Source of the DNA: an uncultured Candidatus Micrarchaeota archaeon
GTDB taxonomy: Archaea > Micrarchaeota > Micrarchaeia > Anstonellales > Bilamarchaeaceae
Length of the DNA stretch: 64,000 nucleotides
Direction of reading: 5' to 3'
NCBI GenBank assembly: GCA_963791815.1
Contig: CAWBTT010000002.1
Location: forward strand, 472,086-536,085
Below, piece by piece: positions 1 to 64,000 of this stretch. Each line of letters begins with the position of its first letter. Within the stretch, counting starts at the first letter, position 1. The notes beneath the pieces were generated by a model that saw only the letters and a list, made by a program, of their open reading frames with translations, was not told where the DNA came from and ran no database searches. The position numbers and the translations under genes were made by a program.

Positions 1-476
1 CCATCATCACTATCGAAAATAGAAAGGAACTTTTTGCGGTATAGTCCGAATCTCGAAGGCAATGAGGCTTTGGGGCAGGAGCCGTGAATCTGGATGGCAA
101 GATCATGCGGGGAGCGGCCGAATTCGGATTCAAGGAATATGCGGAATGCTGTCCGCTTTATGAGGGTTTCTTGGTCGAGGTAGACTATAGCATAATTTCC
201 CGTCGAACCTGAGGTCTTGGCAGGTTTGAGGGTGGCCATTGGAACTGCCAGGAACTGCTCGGGGTTTGAGATTACATCATTTTTGTCTGTTGGGGCAAAA
301 GAAGCAAGGTCAAAGGAACTTCCGGGTGGAGGAATTTTGCTTCCGTAATATTTTGTTTTTCTGGCGGCTTCGCGCAGCTGTGCCAGCCCCTTATTTTGTA
401 ATTCTTCAACTGGATTCCACTGTTCTTTTCTGAGTGCAAGGAAATGTTTGAGGAATTTTATAGAATCATGACTCAT
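1..476 (-). CDS. Phenylacetate-CoA ligase-like / coenzyme F390 synthetase-like adenylate-forming enzyme. Only the N-terminal part is in the window; the gene runs off the window start.
   Basis: Hand translation of the minus strand from ATG at about 474-476 gives MSHDSIKFLKHFLALRKEQWNPVEELQNKGLAQLREAARKTKYYGSKIPPPGSSFDLASFAPTDKNDVISNPEQFLAVP..., then a KTSGSTG adenylation P-loop-like motif. It parallels the N-terminus of the adjacent paralog 466..1743 (TSGSSGIPV). Confidence 0.5.
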   Translation of the reverse strand, partial: MSHDSIKFLKHFLALRKEQWNPVEELQNKGLAQLREAARKTKYYGSKIPPPGSSFDLASFAPTDKNDVISNPEQFLAVPMATLKPAKTSGSTGNYAIVYLDQETLIKRTAFRIFLESEFGRSPHDLAIQIHGSCPKASLPSRFGLYRKKFLSIFDSDD

Positions 477-1743
477 GGATATCCCGCGCTTTAGCTATTT
501 TTGAGACTACTGAGCGGCGTTTGCCGGAGGTTCCCCGAGGAACTGACTCTACCTGCTCAAAATCGACATGGACGGGCGCTCCAAGCATTGCACGGTGGAT
601 TTTGTTGATAACTTCAGTTTTCGATGAACTTGGAAGAGCATCTCCAGTTGGAACGTGCTTGAAAACAAAGTGGCCCTCATCCTCCTGCACAATCTGGTAT
701 TCCTTGAGGCCAGGAATGCCATAGAGGCAAAAGAGGGAGAAGGCGGAGCGGAGTTTCCCGCCTGGCAACATGATGAAGTCATCACTGCGCCCTTCTATGG
801 AATCAAGTACTGGCCATGTGCGGCCGCAGCTGCATTTGCCCCACATGCTTCTGTCGCCAATACGGTAACGTAGGAGGGGCATACCATGATTGACGAGGGA
901 TGTGACCAGCACCTCCCCGCTATTTGATGTTTCGTTTTTAGAATCGACAAGTTCTATGAGGAATGCGCCGGAATTGACATGGAGTTTGCCCCCCTCAGGG
1001 CATTCGTAGGCAATTGGACCGAACTCATTGCTTCCATAAAGCTGGTAAACCGGGCAGGAAAATGAATCTTGGATAAGTGCGCGGGTTTCAGGACCAAACA
1101 CCTCACCATAACAAAAGACATGGTTCATTTTCATTGGGTTTTTTGATTCTGCGTTGAGTTTTGCCATTATAGCAATTGTGGAAGTGTAGCCACTCAGAAC
1201 CTTTGATTTGGATTTCATCAGGGTTTCAAGGTTCTTCTCCTCACTATCGAAAACCGATAGGAACGTTTTCCGATAAAGCCCGAGTTTTGACATGAGCGTT
1301 TTTGGATAAATGACGTCGTGGACTTGGACCGCGAGCTCAAATGGAGAGCGGCCAAATGTGGATTCTATTAGGAAGCGGTAGGCAGTCCGGTGTATCAGAG
1401 TTCTGGAGTCTGCAAAAACACCCACTGGGATTCCGGATGAGCCCGATGTTCGGATTGCACGGAGGGATTCTGGAGGGGATGTAAGAAAGGATGATGGCGA
1501 TGCAACCACACTGTTTTTCTCGGTTGGGGGAATTGCATCAAGACTCTGGATTGTTTCTTTTGCCGGCATTTCCATGAGCATGCTGCCATAATGGGGGGTT
1601 TGTTTTGCAGACTCGATAAGTTTTTCTAGCCTTTGGGCCTGCAGAGAAGCGAGGGATTCTGAATATTGCTCTTTCTTTATATCTGAATAGTCTCGAACAA
1701 ATTGCACTAGGTCATGAGGCATACGCTGGTGCTCCGAATACAA
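466..1743 (-). CDS. PaaK-family adenylate-forming enzyme (phenylacetate-CoA ligase / coenzyme F390 synthetase-like), 425 aa
   Basis: AMP-binding motif TSGSSGIPVG, ~430 aa length and PaaK-like C-terminal domain. Tandem paralog of the truncated upstream gene. Confidence 0.7.
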   Translation of the reverse strand: MYSEHQRMPHDLVQFVRDYSDIKKEQYSESLASLQAQRLEKLIESAKQTPHYGSMLMEMPAKETIQSLDAIPPTEKNSVVASPSSFLTSPPESLRAIRTSGSSGIPVGVFADSRTLIHRTAYRFLIESTFGRSPFELAVQVHDVIYPKTLMSKLGLYRKTFLSVFDSEEKNLETLMKSKSKVLSGYTSTIAIMAKLNAESKNPMKMNHVFCYGEVFGPETRALIQDSFSCPVYQLYGSNEFGPIAYECPEGGKLHVNSGAFLIELVDSKNETSNSGEVLVTSLVNHGMPLLRYRIGDRSMWGKCSCGRTWPVLDSIEGRSDDFIMLPGGKLRSAFSLFCLYGIPGLKEYQIVQEDEGHFVFKHVPTGDALPSSSKTEVINKIHRAMLGAPVHVDFEQVESVPRGTSGKRRSVVSKIAKARDIHES

Positions 1744-2635
1744 CTAGGCGGATGTAAATCAATAGTTTCCTGGCAAGGTTGACATACGCCCGCTTGCCGT
1801 AGACTTCGTAGCCATTCTCCTCGATTACATGGAGAATCTCCCGATAAAGAGTAAATGCAAGGGAAATGACCGGGCGGACTTCCTTATGGAGCATTGCAAT
1901 CCCGTTTATCGCTTCGCTATAGTATTTTCTTGCGCGCGCAATCTGGAACTTGAGGAACTCCATGAGGCCAGAGGTCTTCCTAAGAGAAAGTATGTCCTGG
2001 ATTTTCAGGCCAAACTTGGCAAGTTCATCCTTTGGGAAATACACCCTGCCAAGCCGGGCATCCTCGCCAACATCACGAAGGATGTTTGTCAATTGCATTG
2101 CAATTCCAAGTTTGGTTGCGTATTTCTTTGCCTTTCCGATGTCTCCTACCCCCATGACATAGGTCAGCATTACCCCAACCACAGATGCCACGCGATAGCA
2201 GTATTGTTTGAGTTCTGCAAATGTTGCGTACTCCTTTTTTCTGATATCCATGCTCACCCCGCAGATGAGTTCGAGGGGGTATCTCTTGGGGATGGAATAT
2301 TTCTTCATTGTGAAGACAAATGAATTGAGTATTGGGTTCGTTGAGTAGTCCTTCTGGTATGTTTCGAGAAACTGCCGTTTCCACTCCCTTATCAGGGTTC
2401 TTTGGAGTTTTGGGTTGTCCTCATTGTCGTCAATGAGATTGTCTGTGTGCCTGCAGAAAGCATATACAGAATAAAATGAGTCGCGCAGCTCGCGGCTCAT
2501 GAATCTTGATGCGAAATAGAAGGTTTTCGACCCCTTGCGTATGCTCTGCTCGGCGTGCTTAAAATCAACGTGAATTTGTCCCACCTGTATTTTTTTAATC
2601 GGCAAACATTTATATCCCTCCCCGTCGGAAACCAA
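1712..2635 (-). CDS. Phytoene/squalene synthase family protein (CrtB/HpnD-like head-to-head isoprenyl diphosphate synthase)
   Basis: Conserved blocks GSKTFYFASRFM, YCYRVASVVGVMLTYVMG, AMQLTNILRDVGEDARLGRVYFP. Stop overlaps the PaaK-like start (1712-1743). The true start may lie downstream of 2635 because the divergent ABC promoter sits here. Confidence 0.75.
   Translation of the reverse strand: MVSDGEGYKCLPIKKIQVGQIHVDFKHAEQSIRKGSKTFYFASRFMSRELRDSFYSVYAFCRHTDNLIDDNEDNPKLQRTLIREWKRQFLETYQKDYSTNPILNSFVFTMKKYSIPKRYPLELICGVSMDIRKKEYATFAELKQYCYRVASVVGVMLTYVMGVGDIGKAKKYATKLGIAMQLTNILRDVGEDARLGRVYFPKDELAKFGLKIQDILSLRKTSGLMEFLKFQIARARKYYSEAINGIAMLHKEVRPVISLAFTLYREILHVIEENGYEVYGKRAYVNLARKLLIYIRLVVFGAPAYAS
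2609..2616 (+). promoter_or_regulatory. Putative archaeal TATA box (tttatat) about 22-29 nt upstream of the ABC ATPase start codon, implying a leaderless transcript
   Basis: AT-rich hexamer at the canonical distance from the ATG at 2638. Approximate coordinates. Confidence 0.35.
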
Positions 2636-2637
2636 TC

Positions 2638-3357
2638 ATGGCAGCTTCGCTCGAAGTCAAGGAACTTGCGAAAGTGATTAATGAGAAAATCATAGTCGAC
2701 AGAATCTCTTTCTCAGTTGAAGAAGGAGAGACATTCGGACTTCTGGGCGCCAACGGCTCTGGGAAAACGACCACTTTCAATATGCTCTCAGGGCTTCTCA
2801 AGCCATCGTCAGGAAGCGCGATGATACTGGGGCGCAGTGCCAAAGACGCAAAACGAGATATTGGATTTGTAACCCAAATGAATTCTTTTTATGAAACGCT
2901 CACGGTGCAGGAGAATCTGGAGTTTTTTGCTTCCCAGTATGGGATTGGGGGTGCCAAAAGAAAAGAGATTATCAAAAAGCTCCTGTCTCAGATAAAACTT
3001 ACCAATAAAGGCCAGGCTTTGGCCTCAACGCTCTCAGGCGGGATGAAAAAAAGGCTGAACATGGGCTGTTCGTTGGTTCATGACCCAAAGATAATATTCC
3101 TTGATGAACCTACAGTCGGACTTGACCCAGTTGTCAGAAGAGAGATATGGAAGCTGATAAAAGAACTCCAACACGAGAAGAAGACGATACTCATAACATC
3201 TCATTACATGGAAGAGATAGAGCAGCTCTGCGGCAGGGTGGCAATCATGTTTGCAGGGCGTATTGTGGCAAGCGGAACTGCAGCACAACTCAAGAAAAAA
3301 TACAAGCTCCAGCAGATGGAGGATGTGTTCGCACATCTTGTCAAGCCAACGGTGTAA
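2638..3357 (+). CDS. ABC transporter ATP-binding protein (ABC-2 type)
   Basis: Walker A GANGSGKTTTFNMLSG, signature LSGGMKKRL, Walker B IIFLDEPTVGLD, H-loop ITSHYMEE. Confidence 0.9.
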   Translation: MAASLEVKELAKVINEKIIVDRISFSVEEGETFGLLGANGSGKTTTFNMLSGLLKPSSGSAMILGRSAKDAKRDIGFVTQMNSFYETLTVQENLEFFASQYGIGGAKRKEIIKKLLSQIKLTNKGQALASTLSGGMKKRLNMGCSLVHDPKIIFLDEPTVGLDPVVRREIWKLIKELQHEKKTILITSHYMEEIEQLCGRVAIMFAGRIVASGTAAQLKKKYKLQQMEDVFAHLVKPTV

Positions 3358-3360
3358 ATC

Positions 3361-5289
3361 ATGAAAATACTACAGTCAATCAAGAAAGAGATACTTGAAA
3401 CTGCCCATGATCACACCATGCTGGCAGCAGTCATAGCATTTCCGGTTTTTGTCATGCTTTTCATGGGAAGCGCCTTTGGCTCAGTTGAGATTCACGGACT
3501 CCCGATAGGTGTGGTGGGACCTACAGGCACGTCATTTTCATCAGTCTTGTTTTCTGGTTTGAATGAATCTCCGGCTTTCAACCTGGAGAACTACGATTCT
3601 GAAGCAAGTGCTATGGAAGCCTTCAGGAATGGGGAACTTCGGGCATTGATAATAGTTCCAGATGATTTCGAGAGCGCTCTAATAGCTGGAAATGGCTCCG
3701 AGGTCCGGATAGCCATTGACAATTCAGATATCGCGCTTCAGGAAGCTGTGCTCGCGGCAATGGGCTCTGTTGTGCAAGCATCATCCACCAACATCACCAA
3801 GAGCTATGTTTCTGCTGCCTGGCAGGATTTGTATTCCCTCAATCAGTCGGCAGCAGCAATGACCGGGGACATAAACGAGAGCAAGGCAAAAATGGAAAGC
3901 ACAAAGACAAGCATCGATGCAATCAGGCAGAATATCAGCAATATTGGAATTGATGAACTTGAAGATTCCATCGGAGCTGCAAAAGACGAGGTCAAAAAAC
4001 TGCAGGATGCTGCCACAACAGAACAGAATGGCAGCTTCATCAACCAAAGCGAGGATTTCCTTGCAAATGCCAGTTTCGCTCTTAATGAATCCATTGAGAC
4101 CATCGGCACCACCCATACAAGGCTGGTAAATCAGGAAGACGAGATTAATGACACGATTGATACCCTCGATATCTCAATTGCGACGCTTTCTTTGATTAAG
4201 AACTCAACTTCAGACCCCATAACCGCAGCGGCTCTTGATGTCAATATAGCGACGCTGCAAACACTCAGGAACACCACAGCGCAGCAGGCAGAAGACGTCC
4301 ACACACAGATTCAGGAACTTGAATCGCTTAATTCAACATTATATTCATTCCAAGGAGAGCTCGAGGGTTACTCAGGTCTGCTCGCAGAGGCACAAGCTAA
4401 CCAAAGCAAGCTTGTTGGAGATATGCTTGGGAGCCTGGGCGCATTGAATGATACATTCACTGGTGCAGAGGAAACAATTTCAAAACTAAAGGGGCTCTTT
4501 GAGCAGATTGAATCCACAACTGATGAAATCGATGATACTTTGGATGATGTTCTGGACCAGGTTGAATCTGTTGAGGCACTAATTGATTCGTTGCAGGGCA
4601 CAGTTGCGGCGCAGACTGGCAAGGACCCTGAAACCATAGCCGCCCCACTTTCAGTAAAGGTTGAGAACCAGTATGTTCGGGAAAGTTTTGTTGATTTCAT
4701 AATCCCCAGGGTGATTGCAGTTTCTCTTCTGTTCTCGTGTTTCCTCCTTGCATCGATAAGCCTGGTTCGGGAAAAGAGCGGAAGAACCATTGTAAGGCTG
4801 CTTATGATGCCAGGTGCCTTTGCCAACTCTATTGCTGCCAAGATAATTTCGGTGACCCTGATATCTCTGGGGCAGGTCGGGCTGATTCTGCTCATCGGAG
4901 TCGTTGTTTTCGCAGTCAGGGTTCCTGCAGATTTGATCGCGGTCGGAGTGGCCACTGCCGTATCAGCTCTTGTGCTCTCAGCAGTTGGAACTCTCGTCGG
5001 ATTTTATGCAAGAACGGAATCCGCCGCCATTCAGACATCTTTGCTAATAGCAATACCGATGCTGTTCCTTGGCAACATCATATTTTCACCGGACTTGCTT
5101 CCCGCATATACCCAGATTATGCAGCAGATGCTGCCCCTTGCCCACATTACTAACATATTCAAGATAGTCCTGATTACCTCGGGCAACCCAGGGGCGAGCT
5201 TGGTTCCTTTGTTATCGTACTTTGTCGTCCTTGCGCTCATAATAGCATTGCTCGTATACAAAAGAAGGGATATTACGAACTATATCTAG
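3361..5289 (+). CDS. ABC-2 family permease with a large extracytoplasmic coiled-coil insertion (YhgE/Pip-like domain)
   Basis: N-terminal TM helix, about 400 aa Q/E/L/D-rich coiled-coil segment, then a C-terminal cluster of about 5 TM helices typical of ABC-2 permeases. Start is 4 nt after the ATPase stop. Confidence 0.7.
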   Translation: MKILQSIKKEILETAHDHTMLAAVIAFPVFVMLFMGSAFGSVEIHGLPIGVVGPTGTSFSSVLFSGLNESPAFNLENYDSEASAMEAFRNGELRALIIVPDDFESALIAGNGSEVRIAIDNSDIALQEAVLAAMGSVVQASSTNITKSYVSAAWQDLYSLNQSAAAMTGDINESKAKMESTKTSIDAIRQNISNIGIDELEDSIGAAKDEVKKLQDAATTEQNGSFINQSEDFLANASFALNESIETIGTTHTRLVNQEDEINDTIDTLDISIATLSLIKNSTSDPITAAALDVNIATLQTLRNTTAQQAEDVHTQIQELESLNSTLYSFQGELEGYSGLLAEAQANQSKLVGDMLGSLGALNDTFTGAEETISKLKGLFEQIESTTDEIDDTLDDVLDQVESVEALIDSLQGTVAAQTGKDPETIAAPLSVKVENQYVRESFVDFIIPRVIAVSLLFSCFLLASISLVREKSGRTIVRLLMMPGAFANSIAAKIISVTLISLGQVGLILLIGVVVFAVRVPADLIAVGVATAVSALVLSAVGTLVGFYARTESAAIQTSLLIAIPMLFLGNIIFSPDLLPAYTQIMQQMLPLAHITNIFKIVLITSGNPGASLVPLLSYFVVLALIIALLVYKRRDITNYI

Positions 5290-5337
5290 TTAGCATTTCC
5301 TAGGAAATGAACTTGGTGGATGTTTTAATTAATAGAA

Positions 5338-6756
5338 ATGGAAGAAACAAATGTGCAAACATCAGACGTAAAAAAGCACGTGGATGGACAAACGGATCCA
5401 CTACTCTTTGATAGTAAATTCAAAGATACTACTCCAAATGGTTTCATCAATATATTCAGAATCCTGTCACGACAACGGAAAAGCAAAAGACCGCTAACCA
5501 CATACTACCATCTCGATAATCGATGCAAAGATAGGATACTAGGGAGATTACTGGAAAAATTCAGGACTCTAGATAATGCCGCAAAAGCCATCGTAACCCA
5601 CAATGAAAGAAATAAAGGAAAACGATATGCTTCAAAAATTAAAGAAAAGTGGAGGGTTAAGAACAATCTCCAAAATGGAAATGTCACAATTTGGCATGCT
5701 CGCGTAGTGAGTCTGGTCCTTGCAAAAAATCATGCGGAGGCTGTAGAGATATTCGAGGAATTGTTTTCCAATTCAAGATTTTTAGTAGCAAAAGGCAAGG
5801 AAATTAGGTGTCCGCATAAAATTTCTGAATTGGGGCCAGCAGGGGCATATCTGGCGGGAGTGGTTGCCGGAGACGGTCACATAACCAAAAGTCTCGATGA
5901 GATAAAGATAGTAGATGGACACCAAAACAAGCGCTGGAAAAAAGATACTTTTTTGTTCCTAAAAAGTATTGATGGGTTAATAAAGGAAAAATTCGGCCTT
6001 ACTGCTTTCGTCGAGGAGAAAGACAACTATTTGGTATTTAGGTACGCATCCACGTTACTATGTTCAATATTGAATCATGTTTACGAGATACCTGCAGGAA
6101 GAAAAAGTAAGAAGATAAGAATTCCGAAAATTGTAAAGAATGGGCCCCATGAGCACCTATTCTGGAGGGGAATTGTTGATACTGATGGAAGCATTAGAAA
6201 GGGAAGCAAATTGATACGAATGACAACGACATCGAAACAACTATTTTTGGATTTCTTAGACTTTTGTAAAAGACACAATATCCACACATTTAGCAGAAAA
6301 AACAAGTTTGCAGCATATGGAGTTGTGGTAGCAGAAGAAAGCATAGCAAATTTTGCTAGGATAGTTGGAAGCAACCACCCAAGAAAAAGAGCCAACTTGA
6401 TCGAATATTTGAAGAAAGGGGCTTCTTACAAAGTACCAGTGAGTAAAAAACCAAATGAAAGACTAAACAAGATCATTGCGTATCTTAGGCCATACCAAGG
6501 GAATGTTTATGTCAGATTGACTAGTAGAAGGGAAGCGGTCGGGGAAGAAGTGGTGGAGAGATTGAAAAATATTGAGAAAGTGGTTGGGATGAGGCTTGTA
6601 GAAGTTAAAAGACCCAGAAAAAACAACCATTTTTATATTTGTTCGAGGGAGTTATTGAATGAAATAAACGAATGCTATGAATTCAAACATGTTTGGAGTC
6701 CGCTGAGTGACGAAGAAATTAATAGGATGAAAATACGGTGGGATAGATATGAATGA
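5338..6756 (+). mobile_element. Free-standing double-motif LAGLIDADG homing endonuclease gene (472 aa)
   Basis: Two LAGLIDADG motifs, LAGVVAGDGHITKS and WRGIVDTDGSIRKG, about 100 aa apart. Markedly AT-rich relative to flanks. No Hint/intein splicing motifs. A different frame from trpS rules out an in-frame intein. Confidence 0.75.
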
Positions 6757-7849
6757 GACGATTGATCCGTGGGGCCAAGTTAATGTAAAGAATTATGATC
6801 GTCTTTGCAAGAATTTCGGTATTGGTGATTTTTCAAAAATGGCTGTAGAAATGCCCGAGGCACCAATTTACATAAAAAGAAATTGTATTTTTGGCCATAA
6901 AGACTTTGGGCCGATTTTAAATGCGATAAAGAACAAAAAAAGATTCGTAATGATGACTGGTCTGATGCCATCGGGCAGTTTTCATTTTGGCCACAAACTA
7001 GTGGCAGATCAGATAATTTATTATCAAAAATTGGGCGCGGAGTGTTTTATTGCAGCTGCAGACCTGGAAGCATATCTGACCAGAGATATCCCATTGGACA
7101 AAGCAAGAGAAACCGCGATAGAAGAGTACCTCCTAAATTACATTGCCCTTGGATTAAAACCAGAAAAAACGCACTTTTACTTTCAAACTAATTGGAAAAA
7201 CGATTACTTGAATCTAAGTAAATTTGTTTCTAAAAAAACGACATTCAATGAGGTTAAAGCGATTTATGGAAACATAAATCCATCAAAGATTGTTTCGGCT
7301 TTGACCCAGGTGGCAGATATATTACACCCACAATTGGAAGTGTTCGGAGGGCCCAGGCCCACGGTGGTACCAGTGGGTGCGGACCAATTGCCCCACATAA
7401 ATTTCACACGGGATATCGCTGCTAGAATGAAGTCTGAATTTGGATTTGTGCTGCCCTCAGCAACATTCCACAAACTCATCCCTGGATTGCAGGGAGGCAA
7501 GATGAGCTCTTCAGTACCAGAAAGCAGCATCCTTTTCTCAGATAATCCCAAGACAATAAAAAAGAAGATAATGAAGTATGCTTTTAGTGGTGGCCAGGCT
7601 ACGATAGAAGAACACAGAGAAAAGGGTGGGAACCCAGACATTGACATTCCGTTCCAGTGGTTGAAGATGATCTTTGAGCCAGACGATAAGAAACTCAAGA
7701 AGATAGAGGATGATTACAGAAGCGGTAAGCTGCTTACTGGAGAACTCAAGCAAATTCTTGTCGAAAAAATAGATATGTTTTTAGAGGAACACAACAAACG
7801 TAGAGAGAAAGCCAGACGAGACATGCCTAAATTTATAGAAAACCAATAA
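6749..7849 (+). CDS. trpS: Tryptophanyl-tRNA synthetase (archaeal/eukaryotic type)
   Basis: HIGH-region equivalent SGSFHFGHKLV and KMSSS (KMSKS) motif. N-terminal DPWGQVNVKNYDRLCKNFGI matches the archaeal TrpRS N-terminus. The start overlaps the endonuclease stop by 8 nt. Confidence 0.9.
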   Translation: MNETIDPWGQVNVKNYDRLCKNFGIGDFSKMAVEMPEAPIYIKRNCIFGHKDFGPILNAIKNKKRFVMMTGLMPSGSFHFGHKLVADQIIYYQKLGAECFIAAADLEAYLTRDIPLDKARETAIEEYLLNYIALGLKPEKTHFYFQTNWKNDYLNLSKFVSKKTTFNEVKAIYGNINPSKIVSALTQVADILHPQLEVFGGPRPTVVPVGADQLPHINFTRDIAARMKSEFGFVLPSATFHKLIPGLQGGKMSSSVPESSILFSDNPKTIKKKIMKYAFSGGQATIEEHREKGGNPDIDIPFQWLKMIFEPDDKKLKKIEDDYRSGKLLTGELKQILVEKIDMFLEEHNKRREKARRDMPKFIENQ

Positions 7850-7861
7850 ACAGGTACACAA

Positions 7862-8290
7862 ATGAGTAACGAAAGAAAATACCGCGAGAAACCGGTGCGG
7901 CCAAAGGCTTTGGTCTGCGGCCTGCTTGAAGATAATGGCAGGTTCCTGTTCCTTACCAAAAAAGACCAGCACGGGGTTGAGCGATATGAATTGCCGTGGG
8001 TCTACTCAACAGATAGGGGCGACCCGGTGTCGCAGATTGCCCAGGCATTCAAGATGCAAAGCGGAGTAAGTGTCCAGGTCGGCGAGATTGCTTTTGATGC
8101 AAGGCACAACGCAGGCTCAAGGAGGAACAAATATTGGATTCAGTGCTACGTTTTCCGAGTCAGTGCAAAGGAGAAGAACGCTGAGCCTTCAGGCGGATAT
8201 AGCGGCTACAAATGGCTTTCGCTCAAAGACGCAAAAGAAAAGAAACTTGGCAAGCATGCCGAGTGGATAAAATTCGTAGAAAAAATATAG
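7862..8290 (+). CDS. Nudix-fold-like protein with a degenerate Nudix box (probably catalytically inactive)
   Basis: ALVCGLLEDNGRFLFLTKK ... ELPWVYSTDRGDPVSQIAQAFKMQSGV resembles the Nudix fold, but the GX5EX7REUXEEXGU glutamates are replaced. Confidence 0.3.
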   Translation: MSNERKYREKPVRPKALVCGLLEDNGRFLFLTKKDQHGVERYELPWVYSTDRGDPVSQIAQAFKMQSGVSVQVGEIAFDARHNAGSRRNKYWIQCYVFRVSAKEKNAEPSGGYSGYKWLSLKDAKEKKLGKHAEWIKFVEKI

Positions 8291-8296
8291 AAGAAA

Positions 8297-8698
8297 TCAG
8301 CCGGACAGCTTGAACTTGAACCCGTAATGGATAAGCCCTTCCGGGTCATTCCTCTGGATTGCCCTAAAGACCTGCTCAACATGAGAGCCGATTTTCACAT
8401 CTTCTTTTTGGGCATCGACCACCTGGGCCGTGAGCCTTGCGCCTTCTTCGAGATCAATGATGGCCAGTATGTATGGGACCTGATCCTCAAATCCCTGCGG
8501 GGGCGCAGTCACTTCGGTAAATGAGAATATCGTCCCCTTGCCAGAGTATTTGACACCGACTATTTTTCCCTTTCTTCTGCATTTTGGGCAGATGGACCTC
8601 TTTGGGAAGTAATGCGAACTGCAGGTCTCGCACTTGACCCCGAGAAGACCGTAACGCTCGGGAATCTTTCTCCAAGTGAGTGGAATCGCTTCTTTCAT
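8297..8698 (-). CDS. DUF35 family protein (N-terminal Zn-ribbon plus OB-fold; the acyl-CoA-associated scaffold protein of archaea)
   Basis: C-x2-C ... C-x2-C ribbon (CETCSSHYFPKRSICPKCRRKG) followed by an OB-fold-like segment. Length 133 aa. Confidence 0.65.
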   Translation of the reverse strand: MKEAIPLTWRKIPERYGLLGVKCETCSSHYFPKRSICPKCRRKGKIVGVKYSGKGTIFSFTEVTAPPQGFEDQVPYILAIIDLEEGARLTAQVVDAQKEDVKIGSHVEQVFRAIQRNDPEGLIHYGFKFKLSG

Positions 8699-8707
8699 GA
8701 TATCACG

Positions 8708-9361
8708 TTATTGCATGGTTTTTTTATGTTTTTCGTGGTGCTCCTTGAAGGTCGCGATTCCCTTGTCAGTGAGTGGGTGGTTCCAGAGTTTCTCCAGAAC
8801 AGCTGCCGGAACTGTTGCTATGTGCGCGCCGAGCTCAGCAGAATCGATTACATGGTTAGGGTGCCTTACTGATGCCACTATGACTTCGGTCTCATAGCCA
8901 TAGTTCTCGTAAATGCTCATAACCTGCTCAATCATTTCCATGCCATCTTGTGAAATGTCATCAAGCCTGCCGACAAATGGGGAGACATATGTTGCCCCGG
9001 CCTTTGCTGCAATAAGCGCCTGTGAAGGGGAGAATACCAAAGTAACGTTGGTTTTGATTCCCTTTATTGCAAGCTGACGGACTGCTTTCATGCCCTCTTT
9101 AGTCATTGGGATTTTCACCACGATATTTGGTGCCCAGGTGGCGAACTCCTCGCCCTCTTTAATCATCTCTTCGGCCGTTTCGCCAACCCCCTCAACTGAG
9201 ACTGGCCCGTCAACAAGATTGCAGATTTCAGTGATTACTTCTTTCTGGTCTCTGCCAGCTTTCATGATAAGGGTCGGGTTGGTTGTTACACCGTCGCAAA
9301 TTCCGAGCTCTACTCCCCTCTTTATCTCTTCAACATCCGCAGTGTCAAGGAAAAATTTCAT
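8708..9361 (-). CDS. tal: Transaldolase / fructose-6-phosphate aldolase (MipB/TalC family)
   Basis: [14 protein letters not shown] ... VTTNPTL ... [11 protein letters not shown] ... TNVTLVFS, about 217 aa archaeal short transaldolase. Confidence 0.9.
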
Positions 9362-9365
9362 AATA

Positions 9366-10334
9366 TCACTTCTTCATTTTCATTGATTCTTCAACGACTT
9401 TAGCAATGCCGTCTGAATCAAGTAAGTATTTTTTCAAAAGGTCTTTTGAGGAGCCAGATTCGCAGAAGCGATCATACACCCCGTGCCTCTTCAATGGACA
9501 TGCATTCTCTTCAGCAAGGACTTCTGCAACAGCGCTTCCAAGACCGCCGTTTATCTGGTGCTCTTCCACAGTTACTATGAGTCCACTCCGTTTTGCATGC
9601 TTGAGAATTGTTTCTCGGTCAATCGGCTTGATTGTATGGCAGTCCACCACCGCAGCGTCAATCCCCTTTTCTTTGAGAAGTTCTGCTGCTTTTAGTGATT
9701 CGTAAACCATTACTCCGTGGGCGAATATCGCGACGTCCTTTCCTTCTCTGTATGTGTTGGCCTTGCCGATTTCAAATGGGGTTTCTTCGGTTGTGAAGAC
9801 CGCAGATTTCTCCCGCGAGGTTCTCATGTAGCAGGGAGTATCGGTTGCCGCGGCCGCGATGGTTGCTTTGCGCGCTTCCTCCATGTCCGCAGGAGACATG
9901 ACAATCAGGTTTGGAAGGCACCTTGTGATTGCAAGGTCTTCGAGCGCTTGGTGTGATGCACCATCTGGGCCCACAGTCAATCCAGTGTGTGATGCGTGAA
10001 TGTTGACATTGACATTGTTGTAGCAGATTGCAACGCGAATCTGGTCCCAGTTTCGGCCAGGAGAGAATACGCCATATGCAGATATGAATGCCTTCTTTCC
10101 AGTTGCCGCGATTCCTGACGCGACCCCTGCAAGATTCTGCTCTGCAACTCCAACCTGAACAAATCTTTTTGGGAATTTCTCTGCAAACCAGTGGGTTCGG
10201 GTTGATTCTGAAACGTCTGCTGTGAGCGCCCACACATTTTCGTCTTTTTCCCCAAGCTCAACGAGTGCTTTTCCGAATCCGTCTCTACTGGGTTTCTTCA
10301 ATTCAGGATTGAAAATGTCTTTGATGAGTTTCAT
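9366..10334 (-). CDS. tktC: Transketolase, C-terminal subunit
   Basis: Pyrimidine-binding and C-terminal domain motifs ([39 protein letters not shown]). The likely true start is MKLIKDIF at about 10334, overlapping the tktN stop (ATGA). The ORF track N-terminal extension is not credible. Confidence 0.9.
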
Positions 10335-11188
10335 ATTTCTTCCTCCTCGATAAGCTTGCGCACGTTTTCCAGCTCTTTCAAAGCCCCATCCATATCCTCC
10401 TTGCTTGGAGGTTTGCCGTGCCATTCAAAGCGCTGTTCCATGAAAGAAACCGCCTTTCCAGGAATCGTGTGTGCGATTATCATTGTGGGCCTCTCATAAA
10501 CAGCTCTGCTCTCGTTGCACGCATCGATTATCTGTTTGATGTTGTGCCCATCAACATCAATGACGTGCCAGCCAAATGCCCGATATTTCTCTTCTATCGG
10601 TTCAAGGGGCATCACATCCTCAGTGTAACCATCTATCTGGATATTGTTTCGGTCCATGATAACGGTCAGGTTGCCGAGTTTGTGTTTAGCTGCGAGCATT
10701 GCGGCCTCCCAGCTCTGGCCTTCCTGCTGCTCACCATCTGAGACCATGCAGTAGACCCTCCACTTCTTGCGCTCAGCCTTTGCAACAAGCGCCATTCCAA
10801 CTGCCTGGGAAAGGCCCTGGCCAAGCGGGCCTGAGGAATTCTCAATTCCAGGAAGCGCCCCTTTGTGCGGGTGGCCTTGGAGCCTGGAGCCAAGTTTTCT
10901 GAGTGTCATGAGTTCTTCTTTGGGGAAGTAACCGGAGTTGGCCAGCGCAGAATAAAGAACGGGGCAGACGTGGCCGTTTGAAAGTACGTGCCGGTCGCGC
11001 TCCTGCCAGTCTGGTTTTTCCGGGTCGTGATAAAGCACGCTGAAGTATAACGCGGCATAGATATCTGCAAGGCCTATTGAGCCTGCCGAGTGGCCGCTTT
11101 TTGCTTCGTGAAGCATTTTGACTACGTCCTGCCTGATGGTGTTTGCCATCAGGTTGAGTTTCTTGATGTTGTTGGTTCTCTTCATCAT
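10331..11188 (-). CDS. tktN: Transketolase, N-terminal (TPP-binding) subunit
   Basis: GHSAGSIGLADIYAALYF, GHPHKG, SSGPLGQGLSQAVGMA, MVSDGEQQEGQSWEA. Start likely MMKRTNN overlapping the rpe stop. Confidence 0.9.
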   Translation of the reverse strand: MMKRTNNIKKLNLMANTIRQDVVKMLHEAKSGHSAGSIGLADIYAALYFSVLYHDPEKPDWQERDRHVLSNGHVCPVLYSALANSGYFPKEELMTLRKLGSRLQGHPHKGALPGIENSSGPLGQGLSQAVGMALVAKAERKKWRVYCMVSDGEQQEGQSWEAAMLAAKHKLGNLTVIMDRNNIQIDGYTEDVMPLEPIEEKYRAFGWHVIDVDGHNIKQIIDACNESRAVYERPTMIIAHTIPGKAVSFMEQRFEWHGKPPSKEDMDGALKELENVRKLIEEEEI

Positions 11189-11826
11189 TTCGGACACCCA
11201 GACTGCGCGCATTCTTTCAATTCTTTGACCGCTTGGCCAATATCCTCGTTTGCGAATATGGCGCTAGCAGCAGCAAGATAATTGGCACCGGCAGCATAGG
11301 CCCTGCCGATTGTTTTTTTGTTGATTCCGCCATCTGCTCCGATGTTAAGGTTCGGATGAAGTTCGCGGAGTTTCTTGATTTTTGACTCCATTTCCTGGAT
11401 ATAGCTCTGGCCTGAGAATCCGGGGCGGACAGTCATGATTAGGATTTCCTCCACATCTTGGATGTGTGGAAGGACCGATTCTAAAGGAGTCTCAGGATTC
11501 ATTGCAAGGCCAAGCCTTCCGCCAGCTTTTTGAACAGTAGATTTGATATTTTCAAAAGAAGAAACGGTTTCTATATGAACTAGGTGGAGGTGCGGGCCAG
11601 GAGTTGCCTCAATCCATTTCTCAGGATTGTTGACCATCCAGTGGAATCCATAATTTGCTTCAGGAAGGTCGGTGAGGCTCTCAAGGCCGATTGTCTTGTT
11701 TGGGACGAACTCGTTGTCCATGATGTCGATGTGGATTATATTGACATGTTCTTTGACAAGAGAGATGCGGCGCAGAAGCTCCCCCCTGCTTTTGACTAGG
11801 ATTGCTGGTATTATCTCTAGCTCCAT
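11185..11826 (-). CDS. rpe: Ribulose-phosphate 3-epimerase
   Basis: MELEIIPAILV ... HIDIMDNEFVPN ... HLHLVHIE ... GADGGIN. Start taken at the internal Met at 11826. The ORF track's upstream extension is not supported. Confidence 0.85.
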   Translation of the reverse strand: MELEIIPAILVKSRGELLRRISLVKEHVNIIHIDIMDNEFVPNKTIGLESLTDLPEANYGFHWMVNNPEKWIEATPGPHLHLVHIETVSSFENIKSTVQKAGGRLGLAMNPETPLESVLPHIQDVEEILIMTVRPGFSGQSYIQEMESKIKKLRELHPNLNIGADGGINKKTIGRAYAAGANYLAAASAIFANEDIGQAVKELKECAQSGCPK

Positions 11827-12053
11827 TGTTCTCCCGCACGAGAAGTGACTCCCGCAATTATCATGGGCTAGAGAGATAATAAAAACATTGCTATATGTCG
11901 AGGAGGGGGGATGGTGGAGAGCGGTAAATGATGGAAACACTTAAATACATGATGCTCTCTTAAAAAAGCTGCAAAAAATTTGTCGTACTCCCAGGTTTGG
12001 GATTGGAGAAATGCTTTTAAGCACATAGCAAAAAATTGCTAAGAAGATGAAAA

Positions 12054-12476
12054 ATGAAACTTGAACACATACACCTAACTGTGAACGCAAGAATCGACCC
12101 GTCTTTCAAGGCGTTGCCGCGGGAAGAGGCCAAGCGTTTCGTGGACATGTTGCTAAAAGAAATCAACATGAAGCCACTTGGGGATATGAACTGGGCAGAC
12201 GCCGAAGACTTAGATTTCCCAGGCCAGAGTTTCGTGCAGATGATTACTACTTCACACTGCTCTCTGCACTTCTTTGACCATGATGGGGAAGACAATGAGG
12301 TCTATTTTGACCTTTACTCTTGCATGCCCTTCGACACCGACAAGGTGGTCCGGCTGTTGGACGAAAAGTTCGGGCTCCGTGACTGGCATGGTGTTCTTTA
12401 TACCCGTGCCACGGGCGAGGAGCCGCAGCTAAAGAAGATTGAGGGCAAAAAACAATTAGTGGAAATCAAAAACTGA
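12054..12476 (+). CDS. speH: S-adenosylmethionine decarboxylase proenzyme-like (SpeH/SpeD class 1 pyruvoyl decarboxylase family; could be an arginine decarboxylase-type paralog)
   Basis: ITTSHCSLHFFDHDG matches the (E)SHISIHTWPE self-cleavage motif. Length 140 aa. Confidence 0.55.
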   Translation: MKLEHIHLTVNARIDPSFKALPREEAKRFVDMLLKEINMKPLGDMNWADAEDLDFPGQSFVQMITTSHCSLHFFDHDGEDNEVYFDLYSCMPFDTDKVVRLLDEKFGLRDWHGVLYTRATGEEPQLKKIEGKKQLVEIKN

Positions 12477-12503
12477 TTTCCTTTCTCATCCTTTTTCTAC
12501 TCT

Positions 12504-13664
12504 TTATTGGTTTTTGTAAATGTGGACTACAGCGGTAGCGCCGCTTCCGCCCACGTTGTGGCTGAGCGCTGTGTGCGCGTCTTTGACCTGGCGCCCTTCG
12601 GCCTCGCCACGGAGCTGCCAGACGCATTCAACTGCCTGTTTGATACCAGTAGCGCCGACAGGGTGGCCACATGCTTTCAGGCCTCCGGAGGTATTTATCG
12701 GAATCTCGCTGCCAATGGCGGTTTTGCCATCCAAAGTTGCCTGACCCCCTTTTCCTTTCTCAAAGAAACCAAGATCTTCGATTGCCATGATTTCTGCGAT
12801 TGTAAAGCAGTCGTGGACTTCGGCAAGGTCTATGTCCTTTGGAGTCAGGTTTGCCCGCTCAAAAGCCTTCTTGGCAGCGACCTGAGTTGCTTTCAAGCCA
12901 GTCAATGTCTCTCTTGAATGCAATGCAATTGAGTCACTTGCTTGTGCTGTTGTCACTATCTCGATTGGTTTTTTCGTATAGCTTTCTGCCACATCCAGAG
13001 GCGCCAGAATTACTCCGGCCGCGCCATCTGTAATTGGTGAGCAGTCGAATATTTTGAGCGGGTCTGCAATCATCTTTGAACCGAGCACCTGCTCCATCGA
13101 TATTTCTCTTGGGAATTGTGCGTATTTGTTGTGCACTCCATGTTTGTGGTTCTTGACTGCGACCGCGGCCATCATCTCCTCAGTTGTACCATAATCAATC
13201 ATGTGCCTTTTTGCCATGAGAGCATAAAGCGCTGGGAATGTCGCTCCAAGGAAAAGTTCCCATTCCTGGTCCCCTGCGCCTCCAAGAATATCGCTAACAG
13301 TGTTTACACCTAGCTCAGTCATCTTCTCGACTCCGCCGACGACGACAATATCATGCATGCCACTTGCAACTGACATGAACCCCTGGCGAAGTGCAAGGCT
13401 TCCTGATGCGCAAGCGCCCTCAACGCGGGTTACTGGGAGTGGGTTCAACCCCATATAATCTGCGATTAAAGCGCCGATGTGCTCCTGTCCGATAAGGCGG
13501 CCAGACGCCATTGTTCCGACATAGCCGGCATCTATCTGGTCCCCGGAGAGTCCGGCGTCTGTGATTGCCTTGATTCCGGCTTCAACAACAAGCTCTCTGA
13601 AGCCCTGCTCCCAATTCTCTCCGAACTTTGTCATTCCGGCCCCTATGATTGCTACTCTTCTCAT
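12504..13664 (-). CDS. Acetyl-CoA C-acetyltransferase (archaeal thiolase)
   Basis: MRRVAIIGAGMTKFGE N-terminus, active-site Cys region VEGACASGS, C-terminal NVGGSGATAVVHI. Confidence 0.9.
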   Translation of the reverse strand: MRRVAIIGAGMTKFGENWEQGFRELVVEAGIKAITDAGLSGDQIDAGYVGTMASGRLIGQEHIGALIADYMGLNPLPVTRVEGACASGSLALRQGFMSVASGMHDIVVVGGVEKMTELGVNTVSDILGGAGDQEWELFLGATFPALYALMAKRHMIDYGTTEEMMAAVAVKNHKHGVHNKYAQFPREISMEQVLGSKMIADPLKIFDCSPITDGAAGVILAPLDVAESYTKKPIEIVTTAQASDSIALHSRETLTGLKATQVAAKKAFERANLTPKDIDLAEVHDCFTIAEIMAIEDLGFFEKGKGGQATLDGKTAIGSEIPINTSGGLKACGHPVGATGIKQAVECVWQLRGEAEGRQVKDAHTALSHNVGGSGATAVVHIYKNQ

Positions 13665-13719
13665 AAATATTACACCTAATTTGTAGTAAAAATATTGCCG
13701 TGAGCAATTTAAAAAAGTG

Positions 13720-13971
13720 CTATTTCCTGGTTTTGAGCCAGGTTTCCTTGATAAATGGCATTGTCAGTGTGGAAAGCAAGAATCCCATTGCCGGAACCAA
13801 CGCCGCAATCTGTGGGTTCGGTGCCTCGATGAGCAGAAAAAGGACATATGAGAAGAGATATGTGCCTATTGTTATGATGAATCTTCGGAAATAGCCGGTT
13901 TCCCAGGCCTTGTCTGCTTCTACGCGCTGATTTCGTGCCTTTATTTTTTCGATCTCCGCTTCAATATCCAT
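13720..13971 (-). CDS. Small two-TM membrane protein, hypothetical (co-directional with and upstream of the thiolase)
   Basis: 83-aa ORF with charged N-terminus and two hydrophobic helices. No family recognised. Confidence 0.35.
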   Translation of the reverse strand: MDIEAEIEKIKARNQRVEADKAWETGYFRRFIITIGTYLFSYVLFLLIEAPNPQIAALVPAMGFLLSTLTMPFIKETWLKTRK

Positions 13972-14023
13972 ACCATTGAGGATTGCTGAAAAAGATTAAA
14001 AACAAACTATCCAGAATAGAGGT

Positions 14024-15415
14024 ATGGTTGTGAAAGTCAGCAGTGCGAATTTTGATGAAAAGCACGAGGAGTGTGGAGTTGTCGCCATCTATTCCAAGAA
14101 AGGCGCAGATGTTGCTCCGCTCCTTTACCGGGCGCTGATTGCGCTCCAGCACCGGGGCCAGGATGCGGCAGGTTTTGCAGTTCAGAATGAAACTGGAATT
14201 GAGACCAGAAGAGGGATTGGTCTTGTTGACCAGATTTTCAGGCCAGAAGACCTTGAAGTGAAAGGAGATTTTGGAATTGGACATACCAGATACCCCACAA
14301 TAGGAGAATGCAGGCAGTGCGATGTCCAGCCTTCTGTGTATGAAGACATGGCAAGCGCGCACAATGGCCACATATCCAACTACGGCGTGCTCAAGGAAAA
14401 GCTGGAAAAAGAAGGGTACAAATTCACAAGCACTGTTGATTCGGAACCTGTTCTTTATGTCTTCCATTTGCGCAAGAACCCTGAAGCGGCTGCCAAGGAA
14501 ACAATCGAAACTTTTGAAGGTGCCTTTTCAGATGTCGTTATTGCAGAGAAAAAGCTGTTCGTCTTCAGAGACAGATTTGCGCTCCGCCCCCTTGTTTGGG
14601 GAGAGAATGACGATTTCATTTGTTTTGCATCCGAATCCGTTGCTCTTGATGTTAATGGCATACCGTACAAGGGAGATGTGAATGGCGGCGAGTTTATTGT
14701 TGTTGATAAGGGCCAGATTGTTGAGAGAAAGCAGCTGGTTCCGGAAAACAAGAAACATTGCATGTTTGAATATGTTTATTTCTCACGGCCAGACTCAATC
14801 ATCAATGGAAAAAGTGTTTATGATGTCCGCTGGCGGTTGGGTGAGATTCTTGCAGAAGAGGCCCCGGTGAAGGCAGATGTGATAGTCCCGGTTCCAGACA
14901 CCTCCAGAACCGCTGCTGGCGCATATTCGGAAAAAACAGGAATTCCTTATGCCGAGGGGCTCATAAAGAACAGATACATAGGACGCACATTCATCATGCC
15001 GGATCAGGAAAAAAGAATCAATGCAGTAAAGCTCAAGCTCAATCCACAACGCTCAGTCATTGAAGGAAAATCAGTTGTTTTGGTGGATGATAGCATTGTA
15101 CGAGGAACAACTCTCAGGGAGATTGTTAGGCTTGTAAGGAATGCTGGCGCAAAAGAAGTCCACCTGAGGATTACATGTCCCCCTGTGCGGGCTCCTTGTT
15201 TCTATGGGGTTGACATGTCAACATACAAGGAACTGATTGCAAACAAGAAAACAATTGAGAAAATTCGCGAGCATCTTGGGGCAGACAGCCTTAACTACAT
15301 TAGTGTAGATGGACTGAAGAGGGCGATTGGACTCCCTTCTTGCACCGCGTGCCTGACTGAGGAATATCATTCAGAATTTGTGAAAAGGCTTGCAGAAAAA
15401 GAAAAATCAGCGTGA
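14024..15415 (+). CDS. purF: Amidophosphoribosyltransferase
   Basis: ECGVVAIY nucleophile Cys region, PRTase motif VVLVDDSIVRGTT, C-terminal Cys cluster. Confidence 0.9.
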   Translation: MVVKVSSANFDEKHEECGVVAIYSKKGADVAPLLYRALIALQHRGQDAAGFAVQNETGIETRRGIGLVDQIFRPEDLEVKGDFGIGHTRYPTIGECRQCDVQPSVYEDMASAHNGHISNYGVLKEKLEKEGYKFTSTVDSEPVLYVFHLRKNPEAAAKETIETFEGAFSDVVIAEKKLFVFRDRFALRPLVWGENDDFICFASESVALDVNGIPYKGDVNGGEFIVVDKGQIVERKQLVPENKKHCMFEYVYFSRPDSIINGKSVYDVRWRLGEILAEEAPVKADVIVPVPDTSRTAAGAYSEKTGIPYAEGLIKNRYIGRTFIMPDQEKRINAVKLKLNPQRSVIEGKSVVLVDDSIVRGTTLREIVRLVRNAGAKEVHLRITCPPVRAPCFYGVDMSTYKELIANKKTIEKIREHLGADSLNYISVDGLKRAIGLPSCTACLTEEYHSEFVKRLAEKEKSA

Positions 15416-15419
15416 GATT

Positions 15420-17000
15420 ATGGTAGTTGTCGAGTTTGAATATAGGGAGATGAAAAAGCTAATTGACATTCCAAGAGACGAGATGGTAGAGGGATTAAGC
15501 AGTCTTGGCGCCCCATGCGAATATGAACCAGAAACAAAGAAAATCGTCGCTGAGTTAACACCTAACAGGCCAGACTGGTACTCTATGGAAGGCCTTGCCA
15601 GAGCATTGCGGGCATATTACCAGAAGACACATCCCAAGTATTCTGTAAAAAAATCAGACTACAAGGTTGTTGTAGACCCGTCAGTATCCAAGGTAAGGCC
15701 GCACACTGTGTGTGCTGTTGTGCGGGGACTTGAATTTGATGACCAAAGAATCCGCGATGTTGTTCTTCTCCAGGAAAAATTGCTTGGAACATTGGGGCGG
15801 AGAGTGAAAAGGTTTGGTATTGGTGTGTATCCGTTGCATGCAATCAAATTCCCAATCAAATACACCACTATGAAACCAGAGGAAATCAAATACGTGCCTC
15901 TTGGGTATGAAAATGAGATGACTGCTAAGCAGATACTTGAGGAACACAAAAAAGGAAAGCAATATGGGCATCTCATAAAGGACTTTGACAGATATCCAGT
16001 TTTCACTGACGCTGATAACAAGATAATGTGCCTTATACCGATAGTCAACTCTGCAGAAACGGGAAAGGTGGATGAAGAAACAGAGGACGTGTTCCTTGAA
16101 GTTTCAGGGACTTCAATGCACGCTTGCAAGGCAGCTCTCAATATCCTTGTGTGTACTTTTGCTGATATGGGCGGGCAGCCATATGAAGTTCTGATGGAAT
16201 ACAAAAAAGAGAAATTCCATGCTCCAGATCTTTCTGAGAAAAAAATGAAGCTGGACCTCAATGAAGTCAGCAAGATACTTGGTCTTGAGGTCACTGATAA
16301 AATGGCCAAGGACCTGCTTGCAAAAATGGGATATACATACTCGAAAGGAGAAGTATCGGTGCCGCCATACCGGGCAGATATCCTAAGCATGATAGATGTT
16401 ATTGAAGATATTGCAATTGCATATGGATACAATAATTTCGAATTTACTTTGCCAGATTTCTTCACCCCCGGCGTACGGATTGATCCGAATGAAGAAGCAG
16501 ACAGAATAATGCGGGGAATGGGATTCAGTGAGATAAAGACCTTCATACTCACAAATAAGGAAAAACTGGCAGCTGTTGGTCATGGTGGGGATGTTGTTGA
16601 GATATCTAACCCTAACAATGTAGAATATACTGTTGTTAGGCCTACCCTGACAGCAGATATTCTTGATGTTTTCTCCAATAATAAGATGAAAGGACTGCCG
16701 CAGAAGTTTTACGAGTTTGGATTGGTCCAGACCAAAGAAACCAAAAGGAACCTGGTTTTTGGGATTATGGATAAGGAAGTCAAGTTTTCAGATGCCCGTG
16801 GCCATTTACAGACCCTTGCAAGGGAGTTGGGATTAGATTTGAGTTTAGAGAAGAAAGAACATCCGTTGTTTGAAGATGAGATTTCGTGTATTGTCAATAA
16901 TGGCAAGAAGGGAATTGGAATTTTTGGCAAGGTTAATAAGGATGTTCTTGAGAAATTCGGTCTTGATTTCGATGTTTATGTTTGTGAGCTTAAGCTATAG
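15420..17000 (+). CDS. pheT: Phenylalanyl-tRNA synthetase beta subunit (archaeal)
   Basis: MVVVEFEYREMKKLIDIP ... NRPDWYSMEGLARAL. Start taken at the internal Met just after the purF stop. Confidence 0.9.
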   Translation: MVVVEFEYREMKKLIDIPRDEMVEGLSSLGAPCEYEPETKKIVAELTPNRPDWYSMEGLARALRAYYQKTHPKYSVKKSDYKVVVDPSVSKVRPHTVCAVVRGLEFDDQRIRDVVLLQEKLLGTLGRRVKRFGIGVYPLHAIKFPIKYTTMKPEEIKYVPLGYENEMTAKQILEEHKKGKQYGHLIKDFDRYPVFTDADNKIMCLIPIVNSAETGKVDEETEDVFLEVSGTSMHACKAALNILVCTFADMGGQPYEVLMEYKKEKFHAPDLSEKKMKLDLNEVSKILGLEVTDKMAKDLLAKMGYTYSKGEVSVPPYRADILSMIDVIEDIAIAYGYNNFEFTLPDFFTPGVRIDPNEEADRIMRGMGFSEIKTFILTNKEKLAAVGHGGDVVEISNPNNVEYTVVRPTLTADILDVFSNNKMKGLPQKFYEFGLVQTKETKRNLVFGIMDKEVKFSDARGHLQTLARELGLDLSLEKKEHPLFEDEISCIVNNGKKGIGIFGKVNKDVLEKFGLDFDVYVCELKL

Positions 17001-17020
17001 GGAGAGACCCCATACTTCCA

Positions 17021-17269
17021 CTAATCCAAAGCCTCAATTGACTCTGCGATTATTTTGTACACTATAACAGAGCGGCCAAACATTTTGAAGAAATTGTCCA
17101 TAACAGTCTCAAGATTTGTAGGCACAGCTATTGCAGATTTAGTTCTCCAATATTCTTTTTTCAATGGTAGTTTGTTTAAGTGGTAGTAAAAACGCCTTTT
17201 TACCCTGTTGAATTTTTTCTTGTTTTTTGCTTTAATATCGTAAAGGTACAAGACGTGCATAACAATCAC
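17021..17269 (-). CDS. Small basic protein (82 aa, GTG start), possibly Cas2/VapD-like ferredoxin-fold nuclease. Function unknown.
   Basis: N-terminal beta-strand VLYLYDI followed by a basic helix NRVKRRFYYHLNKL, a pattern resembling Cas2. No cas1 or CRISPR array nearby. Preceded by a TATA-like element and a perfect palindrome. Confidence 0.3.
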   Translation of the reverse strand: MIVMHVLYLYDIKAKNKKKFNRVKRRFYYHLNKLPLKKEYWRTKSAIAVPTNLETVMDNFFKMFGRSVIVYKIIAESIEALD

Positions 17270-17283
17270 TTACTATACTTACT

Positions 17284-17301
17284 ATGTAACTATAGTTACA
17301 T
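17284..17301. promoter_or_regulatory. Perfect 18-bp palindrome ATGTAACTATAGTTACAT flanked by the direct repeat CTTACTATA CTTACTAT, between a TATA-like element and the start of the small ORF (putative operator)
   Basis: Seen directly in the sequence. Lies in the convergent intergenic region between pheT and the ACS alpha gene. Confidence 0.45.
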
Positions 17302-17363
17302 AAAATTAAAAACAAACAACACTCTCTGAATAGTGGAATTACGTCCCCTCTCTGTGCTCAAAA

Positions 17364-18758
17364 TTAGACTTTCTTTCTGAGGTGGGCACAATATTCAGAG
17401 TAAGTAACAAGCCTTTCTACTGCCTTTATTGCAGCGTTTGGGGAGTTGTAGCTTGGCACACCATTACTCTCCAAAATCTGCCTATATGCTTCTGTATAGT
17501 TGCCGCCTATTGATATTGTTGCAATCGGTTTACTTCTGTTATCTGATGCTCTTGTAAGGACATGGATGATCCGCTCATCCATTGGAGGCGTCTGCATGAG
17601 CGCTATGATGACCAGAATATCAATTTCATCTGCCTTCATCAAAACATCAACAGCTTTCTGATATGCCTCAATCCCAGAATCAGCGACAAGGTCCAACGGA
17701 TTACCCACACTTCCATATGCGGGCATTATCCTCTTTATCTCCTTCTTGGTTTTCTCACTGAAATCTGCAAGCTTCAAACCCTCCTTTTCAACACAATCGG
17801 TAGTGATAATCCCAAGACCTCCACCATTTGTAATAATCCCAACCCGGTTTCCCTTGGGTTTTGGTTGGTTGAACATCTTTACTATGTCGAAGAGCTCATA
17901 CAAACCCTCAGCCTCAATGACTTTGGCCTGTTTGAATGCAGCATGATATGCAGTATAGCTTCCAGCTATGTTTCCTGTGTGTGATTTGGCAGCAGCCATT
18001 CCACCAGCGCCCTTTCCTCCCTTGAGCACTATGATTGGCTTCTTTTTGTTGACTTTCTTCATACAATCGAGGAATTTTCTGCCGTCTTTGACTCCCTCAA
18101 TATACATCAATATTATTTCAGTCTCATCATCCCCTGCCAAGTATTCCAGATAGTCGCTCTCATCAAGAACCGTCGCGTTCCCATATGATATGAATTTTGA
18201 AATACCAACCCCATAATGGGCTGCAAGGTCAACGACCGCAGAGCCAACTGCCCCACTTTGTGTTATGAATGCGATATTTCCTGCGCGCGGCCGCTCAAGC
18301 TTATACATCGGAAGGAATATGCTGTCCATCTTGCTGTATGGATTAAAGACTCCCAAACAGTTTGGCCCAACAACTGGGAGGTTGTTCTTGATGGAAATGT
18401 TGTGCATTTTTCTGGCAAGCTCATCTGCCCCAATCTCCTCAAAACCACTTGTAATAATTACCAGGCCACCGGTTTTCTTCTTGACACACTCCTCCATTAT
18501 CGGAATCACTGTCTTTGCTGGAGTGGCTATTATCGCACAGTCCAGTTTCCCAGGAATATCACTTATTTTTGAGTAACAAGGTATCCCCAACATCTCCGTG
18601 TACTTGGGATTGACTGGATATACTTTCCCAGGAAATTTACCATCAATGAAATTCTTCAGTATTACATTTCCGACCTTATTTGTCGTTGGCGTCGCACCAA
18701 CAATAGCAACAGATTTCGGATAAAATATCTTGTTCAGGTTCTGGAGTATCTTCTTCAT
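17364..18758 (-). CDS. Acetyl-CoA synthetase (ADP-forming), alpha subunit
   Basis: CoA-binding N-terminus SVAIVGATPTTNKVGNVILKN, succinyl-CoA-ligase-like flavodoxin domains. Start taken at MKKILQN. Confidence 0.85.
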   Translation of the reverse strand: MKKILQNLNKIFYPKSVAIVGATPTTNKVGNVILKNFIDGKFPGKVYPVNPKYTEMLGIPCYSKISDIPGKLDCAIIATPAKTVIPIMEECVKKKTGGLVIITSGFEEIGADELARKMHNISIKNNLPVVGPNCLGVFNPYSKMDSIFLPMYKLERPRAGNIAFITQSGAVGSAVVDLAAHYGVGISKFISYGNATVLDESDYLEYLAGDDETEIILMYIEGVKDGRKFLDCMKKVNKKKPIIVLKGGKGAGGMAAAKSHTGNIAGSYTAYHAAFKQAKVIEAEGLYELFDIVKMFNQPKPKGNRVGIITNGGGLGIITTDCVEKEGLKLADFSEKTKKEIKRIMPAYGSVGNPLDLVADSGIEAYQKAVDVLMKADEIDILVIIALMQTPPMDERIIHVLTRASDNRSKPIATISIGGNYTEAYRQILESNGVPSYNSPNAAIKAVERLVTYSEYCAHLRKKV

Positions 18759-18762
18759 ATTA

Positions 18763-19407
18763 TCACCTGAGGAACCTCGCATCAACAATATCGCACCCTT
18801 TCTCGTCACATACAACAGGGTTCAGATCGAGCTCCTTCAAATCCTCCTTTTGCATAAACCTGCAAGTGTTCAGAACCAGCTCAATAATCTTCTTCTTGTT
18901 GATTGGTTTTCTGCCCCTGGCACCATCAATTATTGGGTGCGCTTTAAGCTCTGAAATCATCTCCTGGATATCTACAGTTTCAAGGGGACAAATCCTTGCG
19001 CTGATGTCCTTGAAAATCTCGACGTATATTCCTCCCAAACCCAGAACCAGCATATGGCCGAACTGCGGGTCTTTTTTGCCGCCAATTATCAATTCGATTC
19101 CCTTTCTCGACATCTTCTGAACAAGAATGCCATCCACGCACTTTCCTTTGGCCCCGGACATTATGTCTCTATAGGTGTGGCGCAGAATTTCATCACTAGT
19201 AACGTTGATTTTAACCCCGCCAAAATCAGTCTTATGTTCTATTTCCGGGGACACAATCTTCATAGCAACTGGGTACCCTATTTTTTTGGCAGCCTTTACC
19301 GCCTCATCCTCATCCTTTGCAAGAACGTACGGAAGTAGCCTAAAACCATGTTTTTCAAGGACAGAAAAATCCTCAGTAATCGTCATGAGCAGAACTAACC
19401 CGAGCAC
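18763..19407 (-). CDS. Acetyl-CoA synthetase (ADP-forming), beta subunit (ATP-grasp)
   Basis: ATP-grasp motifs GYPVAMKIVSPEIEHKTDFGGV, LVQKM ... GIELIIG. About 214 aa. Confidence 0.8.
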   Translation of the reverse strand: MLGLVLLMTITEDFSVLEKHGFRLLPYVLAKDEDEAVKAAKKIGYPVAMKIVSPEIEHKTDFGGVKINVTSDEILRHTYRDIMSGAKGKCVDGILVQKMSRKGIELIIGGKKDPQFGHMLVLGLGGIYVEIFKDISARICPLETVDIQEMISELKAHPIIDGARGRKPINKKKIIELVLNTCRFMQKEDLKELDLNPVVCDEKGCDIVDARFLR

Positions 19408-19427
19408 CTTTAAATTTCTGCCGCCGT

Positions 19428-20501
19428 CTAAGCGAGGTCGCTCTTCTCAATCACACTAACTGGGGAAACATTATGTAGGGACGGGAACCCATGCTGCCTT
19501 GCAAGGGTCACGGTCTCCAATTCATAATTACGGACCTTTTTAAGGTCCCATTTTGAGACGAGCCCAAGGAATTCTGAGTTGTGCTCTATCCCCTCCTGCA
19601 CATATCTTCGGATTTCGTCATAGCCTGAGATGCCTGCCTGGCCTTCCGGATGAACGAACTTCTGGGCAAGTTCCATCGCAGCAGGCATTTCAACATCGTG
19701 CGTTCCTGCGATAAAGCACGCCACTGCGGCAGGGTCCAATTCAAGTCCTGCAACAGCCAGTGAGTATGCAAGTGCCCCTTGGAGGGTGTGGATGAAAGAA
19801 TCCTCACGATAATGTCTTGGCTGGACAGCCGAAAGGAAGTCTGCTGCCTTTGCTATGTTGGCTTGCGCTGGAAGGTCCATTCCCTTCAAAAGGCTCGGGT
19901 AGCTTGGCACCACAGTGTCTTTCCCATTGTACATTACGTGGTGGAGCCCAACCATGTCAAGCAGGACCTTTATCTCCCCATTTCCGCCGAAAAGTCTCAC
20001 ATACCTGGTTCCTGCAGAAAGGTGCTCATCACGCAAAACCCTCCTTTCGATATCATTCATTTTTTCTCCTTCAAACAATTTGAGGAAAAGTATGCTGACT
20101 CCAAGTTCCTTTACTATTAAGGACATTGGGAGAAGCGTCTTTCCAATATCGTGGAGTATGCCTCCCAGGTAAACTAGTTTTGGGTCTGGGCAGACATCAT
20201 AAACATTGTGGCGCTTTGCCTGCGCTGCCATGATATATGAGAAGAACCCAACCTCTGTCGAGTGCCTTCTCGTATATGTCCAATTAGCGCCGTTGCCTTC
20301 AGTTCCCAGCCTGGAAGCTGCCGAACTTACAAGCGCTCTAAGGCCCAATCCAACACCTCTTTCCCGCTCTTCAATGATCTGTTTTACTACGAATGTTCTT
20401 GTGATCCCTTCTACTGCAGGTTCTGAACCTTTCACCGCCTTGTAGAGCAATGCCTGTAACGGCTTCGCACGTGCGTGGTGCCGATAGTCTAAAGTCGCCA
20501 T
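19428..20501 (-). CDS. HD-domain metal-dependent phosphohydrolase
   Basis: LHDIGKTLLP H-D motif and downstream His/Asp residues. About 357 aa. Confidence 0.65.
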   Translation of the reverse strand: MATLDYRHHARAKPLQALLYKAVKGSEPAVEGITRTFVVKQIIEERERGVGLGLRALVSSAASRLGTEGNGANWTYTRRHSTEVGFFSYIMAAQAKRHNVYDVCPDPKLVYLGGILHDIGKTLLPMSLIVKELGVSILFLKLFEGEKMNDIERRVLRDEHLSAGTRYVRLFGGNGEIKVLLDMVGLHHVMYNGKDTVVPSYPSLLKGMDLPAQANIAKAADFLSAVQPRHYREDSFIHTLQGALAYSLAVAGLELDPAAVACFIAGTHDVEMPAAMELAQKFVHPEGQAGISGYDEIRRYVQEGIEHNSEFLGLVSKWDLKKVRNYELETVTLARQHGFPSLHNVSPVSVIEKSDLA

Positions 20502-20554
20502 GGTTCTGATTCCTTCACAATATTTTTATAACTAAACCCTAGATGTTTTAGATT

Positions 20555-21085
20555 ATGAAAATATATACTAAGTTCGGGGACACAGGAAACACAACGCTAC
20601 TTGGCGGCACAGTCGTTTCCAAGGACGAGCTCGCCGTAGAGGCATATGGCAGCGTGGATGAGCTCAACGCATTCCTGGGCACAGTACTTTCATTCAGCGA
20701 AATGACGGAAATTACAGAATCCATGAAAAGAATACAATCAGACCTATTCATTATCGGCGCAGAGCTTGCGTCTACTGAGAACAAGAAAACAATCTCCCCA
20801 ATGCGCATCAGCGAGCTTGAAGATGAGATAGACAAGCTTGCAGCAGAACTCCCCCCACTGAAGAATTTCATTCTTCCTGGTGGCAGCAAAACCGCGTCAT
20901 TGCTTCACCTTGCCCGCACAGTTTGCAGAAGGGCAGAACGAGAGGTTGTCGCACTTTCAAAAAAGGAAAAAGTCAACCCAATATCAATAACCTATCTGAA
21001 CCGTGTGGGGGACCTCTTATTCATGCGGGCCAGATATGTAAATTATAAGAAAAAGGTCAGAGAGACTATCTGGAAGGGGCACTAA
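20555..21085 (+). CDS. ATP:cob(I)alamin adenosyltransferase, PduO/MMAB type
   Basis: MKIYTKFGDTGNTTLLGG N-terminus and helical-bundle length (176 aa) typical of PduO-type ACA. Confidence 0.85.
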   Translation: MKIYTKFGDTGNTTLLGGTVVSKDELAVEAYGSVDELNAFLGTVLSFSEMTEITESMKRIQSDLFIIGAELASTENKKTISPMRISELEDEIDKLAAELPPLKNFILPGGSKTASLLHLARTVCRRAEREVVALSKKEKVNPISITYLNRVGDLLFMRARYVNYKKKVRETIWKGH

Positions 21086-21681
21086 TAGCGTTTTGCAGGA
21101 ACATCGACCTGTGACTGGCCCAGTTCTTTTCTTACTTCAAGCCATTGCCTCGTCTGCACAAAAGGCTCCTCTCCCATCCCTCGTGAAACAATGTCAAGCC
21201 CAGCCGAAGTCAGGAAATATTTCAGCAGAGTGCCGTCCTCACGGCAAATCAAACCATCTCTGCGCAGGCTCATCAGCCTTGCGTGAATCTTAAGATGACT
21301 AATCCCAAAAGCCTCTGCAATCTGGGTCGTTTCATTTATCCCGTTTTTTATCGACACGAGACATGCAATATCTGTTCCACAAAGACTGCCGGAAACACCG
21401 CCTTCGACCTTTACCGGACTGAACAAATCCGAATCATCCCACATTGCCCTGGACACTGCCTCAACTACTCCAGCAGCTTCCTTGACAAGCTGTTTGTGCA
21501 TTAACATCGCTGTGACCTGCCTCAGGGTCCCTGCCATTACTGTTCTTTCTTTTCCTTCATCTACGAGAACGCTGTATGCTGGCTTTTTGAAAACCTGTTT
21601 TATGCCGGTTACTCTGACCTTGCCTTCCGTTGCTTCTGCCCTCTTGACAAAAAGCCCTGATTGTGACTGAACGATTACCAT
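21082..21681 (-). CDS. Putative transcriptional regulator: N-terminal small-molecule-binding-like domain plus C-terminal winged HTH
   Basis: C-terminal NETTQIAEAFGISHLKIHARLMSLRRDGLI resembles a wHTH recognition helix. The N-terminal domain is unassigned (V4R-like?). Confidence 0.4.
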   Translation of the reverse strand: MVIVQSQSGLFVKRAEATEGKVRVTGIKQVFKKPAYSVLVDEGKERTVMAGTLRQVTAMLMHKQLVKEAAGVVEAVSRAMWDDSDLFSPVKVEGGVSGSLCGTDIACLVSIKNGINETTQIAEAFGISHLKIHARLMSLRRDGLICREDGTLLKYFLTSAGLDIVSRGMGEEPFVQTRQWLEVRKELGQSQVDVPAKRY

Positions 21682-21763
21682 AACATAAATGTTGTAAGAT
21701 GGTGTTTATTAATGTTTTTGTATGATACTATTTAGTTAAAAATGTTGGATGTGATATAAACTT

Positions 21764-22750
21764 ATGCGGGTGGAGGATCAAGTTTACGGTGAAATAGAAG
21801 TCTGCGACCCAGTACTTCTAGAACTACTGCGCTCCCCTAGCGTTGTCCGTCTGCAAGGTGTTCAGCAATATGGGATTCCCCAGGAATATCATCCGACCCC
21901 TGGTTTTACCAGATATGAGCATTCAGTGGGGGTTATGGTTCTTCTGAAAAGGCTTGGGGCTGGAATTACTGAGCAGATTGCGGGCCTTCTTCATGACATC
22001 TCACACACCGCGTTTTCGCATGTTACGGATTATCTCTGGATGGATGAGAAAGCGCAGGATGCGCGCCACCGGGAATACCTCCTCAAATCAGAGCTCCCAA
22101 TCATACTGGCACGGCACAACATCCGCGCTGAGGATGTGGCAACAATAGAATCGCACAGTCTTCTTGAGCGTGAAACTCCGGACCTTTGTGCTGACCGTGT
22201 GGACTATGCTCTGCGGGAGCTTGCTCTTGGCCCGAGGAAATCTCTGATTCCAACATACCTTGAGAGCCTCCGCGTGGTTGAGGGAAAAATAGTTTTTGCT
22301 GATTTTGCTAGTGCAAGGGAGTTTGCGCGCGATTATCTCTATATGCACAGTCTCAAATGGGCGGGTGTGGAAAAAACCGTGAGGCAGCACATATTTGCAG
22401 AGGCATTAAAATCGGCGCTCGAATGCAAAGCGCTGAAAGTCGCGGACCTTTTTGAAAATGATGGGTATGTGCTGGGAAAACTGCAGTCCTGCCAACATCC
22501 CAGAGTATGCGCTCTTCTGGACCTCCTTGCCTGCAAACTAAAACTTGAAAGCGATACTGATTCTCCAGACCTTATCCTTACACGAATGCAGCGCCATATA
22601 GATCCTGAGTTCATATCTAATGGGGGATTATTGCGTGTAAGTGGCCGCAGCACAACATACCGTAAAATGCTAGAGTTGCAAAGGCGGCTACACAACAAAG
22701 GGGTTCGGGTTAAAATCCAAGCAGAACCCCGCTGCAAGGCAGTTGCCTAG
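21764..22750 (+). CDS. HD superfamily phosphohydrolase (dGTPase-like HD fold)
   Basis: RYEHSVGV ... LLHDISHTAFSH ... CADRVDYALRE motif series. Confidence 0.8.
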   Translation: MRVEDQVYGEIEVCDPVLLELLRSPSVVRLQGVQQYGIPQEYHPTPGFTRYEHSVGVMVLLKRLGAGITEQIAGLLHDISHTAFSHVTDYLWMDEKAQDARHREYLLKSELPIILARHNIRAEDVATIESHSLLERETPDLCADRVDYALRELALGPRKSLIPTYLESLRVVEGKIVFADFASAREFARDYLYMHSLKWAGVEKTVRQHIFAEALKSALECKALKVADLFENDGYVLGKLQSCQHPRVCALLDLLACKLKLESDTDSPDLILTRMQRHIDPEFISNGGLLRVSGRSTTYRKMLELQRRLHNKGVRVKIQAEPRCKAVA

Positions 22751-22770
22751 GCGAACCCAGCAGCCGAACC

Positions 22771-23292
22771 CTATCCCACTTCATTTGCATGCGTTATGTT
22801 CTTGGACAGGTAAAGTGCGAAGAGGACCAGCACAGTGCCCAAAACCAGCAGCACCAATCCTAACTCGGCAACGAATATCCCTCCCAAAAGCAATGCAAAG
22901 CCGGCGATGAAAACCAGCCCCACAACCGGCATTGATACTGATGGCCTCATTTTGTCGAGTTTATCAACATCCTTGTCCGAGAGCCCCAACCCCTTTACTG
23001 TTATGTAATAGGCTATCGCACCAAAGATGCCGAAGAACATGGCAAATAAAATCCACAATATCTTGCCAACCAATCCTCGTTTTGATTTCAGGACATCAAA
23101 ACAAACAAGAATCGCAGCCCCGAGGGAAAGAAAAGAATACAGTATGATGAATGGGTAAGCAACAATCGCCAGGATGTCCCCAACTATTCCAGGCCCAAAG
23201 AGTTCACTATTCAGATAATAAGCTACCGAAAGCGCAATCACAATCAGAAAAACAAAAACAGCCGCAATTGCCGTTGATTTGATATTTTCCAT
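22771..23292 (-). CDS. Hypothetical polytopic membrane protein
   Basis: 173 aa with 5-6 hydrophobic helices. No motif recognised. Confidence 0.45.
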   Translation of the reverse strand: MENIKSTAIAAVFVFLIVIALSVAYYLNSELFGPGIVGDILAIVAYPFIILYSFLSLGAAILVCFDVLKSKRGLVGKILWILFAMFFGIFGAIAYYITVKGLGLSDKDVDKLDKMRPSVSMPVVGLVFIAGFALLLGGIFVAELGLVLLVLGTVLVLFALYLSKNITHANEVG

Positions 23293-23297
23293 TCAAT

Positions 23298-23984
23298 CTA
23301 CCTTCTCTTTGTATATCTGAAAACATGCCCGAAGAGGTCTGCCAGCGTTTTAATCCCCATGAATATCACCAGCCCAGACATCTTGATTATCTGCACCGCC
23401 AGGGAACCCGTGCCTTCCAGACTGCCAGCAATGGCTATAACTGGAAGAAGAGGCATCAATATGAATCCGGATGCTATTATCGCAATATGCATCGGAATAA
23501 TCCGGTTGTAAGGCTCGCTCATGAACCTGCTCCTGTTTTCCTTCGTGTTGGCCATCCTTTCAGGGGTCTGCAGCATGTTTTTCAAGAATGAGAATCCGTG
23601 GCTGAGAACTAGGATTCCAGTTAGGATGAAAACGTCTGGGAAGTTGGACATGTCGGGCGTGAACCAGGGAAGCACGTAAAGGAAAATCGCGTAACCTGCA
23701 TGGAAAAAACCATAATGAAAACAGAAGAATGCCCCCATCCCGAACGCGGACATTGCATTCGCCGCATCCCTCTGCAATAGCGACCTTCCAGACATGGCCC
23801 AGAGGGTGAGGACAGTGAACCCTCCTATCACAATGCTCTCGAGCCAGTATGCCCACACCACTGAAGACGGGTCCATCTGCAGGACGATGGCAATAATTAT
23901 CGTCATAAAATTGGTGAGCACCAGCATCTTGGCAGAAGGCAGGCGCAACTCAATTCTTTTTTGAATGTCTGCAAGCTGCATCAA
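23298..23984 (-). CDS. Hypothetical polytopic membrane protein
   Basis: 228 aa with multiple TM helices. No motif recognised. Confidence 0.45.
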   Translation of the reverse strand: MMQLADIQKRIELRLPSAKMLVLTNFMTIIIAIVLQMDPSSVVWAYWLESIVIGGFTVLTLWAMSGRSLLQRDAANAMSAFGMGAFFCFHYGFFHAGYAIFLYVLPWFTPDMSNFPDVFILTGILVLSHGFSFLKNMLQTPERMANTKENRSRFMSEPYNRIIPMHIAIIASGFILMPLLPVIAIAGSLEGTGSLAVQIIKMSGLVIFMGIKTLADLFGHVFRYTKRR

Positions 23985-24155
23985 AAGAAAACTGTGCAGG
24001 AACCAATTAAACGATTGTTATTGTGTCAGGCCGCTCGTTTGTGGGGGCCATGGATTGCACTCATTAGGCCCGCGTTTATCTGCCATCTAAGGTCCAGGTG
24101 CAATGGCCCGGCATCTTCATTTCCATGATTTGGTAACATTTTTAAACCATATGTT

Positions 24156-24173
24156 ACATAAGTATACTTATGT
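24156..24173. promoter_or_regulatory. Perfect 18-bp palindrome ACATAAGTATACTTATGT overlapping the antitoxin start codon (putative TA operator), with a TATA-like TTTTTAAACC about 20 nt upstream
   Basis: Seen directly in the sequence. The arrangement is typical of autoregulated type II TA operons. Confidence 0.5.
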
Positions 24174-24388
24174 ATACAACTGTCAAGATTACAGAGGAGC
24201 TCAAACATAAACTGGACCAGATGAAGCTTCAGGACAGCGAGAGCTATGCAGATGTGATAGAGGACTTGATAGAGGATAGGCTTTCCCTCAATCCCGATTT
24301 CATAAAAGAAATCGAAGAGAGGCGAAAAGAGCACAAGAAAGGCAAGACAATCTCTTTGGAAGATCTGAAAAAAGAAACAGGTCTCTGA
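24170..24388 (+). CDS. Type II antitoxin (RelB/DinJ-like), 72 aa
   Basis: Small acidic protein immediately upstream of and abutting the RelE-like toxin (TGA then ATG adjacent). Confidence 0.65.
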   Translation: MYTTVKITEELKHKLDQMKLQDSESYADVIEDLIEDRLSLNPDFIKEIEERRKEHKKGKTISLEDLKKETGL

Positions 24389-24640
24389 ATGTATAAGATT
24401 GAATTTGTCGAACCGGCCCAGAAAGAGTTCAAGCAACTCAGTAAAGAAAATCAGAAAAGAGCACTTGCAGTTCTTGATCGCATACGCGTAAGGCCATATG
24501 AATTTGCACTGAGGTTGAGCGGCTCCAAAGCATACCGCATCAGGGCAGGCAAGCTACGCATCATCGCCGATATTATTGAAAAAGAAAAACTAATCTTGGT
24601 TCTAAAAATTGGAAATCGGGAAACTGTTTATTTGCCATAA
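24389..24640 (+). CDS. Type II toxin, RelE/ParE family
   Basis: C-terminal YRIRAGKLRIIADIIEKEKLILVLKIGNRETVY matches the RelE core (YRxRxGxYRxIYxI ... IxIGHR). Confidence 0.8.
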   Translation: MYKIEFVEPAQKEFKQLSKENQKRALAVLDRIRVRPYEFALRLSGSKAYRIRAGKLRIIADIIEKEKLILVLKIGNRETVYLP

Positions 24641-24870
24641 TGTGTCAGACCGCACGTCACTAATCATCGCCTTCACTGTGGCCGGGTTTCCCCTGGTCCC
24701 AAACACACTGACGCATGAATGGGACACTGGCTTAGAGCTAAGCTCAGTGATCACCGTTATCATCATCCACAGAACTATTCTGTTTTTTCTTTTTTTATCT
24801 CTATGGGCAGAATTGCCCGTGCAAAAAGACGCCTCCTGTGGGCCTCTACCTGGCTCTGAAAATCCAAAGT

Positions 24871-26373
24871 TCAGATGGCATTTTTAATCTCAGGATAAAG
24901 CTCCGGGAACTGCGAGAGCCAATCCCGCCTCTCCTTCCTCAGCTCCTCCACCATCTCCTTGAACTTCTCTTCAGTGTAATGCGCGCTTGGGTGGAACTTG
25001 GAGACATCCATCCCAGGGCAACTTTCAAGGACCTCATAATCCCAGTGCTTGCTTTTCACCCATTTCACAGTGCCCCTTGCAATCTCCCTCATTATGGTTG
25101 CTGAATCGTGGACAGTTATCTTCTCTCCGGGGTCCCCATCATTCTTTCCGACCATGCCAGTATTGAGCAAATAACATTCCATGTGGGGATTGGCCTTCAG
25201 GATATCGTAGAACCTGTTTCCTTCCTCATGCTTTGGTCCTATTATGAATGGGTTGGTGCCGACAACCCTCCTTGACTTTCCAGGGTCAACATCTGATGCA
25301 GAGCTCCCAATCGACTCTCCAAGCATGAAGAATGCCGCTCCCATCTCTCTTGATAGCCTGGCAACTGGGGGCACAATCGTATTCCTCCTGGTTATGAAGA
25401 GGACCATATGCACTTTCGGCAGGTCAATGGATATGCCCGTATGCCTCATCTCGCTTCGCAGTACGACTGCCCTCCCATTGGTAGTTATTGAAGTGTCAAA
25501 AAAATCCAATTCCCCGCCAGGAAGAAGTTTGACATTTTCAAACAGGACATTTGGGGTCATTGCGGCTTCATAGAGAACTGGCTGGTTCTCAGACTCCAGG
25601 CCATCCGTTTTGATATAGAAATTCTTCTCTGTTCCGACGCAGTAAGTGTCATTCTGCATCAATACGACATCGTCCTGTCGGATTGCCACACCCTCTCTCT
25701 TTTTTGCATCCAACCAATGGTGGTGGCATGTAAGGGTTGTCTTGCCCGTTGCGCTGAGCCCAAATAATATCACTCCCCGTTCTCTCAGATTCCCTTCATT
25801 ATCCACTGCCCTGATGAGTTTTGAGCCTGCGTGCAGCCCGAGCCCACCTTCCTGCTTTGTCCTGTACATGGCCATTCTGAGGTTGGCTTTTTTCATCTCT
25901 CCGGTGTAATCTGATCCCAAGACAAACGTAATCCCACTCTCAGGGTCAACCAAAATCTTTGTCTGGGGCCACTCTGGTATCTGGAGAGTGACAAAATCAG
26001 GAAATTCCGACTTAATGGTCTGGAAGAGCATTGTCCCCCACATGTATGCTATATGTGCATATTCAGCTGAAACAATTGCCCTGCAGCGATATGGCTTGGT
26101 AATGCACATCTGTCTATCCAGCTGAATGAGTTTTTTTCCTTTAAGATATTCTACGATTTTGTTTACTAGTTCCATGTGCTCTTGCGAAGGTCCCTGCTCA
26201 AGCACCTCAGTATATTTGGCGCTCCTTCCCTTGATTTTTGTCCCATAGACGATACTGCCATTGGCAGATATCTGGTCTTCTTTTGAAGCCATCCCTCTTA
26301 GTCTCTCAGGGGAGGGGTTCAGGATTATCTCTGCATTGTCGATTATTGCCTCTAAGGCTTTCTTGAATGGCAT
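24871..26373 (-). CDS. pckA: Phosphoenolpyruvate carboxykinase (ATP)
   Basis: Kinase-1a P-loop FGLSATGKTTL, about 500 aa, conserved PckA blocks. Confidence 0.9.
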   Translation of the reverse strand: MPFKKALEAIIDNAEIILNPSPERLRGMASKEDQISANGSIVYGTKIKGRSAKYTEVLEQGPSQEHMELVNKIVEYLKGKKLIQLDRQMCITKPYRCRAIVSAEYAHIAYMWGTMLFQTIKSEFPDFVTLQIPEWPQTKILVDPESGITFVLGSDYTGEMKKANLRMAMYRTKQEGGLGLHAGSKLIRAVDNEGNLRERGVILFGLSATGKTTLTCHHHWLDAKKREGVAIRQDDVVLMQNDTYCVGTEKNFYIKTDGLESENQPVLYEAAMTPNVLFENVKLLPGGELDFFDTSITTNGRAVVLRSEMRHTGISIDLPKVHMVLFITRRNTIVPPVARLSREMGAAFFMLGESIGSSASDVDPGKSRRVVGTNPFIIGPKHEEGNRFYDILKANPHMECYLLNTGMVGKNDGDPGEKITVHDSATIMREIARGTVKWVKSKHWDYEVLESCPGMDVSKFHPSAHYTEEKFKEMVEELRKERRDWLSQFPELYPEIKNAI

Positions 26374-26499
26374 AACCTAAAAATCTCCGTTATCCTTTTT
26401 ATTTCTGTCTTGTGGGGAGCTTTCCCGAAGCAGTTGATATCCTCTGAAAAATTCCTTTTCGTAGACCTTTTTTATCCCTTTCCTGCGAATACTAATCCA

Positions 26500-28788
26500 A
26501 TGATTAATTCTATTCGCCTTGTCAACTGGCGTTCACATTCTGATACTGCCCTTGAGTTTCGCAGCGGCACCAACCTGCTAGTGGGCATAATGGGCGCTGG
26601 CAAATCCAGCATTCTCGAAGGCATCAGCTTTGCCCTTTTCGGGACATTCCCGGCACTTGAGCGGCGAAAACTGAAGATTGACAATCTTGTGCGTCTCAAT
26701 GAGCCAAGCTCCAAAATACTCATTGAATTCTCTTGGGAAGGGTCAAAATATCTGGTGGAACGCGAAATCGAGAGGAAGAAAAACAGTACATCCACAAAGG
26801 CCGAAATTTTCAAGGATGGCCAGCTTGTGGAAAATGGCACATCTGCCGTTAACAGCTATGTTGAGAATCTGACTTCTGTTGATTACGATCTCTTCACCAG
26901 GGCAATCTACTCAGAACAAAACAACATAGAATATTTTCTCAACCTCGACCCAAGAAGAAGAAAACAGGAAATCGATACCCTCCTTGGTCTTGACCGCTTT
27001 GAGACTGCACGGGCAAATATGGTTACAGTGACAGGCAGAATCAAGACAAAAAAACAAACCTTGGAAGAGAATTTCAGTTCTGAGAAACTAACAGAACTTG
27101 AAACTCAGAAAAAGGAGAATTCACAGAAACTTGCTGATTCTGAAAAGAAACTCGCCGAGACAGCAGCTAAGCTAGAAGAAAACCAAAAGCGTTCTGCAGG
27201 CCTTGTAGAATCCTTTGAGAAGATGAAAAAACAGAAGGAAACATTTGAGCGGCTGGAGAAGGAATCAATCCGCCTCGCAGCCAACCTCGATTCTCTTGAG
27301 AAAGAAACCATTCCGGTTGATGAAAAACAGTTTGAAGAAACCCGCGGCAGGCTTTCCAAACTGGTTGAAGAGAGAAATAAACAATCAGAATCACTGCGTT
27401 CTCTTGATTCGCAGAACGCAGAACTCTCAAAGAAATCCGGGTCCATTGCCGCAGAAATAAAATCTACTCAGGAATCCAAAATCAGAATCGAAAAACTCAG
27501 AGCCGAACTCAATTCAATTCTTGGCCAAAGCACTCTTGATTCTCTTGAGGCAAAATCAAAAGAGCTTGAGCAATCCCTGCTCTCACATCAATCCGAGCAA
27601 CAATCCCTGAAGCAGCAGATTACTGAAATATCAGACGTATTGGCAAAACTCAAACCTGGCATGGCAGAATGTCCGCTCTGTTCATCTGCCCTTAGCGGAG
27701 ATTCCCTCTCACACATCAAAAACGAGCGCACATCTTTGATTTGCGCAAAAGAAAAACGAATCACTGAACTTTCAACACTTCTTGAAAAAAGCAAAAAAGA
27801 CAAGGCCAGCGTTATGCAGGCTCTGCAGCGCGCATCCACAATATCGAGCACCATCTCAAACACGGAAACTAAGGATGTTGCTGCCTTGGAATCATCTGCA
27901 ACTCAGATAAAAACCGAACTCACATCGCTTGAGGAGAAAAAGAAAACAACTCAAGGTGCCCTGGATGCAGTGTCCAAGGAAATGGAGGCGCTGAGACTTG
28001 AAATCAGTAAGATTGAGGAGATGCTGAAAAAAATGAAGCAGCTTGATGAGTCGCGGAAAAAATTCTCGGAAACAAAAACACAACTAGACTCCATCAAATT
28101 CGATTCAAAGGAATTCGAGGCGCTAAGGGAAAATGCGGAGGCTGCCCGTCTCGAAGCCGAACGCATGAAATCTGCAAAAACTATTCTGGAGAATGAAAAA
28201 AAATCCGCCGCAGAAGTTCTCCAGATTGTAAGGAAGGAAATTTCTGCACTTGGAGAAACCAAAAAACAAATAGCAGATTTATACTCTCTTGATGAAGAGC
28301 TTGCCATTTACCGCAACGCCTTGCTTGAGACCCAAGTCACTCTCAGGGGCAGTATGACTGATGCAATCAACGGCGCAATGAACGAAATCTGGCCCATCTT
28401 CTACCCTTACCATAACTACCGGGCCCTTCGCCTGAATGTAAGTGAAAAAGACTATGTCTTTGAAGTGAATGATGGGGAATGGAAAAACCTCGACAGCATT
28501 GCAAGCGGCGGGGAGCGGGCAAGCGCAGCGCTGACCCTCAGGGTCGCGCTAGCAATGGTTCTGACGCCAAAACTCAGCTGGCTTATTCTTGATGAGCCAA
28601 CCCACAATCTGGATTCTCAGGCTGTGGAGCTACTCTCATCTGCGCTGCAGTTCAAGGTTCCAGAAGTAGTGCGGCAGACATTTGTCATTACGCACGATGA
28701 AAATTTCATGGGCTCTGACTTTGCCTCAAGCTACAGGTTAACTAGAGATAAGGAAAATAATGGCTCTACAAAAGCAGAATCGATTTAG
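26500..28788 (+). CDS. rad50: Rad50-type SMC ATPase (DNA double-strand break repair)
   Basis: N-terminal Walker A GIMGAGKSSILEGI, long coiled coil with central zinc-hook CPLC (AECPLCSSAL), C-terminal signature SGGE, Walker B LILDEPT, H-loop ITHD. Start taken at MINSIRLVNWRSH. The ORF track starts 90 nt upstream. Confidence 0.8.
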   Translation: MINSIRLVNWRSHSDTALEFRSGTNLLVGIMGAGKSSILEGISFALFGTFPALERRKLKIDNLVRLNEPSSKILIEFSWEGSKYLVEREIERKKNSTSTKAEIFKDGQLVENGTSAVNSYVENLTSVDYDLFTRAIYSEQNNIEYFLNLDPRRRKQEIDTLLGLDRFETARANMVTVTGRIKTKKQTLEENFSSEKLTELETQKKENSQKLADSEKKLAETAAKLEENQKRSAGLVESFEKMKKQKETFERLEKESIRLAANLDSLEKETIPVDEKQFEETRGRLSKLVEERNKQSESLRSLDSQNAELSKKSGSIAAEIKSTQESKIRIEKLRAELNSILGQSTLDSLEAKSKELEQSLLSHQSEQQSLKQQITEISDVLAKLKPGMAECPLCSSALSGDSLSHIKNERTSLICAKEKRITELSTLLEKSKKDKASVMQALQRASTISSTISNTETKDVAALESSATQIKTELTSLEEKKKTTQGALDAVSKEMEALRLEISKIEEMLKKMKQLDESRKKFSETKTQLDSIKFDSKEFEALRENAEAARLEAERMKSAKTILENEKKSAAEVLQIVRKEISALGETKKQIADLYSLDEELAIYRNALLETQVTLRGSMTDAINGAMNEIWPIFYPYHNYRALRLNVSEKDYVFEVNDGEWKNLDSIASGGERASAALTLRVALAMVLTPKLSWLILDEPTHNLDSQAVELLSSALQFKVPEVVRQTFVITHDENFMGSDFASSYRLTRDKENNGSTKAESI

Positions 28789-29678
28789 CTGTAAATCTCA
28801 TTCTCAAGACAGCTTATGAGGTCAAGCTGTTCTGTTGGTTTGTCGCCAGTTCTTCCCTTGTACCATTCCTCACAGCTTTTCTCATTCTCTGCTGTGTAGT
28901 GTGCAAGAGAAACATAGATGTCTTCTCTACTGGCAATGCCAAGAGCAAAAAGGTACTGGAGTATACTCTTGAACTCCTCGATAACATATGACCTTTTTCT
29001 TGAAACTCTGAGCCTTCGAAGGTCAGTGATTTTCAGGTCATTTTCATTAAGCAGAATATTGTTGAGTGTAAATCTTCCTATGATAAGGTTGTTTGAGTGG
29101 AGTGACGATATCTTTTCAGTGAGCATCTCCATTAGCTTCCCACGATTTTCCTTGTCTAAATCATCCACATCGACATACTGAACATCTCCCCTGGCGATTC
29201 TTCTGTCAAATGCCCAGGATTCCGTGTCGACTCTTGAAACTACATAATCATTTCCAAGAACAGTTCTCAGGTATCCGACCACATTCTCAAGTGCGCCCTT
29301 TACTTTTCCATATGCGTTGTAAAGTGCCTGCGCAATCTCCCTTGCAGTCTTTCTGAGTATATAAGTAGCATTCTTGTGCCTGAAACTGATGCTGTCTGCT
29401 CCATCTCTGGCAGCGACCCGATACAGTTCAGTCAGGTCTGTCCCCATCCTATAGTCTATTTTCTTGACCTTGATTGTCGGAGAAGCAGAATCCTTCCATT
29501 CATATTCTAAAGTAACCTTGTCGCCGCTTTCCTTTTTCTTGGATGAAATCGGCACTTCTTTTGTGAATTCAGGCAACTCATAATCCTCGTGCTTGCCTGC
29601 TTCCAGCTCCTGAAGTCTCTCATCAGCAGCTGGAATGTGCGATTCTGCGAATTCTGTTTTCTTCATAGGGCTGGTCAC
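28785..29678 (-). CDS. Hypothetical protein, possibly atypical protein-kinase-like fold (RIO/Bud32/Kdo-kinase-like)
   Basis: Acidic N-terminal 100 aa. Segment LIIGRFTLNNILLNENDLKITDL resembles a kinase catalytic loop plus DFG-like region. Weak. Confidence 0.3.
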   Translation of the reverse strand: MTSPMKKTEFAESHIPAADERLQELEAGKHEDYELPEFTKEVPISSKKKESGDKVTLEYEWKDSASPTIKVKKIDYRMGTDLTELYRVAARDGADSISFRHKNATYILRKTAREIAQALYNAYGKVKGALENVVGYLRTVLGNDYVVSRVDTESWAFDRRIARGDVQYVDVDDLDKENRGKLMEMLTEKISSLHSNNLIIGRFTLNNILLNENDLKITDLRRLRVSRKRSYVIEEFKSILQYLFALGIASREDIYVSLAHYTAENEKSCEEWYKGRTGDKPTEQLDLISCLENEIYS

Positions 29679-29747
29679 CTTATTACTACGAATATATATC
29701 TTAGGCCACTAACTGTTTATAAATGTGTGTATCAATACGTCGATTGC

Positions 29748-30491
29748 CTAATCGGTCTCAATTCTTGGCGCAAGGTAGTATACGACGTGTGCGCCCTCAA
29801 TATCATATTCAAGCTTCAGGGGCCTGTCAGTTTCCAGGTTGATTTTTACTTGTGAGCTTGCGGAAGTGGCTTTGACCATGTCTTCGAGGTACTGGAGCGG
29901 AAATGTTGCCTTCACTCCCTGAGCGGTGCTTATTTCCGGAACTTCTGGGCTTCCTTTCTCGAATTCGGCCCGTACGTCCCCATTTTCCCCTCTGACATCC
30001 ACCACAAACTGCTCAGGGCTAAGGTGCAGCCTCACATGTGAGCTGATGAGTTTAGCATCTTTAAGCGTCTCCTTTAAGGCATCTGCCTTGACATTTGCGT
30101 AGCTGTTGAATTCTATTTTGGGCTCTTTCTGAACCCTGTCCCCGGTCTCAATCAATGGGACCTTGAACGTTCTCTTGTGCTTATCCCCAAGGAACCTGAC
30201 AACCAATCGCCCCTCCTCGGTGGTAATCTCCGCCTTCTCTCCTCTTTTTCCTCTTGCGAGAACGTTTGAGAGCTGGCTTATGTCTATTCCTAGCTTCATT
30301 TCCTCAGGAACACTGTATTCGACAAAAGCCTCCTTGGGCATCCTGAATGAAACCATGGAAATCTGAGATGGGTCCATAGCCTTGAAGTTCAGGCCCTCTG
30401 CATTTAGCTCAAACTGGCCTTCCTCAACGAGACAAACAATAGAATCGATAGCCGACTTAAGGGCTGGAGCGTCCTGTATTACAAGCTTCAT
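29748..30491 (-). CDS. pcn: DNA polymerase sliding clamp PCNA
   Basis: 247 aa, C-terminal YYLAPRIE, typical PCNA length and composition. Confidence 0.9.
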   Translation of the reverse strand: MKLVIQDAPALKSAIDSIVCLVEEGQFELNAEGLNFKAMDPSQISMVSFRMPKEAFVEYSVPEEMKLGIDISQLSNVLARGKRGEKAEITTEEGRLVVRFLGDKHKRTFKVPLIETGDRVQKEPKIEFNSYANVKADALKETLKDAKLISSHVRLHLSPEQFVVDVRGENGDVRAEFEKGSPEVPEISTAQGVKATFPLQYLEDMVKATSASSQVKINLETDRPLKLEYDIEGAHVVYYLAPRIETD

Positions 30492-30609
30492 AGAAATTCC
30501 TCCCGCTATGATATTGTTAATAACTATAATATACTTTGCGGCAACTCGGAAGCTACTCTTGTCATCATTGATCAGTCTGGGACGGTCTCCTCATCGTTGC
30601 CTAGTATTA

Positions 30610-32013
30610 CTATTGAGGGGGCGGGTTTAAATCAGGAGGAGGTTCAGGTTTCCATCCGGGCCTGAAATCGTCTGGGAGCATATCCACTTCAACAACCAGA
30701 AATCTGCCGATTCGTCGCGTGGCCCCAACCTCTTCTTCAAGGAATGGGGGCACAACTGCAGCCGACTGTTGGCACCCCCCCTCCAGCCACTGATTGTGTT
30801 CGTTCTGCTCGCTCACGCAAATCAAAGTGAACTCTCCTTGTGGAGAAAGGGCAATCCCTGCTGCATCGACCCAGTATCCCAGGCCACCCCCACCTATCAT
30901 TGCCAATTGGATGTCTGGGTACTCCTGCTTAAGTTCAAGCAGTCCCTGCCATTCCTCAGTTTCTATGATTGGGTGGGTGTTTTGTGCAGAGCCAACAAAC
31001 CCTGCCGCAACGAAAAGCAGCAGCACTATTGACACTCCCATGAATGCTGTCCGGTCTTTCCAGAAGTATCCTGCTCCGAGCGCTGCCAGAATGGCGACCA
31101 GAACATAAGTATCCCAAACAAATCTGGGTGCCCAGTCTGGCCTGACAAACAATGTTTGAGAAAGTAAAAACGCAACTACGAGCCAAGGGATGAAAAGCGC
31201 CTGTCTTTTCCTGCTTAGCATTGCAACTGCAAGGAACGCGGGAATAAGGAAAATGGAATACTCATCAATCAGGGATGCGCTCAAAGCCCCATGGCCATAC
31301 AGACCGACAACCCCAACCTCGCCCGAAGAGACATCCCAACCTTTGAGCAGGATTATCACCAGTCCTGCGGCAAGCAACACTGCGAACATCCCAACACAGA
31401 ATAAATGTTCTTTCTCAAGTTTTTTCTCTTTCCAGTAGTGCAATGCAGGAAACAATGCCAGGAATGGGGCAACGCTGAATACGATGTAACCCGAGGTTGA
31501 GAAGTGGCTTCCAACCATGAGGCCGGCAAACAACACAGTAAGCACTGCATTCTTGATTTCAAACTTATCAGTGGTTCTTATCAGAAAATAAATAAACCAG
31601 GCAGCAAAGAAAAGACCAACCTCGTTCTTGAGCAAATCTCCCATCATGAACATGTTTGTCGGTGAGAATGCGGCGAAGAATGCCGCCAGCAATCCCACTG
31701 CCTTGTTCCCGCTGACATATTCGGAAATCTTGTAAACCGGAAACGCTATCCCAGCAGACGCAAGTGCAATTGCCACCTTGAAACCAAGCATCATCTCAAA
31801 GACTGAGACAAATGCCGCAGTGTAATAGAAAGCAATTGGCGGATCATTCACCTGAGGGTACCCCTGAGTGAAAATCTCCCCAATGTGCTTGACATAGTAT
31901 CCGGCATCATTATTGTGAATCAGGACGCTCTGGGTAGAGAAATATAGTTTGAGGATTAGGGCTATCAAAAATATCGCTGCCAGTAACCACGCGTAATCTC
32001 TCTGCCCGTTCAT
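30610..32013 (-). CDS. GT-C-fold membrane glycosyltransferase-like protein (PMT/ArnT/STT3-related), 467 aa
   Basis: About 11 predicted TM helices with an N-terminal loop carrying a conserved acidic pair (NNDAGYY) as in GT-C enzymes. Pro-rich C-terminal tail. Confidence 0.45.
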   Translation of the reverse strand: MNGQRDYAWLLAAIFLIALILKLYFSTQSVLIHNNDAGYYVKHIGEIFTQGYPQVNDPPIAFYYTAAFVSVFEMMLGFKVAIALASAGIAFPVYKISEYVSGNKAVGLLAAFFAAFSPTNMFMMGDLLKNEVGLFFAAWFIYFLIRTTDKFEIKNAVLTVLFAGLMVGSHFSTSGYIVFSVAPFLALFPALHYWKEKKLEKEHLFCVGMFAVLLAAGLVIILLKGWDVSSGEVGVVGLYGHGALSASLIDEYSIFLIPAFLAVAMLSRKRQALFIPWLVVAFLLSQTLFVRPDWAPRFVWDTYVLVAILAALGAGYFWKDRTAFMGVSIVLLLFVAAGFVGSAQNTHPIIETEEWQGLLELKQEYPDIQLAMIGGGGLGYWVDAAGIALSPQGEFTLICVSEQNEHNQWLEGGCQQSAAVVPPFLEEEVGATRRIGRFLVVEVDMLPDDFRPGWKPEPPPDLNPPPQ

Positions 32014-32071
32014 CTACTATTTTATGGCAAGAAACTCTTAATAAATGGGTGTCACAAAAAACCCGAAACAA

Positions 32072-33118
32072 TCACTCCACTTTATACTGCCGGACTTTCA
32101 CTCCAGCATCTTTCAGAAGTTGCATCGGTGTCTCTGCCATGGCATAATCAACATTGTATACTACTTCCTTGATGCCGGCGTTGATAATCATCCTTGTGCA
32201 GTATAGGCATGGCGAAAATGTAGTGTAAATTGAGCTGTCCTTGATGCTGATTCCGTGGTAGGATGCCTGGACAATCGCATTCTCCTCCCCATGGCTGCAA
32301 AGGCATTCTTCCAGGTTTTTCCCTGATTCTGAGAAACCATTGCATCTTGGGCATCCACCTTCAGAGCAGTTCTTTGTTCCTCTTGGGGTTCCATTGTAAC
32401 CAGTTGAAATTATCCTCTTGTCTTTGACGATAATCGCAGCAACCTTTCTTTTCATGCAGTTGCTTCTCGTCGCAACCATCTTCGCAATCTTCATGAAGTA
32501 TTCATCCCAGCTTGGTCTGCTTAGTCTAAACTCATCAGAAAGTTCTGCGAGCAAAGCATCTATCCTATCATCCAAGTCACTGAAGCTGCCGTCATTTGTG
32601 AGTTTTTTGTCTGCCAGTACGAATGTTCCCTTCAAGTTCTGCTTTGTCTTGTCAGTGTTCTCCATCTCCATTTTTTCGATCTGGGCAAAAGCATCATATG
32701 TCTGGGGGTCTTCCTCCCTCTGCCTTGATTTGATTCTTTCAAATCTGGTTTCTGAAGGCGCAGTAACATAGAACAAGAAAAAGCGCCCGAGCTTTTTCAA
32801 CTCCTCAACTTCGGCAGGATTCCGAATAGAATCAATAACATAGTTCTTGTCTTCCTGGATTTTTTCCGCGATTCGTTTTCCGAGCGCGCCTGGCCCGTGC
32901 TTCTCTCTAAGTTCATTGCCTTTTTTGATAAGATTCTCCCTTGTAATCTGCTTCCCTTCTGCCCTGACTTCCTCACGTATCGCATCTGAAAGTGAATAAT
33001 AGTAGAAGCTTTTTGTCTTCAGATATTCTGCGATTGTGCTCTTGCCAGCGCAGTTCTCACCAGTAAGTCCGATAATCATAATAACACCAGAACTCGTCAG
33101 TATCAATTGTGGTTGCAA
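32072..33118 (-). CDS. Bifunctional P-loop nucleoside/nucleotide kinase-like domain fused to dCMP/cytidine deaminase domain
   Basis: N-terminus IGLTGENCAGKSTIAEYL (Walker A, CoaE/dNMP-kinase-like). C-terminus HGEENAI ... PCLYCTRMIINAGIKEVVY (zinc-dependent CDA/dCMP deaminase HxE ... PCxxC). Confidence 0.7.
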   Translation of the reverse strand: MQPQLILTSSGVIMIIGLTGENCAGKSTIAEYLKTKSFYYYSLSDAIREEVRAEGKQITRENLIKKGNELREKHGPGALGKRIAEKIQEDKNYVIDSIRNPAEVEELKKLGRFFLFYVTAPSETRFERIKSRQREEDPQTYDAFAQIEKMEMENTDKTKQNLKGTFVLADKKLTNDGSFSDLDDRIDALLAELSDEFRLSRPSWDEYFMKIAKMVATRSNCMKRKVAAIIVKDKRIISTGYNGTPRGTKNCSEGGCPRCNGFSESGKNLEECLCSHGEENAIVQASYHGISIKDSSIYTTFSPCLYCTRMIINAGIKEVVYNVDYAMAETPMQLLKDAGVKVRQYKVE

Positions 33119-33132
33119 AGGTTAAATACCTT

Positions 33133-33699
33133 TCAGCTGACCTTTTTCCATCCTGAATAATGGAAAATCGCAAATACAATTCCAAGCAGAATGGGTTTGA
33201 GCATCCTTGGTACCTCCGCGAAGAACTCCTGATAATTTTCACTGAATGAGCAGAACGGCTCAAACCAGGAGCTGAACCCAAAGAAATGTCCTATCGCAAG
33301 CGACCAGAATATGGCAAGCGAGAACAGCCCTGCATGCGGAATCTTCATCTTATTGATGAAATACACAATCGTCACCCAAAGGGCAATCCAAAGCACGCTC
33401 GCAATAACCGGCCCCAGAAAACCAACCTGGATAAACACCTCTCTTGCAAGCGGATTGTATTCTCGCAGCGGGTCGGTAAAAGTCCCTCTTGCAGTAATTA
33501 CAATATCCAAAGTCCCGAAAATGGTCCAGAAAACAATTGGCGGTGCAAAGGCCCACAGCTCTTCCTCAAGATCCCCGCGCATGTAGAACCAGGCAGCTGC
33601 CCAGATGCAAGTTATTATCGAGCCTATTGTAAGCAGCTGGACGTAAAGCACATCTCCGCTTCCTAGTATCTCAGTGTAGTTGCACATTTCATCCTGCAT
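33133..33699 (-). CDS. Hypothetical polytopic membrane protein
   Basis: 188 aa, 5-6 TM helices. Confidence 0.4.
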   Translation of the reverse strand: MQDEMCNYTEILGSGDVLYVQLLTIGSIITCIWAAAWFYMRGDLEEELWAFAPPIVFWTIFGTLDIVITARGTFTDPLREYNPLAREVFIQVGFLGPVIASVLWIALWVTIVYFINKMKIPHAGLFSLAIFWSLAIGHFFGFSSWFEPFCSFSENYQEFFAEVPRMLKPILLGIVFAIFHYSGWKKVS

Positions 33700-35038
33700 G
33701 TTCTGCGGGCGCGCCTAATTTGCACGAACCATCCTCGCACCGGAATCCCGTTCCACAATCTTCAATTACATATTCGATTGTGTCGTTTTCACAGTAATAC
33801 TCTTTGAGGGTTTTTCCATCCACGCAGCTATCCTCGTATGAGCTTTCAAGCCCAGTTATCTTGCCCTTTGTCCTTATTGCCATTCCATAATCACTGTCAA
33901 AACAATCTGGGGCAGTTACATTCTCTTCATCTTGTGTTTTGTTCTCTCCCATGCACTTCCCATCCGAACAGAGATATCCTTCTGGGCAGTTGCTTGTGAC
34001 ACTCACGACATATCCTCTATCACAGTAGTAATCTGTGACGTGTGTCGAATTCTTGCACTTATCTGTTATGTCGTATCCGGTTATGTTCACCGTTTCTTTC
34101 TTGTAGCTGCTATATGCCACATATTCAGCATAGCATCCTTTGATTCGGCAAGCATTCTTGTAGCACTCGTTTCCACCCGTACAAGTTACCGTTTTATTCG
34201 CTACATTGTTTCCATCACAATAATATTCCAGTGCTGTTTTCCTGTCCAGGCACCTGTCAATGAATTTGATTCCGTCCACCTCTACACACCCCATGGAGCT
34301 TTCATTCATGGTCAACTCAGAATCAATACAGGCCCCTTCCTCAGAAACCAAAGTCTCGTTCACTTGCACAGTCTCGTTTTGAATCTCATCTGGCTCATCG
34401 GTTGCAGATTCCTCAGTTTTATTCGAGTATCTGAAACTCGAGACAAACCTTTCCTTCAGCATCTTTGCAGTTTCCATCTCATCGGCAAATATTCTGACTC
34501 CGTACCTGGCTTGTTTTTCTGTATCGTAAATTTCCAATGCGTATCCATCTTTGGAGGCGCTGGCCTGCGACTTATCCAAATTCTCTGCTCTCAGGGAAAA
34601 TTCCATTTCAGCTACTGAAAAGCCCCCTGGTGATTTGTAGGTGCTGATTTCTCCCTTTGATGTCGCCTGGTGAAGAACTCCAATATTATCATGTTTGCTG
34701 CTGCTTTCAAGGAAATCTTTGGCAAGTTCCTCAGAAGTCCCTTCAAGCCCGTGCCCTACCGACGACATATTCATAAAAACGAACAGTAGCGAACTATTGG
34801 TGACATTATCCCCGATGGCGATTACAGCATATGCTGGATAGTTGCTCAAGGTCTCCGCCATCCTTGCGCCCTCCGGGTAGTCAAAGGAAACTCCAATGTT
34901 TTCATAGCTTTCAAATGAAATCTCTGGTCCTTTTCCCTCTTCCCTGCTATCGGTTTCATTCTGCGGAACCTCTGCTGGAAGAGTACAACCGAACAGCAGG
35001 ATTAAGCACACCCCGAACAGGTACAAGTAGCGTCTCAT
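33689..35038 (-). CDS. Secreted/lipobox Cys-rich protein with three tandem ~55-65 aa six-Cys repeats (EYYCD motif)
   Basis: Signal peptide MRRYLYLFGVCLILLFGC. Repeats ...LEYYCDGNNV ... C ... GG.EC ... C, ...DYYCDRGYV ... C ... C.DGKC, ...EYYCENDTI ... C ... C.DGSC. Confidence 0.6.
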   Translation of the reverse strand: MRRYLYLFGVCLILLFGCTLPAEVPQNETDSREEGKGPEISFESYENIGVSFDYPEGARMAETLSNYPAYAVIAIGDNVTNSSLLFVFMNMSSVGHGLEGTSEELAKDFLESSSKHDNIGVLHQATSKGEISTYKSPGGFSVAEMEFSLRAENLDKSQASASKDGYALEIYDTEKQARYGVRIFADEMETAKMLKERFVSSFRYSNKTEESATDEPDEIQNETVQVNETLVSEEGACIDSELTMNESSMGCVEVDGIKFIDRCLDRKTALEYYCDGNNVANKTVTCTGGNECYKNACRIKGCYAEYVAYSSYKKETVNITGYDITDKCKNSTHVTDYYCDRGYVVSVTSNCPEGYLCSDGKCMGENKTQDEENVTAPDCFDSDYGMAIRTKGKITGLESSYEDSCVDGKTLKEYYCENDTIEYVIEDCGTGFRCEDGSCKLGAPAEHAG

Positions 35039-35067
35039 GGTTGAATAGTGGAAGAAAACAATAAAAA

Positions 35068-36807
35068 TCAGAAGTGTTTGTTCAGCATCTTCTTTATCTG
35101 CTGATAGAGATCCTTCTCCTCATCATCGAGCATATCCTGCCTCTGGCTCCAGAGTCCCAGTTCTTCTTTTGTCATGCAGGTGTAGAGCACATCTCCAACA
35201 TTGACGTTCTTTCCAATGTGGATTCCATCGCATGAAATTGCGAGCTGGTCTCCCTTGCTGGCTTCGTTAACCTTCTCTTTCTCTTTTTGGATTTCACGGA
35301 CCTGGCCGACAATCTCTCCGTCGCGGTTCATCAGCCTATAATTTCTCTTCAGCCGCCCTGCAAGAACATCCACACCGAAAATCGCTGGCTTGCATGCTCT
35401 GAATATGTATCCGTCAAGAACCTTCAAGCGTCCGGGGCAGGTGAGTTTTGCCAAGGATTCCTTCTTCAGGGCATCCTTCTCGTTCTGCACCCATTCCTGG
35501 TACTGCTCTATTACTTTGTAAACAATATTGCTGTAGATAATCGGTACCTTGCTGTTCCTGCTCTCCTCCCAAGCCTCATCAAGAATATTAACATTGAAAC
35601 CAAGGATGACTCCCAGGTATTTGTCTTCAATTGCCCCGGCTGCCAGAACATCTTTCTTCGTGACATTCCCAACATCTGCATCCTTGACCGGAATCCCCGC
35701 CCCCTTAAGCAATTGGAGAAGCGCCTCAACAGAGCCAAGGCTGTCTGCCCTTAGTATGACTCCCTGCTCATCGCTTTTATGGAAAATGACCTGCTTGAAC
35801 TGCTGTTCAATCCCTGCAGCGTCCTTCTCAAAATCATGAATCACTTCAAGCGGCGAGCCTGGAATCGCGCCTTCAAGCCCAGGCGCGCAAATCTTAACTC
35901 CTGATGCTGCGACTACTTCATCAACATAAAGGAATTTCTCCTTGCCACCGAGGTTGGGTTCAAGAAGCCCACGCACCCTTGTTTTCTTCACACCTTCAGA
36001 CGTCATGTAGGCAATCTCATCATTTTTCCTGAAGATGCCGTCATAGACAATAACATCAACCGTAGTGCCAAGCCCTTTCTCATCTTTCACTTCAATGATG
36101 CTTCCCTTGCCGCGCCCATTCTCATCGATTTCAAGCCGGTCGCCAAGGAACTTCTGGCTGACTCCTCCGATAAGGACGAGCAGTTCGCTCATTCCTTCAC
36201 GGGTCTTTGCGCTTATCGGTATAATGGCAATCTGCTTGCTGAAATCCTCCACGCGGTCAAAGCGTTCACTGTCAAATCCATACTCTGAAATCTTGCCCAT
36301 AATCTCGTAAAGTTTTTCGTCAAACCTCTGTTTTATGTGCTCAGGCTGCTGGGCAAGCGACTCAAGAAACGATGTGGTGTTCTGGCTCTTCCACCCGCTA
36401 ATCCTGTCGATTTTGTTCGCAGCTAAGATGAATGGCGTCTTGTGCTGCTTCAGAATCTTGATACTTTCAACTGTCTGGGGCTGGAATCCCTGATTTATAT
36501 CTACAAGTAAGATTACCAAATCCGCCAGGCTCCCTCCCCTGTCTCTAAGGTTGGAGAATGCCTCGTGTCCCGGAGTGTCTATGAAAAGAAGCCCTGGAAT
36601 GCTGATTCTCAGGTTCATCTTCTCTGCAAGAGTACCTGCAACTGCGTCAATTGATTTTTTCGAGACATAGCTTGCGCCAATCATCTGAGTGATTCCGCCA
36701 GCCTCTTTCTTGGCAACTGCAGTCCCCCTCACACTGTCGAGAAGGGTAGTTTTTCCATGGTCCACGTGAGCAAGAAGACATATGATTGGTGAGCGTGTAA
36801 ATTTCAT
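35068..36807 (-). CDS. infB: Translation initiation factor aIF5B (IF2-type GTPase)
   Basis: G1 AHVDHGKTTLLD, G3 DTPGHEAF, G4 NKID. About 580 aa. Start taken at MKFTRSPIICL. Confidence 0.9.
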   Translation of the reverse strand: MKFTRSPIICLLAHVDHGKTTLLDSVRGTAVAKKEAGGITQMIGASYVSKKSIDAVAGTLAEKMNLRISIPGLLFIDTPGHEAFSNLRDRGGSLADLVILLVDINQGFQPQTVESIKILKQHKTPFILAANKIDRISGWKSQNTTSFLESLAQQPEHIKQRFDEKLYEIMGKISEYGFDSERFDRVEDFSKQIAIIPISAKTREGMSELLVLIGGVSQKFLGDRLEIDENGRGKGSIIEVKDEKGLGTTVDVIVYDGIFRKNDEIAYMTSEGVKKTRVRGLLEPNLGGKEKFLYVDEVVAASGVKICAPGLEGAIPGSPLEVIHDFEKDAAGIEQQFKQVIFHKSDEQGVILRADSLGSVEALLQLLKGAGIPVKDADVGNVTKKDVLAAGAIEDKYLGVILGFNVNILDEAWEESRNSKVPIIYSNIVYKVIEQYQEWVQNEKDALKKESLAKLTCPGRLKVLDGYIFRACKPAIFGVDVLAGRLKRNYRLMNRDGEIVGQVREIQKEKEKVNEASKGDQLAISCDGIHIGKNVNVGDVLYTCMTKEELGLWSQRQDMLDDEEKDLYQQIKKMLNKHF

Positions 36808-36921
36808 GCCATCACCGCCAACTATTAGTCTCAAGCAAACGTCTTATATATCTGTAAGGAATAAGTACATTTATAAACATTATTAAACACAATAAGTAAT
36901 GTAAGAATACGAGGCGACCAG

Positions 36922-37170
36922 ATGCACAAAGAGATTCACATTCACATAGAAAAATTATCGAGCAGGAAAGTTCTTGAGAGGAAGAAAGCCATCAGGCAAC
37001 TAGTCCGATACCTTCATCACCCTAATGGCTACCTCGCCCGGCTTTCCCTGCACTATGTCTCAGTACATGACCCCTGTTACACTGTCAGGAATATTGCCAG
37101 GCAGGCATTCTACAAAATAGGGGAACCTCCTTCTGAGGGAGACTCCTGGGATAAGGCTTATTTATTCTGA
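36922..37170 (+). CDS. Small hypothetical protein (possible HEAT-like repeat)
   Basis: 82-aa ORF between the aIF5B promoter region and SAM synthetase. Weak similarity to PBS-lyase HEAT-like repeat. Confidence 0.25.
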   Translation: MHKEIHIHIEKLSSRKVLERKKAIRQLVRYLHHPNGYLARLSLHYVSVHDPCYTVRNIARQAFYKIGEPPSEGDSWDKAYLF

Positions 37171-37233
37171 TTGGAATATTCTTTTCATAAAATAATAAAA
37201 ACAACCTCTCCAGACCTTATTCCACTGATTTTC

Positions 37234-38430
37234 ATGGACAGGAATATTATTGTTGAGAAAGGCAGCTATCTGCCAGTAAAGGATTGTGAGGTTGAGCTTG
37301 TTGAAAGAAAGGGCCTTGGCCATCCAGACAGTCTTATAGACGGCGTAATGGAAGAAATAAGCTGTGAACTATCTAAGGCATATATCAATGACTTTGGCAA
37401 AATCCTGCACCACAATGTTGATAAGGGGCTGATTTGCGGCGGAGGAACCAAAGTAGAGTTTGGCGGCGGGGTTTTCACAAAACCAATCTATGTTCTTCTT
37501 ACTGGCCGTGCAACAGACGAAGCCGAAGGAAAAACAATCCCCGTACACCATATCGCCCAGACTACCGCGCACAAATACCTTGAGAAGGCAGTTCCTGACC
37601 TTCAGGTATGTAATGACGTTGAAATCGTATCTAGGATAGCGCATGGCTCATCTGACCTGGTGGAATTATTCCTCAGGGGTCCAAAGGTTCCATTTGCAAA
37701 TGACACTAGTTTTGGCACAGGCTTTGCACCGCTCAGTGACCTTGAGCAGATTACTCTTGCTGCTGAAAAACACCTCAACTCTCCAGAATACAAAGCCCAG
37801 CACCCAGAAGTCGGCCCAGACATTAAAATCATGGGTCTTCGGGAAAAAGACAGACTCAAAATCACAGTCGCCTGCGCATTCATATCCAAACACGTTCCTG
37901 ATATTGACAGCTACGTCAAATTCCGCGACCGTGTCCGTGAGGATGTTCTGAAGGTCGCCAAAGGAATAACTGACATGGAAGTCCAGGTCTTTGTGAACAC
38001 TGCAGATGACATTGAAAACAAATCTGTCTACATCACACTGACAGGGACAAGCGCTGAGATGGGCGACGATGGAAGTGTTGGGAGGGGCAACCGTGTCAAC
38101 GGTCTAATCACCCCATTCCGTTCCATGACTCTTGAGGCCGCAGCGGGAAAGAACCCGGTCAACCATGTCGGAAAGATTTACTCTGTCCTTGCAACTGAAA
38201 TGGCATCCTCAATAGCAAAAGAATATCCCGAGATAGAGGATATCAACATCATTCTGCTCTCCCAGATTGGAAAGCCGATTGACCAGCCTAAAGTCGCCTC
38301 TGTCAATATCATAACTGGGGGAGACTTCGACAAAATGCAGGCTACAATCCGAAGGGAAGTTGACCAGAGGCTTGAGAATGTCACTGAGACGACAAACAAG
38401 ATTGTCTTTGGCAAAGTTCCACTTTTTTAA
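37234..38430 (+). CDS. metK: S-adenosylmethionine synthetase, archaeal type
   Basis: MDRNIIVEK ... ERKGLGHPDSLIDGV ... ILHHNVDKG matches the archaeal MAT N-terminus. About 400 aa. The ORF track start at 37171 is probably an N-terminal over-extension. Confidence 0.9.
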   Translation: MDRNIIVEKGSYLPVKDCEVELVERKGLGHPDSLIDGVMEEISCELSKAYINDFGKILHHNVDKGLICGGGTKVEFGGGVFTKPIYVLLTGRATDEAEGKTIPVHHIAQTTAHKYLEKAVPDLQVCNDVEIVSRIAHGSSDLVELFLRGPKVPFANDTSFGTGFAPLSDLEQITLAAEKHLNSPEYKAQHPEVGPDIKIMGLREKDRLKITVACAFISKHVPDIDSYVKFRDRVREDVLKVAKGITDMEVQVFVNTADDIENKSVYITLTGTSAEMGDDGSVGRGNRVNGLITPFRSMTLEAAAGKNPVNHVGKIYSVLATEMASSIAKEYPEIEDINIILLSQIGKPIDQPKVASVNIITGGDFDKMQATIRREVDQRLENVTETTNKIVFGKVPLF

Positions 38431-38456
38431 ACCTTTTTTCACAATATATTCTTTCT

Positions 38457-38936
38457 ATGACTGTGCTTAGATTCGGTTCACAACCTGCGCCAACTCGCAG
38501 TGTGAGCCAGCTTAAGGAAACTTACGAGCTGCTTCGAACAACACTCAAAGGAAAACGAATCATGTCTGTGACTGAAGCCAGATATCTTGAGACTGAGCGC
38601 CGGCTCTTTGCCAAGATGGCCGAGCGGTTGGAACTAGGTGCGGATGTGGTTTCCTATTCGCAATTCATGGAAAATCCAAAATCTTTGGAAGCAGACATCA
38701 TATTGCTAAGAACGTCCAAACTCTTTGTGGTTTGTTTACCCGAGATTCTTGGTGCTCTTGAAGAATTCCGCAGGAAAAACTCTGGCAGCGCAATCATAGC
38801 ATCAGTACTTGACCACAATGCATTCGATGTTCTCACATCAAGGCCAGATTTGGTCAACATGGTTGATGCCGGCGCCGCTACAAACGACCACGAACTTCTG
38901 CGCAAAGGGGCAGAGGTTCTTGAGCGCATATCGTAA
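38457..38936 (+). CDS. Hypothetical protein
   Basis: 159-aa ORF with coding-like composition. No motif recognised. Confidence 0.35.
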   Translation: MTVLRFGSQPAPTRSVSQLKETYELLRTTLKGKRIMSVTEARYLETERRLFAKMAERLELGADVVSYSQFMENPKSLEADIILLRTSKLFVVCLPEILGALEEFRRKNSGSAIIASVLDHNAFDVLTSRPDLVNMVDAGAATNDHELLRKGAEVLERIS

Positions 38937-38973
38937 GCTTTTAATGCTGTTGCGACATGATTACTCCCTAATT

Positions 38974-39046
38974 GGGCTCGTAGTCGAATGGTTAAGACGT
39001 TACCTTGACATGGTAAAGATTCCCAGTTCGATCCTGGGCGGGCCCA
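38974..39046 (+). tRNA. tRNA-Val (anticodon GAC)
   Basis: Cloverleaf folded by hand: acceptor GGGCTCG/CGGGCCC, anticodon stem TTACC/GGTAA with loop TTGACAT, T-arm CCCAG-TTCGATC-CTGGG, discriminator A, no encoded CCA. Followed by the T-rich tract ttctgtttttcggggg. Confidence 0.85.
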
Positions 39047-39062
39047 TTCTGTTTTTCGGGGG
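39047..39062 (+). terminator. Oligo-T tract downstream of tRNA-Val (archaeal-type terminator)
   Basis: ttctgtttttcggggg immediately 3' of the tRNA. Confidence 0.4.
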
Positions 39063-39067
39063 AAAAG

Positions 39068-39652
39068 ATGAAACTTGTTGAACTTTCCGTGCGGATAGAT
39101 GAGAACACTTCGGTTTATCCAGGCGACCCAAAACCCAAAATAGAGCGTACTGAGACCTTAGAGACAGTTGGCTGGAATGTCAAACGTTTCACTTTCAATT
39201 CTCACTTCGCAACCCACATCGATGCCCCATATCACATGCTGAAAGATGGAAAGAAACTGGATGGGCTTCCTCTTGAGACATTTGCCGGAGCCGGCGTTAT
39301 TCTGGATGCATGCAAACCAAAACTCTCACTTGTAAAAGAGGGGGATATCGTCTTCTTCTGCACCTGCAACGAAGTTGAGCAGGAATATTATGAGGATAAA
39401 CTTGCAATCACAAAGGAAACCGCGCAGGCACTTGTGAATAAGAAAATCAAGATGGTAGGGTTTGATTTACCGGGGCCCGATTTTCCGCCATATGAATTGC
39501 ACACCCTTTTCTTCAAAAACAACATTCCAATCGTGGAGAATCTTGTGAACCTGAAAAAACTAATCAACACCCGCTGCAAACTCTTTGCGCTTCCTCTTTT
39601 CATAAGGGATTCTGACGGGGCGCCATGCAGGGCAATAGCGGTTCTTGACTAA
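39068..39652 (+). CDS. Cyclase-family protein (kynurenine formamidase-like, PF04199-type)
   Basis: HFATHIDAPYHM matches the HxGTHxDAPxH cyclase motif. Confidence 0.75.
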   Translation: MKLVELSVRIDENTSVYPGDPKPKIERTETLETVGWNVKRFTFNSHFATHIDAPYHMLKDGKKLDGLPLETFAGAGVILDACKPKLSLVKEGDIVFFCTCNEVEQEYYEDKLAITKETAQALVNKKIKMVGFDLPGPDFPPYELHTLFFKNNIPIVENLVNLKKLINTRCKLFALPLFIRDSDGAPCRAIAVLD

Positions 39653-40335
39653 CTCATATAGAATTCTCTTTTCTTCTTGCTGAATTTCTCAATTGCGTAT
39701 CTGAGCATAGTGCGCGGCATCTTCTTGAAGTGTTTTTTGAGGAACTTTTCTTCCTCATCCTGGTCTTTTTTGCCAACTTCCCTGAGCATCCATCCTACTG
39801 CCTTGTGGATTAAATCATGTTCATCATTAAGGAGCATCTCAGATATCTTCAACGTGTCAGCAAAATCGCCATCTCGGATAAATGCATATGTTGAAACAAT
39901 CGCTATCCTTCTTTCCCAGAGATTTTTCGACCTTGCCAATTTTTTCAGAATTGCCCGGTTCTTCTTGAGCAAATGGGCCCCGACAACCTTTGGGGCAGAG
40001 AGGTCAACCAAATCCCAGTTGTTTACTTTCCTGGCATTTTGCAAATAGAACTCAAAGATTCTCTTTTGTTCCTTTTCATCTCCTTTGGGGTATTTCTCAA
40101 CAAGCACCAGGAGCGCGGCGAGCCTGTGCTCATGGATTTTGCTGTTCAGTAGTTTCTGCAATTCAACTAGTTTCAGGTCCTTGTGCTTCTTCGCAACCCT
40201 TCTGGTTTCCGGGACCACGACTCCAAGAAAAACATCTCCCTCTCCATATTCCCCCGTTCCTGTTTTGAAAAACCGCGAGAGCACCTTTGCCTTTTCCGGA
40301 TTCCCAAGTTCCTTGAGGTCCTTTTCAATCTGCAT
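39649..40335 (-). CDS. DNA alkylation repair protein (AlkD/AlkC-type HEAT-repeat DNA glycosylase family)
   Basis: NWDLVDLSAPKVVG ... WERRIAIVSTYAF ... HDLIHKAVGWMLREVGK, characteristic of the DNA_alkylation family. Confidence 0.75.
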   Translation of the reverse strand: MQIEKDLKELGNPEKAKVLSRFFKTGTGEYGEGDVFLGVVVPETRRVAKKHKDLKLVELQKLLNSKIHEHRLAALLVLVEKYPKGDEKEQKRIFEFYLQNARKVNNWDLVDLSAPKVVGAHLLKKNRAILKKLARSKNLWERRIAIVSTYAFIRDGDFADTLKISEMLLNDEHDLIHKAVGWMLREVGKKDQDEEEKFLKKHFKKMPRTMLRYAIEKFSKKKREFYMS

Positions 40336-40475
40336 GCTCTCCTTTCCACTGCCCGTTTTATAATTATTTCAGTGGTATTTTGTCAAAAAACATGCATTTA
40401 TAATAAGTTCTGGACATATGATAATATGAGCTCAACGCGGCTCGCATTGACCAACCCACCGAATTTTCGCCAATA

Positions 40476-42080
40476 TTAGCGGGTCGCGCTTTTCTTGCAT
40501 GCTTTAATGAACTCCACAATTATTGGCGCGGGGGCATCTAACCTGCTTTTCAATTCAATATGCGCTTGTGTAGCAATTCCAAATCCGCCTTTCCATTCTG
40601 CAATCTCAACAACATTGTTCTTTGGGTGGACTCCGGAGATTACGAGCCCTTTCTCTTCAAGCTGCGCAACATATTCCGGATTGACTTCATATCTGTGCCT
40701 GTGCCGTTCTGAAATCATCTTTTCCCCATATGCCCTTGCTGCTATCGTGTTTTCCTTAACAACACAATCATATGCCCCGAGCCTCATGGTTCCCCCTTTC
40801 TTAGAAATCTGCTGCTGCTCAGGAAGTATATCAATCACTGGGTGCTCTGCTTTCTTGTCAAACTCTGTTGAATATGCTTTTCCAAACCCGCAGACATTCC
40901 TTGCATACTCAATCACCATGAGCTGCACTCCAAGGCACAGCCCGACAAATGGGACACTGTTCTTTCTTGCATACTCGATTGCGCGGATTTTCCCCTCAAT
41001 TCCCCGTGTTCCAAATCCGCCTGGAATTACAATTCCATCATACTCAGAAAGGGTTGGGACAACACTGTCCATATTCTCAAGGTCGCTTCCCTCAAGCCAG
41101 CCTATCTCCAACCCGCAGTTTTCTGCTGCGGCGCTGTGCACAAGGGCTTCCTTTACACTCACATAAGCGTCTTTGACAGCAGTGTACTTTCCAACAATCG
41201 CTATTTTGATTGGTTTCTCTTTTGGCCTGACAATCTTGTTAACTCTCTTTTGCCATTCCTTTAGTTCTCCTTCCTTGTCTTTCAGGCCAAGAACTTTGGC
41301 AAGCTGGGAATACATGCCCTGTTTTTCCAGGACAAGCGGAAGTTCATAAACAGTCTGCAGCATCGGGTCATCAAACACCGCCTCTTCAGGAACATTGCAG
41401 TAAGTGCTGATTTTTTTCCTCGATTCTGCCGTAAGTTTTTCCTGCTCCCTGCACACAATAATGTCTGGCTGGATTCCAAGGCTTTGGAGCAGCCTTGTTG
41501 CGTGCTGTGTAGGTTTCGTCTTCTGTTCGCCCGGGCTCAGGCTCGGGACATAAGTTAGCTGAATAAACGCCATATTGTCCTGCTCAAAATTCATCTGCCT
41601 CATCGCTTCAATGAAATATCCGTTTTCTAAATCTCCAACTGTTCCGCCGATTTCAATCAGTCCGATGTCAGCCCCCTCGGTTGCCACTGCTATCCTTTTC
41701 TTGATTTCTTCAGTTAGGTGCGGTACAATCTGGACATCCCTGCCAAGGTAATCTCCCTTTCTTTCCTTCTCTATTATTGTCTTGAACAGTTTTCCTCCGG
41801 TAATCGATGAAGTTCCTTCTATCGACTGGTTGAGGAATCTCTCATAAGTGCCGAAATCCATGTCTACTTCAGTTCCGTCATCAAGGACAAACACCTCGCC
41901 GTGGCGGAATGGGTTCATGGTTCCGCAGTCCACATTCAGGTACCCGTCAAACTTGATTGGCACTACCTTGTAGCCTCTTGCTTTCAGAAGCCGCGCGATA
42001 GAAGAAGAAACAATGCCTTTTCCCAAGCCGGACATGATGGAACCGGCAATTACAATGAACTTAGTCTTTTTCTCAGGCAT
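40476..42080 (-). CDS. pyrG: CTP synthase
   Basis: N-terminal synthetase domain IVIAGSIMSGLGKGIVSSSIARLL, C-terminal GATase GLCLGVQLMVIE, 534 aa. Confidence 0.95.
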   Translation of the reverse strand: MPEKKTKFIVIAGSIMSGLGKGIVSSSIARLLKARGYKVVPIKFDGYLNVDCGTMNPFRHGEVFVLDDGTEVDMDFGTYERFLNQSIEGTSSITGGKLFKTIIEKERKGDYLGRDVQIVPHLTEEIKKRIAVATEGADIGLIEIGGTVGDLENGYFIEAMRQMNFEQDNMAFIQLTYVPSLSPGEQKTKPTQHATRLLQSLGIQPDIIVCREQEKLTAESRKKISTYCNVPEEAVFDDPMLQTVYELPLVLEKQGMYSQLAKVLGLKDKEGELKEWQKRVNKIVRPKEKPIKIAIVGKYTAVKDAYVSVKEALVHSAAAENCGLEIGWLEGSDLENMDSVVPTLSEYDGIVIPGGFGTRGIEGKIRAIEYARKNSVPFVGLCLGVQLMVIEYARNVCGFGKAYSTEFDKKAEHPVIDILPEQQQISKKGGTMRLGAYDCVVKENTIAARAYGEKMISERHRHRYEVNPEYVAQLEEKGLVISGVHPKNNVVEIAEWKGGFGIATQAHIELKSRLDAPAPIIVEFIKACKKSATR

Positions 42081-42131
42081 AGGAAAACTGTGACGGATAG
42101 TGTTTTTAAACTTAACAACGTCCCCCTATGC

Positions 42132-43196
42132 ATGGCAAGGAAAAGGTCTGACAAAACAGGGCTCCCGCCAGGAACCCCAGTTCTCACCGATGATGATACT
42201 GAGCCCTCAAGAATCACTATCCTTGACTATGACCCAAAAGATTTCACTGAGTTTGAGCCCAAAACCGTGGACGAATTCCTTGAGCACATGAAAAAGAAGA
42301 AAAGCGTCACCTGGGTCAATGTGGACGGGCTCAAAGATACTGCAATGCTCCAGAAGCTCTGCGAGGAATTCAACATCCACCCCCTTGTTCTTGAAGACAT
42401 TCTCGCGACCGACCAGCGGCCAAAGGTCGAGGACTATGGGGATTATCTTTACATAGTCACACGCATGCTTGATTTCGATAAAAGAAAAAAACGCATCTCA
42501 TCTGAACAGATTAGCATCATACTCACACCAACATTTGTCATATCCATCCAGGAGAAAAAGGGCGACATATTCGACTCAATAAGAAACCAAATCCGCAACA
42601 ACAAGGGCAAACTGAGGAAAACTGGCCCTGACTTCCTTGCATACTCTATCCTGGACCGCACCGTTGACCATTATTTCATAATACTCGAACAGCTCGGCGA
42701 ACGCATAGAGTTCATGGAGGAGGAGCTTGTGCGCTCTCCAACCCCAAAAACCTTGCACCAGATTCACCGCATGAAAAGGGACATGGTGATGCTCCGAAAA
42801 TCCGTCTGGCCAATGAGGGAGCTTGTCAGCGGCCTTGAGCGCGAGGGCCGTGGAAGCTCCAAGCTCATCAAGAAAGGGACAGCGATTTACCTGCGCGATT
42901 TATACGACCACACAATCCAGGTGATTGATACTATCGAGACATACAGGGACATAGTCTCAGGAATGCTTGACATATATCTCTCCAGCATCAGCTACCGGCT
43001 TAATGAGGTCATGAAAGTTCTCACCATAATCGGAACAATCTTCATCCCGCTCACTTTCGTGACCGGGCTTTACGGTATGAATTTCCAGTTCATGCCTGAG
43101 CTTTCGCATCCGCTCGGATACCCGGCGGTGCTCATCATAATGCTTATTTTGGGCATACTTATGCTCATCTTCTTCAAGCGAAAGAAATGGTTCTGA
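42132..43196 (+). CDS. corA: Magnesium/cobalt transporter CorA
   Basis: YGMNFQFMPEL (GMN motif) followed by two C-terminal TM helices. Start taken at MARKRSD. The ORF track start at 41901 overlaps pyrG and is not credible. A TATA-like gtttttaaac sits about 25 nt upstream. Confidence 0.9.
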   Translation: MARKRSDKTGLPPGTPVLTDDDTEPSRITILDYDPKDFTEFEPKTVDEFLEHMKKKKSVTWVNVDGLKDTAMLQKLCEEFNIHPLVLEDILATDQRPKVEDYGDYLYIVTRMLDFDKRKKRISSEQISIILTPTFVISIQEKKGDIFDSIRNQIRNNKGKLRKTGPDFLAYSILDRTVDHYFIILEQLGERIEFMEEELVRSPTPKTLHQIHRMKRDMVMLRKSVWPMRELVSGLEREGRGSSKLIKKGTAIYLRDLYDHTIQVIDTIETYRDIVSGMLDIYLSSISYRLNEVMKVLTIIGTIFIPLTFVTGLYGMNFQFMPELSHPLGYPAVLIIMLILGILMLIFFKRKKWF

Positions 43197-43226
43197 AGGG
43201 AAAACGATATAAATCTCAGGGCAGTC

Positions 43227-44177
43227 GTGAATGGTATGCTTCAAAGGATATTCTTTCTCCTGATTCTGGTCGCCATCACGGGGGCCACTTGGTTCATATC
43301 ACAGCAGTACCCGCACCCGATGCTTGATAGCGCCATCAATACCCTTATGGCCCTCGCGATTCTCTACCTCGTATTCAAGGTAGTGCTTGACAAAGCGGTC
43401 GCCGACAAGCTTGACGATGCCAAGCTTCGCTATTCATTCCGCAAAGCTGTCTCCTTCGCATACATCGTCGTCCTTTTCATAGCGATTATAACGATTTGGA
43501 TACCGAATCCCGAAGCGCTCCTAGTCGCATACGGTCTCATGGCAGCAGGGATAGCAGTCGCGCTTTCCGATTTGTTCAAGAACCTTGCAGGGGGCATAAT
43601 CATTTTCTTCACAAGGCCGTTCACTGTGGGGGACAGGATTGAAATCAACAAAGAGTTCGGCGATGTGATTGATGTAGATTTGATGTACACCACCCTGATG
43701 GAAATCCGCGAATGGGTGGACGGGGACCAGGCCACAGGACGGCTGAACATAGTCCCAAACGGGCTGATTCTCACATCTGTAGTAAACAACTACACAAAGG
43801 ACAACCAGTTCATCTGGGACGAGATTACGATACCGGTCACATATGATAGTGATTGGAAAGCGGCCTCAAAACTCATGCTTGATGCGGTGAAGGGCGAAAC
43901 CGGGGATATAATCAAACAGTCCACAAAGGAATTCTCCCACCTCAAGGAAAAGTACTACCTGCAGAAAAAACCCGCCGAGCCCGGAGTTTTCGTTAAAATC
44001 ACTGACAACTGGATTCAGCTGGCTGTCCGTTATATGACCCCTGCCCGCTCAAGGCGCGCCCTGCACAACAAGCTGAGCAACATCATGCTGAACAAGATTG
44101 AGAAATCCAAGAAAATCACGGTGGCATCAGCAACTTATGAGATTGTTGGCATGCCTGAAATCCGGATGAAGAAGTGA
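43227..44177 (+). CDS. Small-conductance mechanosensitive channel (MscS family)
   Basis: Three N-terminal TM helices, pore helix GIAVALSDLFKNLAGGIIIFFTRPF, beta-domain VGDRIEI ... GDVIDVDLMYTTL. Confidence 0.85.
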   Translation: MNGMLQRIFFLLILVAITGATWFISQQYPHPMLDSAINTLMALAILYLVFKVVLDKAVADKLDDAKLRYSFRKAVSFAYIVVLFIAIITIWIPNPEALLVAYGLMAAGIAVALSDLFKNLAGGIIIFFTRPFTVGDRIEINKEFGDVIDVDLMYTTLMEIREWVDGDQATGRLNIVPNGLILTSVVNNYTKDNQFIWDEITIPVTYDSDWKAASKLMLDAVKGETGDIIKQSTKEFSHLKEKYYLQKKPAEPGVFVKITDNWIQLAVRYMTPARSRRALHNKLSNIMLNKIEKSKKITVASATYEIVGMPEIRMKK

Positions 44178-44181
44178 AGCG

Positions 44182-45150
44182 ATGCTCTTAGAACTCGGCA
44201 TTCTTCTCTTTTCCATTGCCGTTCTTTCTAAGGCCTCAGAGATGGTCATCACAAGCTCGGTCCGGCTCTCACGTTTCTTCAACATAAGCCAGGTTGCTGT
44301 CGGCTTCCTCATGGTCGCTGTTGCAACCAGCCTTCCAGAGCTCTCAGTGTCAGTCACATCATCTTTGGCTGGGGAGGGCGCAATATCCGCAGGAAACGTG
44401 TTCGGTTCAAATATTGCGAACATCCTTGTGATACTGGGCGCCGGGGCATTCCTTTACGGGATGAAAATCAACCGCTCCAGCCTCAAGGACATCGCGGCGG
44501 TTCTGCTCCTGACGACCCTTATCTCGATTTACATAATCTTTGGCGCCTCGGTCTCATCTGTCCCATTGGGGATATTGGAGGGCGCAGTCCTCCTCATCCT
44601 ATTCGCAGTTTATGTCTGGTGGGTGCTCAAGCGAAAGAAAAGTTTCAACGGAAGTTCAAAAACACCAATAACAAAGAAACAGGCTTTGAATTCTTTCCTG
44701 CATTTTGGCATCGGGATATTCCTTGTAATAGTCAGTTCTGCCTTCGCAGTTGACGCGGCCGTTACGCTTGCGGTTTCGCTCGGGCTCGCGCAGAGTTTCA
44801 TCGGCGCAACCCTGATTGCCATGGGCACTTCGCTTCCTGAACTTAGCACAGCGCTCCAAGCCCTTAGGAAAAAGCACTACGGCCTTGTCCTTGGCAACGC
44901 GGTTGGGAGCAACATGGCCAATATCACGGTTGTCCTTGGCGTGGCAGCATCGATAAATCCAATATCAGTGAAAATCCCCATATTCATCGCGGCGCTGCTC
45001 TTTGCAATAGTTGCAAATTCAATCCTTTTCTATTCGGCAGCAGTCAACCGCGGGATTGGCAAGTTCGGCGGAGCAGTCTACCTGCTTATCTATGCGGTAT
45101 ATATTATCGTGATATTCGGCCTGCAGGCAACTGAGGCAGGTGTCGTTTAA
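44182..45150 (+). CDS. Ca2+/cation antiporter (CaCA family, YrbG-like)
   Basis: Two alpha-repeat motifs GSNIANILVILGAGA and GSNMANITVVLGVAA, about 10 TM. Confidence 0.85.
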   Translation: MLLELGILLFSIAVLSKASEMVITSSVRLSRFFNISQVAVGFLMVAVATSLPELSVSVTSSLAGEGAISAGNVFGSNIANILVILGAGAFLYGMKINRSSLKDIAAVLLLTTLISIYIIFGASVSSVPLGILEGAVLLILFAVYVWWVLKRKKSFNGSSKTPITKKQALNSFLHFGIGIFLVIVSSAFAVDAAVTLAVSLGLAQSFIGATLIAMGTSLPELSTALQALRKKHYGLVLGNAVGSNMANITVVLGVAASINPISVKIPIFIAALLFAIVANSILFYSAAVNRGIGKFGGAVYLLIYAVYIIVIFGLQATEAGVV

Positions 45151-45176
45151 AACAGTTCAAACAACAAGGGAAAGTT

Positions 45177-45932
45177 ATGGAGGAGGAAGGACTACAGTGC
45201 TTTGTTTGCTCAAGAAGAACAACGGACCCCTACTATGTGAACGGGGTTCCCCTCTGCTCAACCTGCAGCACTCAGAAATCTGCAGAGGCTGAGAAGAGAT
45301 ACTGCAGCCGATGCACCGCATCTTCGGCCAACTCCATCATCCTTTACACCCAATACGGGCTGCTTTGCTCAACCTGCCGCTCAGAAGTTCGTGCTGTGGA
45401 GAAACCAACAGAATCGGTTCGTTTGCGCAGGCTTCTCAATGGGGCAATAGTCAAATTCTACAAGAATGGTAGGGAAGACGATTACCACGAGGAGCAATCT
45501 TCATTGCCGCTTATGCAGACTGCGGTGCACATTGCCCTGATTATCGCGCTCGTAGTTCTGCCTGTTTTTTCTGTTAACCCGCTCATCTTAGCTCTTGAAC
45601 TCAGCATCGTCATCGCCCTTGTTCTTCTTCTCGTTTCATTCCTATGGATAAGAATCAAAATCTATGATGATGAAATCCGCTGCCTCTACGGCCCATTCAC
45701 ATACTCGATAAACAAGTGCGACCTTGAGCAGGTTGAAATCATCACTCCGCAAAACTACCTTGCCTATGGAATGATGATTAGAAGGAATCCGCATGGGTGG
45801 GTCTTGAAATTCATCCGCGGCCCAGGCCCTGGGATATTAATCAGAAAGAAATCCGGCCTCTTCCGCTCAGTTTTCATCAGCAGCAGCGACCCTGTGAACC
45901 TGCTGCAGAAAATCGCGAAGAAGCTCTGTTAG
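45177..45932 (+). CDS. Hypothetical protein with N-terminal double zinc-ribbon and two TM helices
   Basis: CFVCS ... CSTCS and CSRCT ... CSTCR Cys pairs, then a hydrophobic segment. Confidence 0.45.
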   Translation: MEEEGLQCFVCSRRTTDPYYVNGVPLCSTCSTQKSAEAEKRYCSRCTASSANSIILYTQYGLLCSTCRSEVRAVEKPTESVRLRRLLNGAIVKFYKNGREDDYHEEQSSLPLMQTAVHIALIIALVVLPVFSVNPLILALELSIVIALVLLLVSFLWIRIKIYDDEIRCLYGPFTYSINKCDLEQVEIITPQNYLAYGMMIRRNPHGWVLKFIRGPGPGILIRKKSGLFRSVFISSSDPVNLLQKIAKKLC

Positions 45933-45970
45933 CCGTCTCCATTTTAATATCTTATCCGGTTATTTCTTTT

Positions 45971-47704
45971 ATGTCGGTAAAAGTTTTATTTTCATTATCC
46001 ATAGTTTTGATTTTTCTTCTTGGCTGCGTTTCAGCACCTCCAGAAGATGTTTCGCCGCGTGACCTTGAAATCCGCATAAATAATGGCAAGGCCGCAACTG
46101 CCTCAGCAGATGTCCAGCTTTCCCTTTTCGCGCGCCACGCTGCTGACTGCCGCATCTCAAATGATGGTTCTTCTTGGGGTCCATGGGAGAGTTACTCAAT
46201 TGACAAATCCTGGACACTTGATGGCGCGGATGGCCTGAAGCAGGTCTTCTACCAGTGCCGCAACTCTGCAGGAGAACTCTCATCAACAGTATCAGAATCA
46301 ATAGAGCTTGACTCAACACACCCAACAATATCGCTCTCGAGCCCCGAATCCGGAAAAACATATTACAACTCTGTTGAGCTTGCATTCAATGTGAGCGACC
46401 CTGCCTCAGACACGGTTAAGTGCAGCGCAACCATCGGAAACACGGTGCAGGAACTTGGCATCCTTCATACTGACAAGCCGCAGAGCGTCCTGATTAGCCT
46501 TTCTACGGGTGAAAAATCATTATCACTCACCTGCAGCGATGGCGTCCACTCAACATCGAAAAACATTTCATTTACAATGAAAAAGAAGCCCGTGGTCACA
46601 GTCCGTATCAATGGCGGCTCTGATTATACCGAGAGCAAAAACGTTACATTGGACTTGAGTTCGGCAACTGCAACCGAGTGCCGTTTCTCAAGAGGCCAAA
46701 CACAATGGAGCAACTGGGAGCCCTATACTGGAAGCGCCGCTTGGATTCTCAAGGGCAATGACGGAAACAAGAGGGCATATGCCCAGTGCCGCGATTCAAA
46801 CGGCATCGAATCTGAAATCGCAGAAGACACAATAATCCTCGATACCCAGCCTCCGCCCTACATTTCGCTAAGCATAAACAACCACGCGGCCTGGACTTTC
46901 TCGCAGGATGTGGCTCTTGGACTTTATGCATATTCTGCCAAGGAATGCAGATTCTCAAACGACGGCCAAAGCTGGAGTGCCTGGGAGGCATACTCGACAA
47001 AGAAAACCTGGAAGCTAACCGACGGCGAAGGGGAGAAAACAGTCCATTATGAGTGCAGGAACAAAAGCGGGGGCGATTTGGGCATAGTCTCAACAAAGAT
47101 TAACTACTCGACAATTCCCCCCACTTCTCCATCTGCATTGAGCATCCAAATAAACAACGGCGAGGAATACACATCCTCGGAAAACATGCAGCTTTCTCTG
47201 AGTGCTGCCGGCGCGTTTGAATGCCGGCTTCGCGAAGGCAGCCTGGACTGGAGCGCCTGGGAAAATTTTGTTGATGCAAAGACATTCAAGATTACTGGAA
47301 ACGACGGGGCAAAGACAATCTACTACCAGTGCAGGAACAGCCACGGAAGCACAACCGTCTTTGACCGCATCTATCTGGACAGGGGCGCACCCTCACAGGT
47401 TAAAAGCCTGAAAGCAGCTGCAAGTCCGTATTCTGTTGTACTTAGCTGGGGAGCAGCCTCTGATTCTGGAAGCGGCATCGAGTCCTACTCGGTTTTCAGG
47501 AAAGTGGACAGTGCATGGAAGTGGATTGGTTCTGTTTCAGGCCTTAGTTTCAAGGATGAGGGGGTAGTGTCAGGAGAATCTTACGAATATAGGGTGGGCG
47601 CTCTTGATTACAACCGAAACGCTGGCTCATTCTCCGAGGTGAATGTGCAGGTTCCTGTTGAAGGCGAAAGTGGTATTTTGCGAGTATCCGGCGAGCCTTC
47701 TTGA
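45971..47704 (+). CDS. Lipobox surface protein with four tandem ~90-aa two-Cys domains and a C-terminal fibronectin-III-like domain
   Basis: Signal plus LLGC lipobox. Repeats share INNG..YT.S..V.L.LSA..A.ECR(F/L)S.DG..WS.WE.Y...K.W.L.G.DG.K..YYQCRN. The C-terminus YSVVLSWGAASDSGSGIESYSVFRK ... YEYRV is FN3-like. Start taken at MSVKVLFSL. The ORF track N-terminal extension overlaps the previous gene. Confidence 0.55.
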   Translation: MSVKVLFSLSIVLIFLLGCVSAPPEDVSPRDLEIRINNGKAATASADVQLSLFARHAADCRISNDGSSWGPWESYSIDKSWTLDGADGLKQVFYQCRNSAGELSSTVSESIELDSTHPTISLSSPESGKTYYNSVELAFNVSDPASDTVKCSATIGNTVQELGILHTDKPQSVLISLSTGEKSLSLTCSDGVHSTSKNISFTMKKKPVVTVRINGGSDYTESKNVTLDLSSATATECRFSRGQTQWSNWEPYTGSAAWILKGNDGNKRAYAQCRDSNGIESEIAEDTIILDTQPPPYISLSINNHAAWTFSQDVALGLYAYSAKECRFSNDGQSWSAWEAYSTKKTWKLTDGEGEKTVHYECRNKSGGDLGIVSTKINYSTIPPTSPSALSIQINNGEEYTSSENMQLSLSAAGAFECRLREGSLDWSAWENFVDAKTFKITGNDGAKTIYYQCRNSHGSTTVFDRIYLDRGAPSQVKSLKAAASPYSVVLSWGAASDSGSGIESYSVFRKVDSAWKWIGSVSGLSFKDEGVVSGESYEYRVGALDYNRNAGSFSEVNVQVPVEGESGILRVSGEPS

Positions 47705-47745
47705 TTAAAGTGGGGGCTACTTTCCAAAAGGCAATCTCCTGAGGA

Positions 47746-48435
47746 TTAGATTCTGTTCAAAGACTCTTTGATGTCCTCAACAGACATCCTGGTCACAATC
47801 ATCGGGATTCTCTCCCGGTCAGAAATTTTCATGGCCAGTTTGTCCACCTTATCCGGCTCAATATTATGCAATACAATTGCAGAAGGCTTTGAAGGACTGA
47901 CCCTTACGACTACGAACGGGCTCCTCCCAGTTGAAATCCCGGTGAAGATGAAAACCCTCTGGTTGACATTGCCATAAAGGTTCTGGAAATATGAGAATGG
48001 CATATCAAGAATCACCTTGATGCTGTCTATCAAAGTATATCCATAGATTTTCTTAGCCTCAAGTATGTCTGCGTTTGTCAGAACTTTGCCCCCAATCAGT
48101 TCAACAAAATCTTTCAGCGAAATCGACCTTGCAAACTCATGCACTTCGAAATATTCGCTGACTGGCTTCTCCTTCTCCCTGAACTTGGATGCGATGTGCC
48201 CGCCCTTTGTCTGGTCAATATCAAAAAGGGCCATGACAAATCTTCTCACTACATGGGTTCCAGGGGATTTCCTCCTGTTGCCTTCGTAGTCGCTGATAGT
48301 AGAAACAGTGATTCCAAGATGCTTTGCAAGTTCTACTTGTGAAATGCTGAATATCTCTCTCCACTTCCTCATGGTCGCCCCTGGGTCATCTGAGAGTGAA
48401 ATTTCGCCCGCAATCTCCATCTTTATTTTTTCCAT
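47746..48435 (-). CDS. HTH XRE-family (Cro/C1-type) DNA-binding protein with uncharacterised C-terminal domain
   Basis: ISQVELAKHLGITVSTISDYEGNRRKS helix-turn-helix near the N-terminus. Confidence 0.55.
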   Translation of the reverse strand: MEKIKMEIAGEISLSDDPGATMRKWREIFSISQVELAKHLGITVSTISDYEGNRRKSPGTHVVRRFVMALFDIDQTKGGHIASKFREKEKPVSEYFEVHEFARSISLKDFVELIGGKVLTNADILEAKKIYGYTLIDSIKVILDMPFSYFQNLYGNVNQRVFIFTGISTGRSPFVVVRVSPSKPSAIVLHNIEPDKVDKLAMKISDRERIPMIVTRMSVEDIKESLNRI

Positions 48436-48548
48436 TGCAACCTTACTTTTCCTCTAAACTCTTAAATAGATTCCGTCTATTGCCAACCTCCCCTTCGGCA
48501 TTCTGCGTCATGACTAAGGATTAAAAACCAAATAGCCAAGAGTAGTCC

Positions 48549-49016
48549 ATGGCATATGATATCATAGGGGACTTCTTCAGCATCATCAGCATTGAGCTCT
48601 TTGACACAGCCTCAATTCTGCTCATAATCTCATACATACTCTGGGAAGCCCCCCGCTCACTCCAATTGCTATCCGAAGAATTCACCAAGGAGCTTTATCC
48701 TGAGCACGGACGCCTGGTTGATATCACACTGCTAGTCATAGGAGTTATCGCACTCCTTCTTTTCATGATGGATGCGCAGAAAATCGTGACATATCTCAAA
48801 ACCCCCGGAGTCATTTCATTCTATCTTGTCATACTCACAGTGCTTCCACTGATACTTCTCCTGGGATTCGTCCAGAGGTTCTTTGGGAGAATGGACGCGG
48901 GCAAATCAGTTTCCATTTTCCTCACTCAGGGCTTCCTTGACCTTGCGCACACTATTTTCTACATCAGTTTTGCCTTACTAGTCATTCCGGCAACTGGTTA
49001 TCTTGTTCTCGGATAG
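48549..49016 (+). CDS. Hypothetical membrane protein
   Basis: 155 aa, 4 hydrophobic helices. Confidence 0.35.
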   Translation: MAYDIIGDFFSIISIELFDTASILLIISYILWEAPRSLQLLSEEFTKELYPEHGRLVDITLLVIGVIALLLFMMDAQKIVTYLKTPGVISFYLVILTVLPLILLLGFVQRFFGRMDAGKSVSIFLTQGFLDLAHTIFYISFALLVIPATGYLVLG

Positions 49017-49070
49017 CTGCTGGTCAAGGTTATAAAGTTTTCTTTTCTAACTTTCTCTGGTGATCATAAA

Positions 49071-49307
49071 ATGTCCCCAAAGAAAAAACCAAAGAGAAAG
49101 CCAGTCAAAAAGAGCACCCCCTCTGTGAAAAAACACAATGTTAGGGATGCGCACCTTCCCGGTTACTTGATGATTGCATTCGGCCTTATTGGCCTTGGAA
49201 TCAATTACGACCTCCTAGGCGGAATGGCCTGGGCAAAAGCCTACCCGCTTCTGGCAGTGCTTTTCGGTGCAGTCGCTCTTGTTAAGGTAATCATTTCAAG
49301 AGACTAG
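49071..49307 (+). CDS. Small basic-N-terminus two-TM membrane protein
   Basis: 78 aa, lysine-rich N-terminus then two hydrophobic helices. Confidence 0.35.
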   Translation: MSPKKKPKRKPVKKSTPSVKKHNVRDAHLPGYLMIAFGLIGLGINYDLLGGMAWAKAYPLLAVLFGAVALVKVIISRD

Positions 49308-50074
49308 CGTATTCTACTGCGTTTTTGAAAATTCTGAGCCCCATTGGCTCACTTACTTTTCCTCTTACCCAATACGGGCAATTCTGAATTATATTGAAAG
49401 CCTCAGGGTGAGGCATCATGCCGAAAATCCGTCCAGTACTGTCGCACACGCCCGCGATTCCCATGACCGAGCCATTCGGGTTGTCCGGGTATTTCGCATC
49501 ATTTCCGTCCTTGTCAGTGTACTGGAAAACAATCTGATTCTTTGATTTCATAGTCTCAAGCGCATTATCATCCAATGGGATGAACTTGCCTTCTCCATGC
49601 CTTACCGGGACAAGCATGAAATCAATTCCTTTTGTGAAAATACAGGGGGACTTCTTGTTGGCCTTGAGGACGACCCACCGGTCTTCGAATTTTCCTGAGT
49701 CATTGCCAATCAAGGTTACTTTCTGCTCGAAATCAGGTTCTGGAAGAAGCCCCATCTTGACAAGCACCTGGAAACCGTTGCAGATTCCTAATGATGAGCT
49801 TCCCTTCTTTGACGAATTTCTCCAAAGGCTCCCTCAGCCTGAACTTCATCTTGTTGGCAAACACCTTGCCTGAACCCAAGTCATCCCCAAATGAGAATCC
49901 CCCAGGTATGAATAGCATATTGTAGTTGTCCAGGAGCTCTGGATTGTCAAGCACCTTGTTCAGGTGCATAATCTCGGCATGGCCTCCGCTCTTCTCAATA
50001 GCGTATTTGCTTTCATTTTCGCAATTGATGCCATAGCCATACAGAACAAGCGCTCTCAGCATACATAACATCAT
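49291..50074 (-). pseudogene. purQ: Phosphoribosylformylglycinamidine synthase I (PurQ glutamine amidotransferase) interrupted by a +1 frameshift
   Basis: N-terminal part (ORF 49733..50074: LVLYGYGINCE ... FIPGGFSFGD ... VKEGKLII) and C-terminal part (ORF 49291..49767: LVKMGLLPE ... MMPHPE) lie in different frames. Removing one base near atcatta|ggaatc (about 49788-49792) restores GKLII-GICNGFQVLVKMGLLP with the catalytic Cys. Confidence 0.75.
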
Positions 50075-50232
50075 CTCAAAAATTGTTTTAAGCTTTGGCT
50101 ATTCAAGCAGCGAAAAAGGAACATGCCTCCCCCTCACCGCTCCATATATATATATAATTTCCCTGTTTTTTCTTTACAGTTAAGGTGAATTCTATGGATG
50201 GACGAAGAAACAGGAGAAATGTTAATGCTGGA

Positions 50233-51816
50233 ATGTCAAGAAGGCAGTTCCTCAAGACCACTGGAATTGCAGTCGCAGGCGCAGGCGCTGCTGCGGCCGG
50301 TTTGGCCGGGGCCGCGAATGCCAATCTATCTAACCGACCGTTCCCTGAATCCGTGGCCGGAGGGGGGAATAACTACAATGTCTGGCCTGTGGGGAACGAT
50401 AACCTAACACATGTCCATCCCAAGACAAACGAGCCTTGCACCCAGGATGCCTTCAATGTCCAGTATGCTGTCGATAATGTGGATGAAGGGGGCGTCGTAA
50501 GGTTGCATTCAAAGAACATGAAAACCGAAGCGACCTATTTCCAGTTCGGCCAGTCCAATGTGACTGTCCACAAATCAGTTACTATCATCGGACAGTCCGA
50601 CCACGGAAAGACCAAAGCTCTTGTCAAAGGCTCATCCTCGAAATCGTTAAATGCGACCGGGGGGCCCAACCAGAACTACGCGCCTGAACTCGTAGGCATC
50701 TTCAATATCTATGCACCTGGAAAGGAAGTGGAATTCAACAATCTCGCCATAGACCACACATTCACCCATGTGATATCCGAGAATTTCTCCACATTCGGAT
50801 CAATCACACTGCCCAATAGGGGTAGCGCTCTTTTGAAGGTGCTCAACTGCGATATCGATACGATTGCATCATCCGCGGTAGCCACTCCCGCAAGCCCGGC
50901 AAAGAGCAAAATCGTGAGGAACTGCAAGATAAGGGGGAAGGCGGACATGGTGGATGGCAACTATTCCTGCATTAATGTAGGGAGCTTCGGCGATTCCCCT
51001 CCGAATCTGCTCGATGCTCGGATAGAGGTCACAGACTGCCATCTAGACTCTGCTCTTTTCGTCGGAGTGATCATCTTGGATGGCTACAGCAATGCCAACA
51101 CCGTCATTGATGTCAAACGCAACCGAATCGGGCATACTCCTCGCCAGCCAAACCCGGTCAACGGGATAGTCGAAGCGACTTCTGTCGGTGTAATCGTTGG
51201 CGCGCCTTTCCTCGGGAATCCGCAGAATCCGATTTTCGCGCCTATCAATGGAAAGATAACCATTGTTGAAAACATGATTAAACTATCGAGATATTACTCC
51301 GGTGGGCCACTCGCCGGAGGAATCTCCACGACGCCTGAAAAAGATGGGAATGTCCTGATAGAGAACAACATTATCGATTTCTCGTTGCCCTTCAAATTGC
51401 CAGAGCCAGCTCCTGGTTTATCCGTTATCATCGGATTGGATGCCATAACTTACGAGGATTTCACCGAAGAGGCCACTGCGCTTATACAGAACAACACTAT
51501 TCTGACGAGCAAGCCTCCGTACGCTCCCAGCCTCGTTCCGGTGCATTACGGGGTAGCGCTGGGCAACGAATCGGCATTGGGCGGTTTCGTCAAATCATCG
51601 GCAAAAAATGTGACTGTGCAGAACAACGACTACTCGGGATTGGCGGTGGTGCCATACCTGAGACTCAGTTCATTAGGGCCTCAATTCACCCCGGGTTTCG
51701 CCATGTTCATGAACGACCTGACCAATGGCAACACCGCAATCGAGCCGGGCCTGACCTGTGCTGACATAAACGACCTTGGGTCCAATTCGGTCACAGCTGG
51801 AGGAGTCAACTGCTGA
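50233..51816 (+). CDS. Tat-signal secreted protein with right-handed parallel beta-helix (pectin-lyase-like) repeats
   Basis: Twin-arginine motif SRRQFLKTTGIAVAGAGAAAA. Repeated NxIxG/Vx.N-type beta-helix rungs. Noticeably higher GC than neighbours. Confidence 0.6.
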   Translation: MSRRQFLKTTGIAVAGAGAAAAGLAGAANANLSNRPFPESVAGGGNNYNVWPVGNDNLTHVHPKTNEPCTQDAFNVQYAVDNVDEGGVVRLHSKNMKTEATYFQFGQSNVTVHKSVTIIGQSDHGKTKALVKGSSSKSLNATGGPNQNYAPELVGIFNIYAPGKEVEFNNLAIDHTFTHVISENFSTFGSITLPNRGSALLKVLNCDIDTIASSAVATPASPAKSKIVRNCKIRGKADMVDGNYSCINVGSFGDSPPNLLDARIEVTDCHLDSALFVGVIILDGYSNANTVIDVKRNRIGHTPRQPNPVNGIVEATSVGVIVGAPFLGNPQNPIFAPINGKITIVENMIKLSRYYSGGPLAGGISTTPEKDGNVLIENNIIDFSLPFKLPEPAPGLSVIIGLDAITYEDFTEEATALIQNNTILTSKPPYAPSLVPVHYGVALGNESALGGFVKSSAKNVTVQNNDYSGLAVVPYLRLSSLGPQFTPGFAMFMNDLTNGNTAIEPGLTCADINDLGSNSVTAGGVNC

Positions 51817-51860
51817 TCCCTTTATCTTTTCTTTTATAAATTTCCCTCTTTTTTTAAAAA

Positions 51861-52235
51861 TCAGACCTTTCTCAATCCTCTGATTCCCTCGAACTTCCAG
51901 GCGCTGCGAGTAAATATGAAAGCGTCGTTGGCAATGCATATCGACGCTGTCAGAATGCTGTCCATTGGCTTTGGCAGCTCGCCATTCATCTTGATTTCCC
52001 GGTTCAGCTTGGTCGCGATTCCGGCTGCTCTTTTGTCAAATGGGAGGATGCTGATACTGTTTGAGAAGTTGCTGATAACATCTTCCTTCTTGATGGTTTC
52101 AAGAAGCTGCATCAACGTTAAACTGGTTATGCAGATTTCTTCCCTGTCGGCGTAATACTTCAGCTTCTCAATCGTTCCAGGGTCGCCCATAAGGAAATCC
52201 AATGCCTTATCAAAATCCAGGCAGATTTTTTCCAT
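51861..52235 (-). CDS. vapC: PIN-domain toxin (VapC family)
   Basis: 124 aa. N-terminal acidic D (CLDFD), C-terminal SILTASICIANDAFIFTRS typical of PIN. Confidence 0.75.
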   Translation of the reverse strand: MEKICLDFDKALDFLMGDPGTIEKLKYYADREEICITSLTLMQLLETIKKEDVISNFSNSISILPFDKRAAGIATKLNREIKMNGELPKPMDSILTASICIANDAFIFTRSAWKFEGIRGLRKV

Positions 52236-52237
52236 TT

Positions 52238-52456
52238 CTAATCCACCCAGTTGTATTCTCCGCGCCCGATGCGTTTGGCTACTCTTCTATGGATGTCTTT
52301 ATCCTCAATAGTTCCTGCCAAAGAAATAATCGTGCTCTCCTGCTTTCTTTCCTTTAAGAGATATCTAAGAATCTGACTGAAACTCATGTCTTTTGAGGAC
52401 TTGAGCCTCTTCAAATCATCATACACATCGTCCATTATTGTTATGACACGAACCAT
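52238..52456 (-). CDS. vapB: Putative VapB-type antitoxin
   Basis: 72-aa ORF immediately upstream of vapC and separated from it by 2 nt. Start MVRVITIMDDVYDDLKRLK is RHH/AbrB-like. Confidence 0.55.
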   Translation of the reverse strand: MVRVITIMDDVYDDLKRLKSSKDMSFSQILRYLLKERKQESTIISLAGTIEDKDIHRRVAKRIGRGEYNWVD

Positions 52457-52658
52457 TTTTCATTCCCCCAATTGCATAAATGCATTCACTAAATACATTT
52501 ATATGATTTACCTCGAAAAATCCCAACTTGTTGCTCTTAAGATTTTTTTATGTTTCAAAGATTAACCTCAGAAAACCACATTCTTTTAAATCAAAAAAAT
52601 CCGTTTTATATTAATCCTCTCATAGAAACGGGGAAATTGCGACTAAAGGTGAACATAT

Positions 52659-53744
52659 ATGGAAGATTTAGTAAGATCTGTAATGGGGGAAGCATCTCCA
52701 AAGGAAGAGAACTCAAGCTCTGATGCGATGAGTTCTGAGACAATTAAGATTGTGACCGTAGGTGTCGGTGGAGCCGGAAACAACACAATAAACAGGCTCA
52801 TAAAGTCAGGTGTTAAAGGCACTGAACTTGTCGCTATAAACACAGACAAGCAGCACTTGAACATAGTCCATGAGAGGGCAAAGAAAGTACTTATCGGTAA
52901 ATCAGTCACCAAGGGTCTTGGTGCAGGAGGCTACCCAGACATCGGTGCAAAATCAGCCGAAGTCGACAGGCCTTTGATTGAAAGAGAACTTGAAGGAGCC
53001 CACCTCGTATTCGTATGCGCAGGTATGGGCGGTGGAACTGGTGGTGGAGCAGCCCCAATCGTCGCGCAAATCGCGAAAGAACAGGGAGCTATCGTAGTTG
53101 CCATGGTTACCTACCCGTTCGCTCTTGAAAGGGCCAGGAAGAAGAAAGCCGAAGAGGGCATTAAAGCACTCAAGAGGGGATGCGACTCAGTCATTATCCT
53201 CGACAACAACAGGCTTGTCTCACTTGTCCCGAACCTGCCAATGGCAGAAGCATTCGCAGTTGCTGATGAGATTCTCTCAAGGGCAATCAGCGGTCTTGTC
53301 TGGACAATCACACAGCCGTCTTTGATTAACATCGACTTTGCAGACGTTCGTTCCATCATGGAAGGCGGAGGAGTCGGATTCATCGCAGTCGGCGAGGGAA
53401 AAGGAAACGACAAGGTTACTGGAGCAGCAGAGGGAGTTATCAAGAACAGACTTCTTGATGTTGACTTCGAAGGTGCAAAAGGCGCGCTCATCCACATCAG
53501 TGGAGGAGCTGACCTCACACTTGGCGACGCTATCAAAGCCGGTGAAATCATCACCGAGAAGATGGACGCAGAAGCCAATGTCAAATGGGGAGCCAGAATC
53601 ATGCAGAACTACGAGGGCAAATTGGAAATCGTTGCAATCGTAACTGGTGTTACCGGCGCTTCAGTTGCAGGCCAGTCAATGGTTGAAGAGGAAGAAGCAT
53701 CAACCATGCCAGAGTACTCAAGGGACCTTGAAGTTCTCGGTTAG
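52659..53744 (+). CDS. ftsZ: Cell division GTPase FtsZ
   Basis: GVGGAGNNTINRL, tubulin signature GMGGGTGGGAAPIVA, about 360 aa. Confidence 0.95.
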   Translation: MEDLVRSVMGEASPKEENSSSDAMSSETIKIVTVGVGGAGNNTINRLIKSGVKGTELVAINTDKQHLNIVHERAKKVLIGKSVTKGLGAGGYPDIGAKSAEVDRPLIERELEGAHLVFVCAGMGGGTGGGAAPIVAQIAKEQGAIVVAMVTYPFALERARKKKAEEGIKALKRGCDSVIILDNNRLVSLVPNLPMAEAFAVADEILSRAISGLVWTITQPSLINIDFADVRSIMEGGGVGFIAVGEGKGNDKVTGAAEGVIKNRLLDVDFEGAKGALIHISGGADLTLGDAIKAGEIITEKMDAEANVKWGARIMQNYEGKLEIVAIVTGVTGASVAGQSMVEEEEASTMPEYSRDLEVLG

Positions 53745-53776
53745 TTTTTCTTTTTTTCTATTCTTTATTTCTTCTT

Positions 53777-54490
53777 ATGAAAATCAAAATCACTACCAAT
53801 CCCAAGAAAGACTGGACCGCTCCTTTAGCTGAGGAAGTCAAAAAACTCCTCGAAGACAATCTCCATGACATTGTTGAAGAGGCCGCAGATGCGACAATAT
53901 GCATTGGCGGAGACGGCACTGTTCTCTATGCCCATCACCAGGGAATGCTTGAAGGGACAGTGCTTGGCATCGGAACACTGAAGAGCTACATCTGCCAGAT
54001 TACCAAGGAAGATTGGAACGACAAAATCTTCGACGTTCTTCAGAGCGAACCGTTCACTGTCATGACGTTGAAAGCCCAGGTTGACGGGAAAGAACTTATA
54101 GCTCTCAATGATTTTGTTGTCCATGCAAAAGATTACCGTGTACTCACAATGGAAGTTACGCACTCAGGAAAATCCTCCAAATTCAGAGGGGACGGAATCA
54201 TAATCTCAACCTCAATGGGCTCGCCTGCCTATGCATATTCTGCTGGCGGGGATGCGCTCCTTCCTGATGAACGAAAAATGGTCGTAGTCCCAATTGCCCC
54301 TTACCGTCGCGCATTCTCACCAGAAGTTCTTTCAGATGATACAACAATCACAATAACGACGAACAAAGATTTTGCATTTATCACAGATGGCATCCTCATC
54401 TCTGAACTTGTTGGGGCAACCAAAGTGAATATTCAAAAAGGCGATGACATACAATTCTTCCACGGAGTCGGATTCCATGAACAAGGATGA
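53777..54490 (+). CDS. nadK: NAD kinase
   Basis: GGDGT motif (ICIGGDGTVLYA), NE/D short motif region, 237 aa. Confidence 0.85.
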   Translation: MKIKITTNPKKDWTAPLAEEVKKLLEDNLHDIVEEAADATICIGGDGTVLYAHHQGMLEGTVLGIGTLKSYICQITKEDWNDKIFDVLQSEPFTVMTLKAQVDGKELIALNDFVVHAKDYRVLTMEVTHSGKSSKFRGDGIIISTSMGSPAYAYSAGGDALLPDERKMVVVPIAPYRRAFSPEVLSDDTTITITTNKDFAFITDGILISELVGATKVNIQKGDDIQFFHGVGFHEQG

Positions 54491-54782
54491 GATACTGAAA
54501 CAGGGATATGTTGATGTCAGGGTCCAGGTCACTGGCCTTCGCCAGAACCACCGTCTTACTGTGGAGAAGGACAGAACCTCCAGAGGGATATTGACCTATT
54601 TATCATCAAAACATTATATTCCAACTCAGGAGCTGGTCCGGCTTGCAGAAATCCTTCAGTTCCCAATCAAGCACAATACTACGGTTGTATTCCCAAAAGG
54701 GAAAATGCCAAAAGACTTTTTAGAAAAAACAGAGGATGTCTCAGTCGAGGCCGACACTATAGAGGCCGAAATTGAGGACTAG
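54477..54782 (+). CDS. Hypothetical protein
   Basis: ORF co-directional with nadK and overlapping its end. No motif recognised. Start uncertain. Confidence 0.3.
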   Translation: MNKDEILKQGYVDVRVQVTGLRQNHRLTVEKDRTSRGILTYLSSKHYIPTQELVRLAEILQFPIKHNTTVVFPKGKMPKDFLEKTEDVSVEADTIEAEIED

Positions 54783-55654
54783 GCCAATTCTCTCTTAAGA
54801 ACCTCTATTACCTCTTCCCCTATTCTTGCCTGCGCTTCTCTGGTAGCTGCTCCAAGGTGCGGTGTAAGATAGACATTATCCAATTCAAGGAGCTTTCCAG
54901 TGTAAGGCTCTTGCCGGTAAACATCGAGAGCAGCGCCCTTGAGCTTCCCAGATTTGCAAGCATCATAGAGGGCATCCTCGTCAACGATTTCTCCTCTTGA
55001 AGTGTTGATGATGAAAGCCCCATCTTTCATCTTTGATATATTTTCATTATTTATCAGGTTAATAGTGCCAGGCAAAGCCGGTACATGAAGGGTAATCACA
55101 TCCGCCTTTCCGAAAACTTCGTCGTTGCTCATGAAAGCCGCAATTCCATCCTCTCTTGGATGAGGGTCTGATGCAATCACTTCCATTCCCAGGGAATTTG
55201 CCTTTTTCCCGAGCAATCCGCCAATTCTCCCATAGCCAATTACGCCAAGAATCTTGCCACCAACCTCGTTGCCTGTAAGTTTCTTCTTCTCCCATTGCTG
55301 GTTCTTCATCTGGTGGTGTGCCTTCTGCACATTCCGGAGTCCGCAGATTGCGAGTCCAAGGACAAGCTCTGCAACAGCGTTCGAGGAAGCTCCAGGGGTA
55401 TTCATCACTTTGATGCCCTTCTCTGCGCAGGCTTCCTTGTCGATATTATCTGTGCCGACCCCGGCCCTTATCACAAGTTTCAAGTTTGAGTCAGAAATAA
55501 GTTCCTTAGTCACCTTGGTGGCGCTCCTCACGATCAGAGCATCGGCATCGACGATGGCAGCCTTCACATCCTCAGGCTTGTTTCGTACCTCTCCAAGCTC
55601 TCCAATGGCTTTGACCACGCTCTCTTCCATATTATCTGCAATTACAACTAGCAT
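54779..55654 (-). CDS. D-isomer-specific 2-hydroxyacid dehydrogenase (SerA/phosphoglycerate dehydrogenase-like, short form)
   Basis: NAD-binding GVIGYGRIGGLLGKKA, catalytic region with R ... E ... H, 291 aa. Confidence 0.8.
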   Translation of the reverse strand: MLVVIADNMEESVVKAIGELGEVRNKPEDVKAAIVDADALIVRSATKVTKELISDSNLKLVIRAGVGTDNIDKEACAEKGIKVMNTPGASSNAVAELVLGLAICGLRNVQKAHHQMKNQQWEKKKLTGNEVGGKILGVIGYGRIGGLLGKKANSLGMEVIASDPHPREDGIAAFMSNDEVFGKADVITLHVPALPGTINLINNENISKMKDGAFIINTSRGEIVDEDALYDACKSGKLKGAALDVYRQEPYTGKLLELDNVYLTPHLGAATREAQARIGEEVIEVLKRELA

Positions 55655-55952
55655 GAATTGTTCATGAAACTAACCCTTTTAGGGCTTTTTGGCGTTGATA
55701 CATAGACTTATAAAATACATTTAACATATCGTTATTGCACAAAAAATCCCCTCAGAGTTAATGCTTTTACCGAAGAAAAAAACAATCTTGGTTTATTTGC
55801 GCAATTGAGGTTTTTGATTGTACGATTTTCCCTATTGTAACGCATTTTCTAAGGAAATTCGCACAATATTTAAATATATCCTGGGGTTTTGAACAACTTT
55901 CTCCGCGAAACATATAAATACAACTTAATTCAAATAGTAATTAGGTGGGGGG

Positions 55953-56243
55953 ATGGTTATGTTCAATGAAACCAGAAGGGGTAAGAAAAAGCTTATGGGC
56001 CTTGCATCGGCTCTTGAGATGGGTATGTCTGGAAAAGACATGGGATTCATGGTAAGTACTGCCGGGGAGCTTGTGAAAGCGCTTCGGACAAATGACCCAG
56101 GTCTCTCCGGAGACGAGAAGGTCAGATTAGTCAAATCAGTGTGCCGCGCGAAGGCAAAGGCGTTCTTAGGCGGCCCCAATGATAATTACAAAACATACAG
56201 GGCGTTAAGCATGATAAGTAGCGACCTCGTGAGGATGCTCTAA
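55953..56243 (+). CDS. Hypothetical protein
   Basis: 96-aa ORF directly upstream of the ACT-domain gene. Confidence 0.3.
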   Translation: MVMFNETRRGKKKLMGLASALEMGMSGKDMGFMVSTAGELVKALRTNDPGLSGDEKVRLVKSVCRAKAKAFLGGPNDNYKTYRALSMISSDLVRML

Positions 56244-56259
56244 AAAAGGTGATGAAAAA

Positions 56260-56670
56260 ATGAAACAAGTTACCCTTGTGTCAGAGGACAGAGTGGGCTT
56301 ATTAGCCGACATATCGTACATCCTGGGCAAATCCAGCGTCAACATCGAAGGATTGCACGTCGATGTAATCGGCGGAAGGGCAGTGATATCGATGGAAGTC
56401 AAAGACCCAAAGAAAGCGACTGATATTCTTGTACGAAACAAATTCAAGACTACAGACCCGGCAGCGATTGTCATCAAAGTGGCAAACAACTCAATGGAAA
56501 AAATCACTGAGATGCTTGAAGTTGAAAAAGTGACTATCAAAGGACTGAGCATGCTTTCTAAGGACGCGAACGAAGGAATCTTCGCAATCAGCGTCGACAA
56601 ACCAAGGAAAGCAACGAAGATGCTTACTCCGTTCCTTCTGGGCAACCAGGCCGAACCCGGTTACTACTAA
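56260..56670 (+). CDS. Tandem ACT-domain protein
   Basis: Two beta-alpha-beta-beta-alpha-beta-like segments (VTLVSEDRVGLLADISYIL ... ; AIVIKVANNSMEKITEML ...), 136 aa. Confidence 0.5.
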   Translation: MKQVTLVSEDRVGLLADISYILGKSSVNIEGLHVDVIGGRAVISMEVKDPKKATDILVRNKFKTTDPAAIVIKVANNSMEKITEMLEVEKVTIKGLSMLSKDANEGIFAISVDKPRKATKMLTPFLLGNQAEPGYY

Positions 56671-57749
56671 GTTGTAATTTCTTCCATTCTTTTCTCTTTT
56701 TCTGCCTGTTTTATTTCCTTGGCAATTCTTCTTCCAAAGCTAATGCTCTCTCTGAAGAGGTACTCAGAATAAGGCGTGAATCTTGTTCCTGGCGAGCCGG
56801 GCATCCTAAGTGAAACGTCGAAGCAGACGAATTCCTCTTTTCCTTCCTCGACAAAGGCCCCCTGCAGGGCAAAAGGCCCGATGATGCCGTCTTTGTACTC
56901 CTTGTTGACCGCTCTTGCGAAATTGTCCCCAAGCTCAAAGACCTGCTCCAATAATGATTCTCTCAGTGTGCACGCGATATGGCCAACCTCAATAGTGGAT
57001 GGCTGTGCCATCTTCAGAAGTTCAAGCTGCGCGTCTGCCGGCATCCTCAAATATCCGTCGATGTTTGTTTGCCTCCTCGTATCAATACCTAAAAGTTCCA
57101 CCTCATCATGGATTGGGGAGTAGAAGAAATTCAGGTTGAAATGGGCGCCGACTATATATTCCTCGATAGTGGCCTTCTCAAGGTCATCTTCCTTGATTTT
57201 GCCCATCATAATCATCTGTTTGCTCCGAATGTGATATTCCTCAGGGCTTCTTGCGAGGAAGAAAGCTCTCTCATAGCTTCTTTTTGCCTCGCTCACCTTG
57301 ACTATCACTAATCTGTCAATGTCATCTGGCTTCTTGAACTTCTTTGGCGACCTTACCCCTGCCTTGTCCATCAGGTGGTATTGGTTCTTCTGCGCGTCTC
57401 TCTCCTCTGCCCGCAGCAAATATTTATTGCCGAAGACCGGGACCCTGAAATCATTCTCAATTCTTTCATATCCGACATAAACTGCGAACGAGCGGTTGGG
57501 GACGAAGACGGATTTCCTCTCAAGAAGGAAATCCTGCTTCTCTGTAATCTCATTGAATTTATTCAGAAGAAGAAGCTCATCGACCACGCCGACGTCCTGC
57601 TCCCCCCGTTTCCTGCTCTTATACGGCCCCAGGTAGGTCTTTTCCCTGCCCTTCTGAGCAACGACAACGGTTTTGAAACCTTCTTTCTTTGCGCCTTCAC
57701 AAACATCCAAAGCAGAGTGGCTCCCCAATGTAGAAATGGTATGTTCCAT
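56667..57749 (-). CDS. purP: 5-formaminoimidazole-4-carboxamide ribonucleotide synthetase (PurP, ATP-grasp)
   Basis: N-terminus MEHTISTLGSHSALDV typical of PurP, ATP-grasp core. Start taken at the internal Met. The ORF track upstream extension is not credible. Confidence 0.85.
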   Translation of the reverse strand: MEHTISTLGSHSALDVCEGAKKEGFKTVVVAQKGREKTYLGPYKSRKRGEQDVGVVDELLLLNKFNEITEKQDFLLERKSVFVPNRSFAVYVGYERIENDFRVPVFGNKYLLRAEERDAQKNQYHLMDKAGVRSPKKFKKPDDIDRLVIVKVSEAKRSYERAFFLARSPEEYHIRSKQMIMMGKIKEDDLEKATIEEYIVGAHFNLNFFYSPIHDEVELLGIDTRRQTNIDGYLRMPADAQLELLKMAQPSTIEVGHIACTLRESLLEQVFELGDNFARAVNKEYKDGIIGPFALQGAFVEEGKEEFVCFDVSLRMPGSPGTRFTPYSEYLFRESISFGRRIAKEIKQAEKEKRMEEITT

Positions 57750-57828
57750 AGTTGGAATTTTGTTATTCAGGTTTAAAAAAATGGCAGGGTTATATCTTTT
57801 TATATAACCTGAACGGAGAAATAAAAAT

Positions 57829-58644
57829 ATGAAGACGCTGCTCGTCCTTTTGCTGCTGGTAGCTGCAGTGCATGCCAGTTTCGTTATTGAACAGGTAGAC
57901 GTATCCATCAGCGATATTGAGAGCGACGGCAGCGCAAAGGTCCATGAGAGCATCAAAATCATCATGTTCGGTGACCATTCAAACTCAGTCTACGACAGCG
58001 GAATAGCTTACAACCGCCTTTCCGTCTGGTCAAACAACACTGGCCTCAAAGACGTGAAAATCCACGTCAACTCAGCGCTGGTTGATATCCGTGATTTCCG
58101 GCTGAGGCCGCAGCCAAGAACCAAATGCAATCCAATCCAGGAGCTTTGCCATGGAGAACTCATCCTTGACTACTACGCATACCCATCATTTGAGAATGAG
58201 AGCGCAAAATCCGGGACCGGCCTTTTCACAGTGGAAAAGTACAAGCCAAGAACGCACAGGTACACCCTGAATCCGGATGCATTGTCATTCACACTCACAA
58301 CTGAGAAAAACATTATTCTTGAGGATGAGGTTCATCTTACCATCAAGATGCCTGCTGAGAGCGAGCTTCTCGATGTCAATCCGCAGCCAGGAACCGAGGA
58401 CCTTGGCCTGCCGGCGCATGTCAGCCAGCTCTCCTGGAACGACATAGTCCTCGTGAAATTCTCACTGATATTCGATGTGGAAGACAGCATAGACAAAGAA
58501 GTCACTGACTTCTTCAGCAACATAGCAAAGGGAATCAGCAGCACCCTTTCAAGCCCGAATGGCATCCCGTTAGTTGTCCTGATACTCCTGCTCATTGGTT
58601 CATACCTGTATATCATGATGGCGAAAAGAAGAGGCGAAGAGTAA
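57829..58644 (+). CDS. Secreted protein with N-terminal signal peptide and C-terminal TM anchor (archaeal surface-anchored protein)
   Basis: MKTLLVLLLLVAAVHA signal, C-terminal LVVLILLLIGSYLYIMMAKRRGEE. Stop overlaps the pheS start by 1 nt. Confidence 0.5.
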   Translation: MKTLLVLLLLVAAVHASFVIEQVDVSISDIESDGSAKVHESIKIIMFGDHSNSVYDSGIAYNRLSVWSNNTGLKDVKIHVNSALVDIRDFRLRPQPRTKCNPIQELCHGELILDYYAYPSFENESAKSGTGLFTVEKYKPRTHRYTLNPDALSFTLTTEKNIILEDEVHLTIKMPAESELLDVNPQPGTEDLGLPAHVSQLSWNDIVLVKFSLIFDVEDSIDKEVTDFFSNIAKGISSTLSSPNGIPLVVLILLLIGSYLYIMMAKRRGEE

Positions 58645-59990
58645 TGTACAAAGGAGAAGACAAAGTACTTGAATTTCTGAAAACACATAAAGAGACAACA
58701 TTGTTAGCAATTGCAAAAGCAACAAACCTGAACGAGGACAGTGTCAGAAGGATAGTGGAGTCCCTGCGTGAATCCGGCTCTGTAAAAACAGAGCAGCACG
58801 AATCATTCTCAGGCGTTCCTACAAAAGAATTTGTTGGATACATCAAATCAGAATTCCCAGAGTTTTCCGTTTTCAAAAAAGCTCTTGATGAAGCTTCAGT
58901 AAAAGACCTGAATCCACAGGAGCGTTCCATCGGCCTGCGGTGGGCAAAGGTAAAAGGCCTGATAAAAATCGAAGGCGGAGCGCTTGTCGCAGGAAAAACC
59001 GAGGAAGAGGCCGAAGCAAGAATATCCAAACTCAAATCTGCATATGAGAGCATTCTGGAAAATGGAACAACAGACGACAAAGTCACTCTTGATGAACTTT
59101 TCCAAAGGCATCTTCTCGAAAAGAAATCCGTGAAAACAACAAAAGTGACATTCCTGAAAATGAAGGAAGTATCAGGAGGCTTCAATGTCAATGTGCCATC
59201 GGCCGACGCTCCTTTGGGCAAGAGCCACCCTATTACAAAAATCACAAGGCGCATGAAATCAATCATGAGCGAGCTCGGCTTCCAGGAGATGGAGGGAAGC
59301 ATAATCGAAAGCTCATTCTGGAACTTCGATGCGCTCTTCCAGCCGCAGGACCATCCTGCAAGGGAACTGGCAGACACATTCTACCTTGACCACAAGAGCC
59401 CCCTGCCGGAGAAGAAACTTGTCGAAAGGGTTGCAAAGGCGCACGAAGAAGGATGGAAATATTCATGGAATCCGAAAGAGGCGCAGAAGTCTGTTTTAAG
59501 GACGCACACAACCTGCCTCTCAGCAAGAGCGCTGGCGTCCTTGAAAGATAAAAAACCAAAGAAATTCTTCGCAATCGGAAGGGTTTTCAGAAACGAGGCA
59601 ACTGACTACAGCCACCTGGCCGAATTCCACCAGGTCGAGGGAATAATCGCCTGGGACAAGGCAAAGTTCACTGATTTACTGGGAATACTCAAGGAGTTCT
59701 ACAGCAAGCTCGGCTTTGAGAAAATCAGATTCAGGCCAAGCTTCTTCCCCTACACTGAACCAAGCCTCGAGATTGAGGTTTATTTTGAAGAGAAGAAACA
59801 GTGGTTGGAACTTGGCGGCGCGGGCATATTCCGGCCAGAAGTAAGCATCCCCCTTGCAGGGGTGTATCCTGTTCTTGCCTGGGGCCTTAGTTTGGAGAGG
59901 CCGCTTATGCTTGCACTCGAATTGGATGACATAAGGACATTCTATAAAAATGATGCGGACTTTCTTATATCGTCAAGGTTGGAGATATGA
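58644..59990 (+). CDS. pheS: Phenylalanyl-tRNA synthetase alpha subunit (archaeal)
   Basis: Class II motifs FQPQDHPARE, FRNEATDYSHLAEFHQVEG, GAGIFRPEV. N-terminal wHTH domains. 448 aa. Confidence 0.9.
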   Translation: MYKGEDKVLEFLKTHKETTLLAIAKATNLNEDSVRRIVESLRESGSVKTEQHESFSGVPTKEFVGYIKSEFPEFSVFKKALDEASVKDLNPQERSIGLRWAKVKGLIKIEGGALVAGKTEEEAEARISKLKSAYESILENGTTDDKVTLDELFQRHLLEKKSVKTTKVTFLKMKEVSGGFNVNVPSADAPLGKSHPITKITRRMKSIMSELGFQEMEGSIIESSFWNFDALFQPQDHPARELADTFYLDHKSPLPEKKLVERVAKAHEEGWKYSWNPKEAQKSVLRTHTTCLSARALASLKDKKPKKFFAIGRVFRNEATDYSHLAEFHQVEGIIAWDKAKFTDLLGILKEFYSKLGFEKIRFRPSFFPYTEPSLEIEVYFEEKKQWLELGGAGIFRPEVSIPLAGVYPVLAWGLSLERPLMLALELDDIRTFYKNDADFLISSRLEI

Positions 59991-61909
59991 ATGTTAAAAA
60001 ATTAATCATAGGGGCGGTGTTAGTCCTATTCATACTATTCCTGGGTCTCGTAGGATTGCTTGCGATGATGTTCCTGGGCGATGTTGACATAAGCCCGATT
60101 CAGGATAAATCTCCGCCGGTATTTACAGTTATTGAAGTCGGCACTGCGGCAGATGATGGCTATGCGGTTTTCAATTACAGGGGGGAAGGAAACATCACAA
60201 TGCTTGCCCTTGACAACATGCCGAAAAAAGAAGTTGTAATCATCAATGACAGCAGGGCTATACAAGCAGACAAACTTCCTGACTTGGTTGATGATTTGCG
60301 CGTTCTTGAAAATTATGGATACAAACTCACAGTGGCAGAGGAGACAACAATTGCCGATGCAATCTATGTCATCCCAAGCGGAGCTCTTCCATCATACGCA
60401 CTCTTCAACCTGCAGCAGGGAAGCTCAACTGGGGTAATCCTTTATGTTGGCGACACTGACCTCATACTAAGCAGGGGAATCAAGCGCCAGGCCTGGTACG
60501 ATTCCTTAACTGAGGCGCAGAGAGCGCGAGTCGTTCATTACCAGGGCCCGTTCGATGATCTAATCAATTCCGAGAACTATACATTGCTCAATGACATTCT
60601 CTATGAAACATGGAACCAGCAGGCAAACACGACCATGAATGTTACTGATAGTGGCCAAGACACTATAGTTGCCAACCTTGATGGCTCAAAGTATGTACGG
60701 CTTATCTATGAACTTGACAATGAACTTTACGGAGTTTCTGACACTGGCCCGCTCCAGTTCACAAGCCAGTACCTGACCCCAATCCCGACCGAAGTATTCC
60801 CATGGGAGAGGGCAAAGCTTGATTTTGATTTGAACAAGACAAACGGCACTGCGGAGATGGAAATCCAGAAAGAAGGCAAAACAATCGAGAAGCAGTTCCT
60901 CCGGAGAGTGACTGATGACAATGTCTTCATCAAGTCCATGCAGTACCAGGAGCCTGGGGAATACATAATTCACGTTACTGACAATACCCACCGCGTGGCA
61001 AGCGGCATTCTCCATGTCAAAGACCTTGAGATAGAGTTGGTCGACCGCAGGGGCGTTACATTCCAGTTCGATGTCACTGTTGATGGGAAACCGCTTGACA
61101 ACACTGATGTCATGGTCGGCCTTGGCAACTCAGAGAAAAGCAAGTTCTATGTTAGTGGTGGGCAGCTCACTGTCCAGGCAAAGCCTGACCCTGGAGAGAA
61201 CATATTCAATATGGAAATATTCGGAACAACTTTGCCCTACCGCTACAACAATGACCAGAAAGGGTTCTTTGACTTCTATCTTACCTACGGCCTTCCAGGA
61301 ATTGGCCTTGTTCTTGTAATCTACTTTGGCGCAAGGCTCTCAAGAAAGCCAATGTACGGCGTCCGGTTTGGCGAGAGCGCAACATATATCAGGCAGGAAA
61401 TCAGGCTTCCCTTGGGAAGGGCACTTGAGAGCTTCAAAAGAATCAGATATGATATGAAGCTTGGCCACTCACCAATCACACCTCATGAATTTGCGATTTC
61501 ACTCAAAAGATACCTTACCAACGGGGCTGATGTCACAGAAGGAAATGTCGAGGAAATCCTGAAAAAATTGGTTGGCTCAGGCAAGCTCGAAGCTCACCGG
61601 GACTATTACCAGCTCAAAGGAGAAGGGGATGTAAGGAAAAACACTCTTAGAAGAATGGCCAGGGAAAAGCTGATTGAAAGCGGAACACCATTTACAGACA
61701 AAGACGGCAAATTCATCACCAAAGACTTTGAAATCGGCTTCTTTGGCCAGACCTTCAAGAAGAAGGGATTGGTAGTCCTTGATGATGCTTCTGAGATTGA
61801 GACGATACTCCAGTCGCTTAGTGAAACAGAGCGCTCCCGAATCGAGATTCTTCGGGCCAATGACATGCTGAGGTTTGTTCCAATAGGAAAACTCGAAGAT
61901 GTCTTATGA
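59987..61909 (+). CDS. Hypothetical bitopic/two-TM protein with large extracellular domain and ~190-aa cytoplasmic C-terminal domain
   Basis: N-terminal TM (IIGAVLVLFILFLGLVGLLAMMFL), second TM at about aa 430 (GLPGIGLVLVIYFGA). Overlaps pheS stop (ATGA) and the next gene's start. Confidence 0.45.
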   Translation: MNVKKLIIGAVLVLFILFLGLVGLLAMMFLGDVDISPIQDKSPPVFTVIEVGTAADDGYAVFNYRGEGNITMLALDNMPKKEVVIINDSRAIQADKLPDLVDDLRVLENYGYKLTVAEETTIADAIYVIPSGALPSYALFNLQQGSSTGVILYVGDTDLILSRGIKRQAWYDSLTEAQRARVVHYQGPFDDLINSENYTLLNDILYETWNQQANTTMNVTDSGQDTIVANLDGSKYVRLIYELDNELYGVSDTGPLQFTSQYLTPIPTEVFPWERAKLDFDLNKTNGTAEMEIQKEGKTIEKQFLRRVTDDNVFIKSMQYQEPGEYIIHVTDNTHRVASGILHVKDLEIELVDRRGVTFQFDVTVDGKPLDNTDVMVGLGNSEKSKFYVSGGQLTVQAKPDPGENIFNMEIFGTTLPYRYNNDQKGFFDFYLTYGLPGIGLVLVIYFGARLSRKPMYGVRFGESATYIRQEIRLPLGRALESFKRIRYDMKLGHSPITPHEFAISLKRYLTNGADVTEGNVEEILKKLVGSGKLEAHRDYYQLKGEGDVRKNTLRRMAREKLIESGTPFTDKDGKFITKDFEIGFFGQTFKKKGLVVLDDASEIETILQSLSETERSRIEILRANDMLRFVPIGKLEDVL

Positions 61910-63165
61910 GGATTTTTCTTATTTTGCTTTTGTTCTCAATTGCCTTTGCGCAGCCTTCCATAGAGAATATCATGGACTGGAATGGGGATTATGCAACCAA
62001 TCTTGAGAATGTCTACAATGTCTCATTTGCGCAGAATGGCACCATGGTTGCGACCTTTGGCAACTCAAGTGCGCGCAACATTTCCTTATCTGCAAGCGTG
62101 CAGGTTGCAGGCATGAATCTTCTCATGGACAATCTGACATATCCCCATGAGAATCTGAGCCTGATACTCGCAAGGGGGGAAGATGCGGGCCACCTGAACG
62201 CATTCCATGAGGATGGCTATACTGATTTTGTTTGCGATAAATACTGGTTCTACGGCAGCGGGCAATACCCTCACAGATGCGATTTTGACGGAGACAGCTG
62301 CGCTGAGTTTGAGAATGATAGTTTTGTGAATTATGATACCAACGCCACATTCATTTTCAATGATGTCAATGAGACTGTCCGCACATCATCCAACGTGATT
62401 GAGGTGCCATCAGAAATCCTTGAGGAGATGGAGCATTCCTCAGGAACGGATTTGCTGAATGTCTCTATCGTCTCAGCAGCGCTATTCACTACAATATTCA
62501 ATGACAGAGGATTTGCCGGGATGGACTGCACAAGCTACTACATCAACGTTACCCAGAATGTGACTCTATACCTGAACGCCTCATTCCCTGTCGCGGGCAA
62601 GCAGAAGCTCTTCTTCCAGCGCTCCCCAATTCTCAATGAGCAGTGGTTTCGGAACAACCAGTTCAACCTGATAATAATGTCCCAGAGCCCGCTCTATTAT
62701 GCTGAGACTTACCTGAACGGGAACCAGACAAAGAATTACACCCTAAGAGAGTTCAACACAACAAACAACAGCTTCAACCTAACTGAGATAGTTTCCAACA
62801 AGACAATTCCAGAAGGCTGGTCCGAGAGCCTCAATCTGACAACCCCAATCCCGCTTTCCGAAACCGATGATTCATACAGCTACATCTACGGGTTCAACTC
62901 AACGTATTCCGGCCTTGGCAAGAACACTCTTGGCATTCTTGTGATTGATTCGTTCATGGGGGAAGCTGAATATGAAAACGTAATCCTGAGCCGTATGCTT
63001 TCCTATAATGGCACGAAAAATGAGCTTGGAGGGGAAATAGACCCAAGCATCACAAGGGGAAGCGCCGGATTCCAGAAGGGCCAGATTTCAAATGTTGAAA
63101 TAGGTCTTGGATTCCTGGCAGTGATAGTTATGCTTGCCTTTGTCAATTTCTGGCTTAAAAAGTAG
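61906..63165 (+). CDS. Surface glycoprotein-like protein: signal peptide, about 20 N-glycosylation sequons, C-terminal TM anchor
   Basis: MRIFLILLLFSIAFA signal. Many N-x-S/T sequons (NVSF, NGTM, NSSA, NISL, NLTY, NDSF, NATF, NETV, NVSI, NVTQ, NVTL, NQTK, NYTL, NTTN, NLTE, NKTI, NLTT, NSTY, NGTK ...). C-terminal IGLGFLAVIVMLAFVNFWLKK. Confidence 0.5.
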   Translation: MRIFLILLLFSIAFAQPSIENIMDWNGDYATNLENVYNVSFAQNGTMVATFGNSSARNISLSASVQVAGMNLLMDNLTYPHENLSLILARGEDAGHLNAFHEDGYTDFVCDKYWFYGSGQYPHRCDFDGDSCAEFENDSFVNYDTNATFIFNDVNETVRTSSNVIEVPSEILEEMEHSSGTDLLNVSIVSAALFTTIFNDRGFAGMDCTSYYINVTQNVTLYLNASFPVAGKQKLFFQRSPILNEQWFRNNQFNLIIMSQSPLYYAETYLNGNQTKNYTLREFNTTNNSFNLTEIVSNKTIPEGWSESLNLTTPIPLSETDDSYSYIYGFNSTYSGLGKNTLGILVIDSFMGEAEYENVILSRMLSYNGTKNELGGEIDPSITRGSAGFQKGQISNVEIGLGFLAVIVMLAFVNFWLKK

Positions 63166-63414
63166 CTACTCTAAAGGGCCCCTTGCAAGAACAACTCCGG
63201 TTATCTCAGGGGTCTCTGGATTAAACGGCACATCCTTCTTTTCCATGATTACAATCCTCATTTGTACATTATAAATGTTTAGATGCCTGGGCCAGGGAAA
63301 TCTGCCAACTTGGGCCAGCTAATCATAATGGATGCGCTAATGTTTCCGAATCAAAAACCCCTGGACTTATATAAAATAGATATATTTATATTCCTTTATA
63401 GTATAAGTATATTT

Positions 63415-63684
63415 ATGACAGAAGCAGTGGCGCAGGTTATGCATTCCCCTACACTGAATACGGTCCTTATGATAGAGGATGTGCTGAAGGAAGCCAAGGA
63501 AATAATCAAAATCGCAGAGCTGAAGAGAAGGCTTCCTAGAAAAGTCATGCACAGCACAGTAGTGCAGGTGCTGGATTATCTACAGGAAAGCGGCAAAATC
63601 CTCATAACTACAAAAGGCATCCTCTGGATATACCGTCCTCCTGCTGAACTTGAAAAGCTCAAACAAGGGGGCCTTGAATTGTGA
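63415..63684 (+). CDS. Putative antitoxin (wHTH-like) of a RelE/ParE-type TA pair
   Basis: About 90 aa if started at MTEAVAQV after the AT-rich promoter-like stretch. Stop overlaps the GTG start of the downstream toxin-like ORF (GTGA). Confidence 0.35.
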   Translation: MTEAVAQVMHSPTLNTVLMIEDVLKEAKEIIKIAELKRRLPRKVMHSTVVQVLDYLQESGKILITTKGILWIYRPPAELEKLKQGGLEL

Positions 63685-64000
63685 AAAACAATCGGCCAGT
63701 GCGTGTAATCCTGAAAGACCAGGCCAGAGCCAGTTTTGAGGAGCTCAATCGGATTGTTGGTGAGCAGAAAGCAAGAGGGGCGACAAATTCAGAAGAGATG
63801 CAAATACTGAGATCCATTAAGCAGAAATCTGAACTTCTAAAAACAAATCCGACTTATGGGGATAAAATACCAAAGAAACAGATTCCAAAGGATTTGGATG
63901 TTTCGAACTTGTTTCGTATCAGCCTGACTGGGTATTGGCGGATGCTTTATTCATTGGAAGGAAACCAGATCGAGATTGTGGCATTCATCTTATATGTTGT
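63681..64000 (+). CDS. RelE/ParE-family toxin-like protein (3' end truncated by the window)
   Basis: VRVILKDQARASFEEL ... NLFRISLTGYWRMLYSLEGNQIEIVAFILYV parallels RelE (YFLDFDERALKEW ... DCYKIKLRSSGYRLVYQV ... VVFVISV). GTG start. Confidence 0.45.
   Translation, partial: MKNNRPVRVILKDQARASFEELNRIVGEQKARGATNSEEMQILRSIKQKSELLKTNPTYGDKIPKKQIPKDLDVSNLFRISLTGYWRMLYSLEGNQIEIVAFILYV

Follow-up and report, generated by a model that had tools for sequence, protein, structure and literature searches.

A strain-variable array of CapK/VpsH-type ligases downstream of a CrtB-like gene in an uncultured Micrarchaeota archaeon: a candidate kit for surface-glycan decoration

The window, a stretch of 64,000 nucleotides of DNA from an uncultured Candidatus Micrarchaeota archaeon, a tiny member of the DPANN, opens inside a gene unit in which a CrtB-like gene is followed by eight ligase paralogues (P1-P8), assigned to the CapK/VpsH branch within the superfamily of ANL adenylate-forming enzymes. 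On balance we favour the explanation that the ligases form amides in the decoration of surface glycans and do not act on the product of the CrtB-like enzyme. The array is accessory and strain-variable, and the slot that it fills, between CrtB and Pelota, is variable.

The gene unit at the start of the window

The minus-strand unit comprises 12 tightly packed genes over 13.2 kb (G000:C2:461478-474669, where G000 is the source genome) and reaches upstream of the window. Its gene order is CrtB-like, P1, P2, P3, P4, GNAT, BKACE, P5, a FemX-fold transferase, P6, P7 and P8, and these genes may be co-transcribed. The five gene products of the original prediction are all present at the positions given for them (table 1), and its expectation that the cluster continues beyond the window start was borne out by upstream extension, which gave six more ligases, the GNAT, the BKACE and the FemX-fold gene. 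The two tandem PaaK-like genes it described are indeed paralogues (P1 and P2 are 51% identical), but they are the first two of eight, with pairwise identities of 29-51%. Likewise, the common strand and the overlap with the CrtB-like gene hold, but the order has to be reversed, with CrtB as the first minus-strand gene and the ligases downstream of it. P1 overlaps both neighbours by 11 nt, at the CrtB stop and at the P2 start, and its open frame runs on as far as a TTG at 1743 (frame 466-1743). A ninth ligase copy of the genome lies outside the array, beside Wzx, CysDN and GT2.

Table 1. Features at the start of the window; positions are those of the window unless a contig of the source genome is named.
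Feature	Position	Strand	Remark
Ligase P2, N-terminal 158 aa	3..476	-	ORF open at window start
Ligase P2, full gene, 408 aa	G000:C2:471335-472561 (L005:14250-15476)	-	Full ORF from upstream extension
Ligase P1, 418 aa from ATG at 1722	466..1722	-	Public gene call also 418 aa
CrtB-like, squalene/phytoene synthase family, 290 aa from GTG at 2584	1712..2584	-	PF00494 match
Divergent spacer, 53 bp	2585..2637	.	TTTATAT at 2609-2615, read from sequence
ABC transporter ATPase, DrrA/NodI-like	2638..3357	+	ABC_tran and TIGR01188 drrA matches
ABC-2 permease	3361..5289	+	ABC2_membrane_3 and ABC2_membrane matches

The open frame of the CrtB-like gene extends to 2635, and its orthologues align from residues 10-22 onward. 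The GTG is the likely start, so that the gene is separated from the divergent ABC ATPase by the spacer listed in table 1 and not, as had been claimed, by essentially no intergenic space. The only TATA-like element in this spacer is TTTATAT, at a distance of 24 nt from the GTG of CrtB and of 22 nt from the ATG of the ABC ATPase. An element of the form AAA[CG][AG]TTTA[TA]A[TA] recurs ahead of CrtB in 10/10 loci of relatives whose spacer sequence was read, and the spacer measures just 51-55 bp in 6/14 loci examined, which suggests that a single element acts in both directions. CrtB and the ABC ATPase would thus share one divergent TATA box as a putative promoter.

Ligase family, FemX-fold companion and glycan context

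The motifs TSGSSG and KTSGSTG are found in the ligase translations exactly as originally quoted, and the ANL core residues (TxGSxG, Y..E, D, CxCGR and GK) are invariant across all eight paralogues. P2 matches AMP-binding at 4.4e-9, the public annotation of P1 is PF27533 + PF00501, and a relative of the ligases is named "Capsule biosynthesis protein CapK" by one source. The source names for the ligases themselves are "phenylacetate-CoA ligase", and this default annotation would make them plain acyl-CoA ligases that convert scavenged organic or aryl acids into CoA thioesters for salvage or catabolism. In line with it, the best NCBIfam match, the DVU_1553 family, is named as a CoA ligase, and the neighbouring GNAT and BKACE use acyl-CoA, a GNAT-ligase-BKACE module recurring in at least six loci. 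Moreover, relatives have proB, proA, proC, a Glu/Leu-type dehydrogenase and BKACE scattered among the ligases of their CrtB-Pelota slot, a composition also compatible with a role in soluble amino-acid or acyl-CoA metabolism. However, the DVU_1553 scores are 105-137 bits against a cut-off of 300 (104.8 bits for P2), those of TIGR02155 (PaaK) are 28-105 bits against 646, and for all curated PaaK, F390 and CoA-ligase models the ligases fall far under the cut-offs. Neither AMP-binding_C_2 (PF14535, the PaaK-type C-terminal domain) nor PaaA/PaaC was found in the genome, and there is no paaABCDE context. A canonical PaaK identity was rejected on these grounds, and canonical phenylacetate catabolism, named in the original prediction as the counter-case, finds no support here. 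The ligases resemble PaaK1/PaaK2 and BT_0428-type phenylacetate-CoA ligases (2y27, 2y4o, 4r1l) in their core motifs and as members of the two-domain ANL fold family, and differ from them in those scores, in PF14535 and in paaABCDE. Considering also the all-or-none accessory distribution of the ligases and the embedding of arrays in glycan loci, we regard plain CoA ligases as improbable.

The best solved relative of P1 is 4r1l (6.6e-45 over 352 profile positions). The solved PaaK-like relatives also include NatL2 (6siw) and AjiA1 (6wuq), at 1e-33 to 1e-34, and the model of the dapdiamide ligase DdaG is matched weakly by P8 alone (6e-4). NatL2, AjiA1 and DdaG are stand-alone PaaK-superfamily enzymes that join their substrates by ester or amide bonds directly, with no CoA involved. 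They differ from the ligases studied here in that their substrates are small aromatic or dicarboxylic acids and their pathways those of bacterial antibiotics, and the sequence relation is at superfamily level only. In the literature searched, no in vitro assay of any enzyme from the ligase clade was found.

The 312-aa transferase of the array has no Pfam match itself. Its predicted model (pLDDT 92.9) has a fold like those of FemX, Sbb17 and the MprF C-terminal domain, all of them tandem-GNAT-fold aminoacyl transferases that depend on aminoacyl-tRNA (Foldseek E 6.6e-12, probability 1.00), and Acetyltransf_6 is detected in 15/50 aligned sequences (49 relatives and the query). The likeness consists of this predicted fold and of the Acetyltransf_6 of the relatives; with a TM-score of 0.46 and an identity of 13-17%, the use of aminoacyl-tRNA by the protein is putative.

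The ligases, the FemX-fold transferase, the GNAT and the BKACE could also constitute a small-molecule assembly line, in which a diffusible oligo-amide or pseudopeptide is built by a dapdiamide- or streptothricin-like logic and exported by the ABC-2 transporter. The 12 co-directional genes of the putative operon include no glycosyltransferase, and neither a glycosyltransferase nor a flippase was found within or beside the window's own ligase array, which speaks against the glycan explanation. The exporter and the operon head have a common promoter region, the FemX-fold model resembles Sbb17 and Sba18, aminoacyl-tRNA-dependent peptide synthases acting on streptothrisamine, and NatL2, AjiA1 and the DdaG match point in the same direction. 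On the other hand, the sisters or near-sisters of P3, P4 and P8 in the tree are encoded in glycan loci of relatives (support 93-98), and the wider ligase clade is found among polysaccharide genes: when three neighbours on each side were scanned in 21 distant loci from other phyla, such genes were nearby in 17, one locus was ambiguous and three had none. The ABC pair, furthermore, stands beside CrtB regardless of ligases and is missing from arrays elsewhere in the genome. An assembly line is therefore considered unlikely.

Other observations are also consistent with the glycan explanation. In further same-genus arrays, the 3-6 copies are flanked by GT4/GT2 glycosyltransferases, a Wzx-type flippase, polysaccharide pyruvyl transferase and CysD/CysN, FemAB/Acetyltransf_6 neighbours are present in 2 of the 21 distant loci, and the genome has an STT3/AglB match. 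According to the available part of PMC13463779, the PaaK/CapK-like VpsH of V. cholerae is required for the addition of glycine on the lipid-linked VPS disaccharide, which is genetic evidence of amino-acid addition to a lipid-linked sugar; by the wording of the same text, dapdiamide ligases form their bonds directly without CoA. Compared by this description, VpsH resembles the ligases in belonging to the ANL/PaaK superfamily at a distance from true PaaK and in its Wzx-type glycan locus, which has its counterpart in the relatives and in the ninth copy. It differs in being a single gene that acts on a uronic acid, as opposed to up to eight tandem paralogues here, and BKACE and FemX-fold companions are not in the vps locus as described there. 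A further difference is that UDP-sugar 6-dehydrogenase (PF03721) was not found in the source genome, which is 88% complete, so that this organism may lack uronic acids of its own making, the acceptor of the VpsH type. In archaea, N-glycans whose uronic acids are amidated with threonine are documented in the available part of PMC11407970.

Relation of the array to CrtB and the ABC-2 pair

The CrtB-like protein matches PF00494 (SQS_PSY) with 250.6 bits (2.8e-74) and falls under every NCBIfam equivalog cut-off for CrtB (221.5 against 550), HpnD (219.2 against 278.6) and HpnC. In the source genome a CrtI-family gene (482.6 bits against 238.1) clusters with genes for a lycopene-cyclase-domain protein and a GT2, and a polyprenyl synthase is encoded as well. 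In the CrtB/CrtI(-cyclase) clusters of other families of the phylum the homologous SQS_PSY protein, 32-45% identical to that of the window, stands beside CrtI; the source genome has both CrtI and the cyclase-domain protein, but within this genus CrtB and CrtI lie apart. CrtI was found in 3/39 relatives and none was seen in 36/39, suggesting that the CrtB-like enzyme works without the desaturase in most of the genus. Despite this scarcity of CrtI, the CrtB-like gene probably encodes an enzyme of phytoene-synthase type within a dispersed carotenoid pathway, and it would head the unit by position and not by function.

According to the original prediction, these genes could together make and export a modified isoprenoid or acylated lipid. 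In such a single pathway the ligases would act on the CrtB product, for example by amidating or esterifying an oxidised carotenoid or some other C30/C40 acid, and the modified lipid would be exported or flipped by the ABC-2 transporter. CrtB indeed heads the unit, P1 overlaps its stop codon, and one TATA box is common to CrtB and the ABC ATPase. The ligase family occurs in 14/39 same-genus genomes (15 ligase-bearing genomes when the source genome is counted), and the proposed check for synteny elsewhere found it within the genus: at least one ligase lies in the CrtB-Pelota interval in 13/15 and directly after CrtB in 10/15. All 14 ligase-bearing relatives also carry CrtB, although kin are not independent and this co-presence overstates the link. 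Taken together, these observations leave room for a functional tie to CrtB. Against a single pathway, CrtB is present in 30/39 same-genus genomes and 16 of these 30 have no ligase, CrtB being directly convergent on Pelota in array-less genomes; in two genomes all ligases lie away from CrtB. The CrtB-abutting ligases fall in at least three clades, with at least three state changes on the tree, and their monophyly is rejected (AU p 1.2e-6), a pattern of different paralogues that could also stem from differential loss from an ancestral array. Outside the genus, CrtI adjoins the CrtB-like homologue in 4 of 10 loci examined and the ABC pair in none. With the array orthologues in glycan loci and the separate CrtI cluster of the source genome added, we consider action of the ligases on the CrtB product very improbable.

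The ABC ATPase matches ABC_tran at 3.1e-30 and TIGR01188 drrA with 248.6 bits, under the cut-off of 312. Its orthologues, 65-85% identical, adjoin CrtB in most same-genus loci, with or without ligases, and only within this genus is the ABC-2 pair conserved as a backbone neighbour. The permease scores 107 bits with ABC2_membrane_3 and 64 bits with ABC2_membrane, and its hydrophobic segments number one at the N-terminus (17-44) and four to five towards the C-terminus (within 442-636). A 400-aa coiled-coil insert of Pip/YhgE type had been proposed for it. A hydrophilic, sequon-rich, coiled-coil-like region of about 400 aa does lie between the first and later transmembrane segments, with only weak SMC-type coiled-coil matches in region 125-428, but no NCBIfam YhgE/Pip model is among the 15 families matched, and the PDB sequence matches are to ABCG transmembrane domains only (5e-9).

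Proposed role of the array

In the glycan explanation, each ligase would adenylate a carboxylate with ATP and hand the acyl group to an amine, so that a lipid-linked glycan or glycoconjugate of the cell surface would acquire an amide-linked substituent. The paralogues may differ in the substituents that they provide or in the positions that they serve, the FemX-fold protein may add an amino acid from aminoacyl-tRNA, and the GNAT and BKACE may supply or transfer acyl-CoA-derived groups. The array would then represent a strain-variable surface-decoration kit, carried in the slot downstream of CrtB.

Organization of the CrtB-headed unit

The window occupies G000:C2:472086-536085 in the assembly of the source genome, which comprises 5 contigs and 1.47 Mb and is 88% complete. 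The five genes that the original prediction named between positions 1 and 5289 of the window are all present, and the motifs TSGSSG and KTSGSTG were confirmed in the sequence. Their order has to be reversed: the two ligases had been read as preceding the squalene/phytoene-synthase-like (CrtB-like) gene, and transcription runs from the CrtB-like gene into ligase P1 and then into P2. In the 15 kb upstream of the window (locus L005) this proves to be the beginning of a single minus-strand unit with 12 tightly packed genes. Adjacent ones share a few bases or have gaps of no more than 41 bp, the bigger apparent overlaps vanishing once internal start codons are used. The 3′ end of the unit is convergent on a Pelota/eRF1-like gene. 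Eight of its genes, P1 to P8, form a tandem ligase array with 29–51% identity to P1, and a ninth ligase copy of the source genome (G000) lies on another contig, C3. A 359-aa ORF of L005 with a weak CxxCxxCC match lies opposite the Pelota gene and overlaps it; because only its C-terminal ~190 aa are conserved in relatives, it probably overstates the length of the real gene by far.

Features of the window, of the unit upstream of it (in order of transcription from the CrtB-like gene) and of related loci
Feature	Coordinates	Strand	Remarks
CrtB-like (squalene/phytoene-synthase family protein)	1712-2635	-	PF00494, 2.8e-74
Ligase P1	466-1743	-	418 aa; PaaK superfamily
Ligase P2	3-476	-	408 aa, first 158 aa in window, runs off window start; PaaK superfamily
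Ligase P3		-	420 aa; L005
Ligase P4		-	419 aa; L005
GNAT		-	155 aa; L005
BKACE		-	~297-321 aa; L005
Ligase P5		-	~407-428 aa; L005
FemX-fold protein		-	312 aa; L005
Ligase P6		-	416 aa; L005
Ligase P7		-	414 aa; L005
Ligase P8		-	410 aa; L005
ABC ATPase	2638-3357	+	Pfam match
ABC-2 permease	3361-5289	+	family match and hydrophobic segments
LAGLIDADG ORF	5338-6756		upstream of TrpRS
TrpRS	6749-7849		
359-aa ORF	L005:2729-3808 (G000:C2:459814-460893)	-	weak CxxCxxCC match
GNAT-ligase-BKACE	G000:C2:466158-470035		
Carotenoid-type cluster	G000:C1:66224-69963		L079
Slot of genome G010	L043:5512-9600		ligases replaced

Alignments of orthologues start at residues 10–22 of the long CrtB frame, and a GTG codon is found at position 2584. 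The 53-bp divergent spacer (2585–2637) contains a single TATA-like element, TTTATAT, located midway at 2609–2615, at a distance of 24 nt from the CrtB GTG on one side and of 22 nt from the ABC ATG on the other. The same element precedes CrtB in all ten relatives' loci for which the spacer was printed, and among 14 loci examined there are 6 in which the whole CrtB-ABC spacer measures only 51–55 bp. The established distance of about 26 nt between an archaeal TATA box and its transcription start suggests that one common element could drive two leaderless divergent transcripts, one for the CrtB unit and one for the ABC pair. Among the read sets listed for positions 1–5289 there was none of RNA, and three DNA runs contained at most 0.10 of the sampled words.

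The ABC-2 permease had been compared with YhgE/Pip, and this likeness is retained in part. The protein matches ABC2_membrane_3 at 107 bits (cut-off 31.6), and about 400 hydrophilic, sequon-rich residues lie between its hydrophobic segments (17–44 and 442–636), so that the large region after the first hydrophobic segment stands; the permease matches 15 NCBIfam families (E ≤0.01), and YhgE/Pip models are not among them. A sequence search of the PDB with the permease returned only ABCG transmembrane domains (5e-9). In the mapped loci of the genus the ABC pair stays with CrtB regardless of ligases; it is absent from ligase arrays elsewhere in the genus and was found in none of 10 CrtB loci outside it. 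PADLOC gave only generic ABC/SMC-type matches for the transporter and none for the ligase, the FemX-fold protein or BKACE, and a defence system was rejected on these grounds.

The TrpRS of the window is only 35–38% identical to the TrpRS in the same position of nine same-genus loci, and the genes flanking it are 59–91% identical to those of relatives. TrpRS and the LAGLIDADG ORF upstream of it have a GC content of 0.37–0.40 vs 0.45–0.49 around them. Judged by identity and composition, it looks like trpS was replaced by a foreign copy travelling with a homing-endonuclease gene (5338–7849).

Identity of the array ligases

Membership in the PaaK superfamily raises the question whether the array ligases act in canonical phenylacetate catabolism, as paaABCDE genes upstream of the window would have indicated. 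All ligase scores are far under the cut-offs of the curated models for PaaK, F390 synthetase, FlxY, BagE and the DVU_1553 family: P1–P8 reach only 28–105 bits with TIGR02155 (PaaK; cut-off 646 bits), 47–103 bits with NF041878 (haloarchaeal PaaK; cut-off 700 bits) and 27–51 bits with TIGR03335 (coenzyme F390 synthetase FtsA; cut-off 458.7 bits). Whereas PaaK carries the C-terminal domain AMP-binding_C_2 (PF14535), P1–P8 lack it and no match to it was found anywhere in G000, the control search being positive in 8 of 14 genomes; with the array profile, proteins that have the true, PF14535-bearing architecture of PaaK reach no more than about 100 bits. The search of the 88% complete G000 assembly for PaaA_PaaC (PF05138) was likewise negative, and the 13 kb upstream of the window hold ligases, GNAT, BKACE and the gene of the FemX-fold protein, not paaABCDE. 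The sub-cut-off scores, together with the absence of AMP-binding_C_2 and of PaaA/PaaC from the genome, rule out this role, and the array ligases are therefore not phenylacetate-catabolic PaaK proteins. In the accessible part of the literature linking Micrarchaeota and phenylacetate only a mention of PaaD was found, and phytoene, carotenoid and F390 do not occur in the Bilamarchaeum paper that was searched.

The characteristics that are conserved among the paralogues describe an intact enzyme core of the ANL type: T99, G101, S102, G104, Y236, E240, D297, C304, C306, G307, R308, G407 and K408 are invariant in 8/8 paralogues. Precomputed annotation assigns PF27533 to P1 of the window (P0001) and to most relatives, and the close relatives retrieved from a collection of 5.8 billion proteins carry it as well. 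At source these are named "AMP-binding protein [Candidatus Micrarchaeota archaeon]" or "[Candidatus Bilamarchaeum sp.]", and a more distant relative from Methanolobus is named "Capsule biosynthesis protein CapK". The eight-paralogue profile found 4r1l as its best match in the PDB (6.6e-45), followed by 9s3l, AjiA1 and NatL2, and only then by PaaK1/2.

A variable slot between CrtB and Pelota

The ligase profile matches 14 of the 39 other same-genus genomes (E ≤1e-10), with 1–9 copies per genome in the genus and an all-or-none pattern. When 300 further genomes were drawn evenly from the phylum, ligases were detected in 5 of the 22 same-genus genomes sampled, and outside the genus the profile matched two genomes weakly (237 and 194 bits). 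Close orthologues of the CrtB-like protein (60–81% identity) are present in 30 of the 39 same-genus genomes, that is, in all 14 ligase-bearing relatives and in 16 ligase-free genomes; across the phylum, a CrtB-like match (1e-20) was obtained in 31 of 301 genomes.

Gene maps, both of the CrtB loci inside and outside the genus and of the ligase arrays elsewhere in it, were drawn with a longest-ORF picker and BLASTP against G000 references. This procedure mislabels some genes, and cases such as Pelota in L005, CrtB in L041 and L033 (all hidden by overlapping ORFs) and a ligase of L039 that came out as u283 were corrected by hand. The 20 mapped CrtB loci of the genus share a backbone of TrpRS, ABC permease and ABC ATPase, the divergent CrtB, a variable insert and the convergent Pelota gene, beyond which follow the CxxCxxCC protein, a 179-aa protein and a protein of 702+ aa. 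The insert after CrtB contains from zero to eight ligases, and in relatives it also carries proB, proA, proC, a Glu/Leu-type dehydrogenase, GNATs and BKACE; in genomes G044, G018 and G005 CrtB and Pelota converge with no gene between them. A ligase follows CrtB immediately in 10 of the 15 ligase-bearing genomes and is located farther along the slot in three more, and the remaining two, G045 and G054, have no ligase there. The comparison across 40 genomes thus shows that the CrtB-headed operon is a variable slot with differing cargo. Two further observations concern this cargo. First, proB, proA and proC fill the slot in many relatives, and no proA, proB or proC was found in the 88% complete G000 by tblastn with the relatives' proteins (E ≤1e-8); second, in G010 the ligases are replaced by a fused NDK/B12-binding radical-SAM protein, a GT2 and a radical-SAM/SPASM protein.

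The phylogeny of the ligases (87 from the genus and seven outgroups, each with at least 350 matched profile positions) unites those of the genus in one group (support 99), within which many subclades mix members from the slot and from glycan loci; P4, P3 and P8 have sisters or near sisters from glycan loci (support 93–98). The ten CrtB-adjacent ligases occupy three separate positions, which requires at least three changes of state, and a tree constrained to unite them is 277 log-likelihood units worse (AU p 1.2e-6, for a group that is set by gene position yet was named after the FastTree tree had been viewed). This scatter rules out a specific pairing of CrtB with the ligases. An ancestral array behind CrtB followed by differential loss would also be compatible with the tree. 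The case calls for caution, as a translationally coupled, tightly packed operon headed by CrtB mimicked a single pathway.

The CrtB-like protein itself matches PF00494 at 250.6 bits (cut-off 26), and its translation contains DNLID and DVGED, which we take to be the two Asp-rich motifs of SQS_PSY. It is under the equivalog cut-offs for cyanobacterial CrtB (221.5 vs 550), HpnD (219.2 vs 278.6) and HpnC (153.3 vs 250.45). G000 further encodes one polyprenyl synthase, a second, distant SQS_PSY paralogue and a CrtI-family desaturase (482.6 bits, cut-off 238.1) next to a lycopene cyclase domain (40.6, cut-off 39.4). A homologue of CrtI adjoins CrtB in 4 of 10 loci outside the genus, in one of them with a cyclase-domain gene in between. 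Since CrtI was found in only 3 of the 39 same-genus relatives, the carotenoid reading holds for G000 and not necessarily for the genus. The carotenoid-type cluster of G000 consists of a methyltransferase-like protein, the CrtI-family desaturase, the lycopene-cyclase-domain protein and a GT2.

Glycan loci, array companions and possible functions

Other arrays of the genus are located in glycan loci together with GT4 and GT2 glycosyltransferases, a Wzx-type flippase (Polysacc_synt/MatE/MurJ) and polysaccharide pyruvyl transferase, and also with CysD/CysN, alkaline-phosphatase-family proteins and PLP enzymes. By the neighbour rule this setting applies to 35 of the 87 ligase copies of the genus, and the ninth copy of G000 is surrounded in the same manner (Wzx, phosphodiesterase, CysD, CysN, phosphodiesterase, GT2, ligase). 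More distantly, a one-genome-per-species scan of bacteria and archaea, seeded with an alignment of five closer sequences, confirmed more than 598 ligase stretches in many phyla. Three ORFs per side were scanned against Pfam in 21 loci with full flanks, leaving out L110, L124, L127 and L152 (L110 and L152 have doubtful ORF calls at the ligase). Clear polysaccharide genes were found near the ligase in 17 of these 21; of the others, one has DUF354 only and three (L094, L122, L129) are without polysaccharide genes. A FemAB/Acetyltransf_6 neighbour occurs in two of the 21. On the maps, polysaccharide pyruvyl transferase directly adjoins a ligase in 8 of the 12 glycan-locus arrays of the genus (L050-L060, L077), and its domain was found in none of the 126 neighbouring ORFs of the 21 distant loci. 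The adjacency may hint at a carboxylate acceptor.

Among the companions of the ligases in the window's array, the 312-aa protein has no Pfam match and only a weak one to TIGR03019, and a word-index homologue search recovered only the protein itself. A full HMMER scan gave 1134 relatives, and Acetyltransf_6 matches 15 of 50 aligned sequences (49 relatives and the query, which itself has no match). Its structure, modelled with pLDDT 92.9 with the alignment vs 35 from the single sequence, has FemX, Sbb17, Sba18 and the MprF C-terminal domain as top Foldseek matches (E 6.6e-12 to 1e-9, TM-score only 0.46), and the protein is thus predicted to have the tandem GNAT fold of FemABX-type aminoacyl transferases. 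BKACE, with 304.3 bits for PF05853, is a clear member of its family, and with 288.3 bits it is under the cut-off (382) of the Kce equivalog NF052387. A three-gene module of GNAT, ligase and BKACE was found in at least six loci of the genus (L061, L064, L068, L070, L073 and L076), where it lies apart from CrtB and glycan genes; it is similar to the core P4-GNAT-BKACE-P5 in the array of G000.

What function(s), then, do these ligases perform? The best-supported reading is that they make amide-linked decorations on surface glycans, where each array ligase would form, by analogy, the amide that joins an activated carboxylate to a glycan amine. As background, amide-linked taurine belongs to the type 1 capsule of S. 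aureus, and cap1K would be a member of the CapK-type family. The threonine-adding enzyme of M. maripaludis may be F390-synthetase-like, a point given no weight here, since literature searches turned up neither AglU of this species nor, among the papers listed, F390. According to the available part of a genetic study, VpsH, the CapK/PaaK-like VPS protein of Vibrio cholerae, is required for glycine to be added to the lipid-linked VPS disaccharide (PMC13463779), and the accessible text of another paper describes archaeal N-glycans with amino-acid-amidated sugars (PMC11407970). G000 has a match to STT3/AglB. On the other hand, three aspects count against the simplest version of glycan amidation: first, the slot ligases are accompanied by amino-acid and acyl-CoA enzymes; second, the window's own eight-gene array is not in a glycan locus and is without a glycosyltransferase; third, the search of G000 for a UDP-sugar dehydrogenase was negative. 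The carboxylate might be that of a pyruvyl ketal, that of an amino or hydroxy acid which is free and is joined to an amino sugar, or that of another compound.

A bolder version of glycan amidation, which we regard as a long shot, is that the arrays are a combinatorial, ribosome-independent amide kit, in which up to eight diverged ligases and a FemX-like aminoacyl-tRNA transferase would extend a surface glycan with a chain of oligo-amide or peptide-like character. Because pyruvyl transferase adjoins a ligase in two-thirds of the glycan-locus arrays and no UDP-sugar dehydrogenase was found in the 88% complete G000, such a chain might be anchored on pyruvyl-ketal carboxylates and not on uronic acids. 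If so, it would mean a glycopeptide coat in a DPANN archaeon, and the presence, absence and reshuffling of paralogues would encode surface diversity for host attachment or virus evasion.

The CapK/VpsH-type family and its association with glycans are already known in outline. No description was found in the literature of diverged tandem arrays of 3–8 copies in a DPANN genus, nor of CapK-type arrays associated with BKACE and a FemX-fold protein, and the 2026 genetic study of VpsH, as far as it was available, was the only functional evidence found for these ligases (PMC13463779). They are very widespread yet almost uncharacterised, and the 4–9 diverged, intact copies in compact arrays that most ligase-bearing genomes of the genus possess are a natural panel for working out substrate rules. 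The lineage depends on cell-cell contact. In the 1.47-Mb assembly of G000 the nine copies take up about 11 kb, and this suggests that a variable surface chemistry receives a substantial investment.

What the first reader, a model, noticed from the sequence alone, without database searches (positions are those of the whole stretch)
5290..7860. Free-standing LAGLIDADG homing endonuclease gene translationally coupled to trpS inside an AT-rich island
A 472-aa ORF with two LAGLIDADG motifs (LAGVVAGDGHI / WRGIVDTDGSI) sits directly upstream of tryptophanyl-tRNA synthetase. Its stop overlaps the trpS start by 8 nt (ATGAATGA). It is in a different frame and has no Hint/splicing motifs, so it is not an in-frame intein. 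Both the endonuclease gene and trpS are visibly AT-rich (about 38-40% GC) against flanking genes near 50%. Archaeal LAGLIDADG genes are normally inside inteins or rRNA introns, so a free-standing one welded to an aminoacyl-tRNA synthetase suggests a mobile cassette that delivered or replaced trpS. Alternatively it is a degenerated intein that escaped its host gene. The 150-aa N-terminal extension is unassigned.
Basis: partly seen in the sequence, partly recalled or inferred. Interest (0 to 1): 0.7.

Follow-up and report, generated by a model that had tools for sequence, protein, structure and literature searches.

The report
Homing-endonuclease gene docked onto archaeal trpS
A stand-alone, apparently active DNA-cutting "selfish" gene sits fused to the front of the tryptophanyl-tRNA synthetase gene in this small (DPANN-type) archaeon, and comparison with about 30 related genomes shows it is one member of an undescribed family that repeatedly attaches to, decays at and disappears from the borders of essential genes.

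Summary
A 472-aa ORF (5338-6756) has both LAGLIDADG motifs. Its stop overlaps the trpS start by 8 nt. It and trpS are the two most AT-rich of 54 window ORFs.

About 19 distinct relatives (30-52% identity) lie directly upstream of trpS with stop/start overlap, wherever downstream DNA is available.

Evidence for a free-standing homing endonuclease gene (HEG):
- Both catalytic Asp are kept in about 60 family members.
- dN/dS is 0.19.
- Close relatives with the same synteny have empty sites.
- Decayed copies exist: one 55-codon 3' relic, two 5'-truncated copies, one frameshift.
- Sister LAGLIDADG genes sit on deeply different TrpRS types.
- In five homologs the ORF begins with about 17 codons of a trpS 5' end.
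- Sister subfamilies dock on ABCE1, topA and alaS.

The AT-richness recurs in all lineages examined. trpS is as diverged as its flanking genes. So a recent "cassette delivery" into this genome is not supported.

Cleavage and homing are inferred, not shown.

The parts
5290..5337 (+). 48-nt spacer between the ABC-2 permease stop and the LAGLIDADG ORF; AT-rich (TTTTAATTAATA at 5323-5334). No promoter was established.
   Evidence: sequence. In endonuclease-less relatives this position holds a small minus-strand ORF or 0.2-0.6 kb of non-coding DNA.
5338..6756 (+). Free-standing LAGLIDADG homing-endonuclease gene, 472 aa including the parts listed below
5338..5394 (+). 19-codon N-terminal leader before the family-wide (N/T)DPLL motif. 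In five homologs this leader is a recognisable copy of the first ~17-20 codons of a trpS gene. In the window it has decayed.
   Evidence: homologs: scores 46-89 for L003, L013, L097, L099, the shuffle maximum of 44-46 being exceeded in 0 of 5000; P0007 scored 50 with 0 of 2000; window vs L097 leader 6/18 identities, 108/5000 shuffles: weak
5515..5772 (+). N-terminal five-helix bundle (res ~60-145), tentatively an XRE/Cro-like helix-turn-helix DNA-binding domain
5815..6372 (+). Double-LAGLIDADG nuclease core (res ~160-345). Motif 1 at 5848-5883 with D179 (5872-5874). Motif 2 at 6157-6195 with D283 (6184-6186).
6373..6753 (+). C-terminal alpha/beta domain (res 346-472) with family-wide motifs IGxSHPRK, LRPY and PWxPL..EI..L..W; fold unassigned
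6737..6756 (+). Coupling junction: Shine-Dalgarno-like GGTGG (6737-6741) inside the last codons of the endonuclease gene, trpS ATG at 6749, endonuclease stop TGA at 6754-6756
   Evidence: same junction in homologs; stop/start overlaps in the other trpS-linked loci; a relic of exactly this 3' end is retained upstream of trpS in the endonuclease-less L094
6749..7849 (+). trpS, tryptophanyl-tRNA synthetase, 366 aa, 'IDPW' N-terminal type; host gene of the element

Best explanation
The ORF is a free-standing LAGLIDADG homing-endonuclease gene that has made the 5' border of trpS its home.

What the sequences show:
- It is a monomeric two-motif nuclease with both catalytic aspartates, plus extra N- and C-terminal domains.
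- Its 3' end carries the ribosome-binding site of trpS, and its stop overlaps the trpS start.
- The protein is under purifying selection.
- The gene is present, decayed or absent at the same locus in related genomes.
- Its tree conflicts with the TrpRS tree.
- In several homologs it begins with the first ~17 codons of a trpS gene.

What is inferred:
- The enzyme cuts endonuclease-less trpS alleles in or near the conserved 5' coding region, around codon 17 ('..DY|KLI..FG').
- The break is repaired from an endonuclease-bearing copy, so the gene spreads together with adjacent trpS sequence. This is 'intronless homing'.
- Because it sits between the expression signals and trpS, only its 5' part can be deleted freely. 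That explains the 3' relics.

In the window's lineage the element looks old and vertically inherited since the clade ancestor, with losses in sister lineages. It is not a recent arrival.
For: Fold and motifs:
- D179 and D283 are invariant in 25 diverse members and present in about 60 locus ORFs.

Fixed target:
- Every homolog of at least 30% identity with readable downstream DNA lies immediately upstream of trpS, with a stop/start overlap in nearly all (one JGI contig has a 54-nt gap instead).
- This holds although other neighbours differ.

Selection:
- dN/dS is 0.185 at dS 0.25, against 0.073 for trpS.

Empty sites:
- L091/L092 and L094/L095 have the window's synteny (ABC ATPase, ABC-2 permease, [ ], trpS ... 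DUF35, TAL, TKT).
- Their TrpRS is 75-76% identical to the window's. L093, L096, L098, L005 and L006 are also empty.

Decay series:
- L094 keeps a frameshifted relic of the last ~55 codons abutting trpS.
- L023 lacks ~95 N-terminal codons.
- L027 has a 1-nt frameshift at motif 2, while its 88%-identical relative L019 is intact.
- ABCE1-linked L085 keeps only res 240-459.

Incongruence:
- LAGLIDADG sisters (L017,L018) 82% and (L021,L024) 96% each pair a type-B with a type-A TrpRS.
- The type-B clade has 100% bootstrap. Identities are LAGLIDADG 57-63% against TrpRS 26-29%.

trpS-derived leader:
- It heads the ORF in L003, L013, P0007, L097 and L099.

Sister subfamilies:
- They dock on other essential genes: ABCE1 with ATGA overlap, and topA and alaS convergently.
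Against: - No cleavage, target site or homing event has been observed; all mobility evidence is comparative.
- Within the window's clade the gene tree is congruent with TrpRS and with flanking genes. That means long vertical persistence, which a purely selfish element can sustain only if homing keeps occurring.
- No within-population presence/absence polymorphism was examined.
- The TrpRS-type switches could reflect replacement of trpS under a resident gene rather than movement of the endonuclease gene. L021 and L024 also share the upstream ABC-2 permease, 47% identical.
- No conserved candidate recognition sequence distinguishing empty from occupied alleles was found.
- The accessory HTH-like domain, and the HTH_3 domains in paralogs, would equally suit a regulator.
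Confidence: 0.6

Rival explanations
1. Domesticated LAGLIDADG protein. On this view the nuclease scaffold, with its extra DNA-binding domains, has been recruited by the host. It might act as an autoregulator of the operon it heads or as a factor functionally tied to TrpRS, in the manner of WhiA. It would be kept by ordinary host-level selection.
For: - Purifying selection.
- Conserved pairing and translational coupling with trpS over TrpRS divergence from 75% down to 38%.
- Vertical co-inheritance in the window's clade.
- An XRE-like N-terminal bundle, and HTH_3 inserts in paralogs.
Against:
- Close relatives with identical synteny do without the gene.
- Relics and frameshifts show that loss is tolerated.
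- The tree is incongruent with TrpRS.
- Paralogous subfamilies sit beside unrelated essential genes, some convergently, where co-regulation is implausible.
Confidence: 0.2
2. Inactive hitch-hiker. The endonuclease no longer homes. The ORF persists only because its translation and its 3' end are needed in cis for trpS expression, through operon capture and translational coupling.
For: - The SD-like GGTGG and the trpS start lie inside the ORF's 3' end.
- Deletions spare exactly this 3' end.
Against: - A purely cis role would not keep dN/dS at 0.19 along the whole protein.
- It would not keep both catalytic Asp and the accessory-domain motifs invariant at 20-50% identity.
- Endonuclease-less relatives express trpS without it.
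Confidence: 0.1
3. One reading: a recently acquired AT-rich mobile cassette carrying both the endonuclease gene and a foreign trpS, which delivered or replaced trpS in this genome.
For: - Both genes are compositional outliers in the window.
- The leader of homologs derives from a different (canonical) trpS type than the trpS downstream.
- TrpRS types have switched under sister endonuclease genes.
- So cassette-type replacement may have happened in deeper history.
Against: - TrpRS divergence equals that of the flanking genes, and trpS occupies the same syntenic slot in endonuclease-less relatives.
- The GC deficit is shared by all four HEG-bearing lineages measured and by trpS of some endonuclease-less relatives, so it is not un-ameliorated foreign DNA.
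- There are no repeats, integrase or tRNA at the borders. The only tRNA in the window is at 38973.
Confidence: 0.07
4. One reading: a degenerated intein that escaped its host gene.
Against: - No Hint or Intein_splicing hit.
- Residues 60-145 form a helical bundle, not a beta-rich Hint fold.
- The ORF has its own start and stop, and no Cys/Ser/Thr or His-Asn junction residues.
- The full-length relatives found, where their contexts were read, are likewise stand-alone ORFs.
Confidence: 0.03

Closest known systems
Archaeal monomeric LAGLIDADG homing endonucleases (I-DmoI, I-Tsp061I; nuclease domains of PI-PfuI, PI-PkoII, Tli VMA intein)
   Same: - Same Pfam family PF14528.
- Acidic residue at the end of each LAGLIDADG helix.
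   Different: - Those enzymes are encoded inside rRNA introns or inteins. This one is a separate ORF with no intron RNA (Rfam scan) and no Hint domain.
- It adds a ~160-aa N-terminal and a ~125-aa C-terminal domain that have no Pfam model.
- Sequence identity to any solved structure is too low for phmmer.
Free-standing homing endonucleases of T-even phages (Seg, Mob; 'intronless homing', PMC2988022)
   Same: - An independent ORF wedged next to conserved genes.
- Presence/absence at a fixed locus among relatives.
- Expected co-conversion of neighbouring sequence.
- It would work like this.
   Different: - The phage enzymes are GIY-YIG or HNH proteins in viral genomes.
- They were shown experimentally to cut and to exclude markers (PMC2988022).
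- Here the enzyme is LAGLIDADG and the host is a cellular DPANN archaeal chromosome.
- The gene overlaps and is probably translationally coupled to its host gene.
- In part of the family it is fused in frame to the host gene's first ~17 codons.
- Nothing has been tested experimentally.
WhiA / DUF199 (bacterial regulator built on a LAGLIDADG scaffold plus HTH)
   Different: - WhiA has lost the catalytic residues and is universally conserved in its lineages (established knowledge).
- This family keeps both Asp, is patchy and decays.
Integrative elements that carry a replacement end of their target gene (for example elements integrating into tRNA genes and restoring the 3' end); an analogy from general knowledge
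   Same: In the window's clade the locus reads [first ~17 codons of a trpS]-[endonuclease]-[complete trpS with its own, different N-terminus]. It looks as if an element entered the gene and brought a substitute gene end.
   Different: - Those elements use integrases and attachment sites and restore RNA genes.
- Here the enzyme is a homing endonuclease and the restored part would be the 5' end of a protein-coding gene.
- This is an inference from five homologs, not from the window itself.

Membership tests
LAGLIDADG homing endonucleases (single-chain, two-motif) | Two LAGLIDADG helices, each ending in a conserved acidic residue followed by Gly | tested here: met
   YLAGVVAGDG (D179) and FWRGIVDTDG (D283); invariant in A1 and A2 and in about 60 locus ORFs
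LAGLIDADG homing endonucleases (single-chain, two-motif) | Pseudo-dimeric alpha-beta-beta-alpha-beta-beta-alpha fold | tested here: met
   [not shown]
LAGLIDADG homing endonucleases (single-chain, two-motif) | Curated family model matched above threshold | tested here: met
   PF14528, 43.7 bits against cutoff 22.5; only the second domain is matched. No NCBIfam or PHROG model matches.
LAGLIDADG homing endonucleases (single-chain, two-motif) | Site-specific double-strand cleavage of a long target | not testable with these tools
   Needs recombinant protein and substrates
Free-standing HEG with intronless homing | Independent ORF, not within an intron or intein | tested here: met
   Own start and stop, frame different from trpS; no Rfam intron family in the window; no Hint hit
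Free-standing HEG with intronless homing | Occupied and empty alleles of the same locus among relatives | tested here: met
   L091/L092, L094/L095, L096, L098 are empty against the occupied window with shared synteny; L006 is empty against occupied L019/L027
Free-standing HEG with intronless homing | Horizontal spread: gene tree incongruent with host gene or host | tested here: inconclusive
   There are two well-supported conflicts with the TrpRS tree. In-situ replacement of trpS cannot be excluded, and the window's own clade is congruent.
Free-standing HEG with intronless homing | Cleavage of the endonuclease-less allele and co-conversion of flanks | not testable with these tools
   No experiment possible. 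No discriminating site was found in alignment A3.
Inteins | Hint splicing domain (blocks A, B, F, G) | tested here: not met
   No Intein_splicing or Hint Pfam hit at E<=1. The region N-terminal to the nuclease is a helical bundle.
Inteins | In-frame insertion within a host protein, with nucleophile at +1 and terminal His-Asn | tested here: not met
   Separate ORF ending ...RWDRYE*, overlapping trpS in another frame
WhiA-like domesticated LAGLIDADG regulators | Catalytic acidic residues lost | tested here: not met
   Both Asp retained throughout
WhiA-like domesticated LAGLIDADG regulators | Uniform conservation as a host gene within the lineage | tested here: not met
   Empty sites, relics and a frameshift
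Intron-encoded LAGLIDADG endonuclease or maturase | ORF embedded in a group I or archaeal bulge-helix-bulge intron | tested here: not met
   At gathering thresholds Rfam matches nothing but tRNA-Val at 38974. The downstream trpS is complete on its own. Bulge-helix-bulge motifs were not searched for specifically.

The most novel reading that the evidence does not exclude
DPANN archaea may harbour a whole family of free-standing LAGLIDADG homing endonucleases that colonise the borders of essential protein-coding genes (trpS, ABCE1, topA, alaS) without an intron or intein.

The trpS lineage would enter the coding sequence near codon 17. It would take over the gene's promoter, start codon and first codons for itself. 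It would bring a substitute start and N-terminus for the interrupted gene, translationally re-coupled.

That would be a third way, besides introns and inteins, for a homing endonuclease to live inside an essential gene. It would also be a driver of xenologous replacement of aminoacyl-tRNA synthetase genes.
Probability: 0.3. Interest if true: 0.8.

Novelty: new variant of a known kind. Interest (0 to 1): 0.62.

Why it matters
Homing endonucleases in cellular genomes are thought to need a self-splicing intron or intein to sit harmlessly in conserved genes. Free-standing ones are known mainly from phages and organelles.

Here a cellular archaeal lineage shows a free-standing LAGLIDADG family with a fixed address at the edge of an essential gene. 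The full invasion, decay and loss series is visible in public metagenomes. There is also a footprint (a trpS-derived leader) that points to where it entered.

If the enzymes are active, three things follow:
- They add a new set of long-target nucleases with extra DNA-binding modules, of interest for meganuclease engineering.
- They give a concrete mechanism for lateral exchange of aminoacyl-tRNA synthetase genes.
- They indicate ongoing DNA exchange among DPANN archaea.

No paper linking LAGLIDADG enzymes with trpS or with DPANN genomes was found in the held library.

Tried and rejected
1. Intein or Hint origin: rejected.
2. Recent horizontal import inferred from AT-richness: rejected. The deficit recurs in all four HEG-bearing lineages measured (window, L001, L003, L004) and in trpS of some empty loci, and pheT is similar.
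3. Co-conversion gradient inside trpS (5' third more AT-rich than 3'): seen in the window only, not in L001, L003 or L004, so dropped.
4. The family-wide N-terminal 'NDPLL' motif as a relic of the TrpRS 'IDPW' motif: rejected, because ABCE1-, topA- and other-linked paralogs have it too.
5. Trp-codon attenuation, with a conserved Trp codon inside the GGTGG just before the trpS start: rejected as trpS-specific, because ABCE1-linked paralogs end with the same Trp.
6. A trpS-like leader in the window itself: not significant against TrpRS N-termini and only weak against the L097 leader.
7. A second family member or relic elsewhere in the window: the only extra hit (48283-48381) is an unrelated XRE-type HTH.
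8. Relics in the empty sites L091, L093, L096, L098: none found.
9. Viral origin: one weak core-only hit in IMG/VR (27% over 148 aa) and no PHROG match.
10. Solved-structure sequence search: no hit.
11. The AlphaFold-database fold library was unavailable.
13. Identity of the C-terminal domain: not resolved (no prediction jobs left).
Full report
**1. What is in the window**

The ORF at 5338-6756 (+) encodes 472 aa. Pfam finds LAGLIDADG_3 (PF14528, E 3.5e-11) over residues 274-344 and nothing else. NCBIfam, PHROGs and a sequence search of the PDB give nothing.

The downstream ORF 6749-7849 is tryptophanyl-tRNA synthetase. TIGR00233 scores 279.9 bits against a cutoff of 176.75, and NF008925 scores E 2.8e-130.

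The endonuclease stop (TGA, 6754-6756) lies 8 nt into trpS (ATG at 6749). A Shine-Dalgarno-like GGTGG sits at 6737-6741.

The two genes are the two most AT-rich of 54 ORFs in the window:

| Gene | GC | GC3 |
|---|---|---|
| LAGLIDADG ORF | 0.383 | 0.370 |
| trpS | 0.401 | 0.417 |
| 54 window ORFs, mean | 0.470 | 0.517 |

**2. What the protein is**

An AlphaFold2 model built on nine homologs is confident (pLDDT 86.8, pTM 0.83).

The C-terminal alpha/beta domain (346-472) is unassigned. There is no Hint domain, so the ORF is neither an intein nor an obvious escaped one.

**3. The family and its address**

A word-indexed search found nine full-length homologs at 42-52% identity. A full HMM search of 1.84 billion representatives found 38 at E<1e-30 and 337 at E<1e-10.

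Members of 450-600 aa share:
- an N-terminal (N/T)DPLL motif;
- both LAGLIDADG motifs;
- IGxSHPRK;
- a C-terminal PWxPL..EI..L..W motif.

Some carry an HTH_3 insert. Both catalytic Asp positions are invariant in 25 aligned members and present in about 60 ORFs recovered from loci.

Genomic contexts came from four look-ups, a metagenome scan with tblastn and ORF calling, and later look-ups. They show that every homolog with at least ~30% identity and readable downstream DNA lies immediately upstream of trpS. That is about 19 distinct loci. Nearly all have a stop/start overlap; one has a 54-nt gap.

The other neighbours vary, and TrpRS identity to the window ranges from 77% down to 38%.

More distant paralogs (at most 28% identity) have other constant neighbours:
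- ABCE1/RLI directly downstream with an ATGA overlap;
- topA or alaS convergently;
- a PD-(D/E)XK nuclease gene convergently;
- a 1100-1400-aa ORF downstream.

**4. Is it a host gene or a selfish one?**

For host-like behaviour:
- Within the window's clade the gene tree matches TrpRS and the flanks. Between the window and L001, TrpRS is 75% identical, TAL 71%, TKT 67-75% and the LAGLIDADG protein 48%.
- The protein is under purifying selection. dN/dS is 0.185 at dS 0.25, against 0.073 for trpS.

For selfish behaviour there are five lines of evidence.

(a) Empty sites. L091/L092 and L094/L095 (GCA_016926175.1) have the window's exact synteny: ABC ATPase, 640-aa ABC-2 permease, trpS ... DUF35, TAL, TKT. 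Their TrpRS is 75-76% identical, and their flanking proteins are as close or closer to the window than those of endonuclease-bearing L001 and L003. They lack the gene. L093, L096, L098, L005 and L006 are also empty. L006 shares its upstream gene with occupied L019 and L027. Endonuclease-less L005 nests inside endonuclease-bearing TrpRS groups (91-95% bootstrap).

(b) Decay.
- L094 keeps, right against trpS, a frameshifted relic of the last ~55 codons. It reads 'NGHFYICLKNLLQNI' and 'IKKLKEYWDKYE', against the window's 'NNHFYICSRELLNEI' and 'INRMKIRWDRYE'.
- L023 has lost ~95 N-terminal codons.
- L027 has a 1-nt deletion at the second motif relative to its intact 88%-identical relative L019.
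- ABCE1-linked L085 keeps only residues 240-459.
- Deletions always spare the 3' end that carries the downstream gene's initiation region.

(c) Incongruence. In neighbour-joining trees with 300 bootstraps, the LAGLIDADG sister pairs (L017,L018; 82%) and (L021,L024; 96%) each join a locus with 'type-B' TrpRS to one with 'type-A' TrpRS. The type-B clade is L008/L009/L010/L017/L024, with 100% support. Identities are LAGLIDADG 57-63% against TrpRS 26-29%. Either the endonuclease gene moved onto a very different trpS twice, or trpS was replaced under it twice. L021 and L024 also share the upstream permease (47%), which favours replacement in that pair.

(d) A footprint. In five members of the window's clade the ORF begins with a copy of a trpS 5' end:
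- L099 'MQKEFKVTPWEVGGEIDYIK' is 15/20 identical to the TrpRS N-terminus of L008.
- L097 reads 'MNFTVTPWDVKGEVDYD|NDPLL'.
- L013, L003 and P0007 show the same feature.
- For L003, L013, L097 and L099, alignment scores are 46-89, and the shuffle maximum (44-46) is exceeded in 0 of 5000 shuffles. P0007 scored 50, with 0 of 2000 shuffles reaching it.
- These leaders resemble canonical TrpRS N-termini far more than the N-terminus of their own downstream TrpRS (scores 22-33).
- The window's 19-residue leader has the same length and position but is no longer recognisable. It is not significant against TrpRS and matches the L097 leader at 6/18 positions, with 108/5000 shuffles doing as well.

(e) The paralogous subfamilies sit on other highly conserved essential genes. 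That is what homing endonucleases target and not what a dedicated trpS factor would do.

**5. Mechanism proposed**

Shown:
- The enzyme scaffold and catalytic residues.
- The fixed address at trpS.
- The coupling architecture.
- Purifying selection.
- Gain/loss and decay.
- The leader.

Inferred:
- The protein cuts endonuclease-less trpS alleles in or near the conserved 5' coding region. The leader/body junction ('..DY|') points to about codon 17.
- Repair from an occupied allele copies the gene, with adjacent trpS sequence, into the broken one. This is intronless homing as in T-even phages (PMC2988022).
- Because the element sits between the expression signals and trpS, and supplies the ribosome-binding site, only imprecise 5' deletions are tolerated. 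This slows loss.

In the window's lineage the element appears ancestral to the clade and is still intact. Sister lineages have lost it.

I put this explanation at 0.6. A domesticated regulator is at about 0.2, an inactive cis-required hitch-hiker at about 0.1, a recent endonuclease-plus-trpS cassette import at about 0.07, and an escaped intein at about 0.03.

**6. The composition signal**

The GC deficit of both genes recurs in L001, L003 and L004. trpS is also GC3-poor relative to its flanks in the endonuclease-less L091 and L096, by about 0.12. In the window, pheT is the third most AT-rich ORF.

It is therefore a persistent property of these genes, not evidence of recent transfer. Its cause is unexplained.

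**7. Organism**

The nearest TrpRS sequences carry the labels Woesearchaeota, Nanoarchaeia, 'Micrarchaeota' and Aenigmarchaeota. So the window is from a DPANN archaeon. The window's own genome was not among the species representatives scanned.

**8. Novelty**

The fold and the concept (a free-standing homing endonuclease next to a conserved gene) are known. What was not found described in four literature searches or in Pfam, NCBIfam or PHROGs:
- the family itself;
- its constant docking on trpS, and of sister families on ABCE1, topA and alaS, in cellular archaeal chromosomes;
- the overlap coupling;
- the in-frame capture of the host gene's first codons.

I class it as a new variant of a known kind.

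**9. Limits**

- No biochemical evidence.
- Most loci are short metagenomic contigs.
- The trees are distance-based.
- The direction of the TrpRS-type switches is unresolved.
- The C-terminal domain is unassigned.
- Whether the genome has a second trpS cannot be checked beyond the window, which has none.

Noticed in passing
L031-L036, L085 (for example L035 5019-6398 and 6392-8164): A paralogous LAGLIDADG subfamily (456-475 aa) lies directly upstream of ABCE1/RLI, with its stop overlapping the ABCE1 ATG (ATGA). L085 keeps only the C-terminal half of the endonuclease gene.
   Followed up: partly
L042, L055, L061, L066 (topA); L028 (alaS); L044, L051-L053, L068-L071, L074, L079 (PD-(D/E)XK); L041, L043, L045, L046, L050, L067 (giant ORF): Further paralogous subfamilies (about 500-580 aa, some with an HTH_3 insert) have constant neighbours. 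These are type IA topoisomerase or alanyl-tRNA synthetase convergently overlapping the 3' end, a PD-(D/E)XK nuclease gene convergently, or an unannotated 1100-1400-aa ORF downstream.
   Followed up: partly
window 15390-17000 (and on to about 18300): The second AT-rich stretch of the window is pheT (PheRS beta chain; GC 0.417, GC3 0.426, third lowest of 54 ORFs). It is followed by an ADP-forming acyl-CoA synthetase-like gene. Two aminoacyl-tRNA synthetase genes are thus compositional outliers here.
   Followed up: partly
L091 3435-3905 (-), L094 3340-3798 (-): In the endonuclease-less relatives the slot between the ABC-2 permease and trpS holds a 152-156-aa minus-strand ORF with no Pfam hit. 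The two copies are 35% identical over 85 aa. It is absent from the window.
   Followed up: partly
window 3361-5289: The ABC-2 permease carries a ~270-residue coiled-coil-like insert between its two membrane halves (weak hits to FliJ, FlaC and DUF7310). The 638-641-aa size is conserved in L091 and L094. Shorter (509-516 aa) versions neighbour trpS in L013, L021 and L098.
   Followed up: no
JGI contig of P0003 (sample 3300042731), genes 335-2839: The contig carrying a trpS-linked homolog also encodes a RadA with an intein that has its own LAGLIDADG_3 domain, about 1.1 kb upstream. Intein-borne and free-standing LAGLIDADG genes coexist in one genome.
   Followed up: no
window 9366-10424 and 10331-11212 (-): Transketolase is encoded as separate N- and C-terminal genes whose longest ORFs overlap by 94 nt. 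They lie next to transaldolase and a DUF35 (zf-ChsH2/OB) gene. This block is syntenic in L001, L003, L094 and L096.
   Followed up: no
window 45797-47704, 50185-51816, 59987-61909: Three ORFs of 543-640 aa have no Pfam match at E<=1e-5.
   Followed up: no
L008 274-1275 and 1309-2451: In a Pacearchaeota MAG, a 333-aa class Ib synthetase (probably tyrS) sits directly upstream of the canonical-type trpS, in the position the LAGLIDADG gene occupies elsewhere.
   Followed up: no
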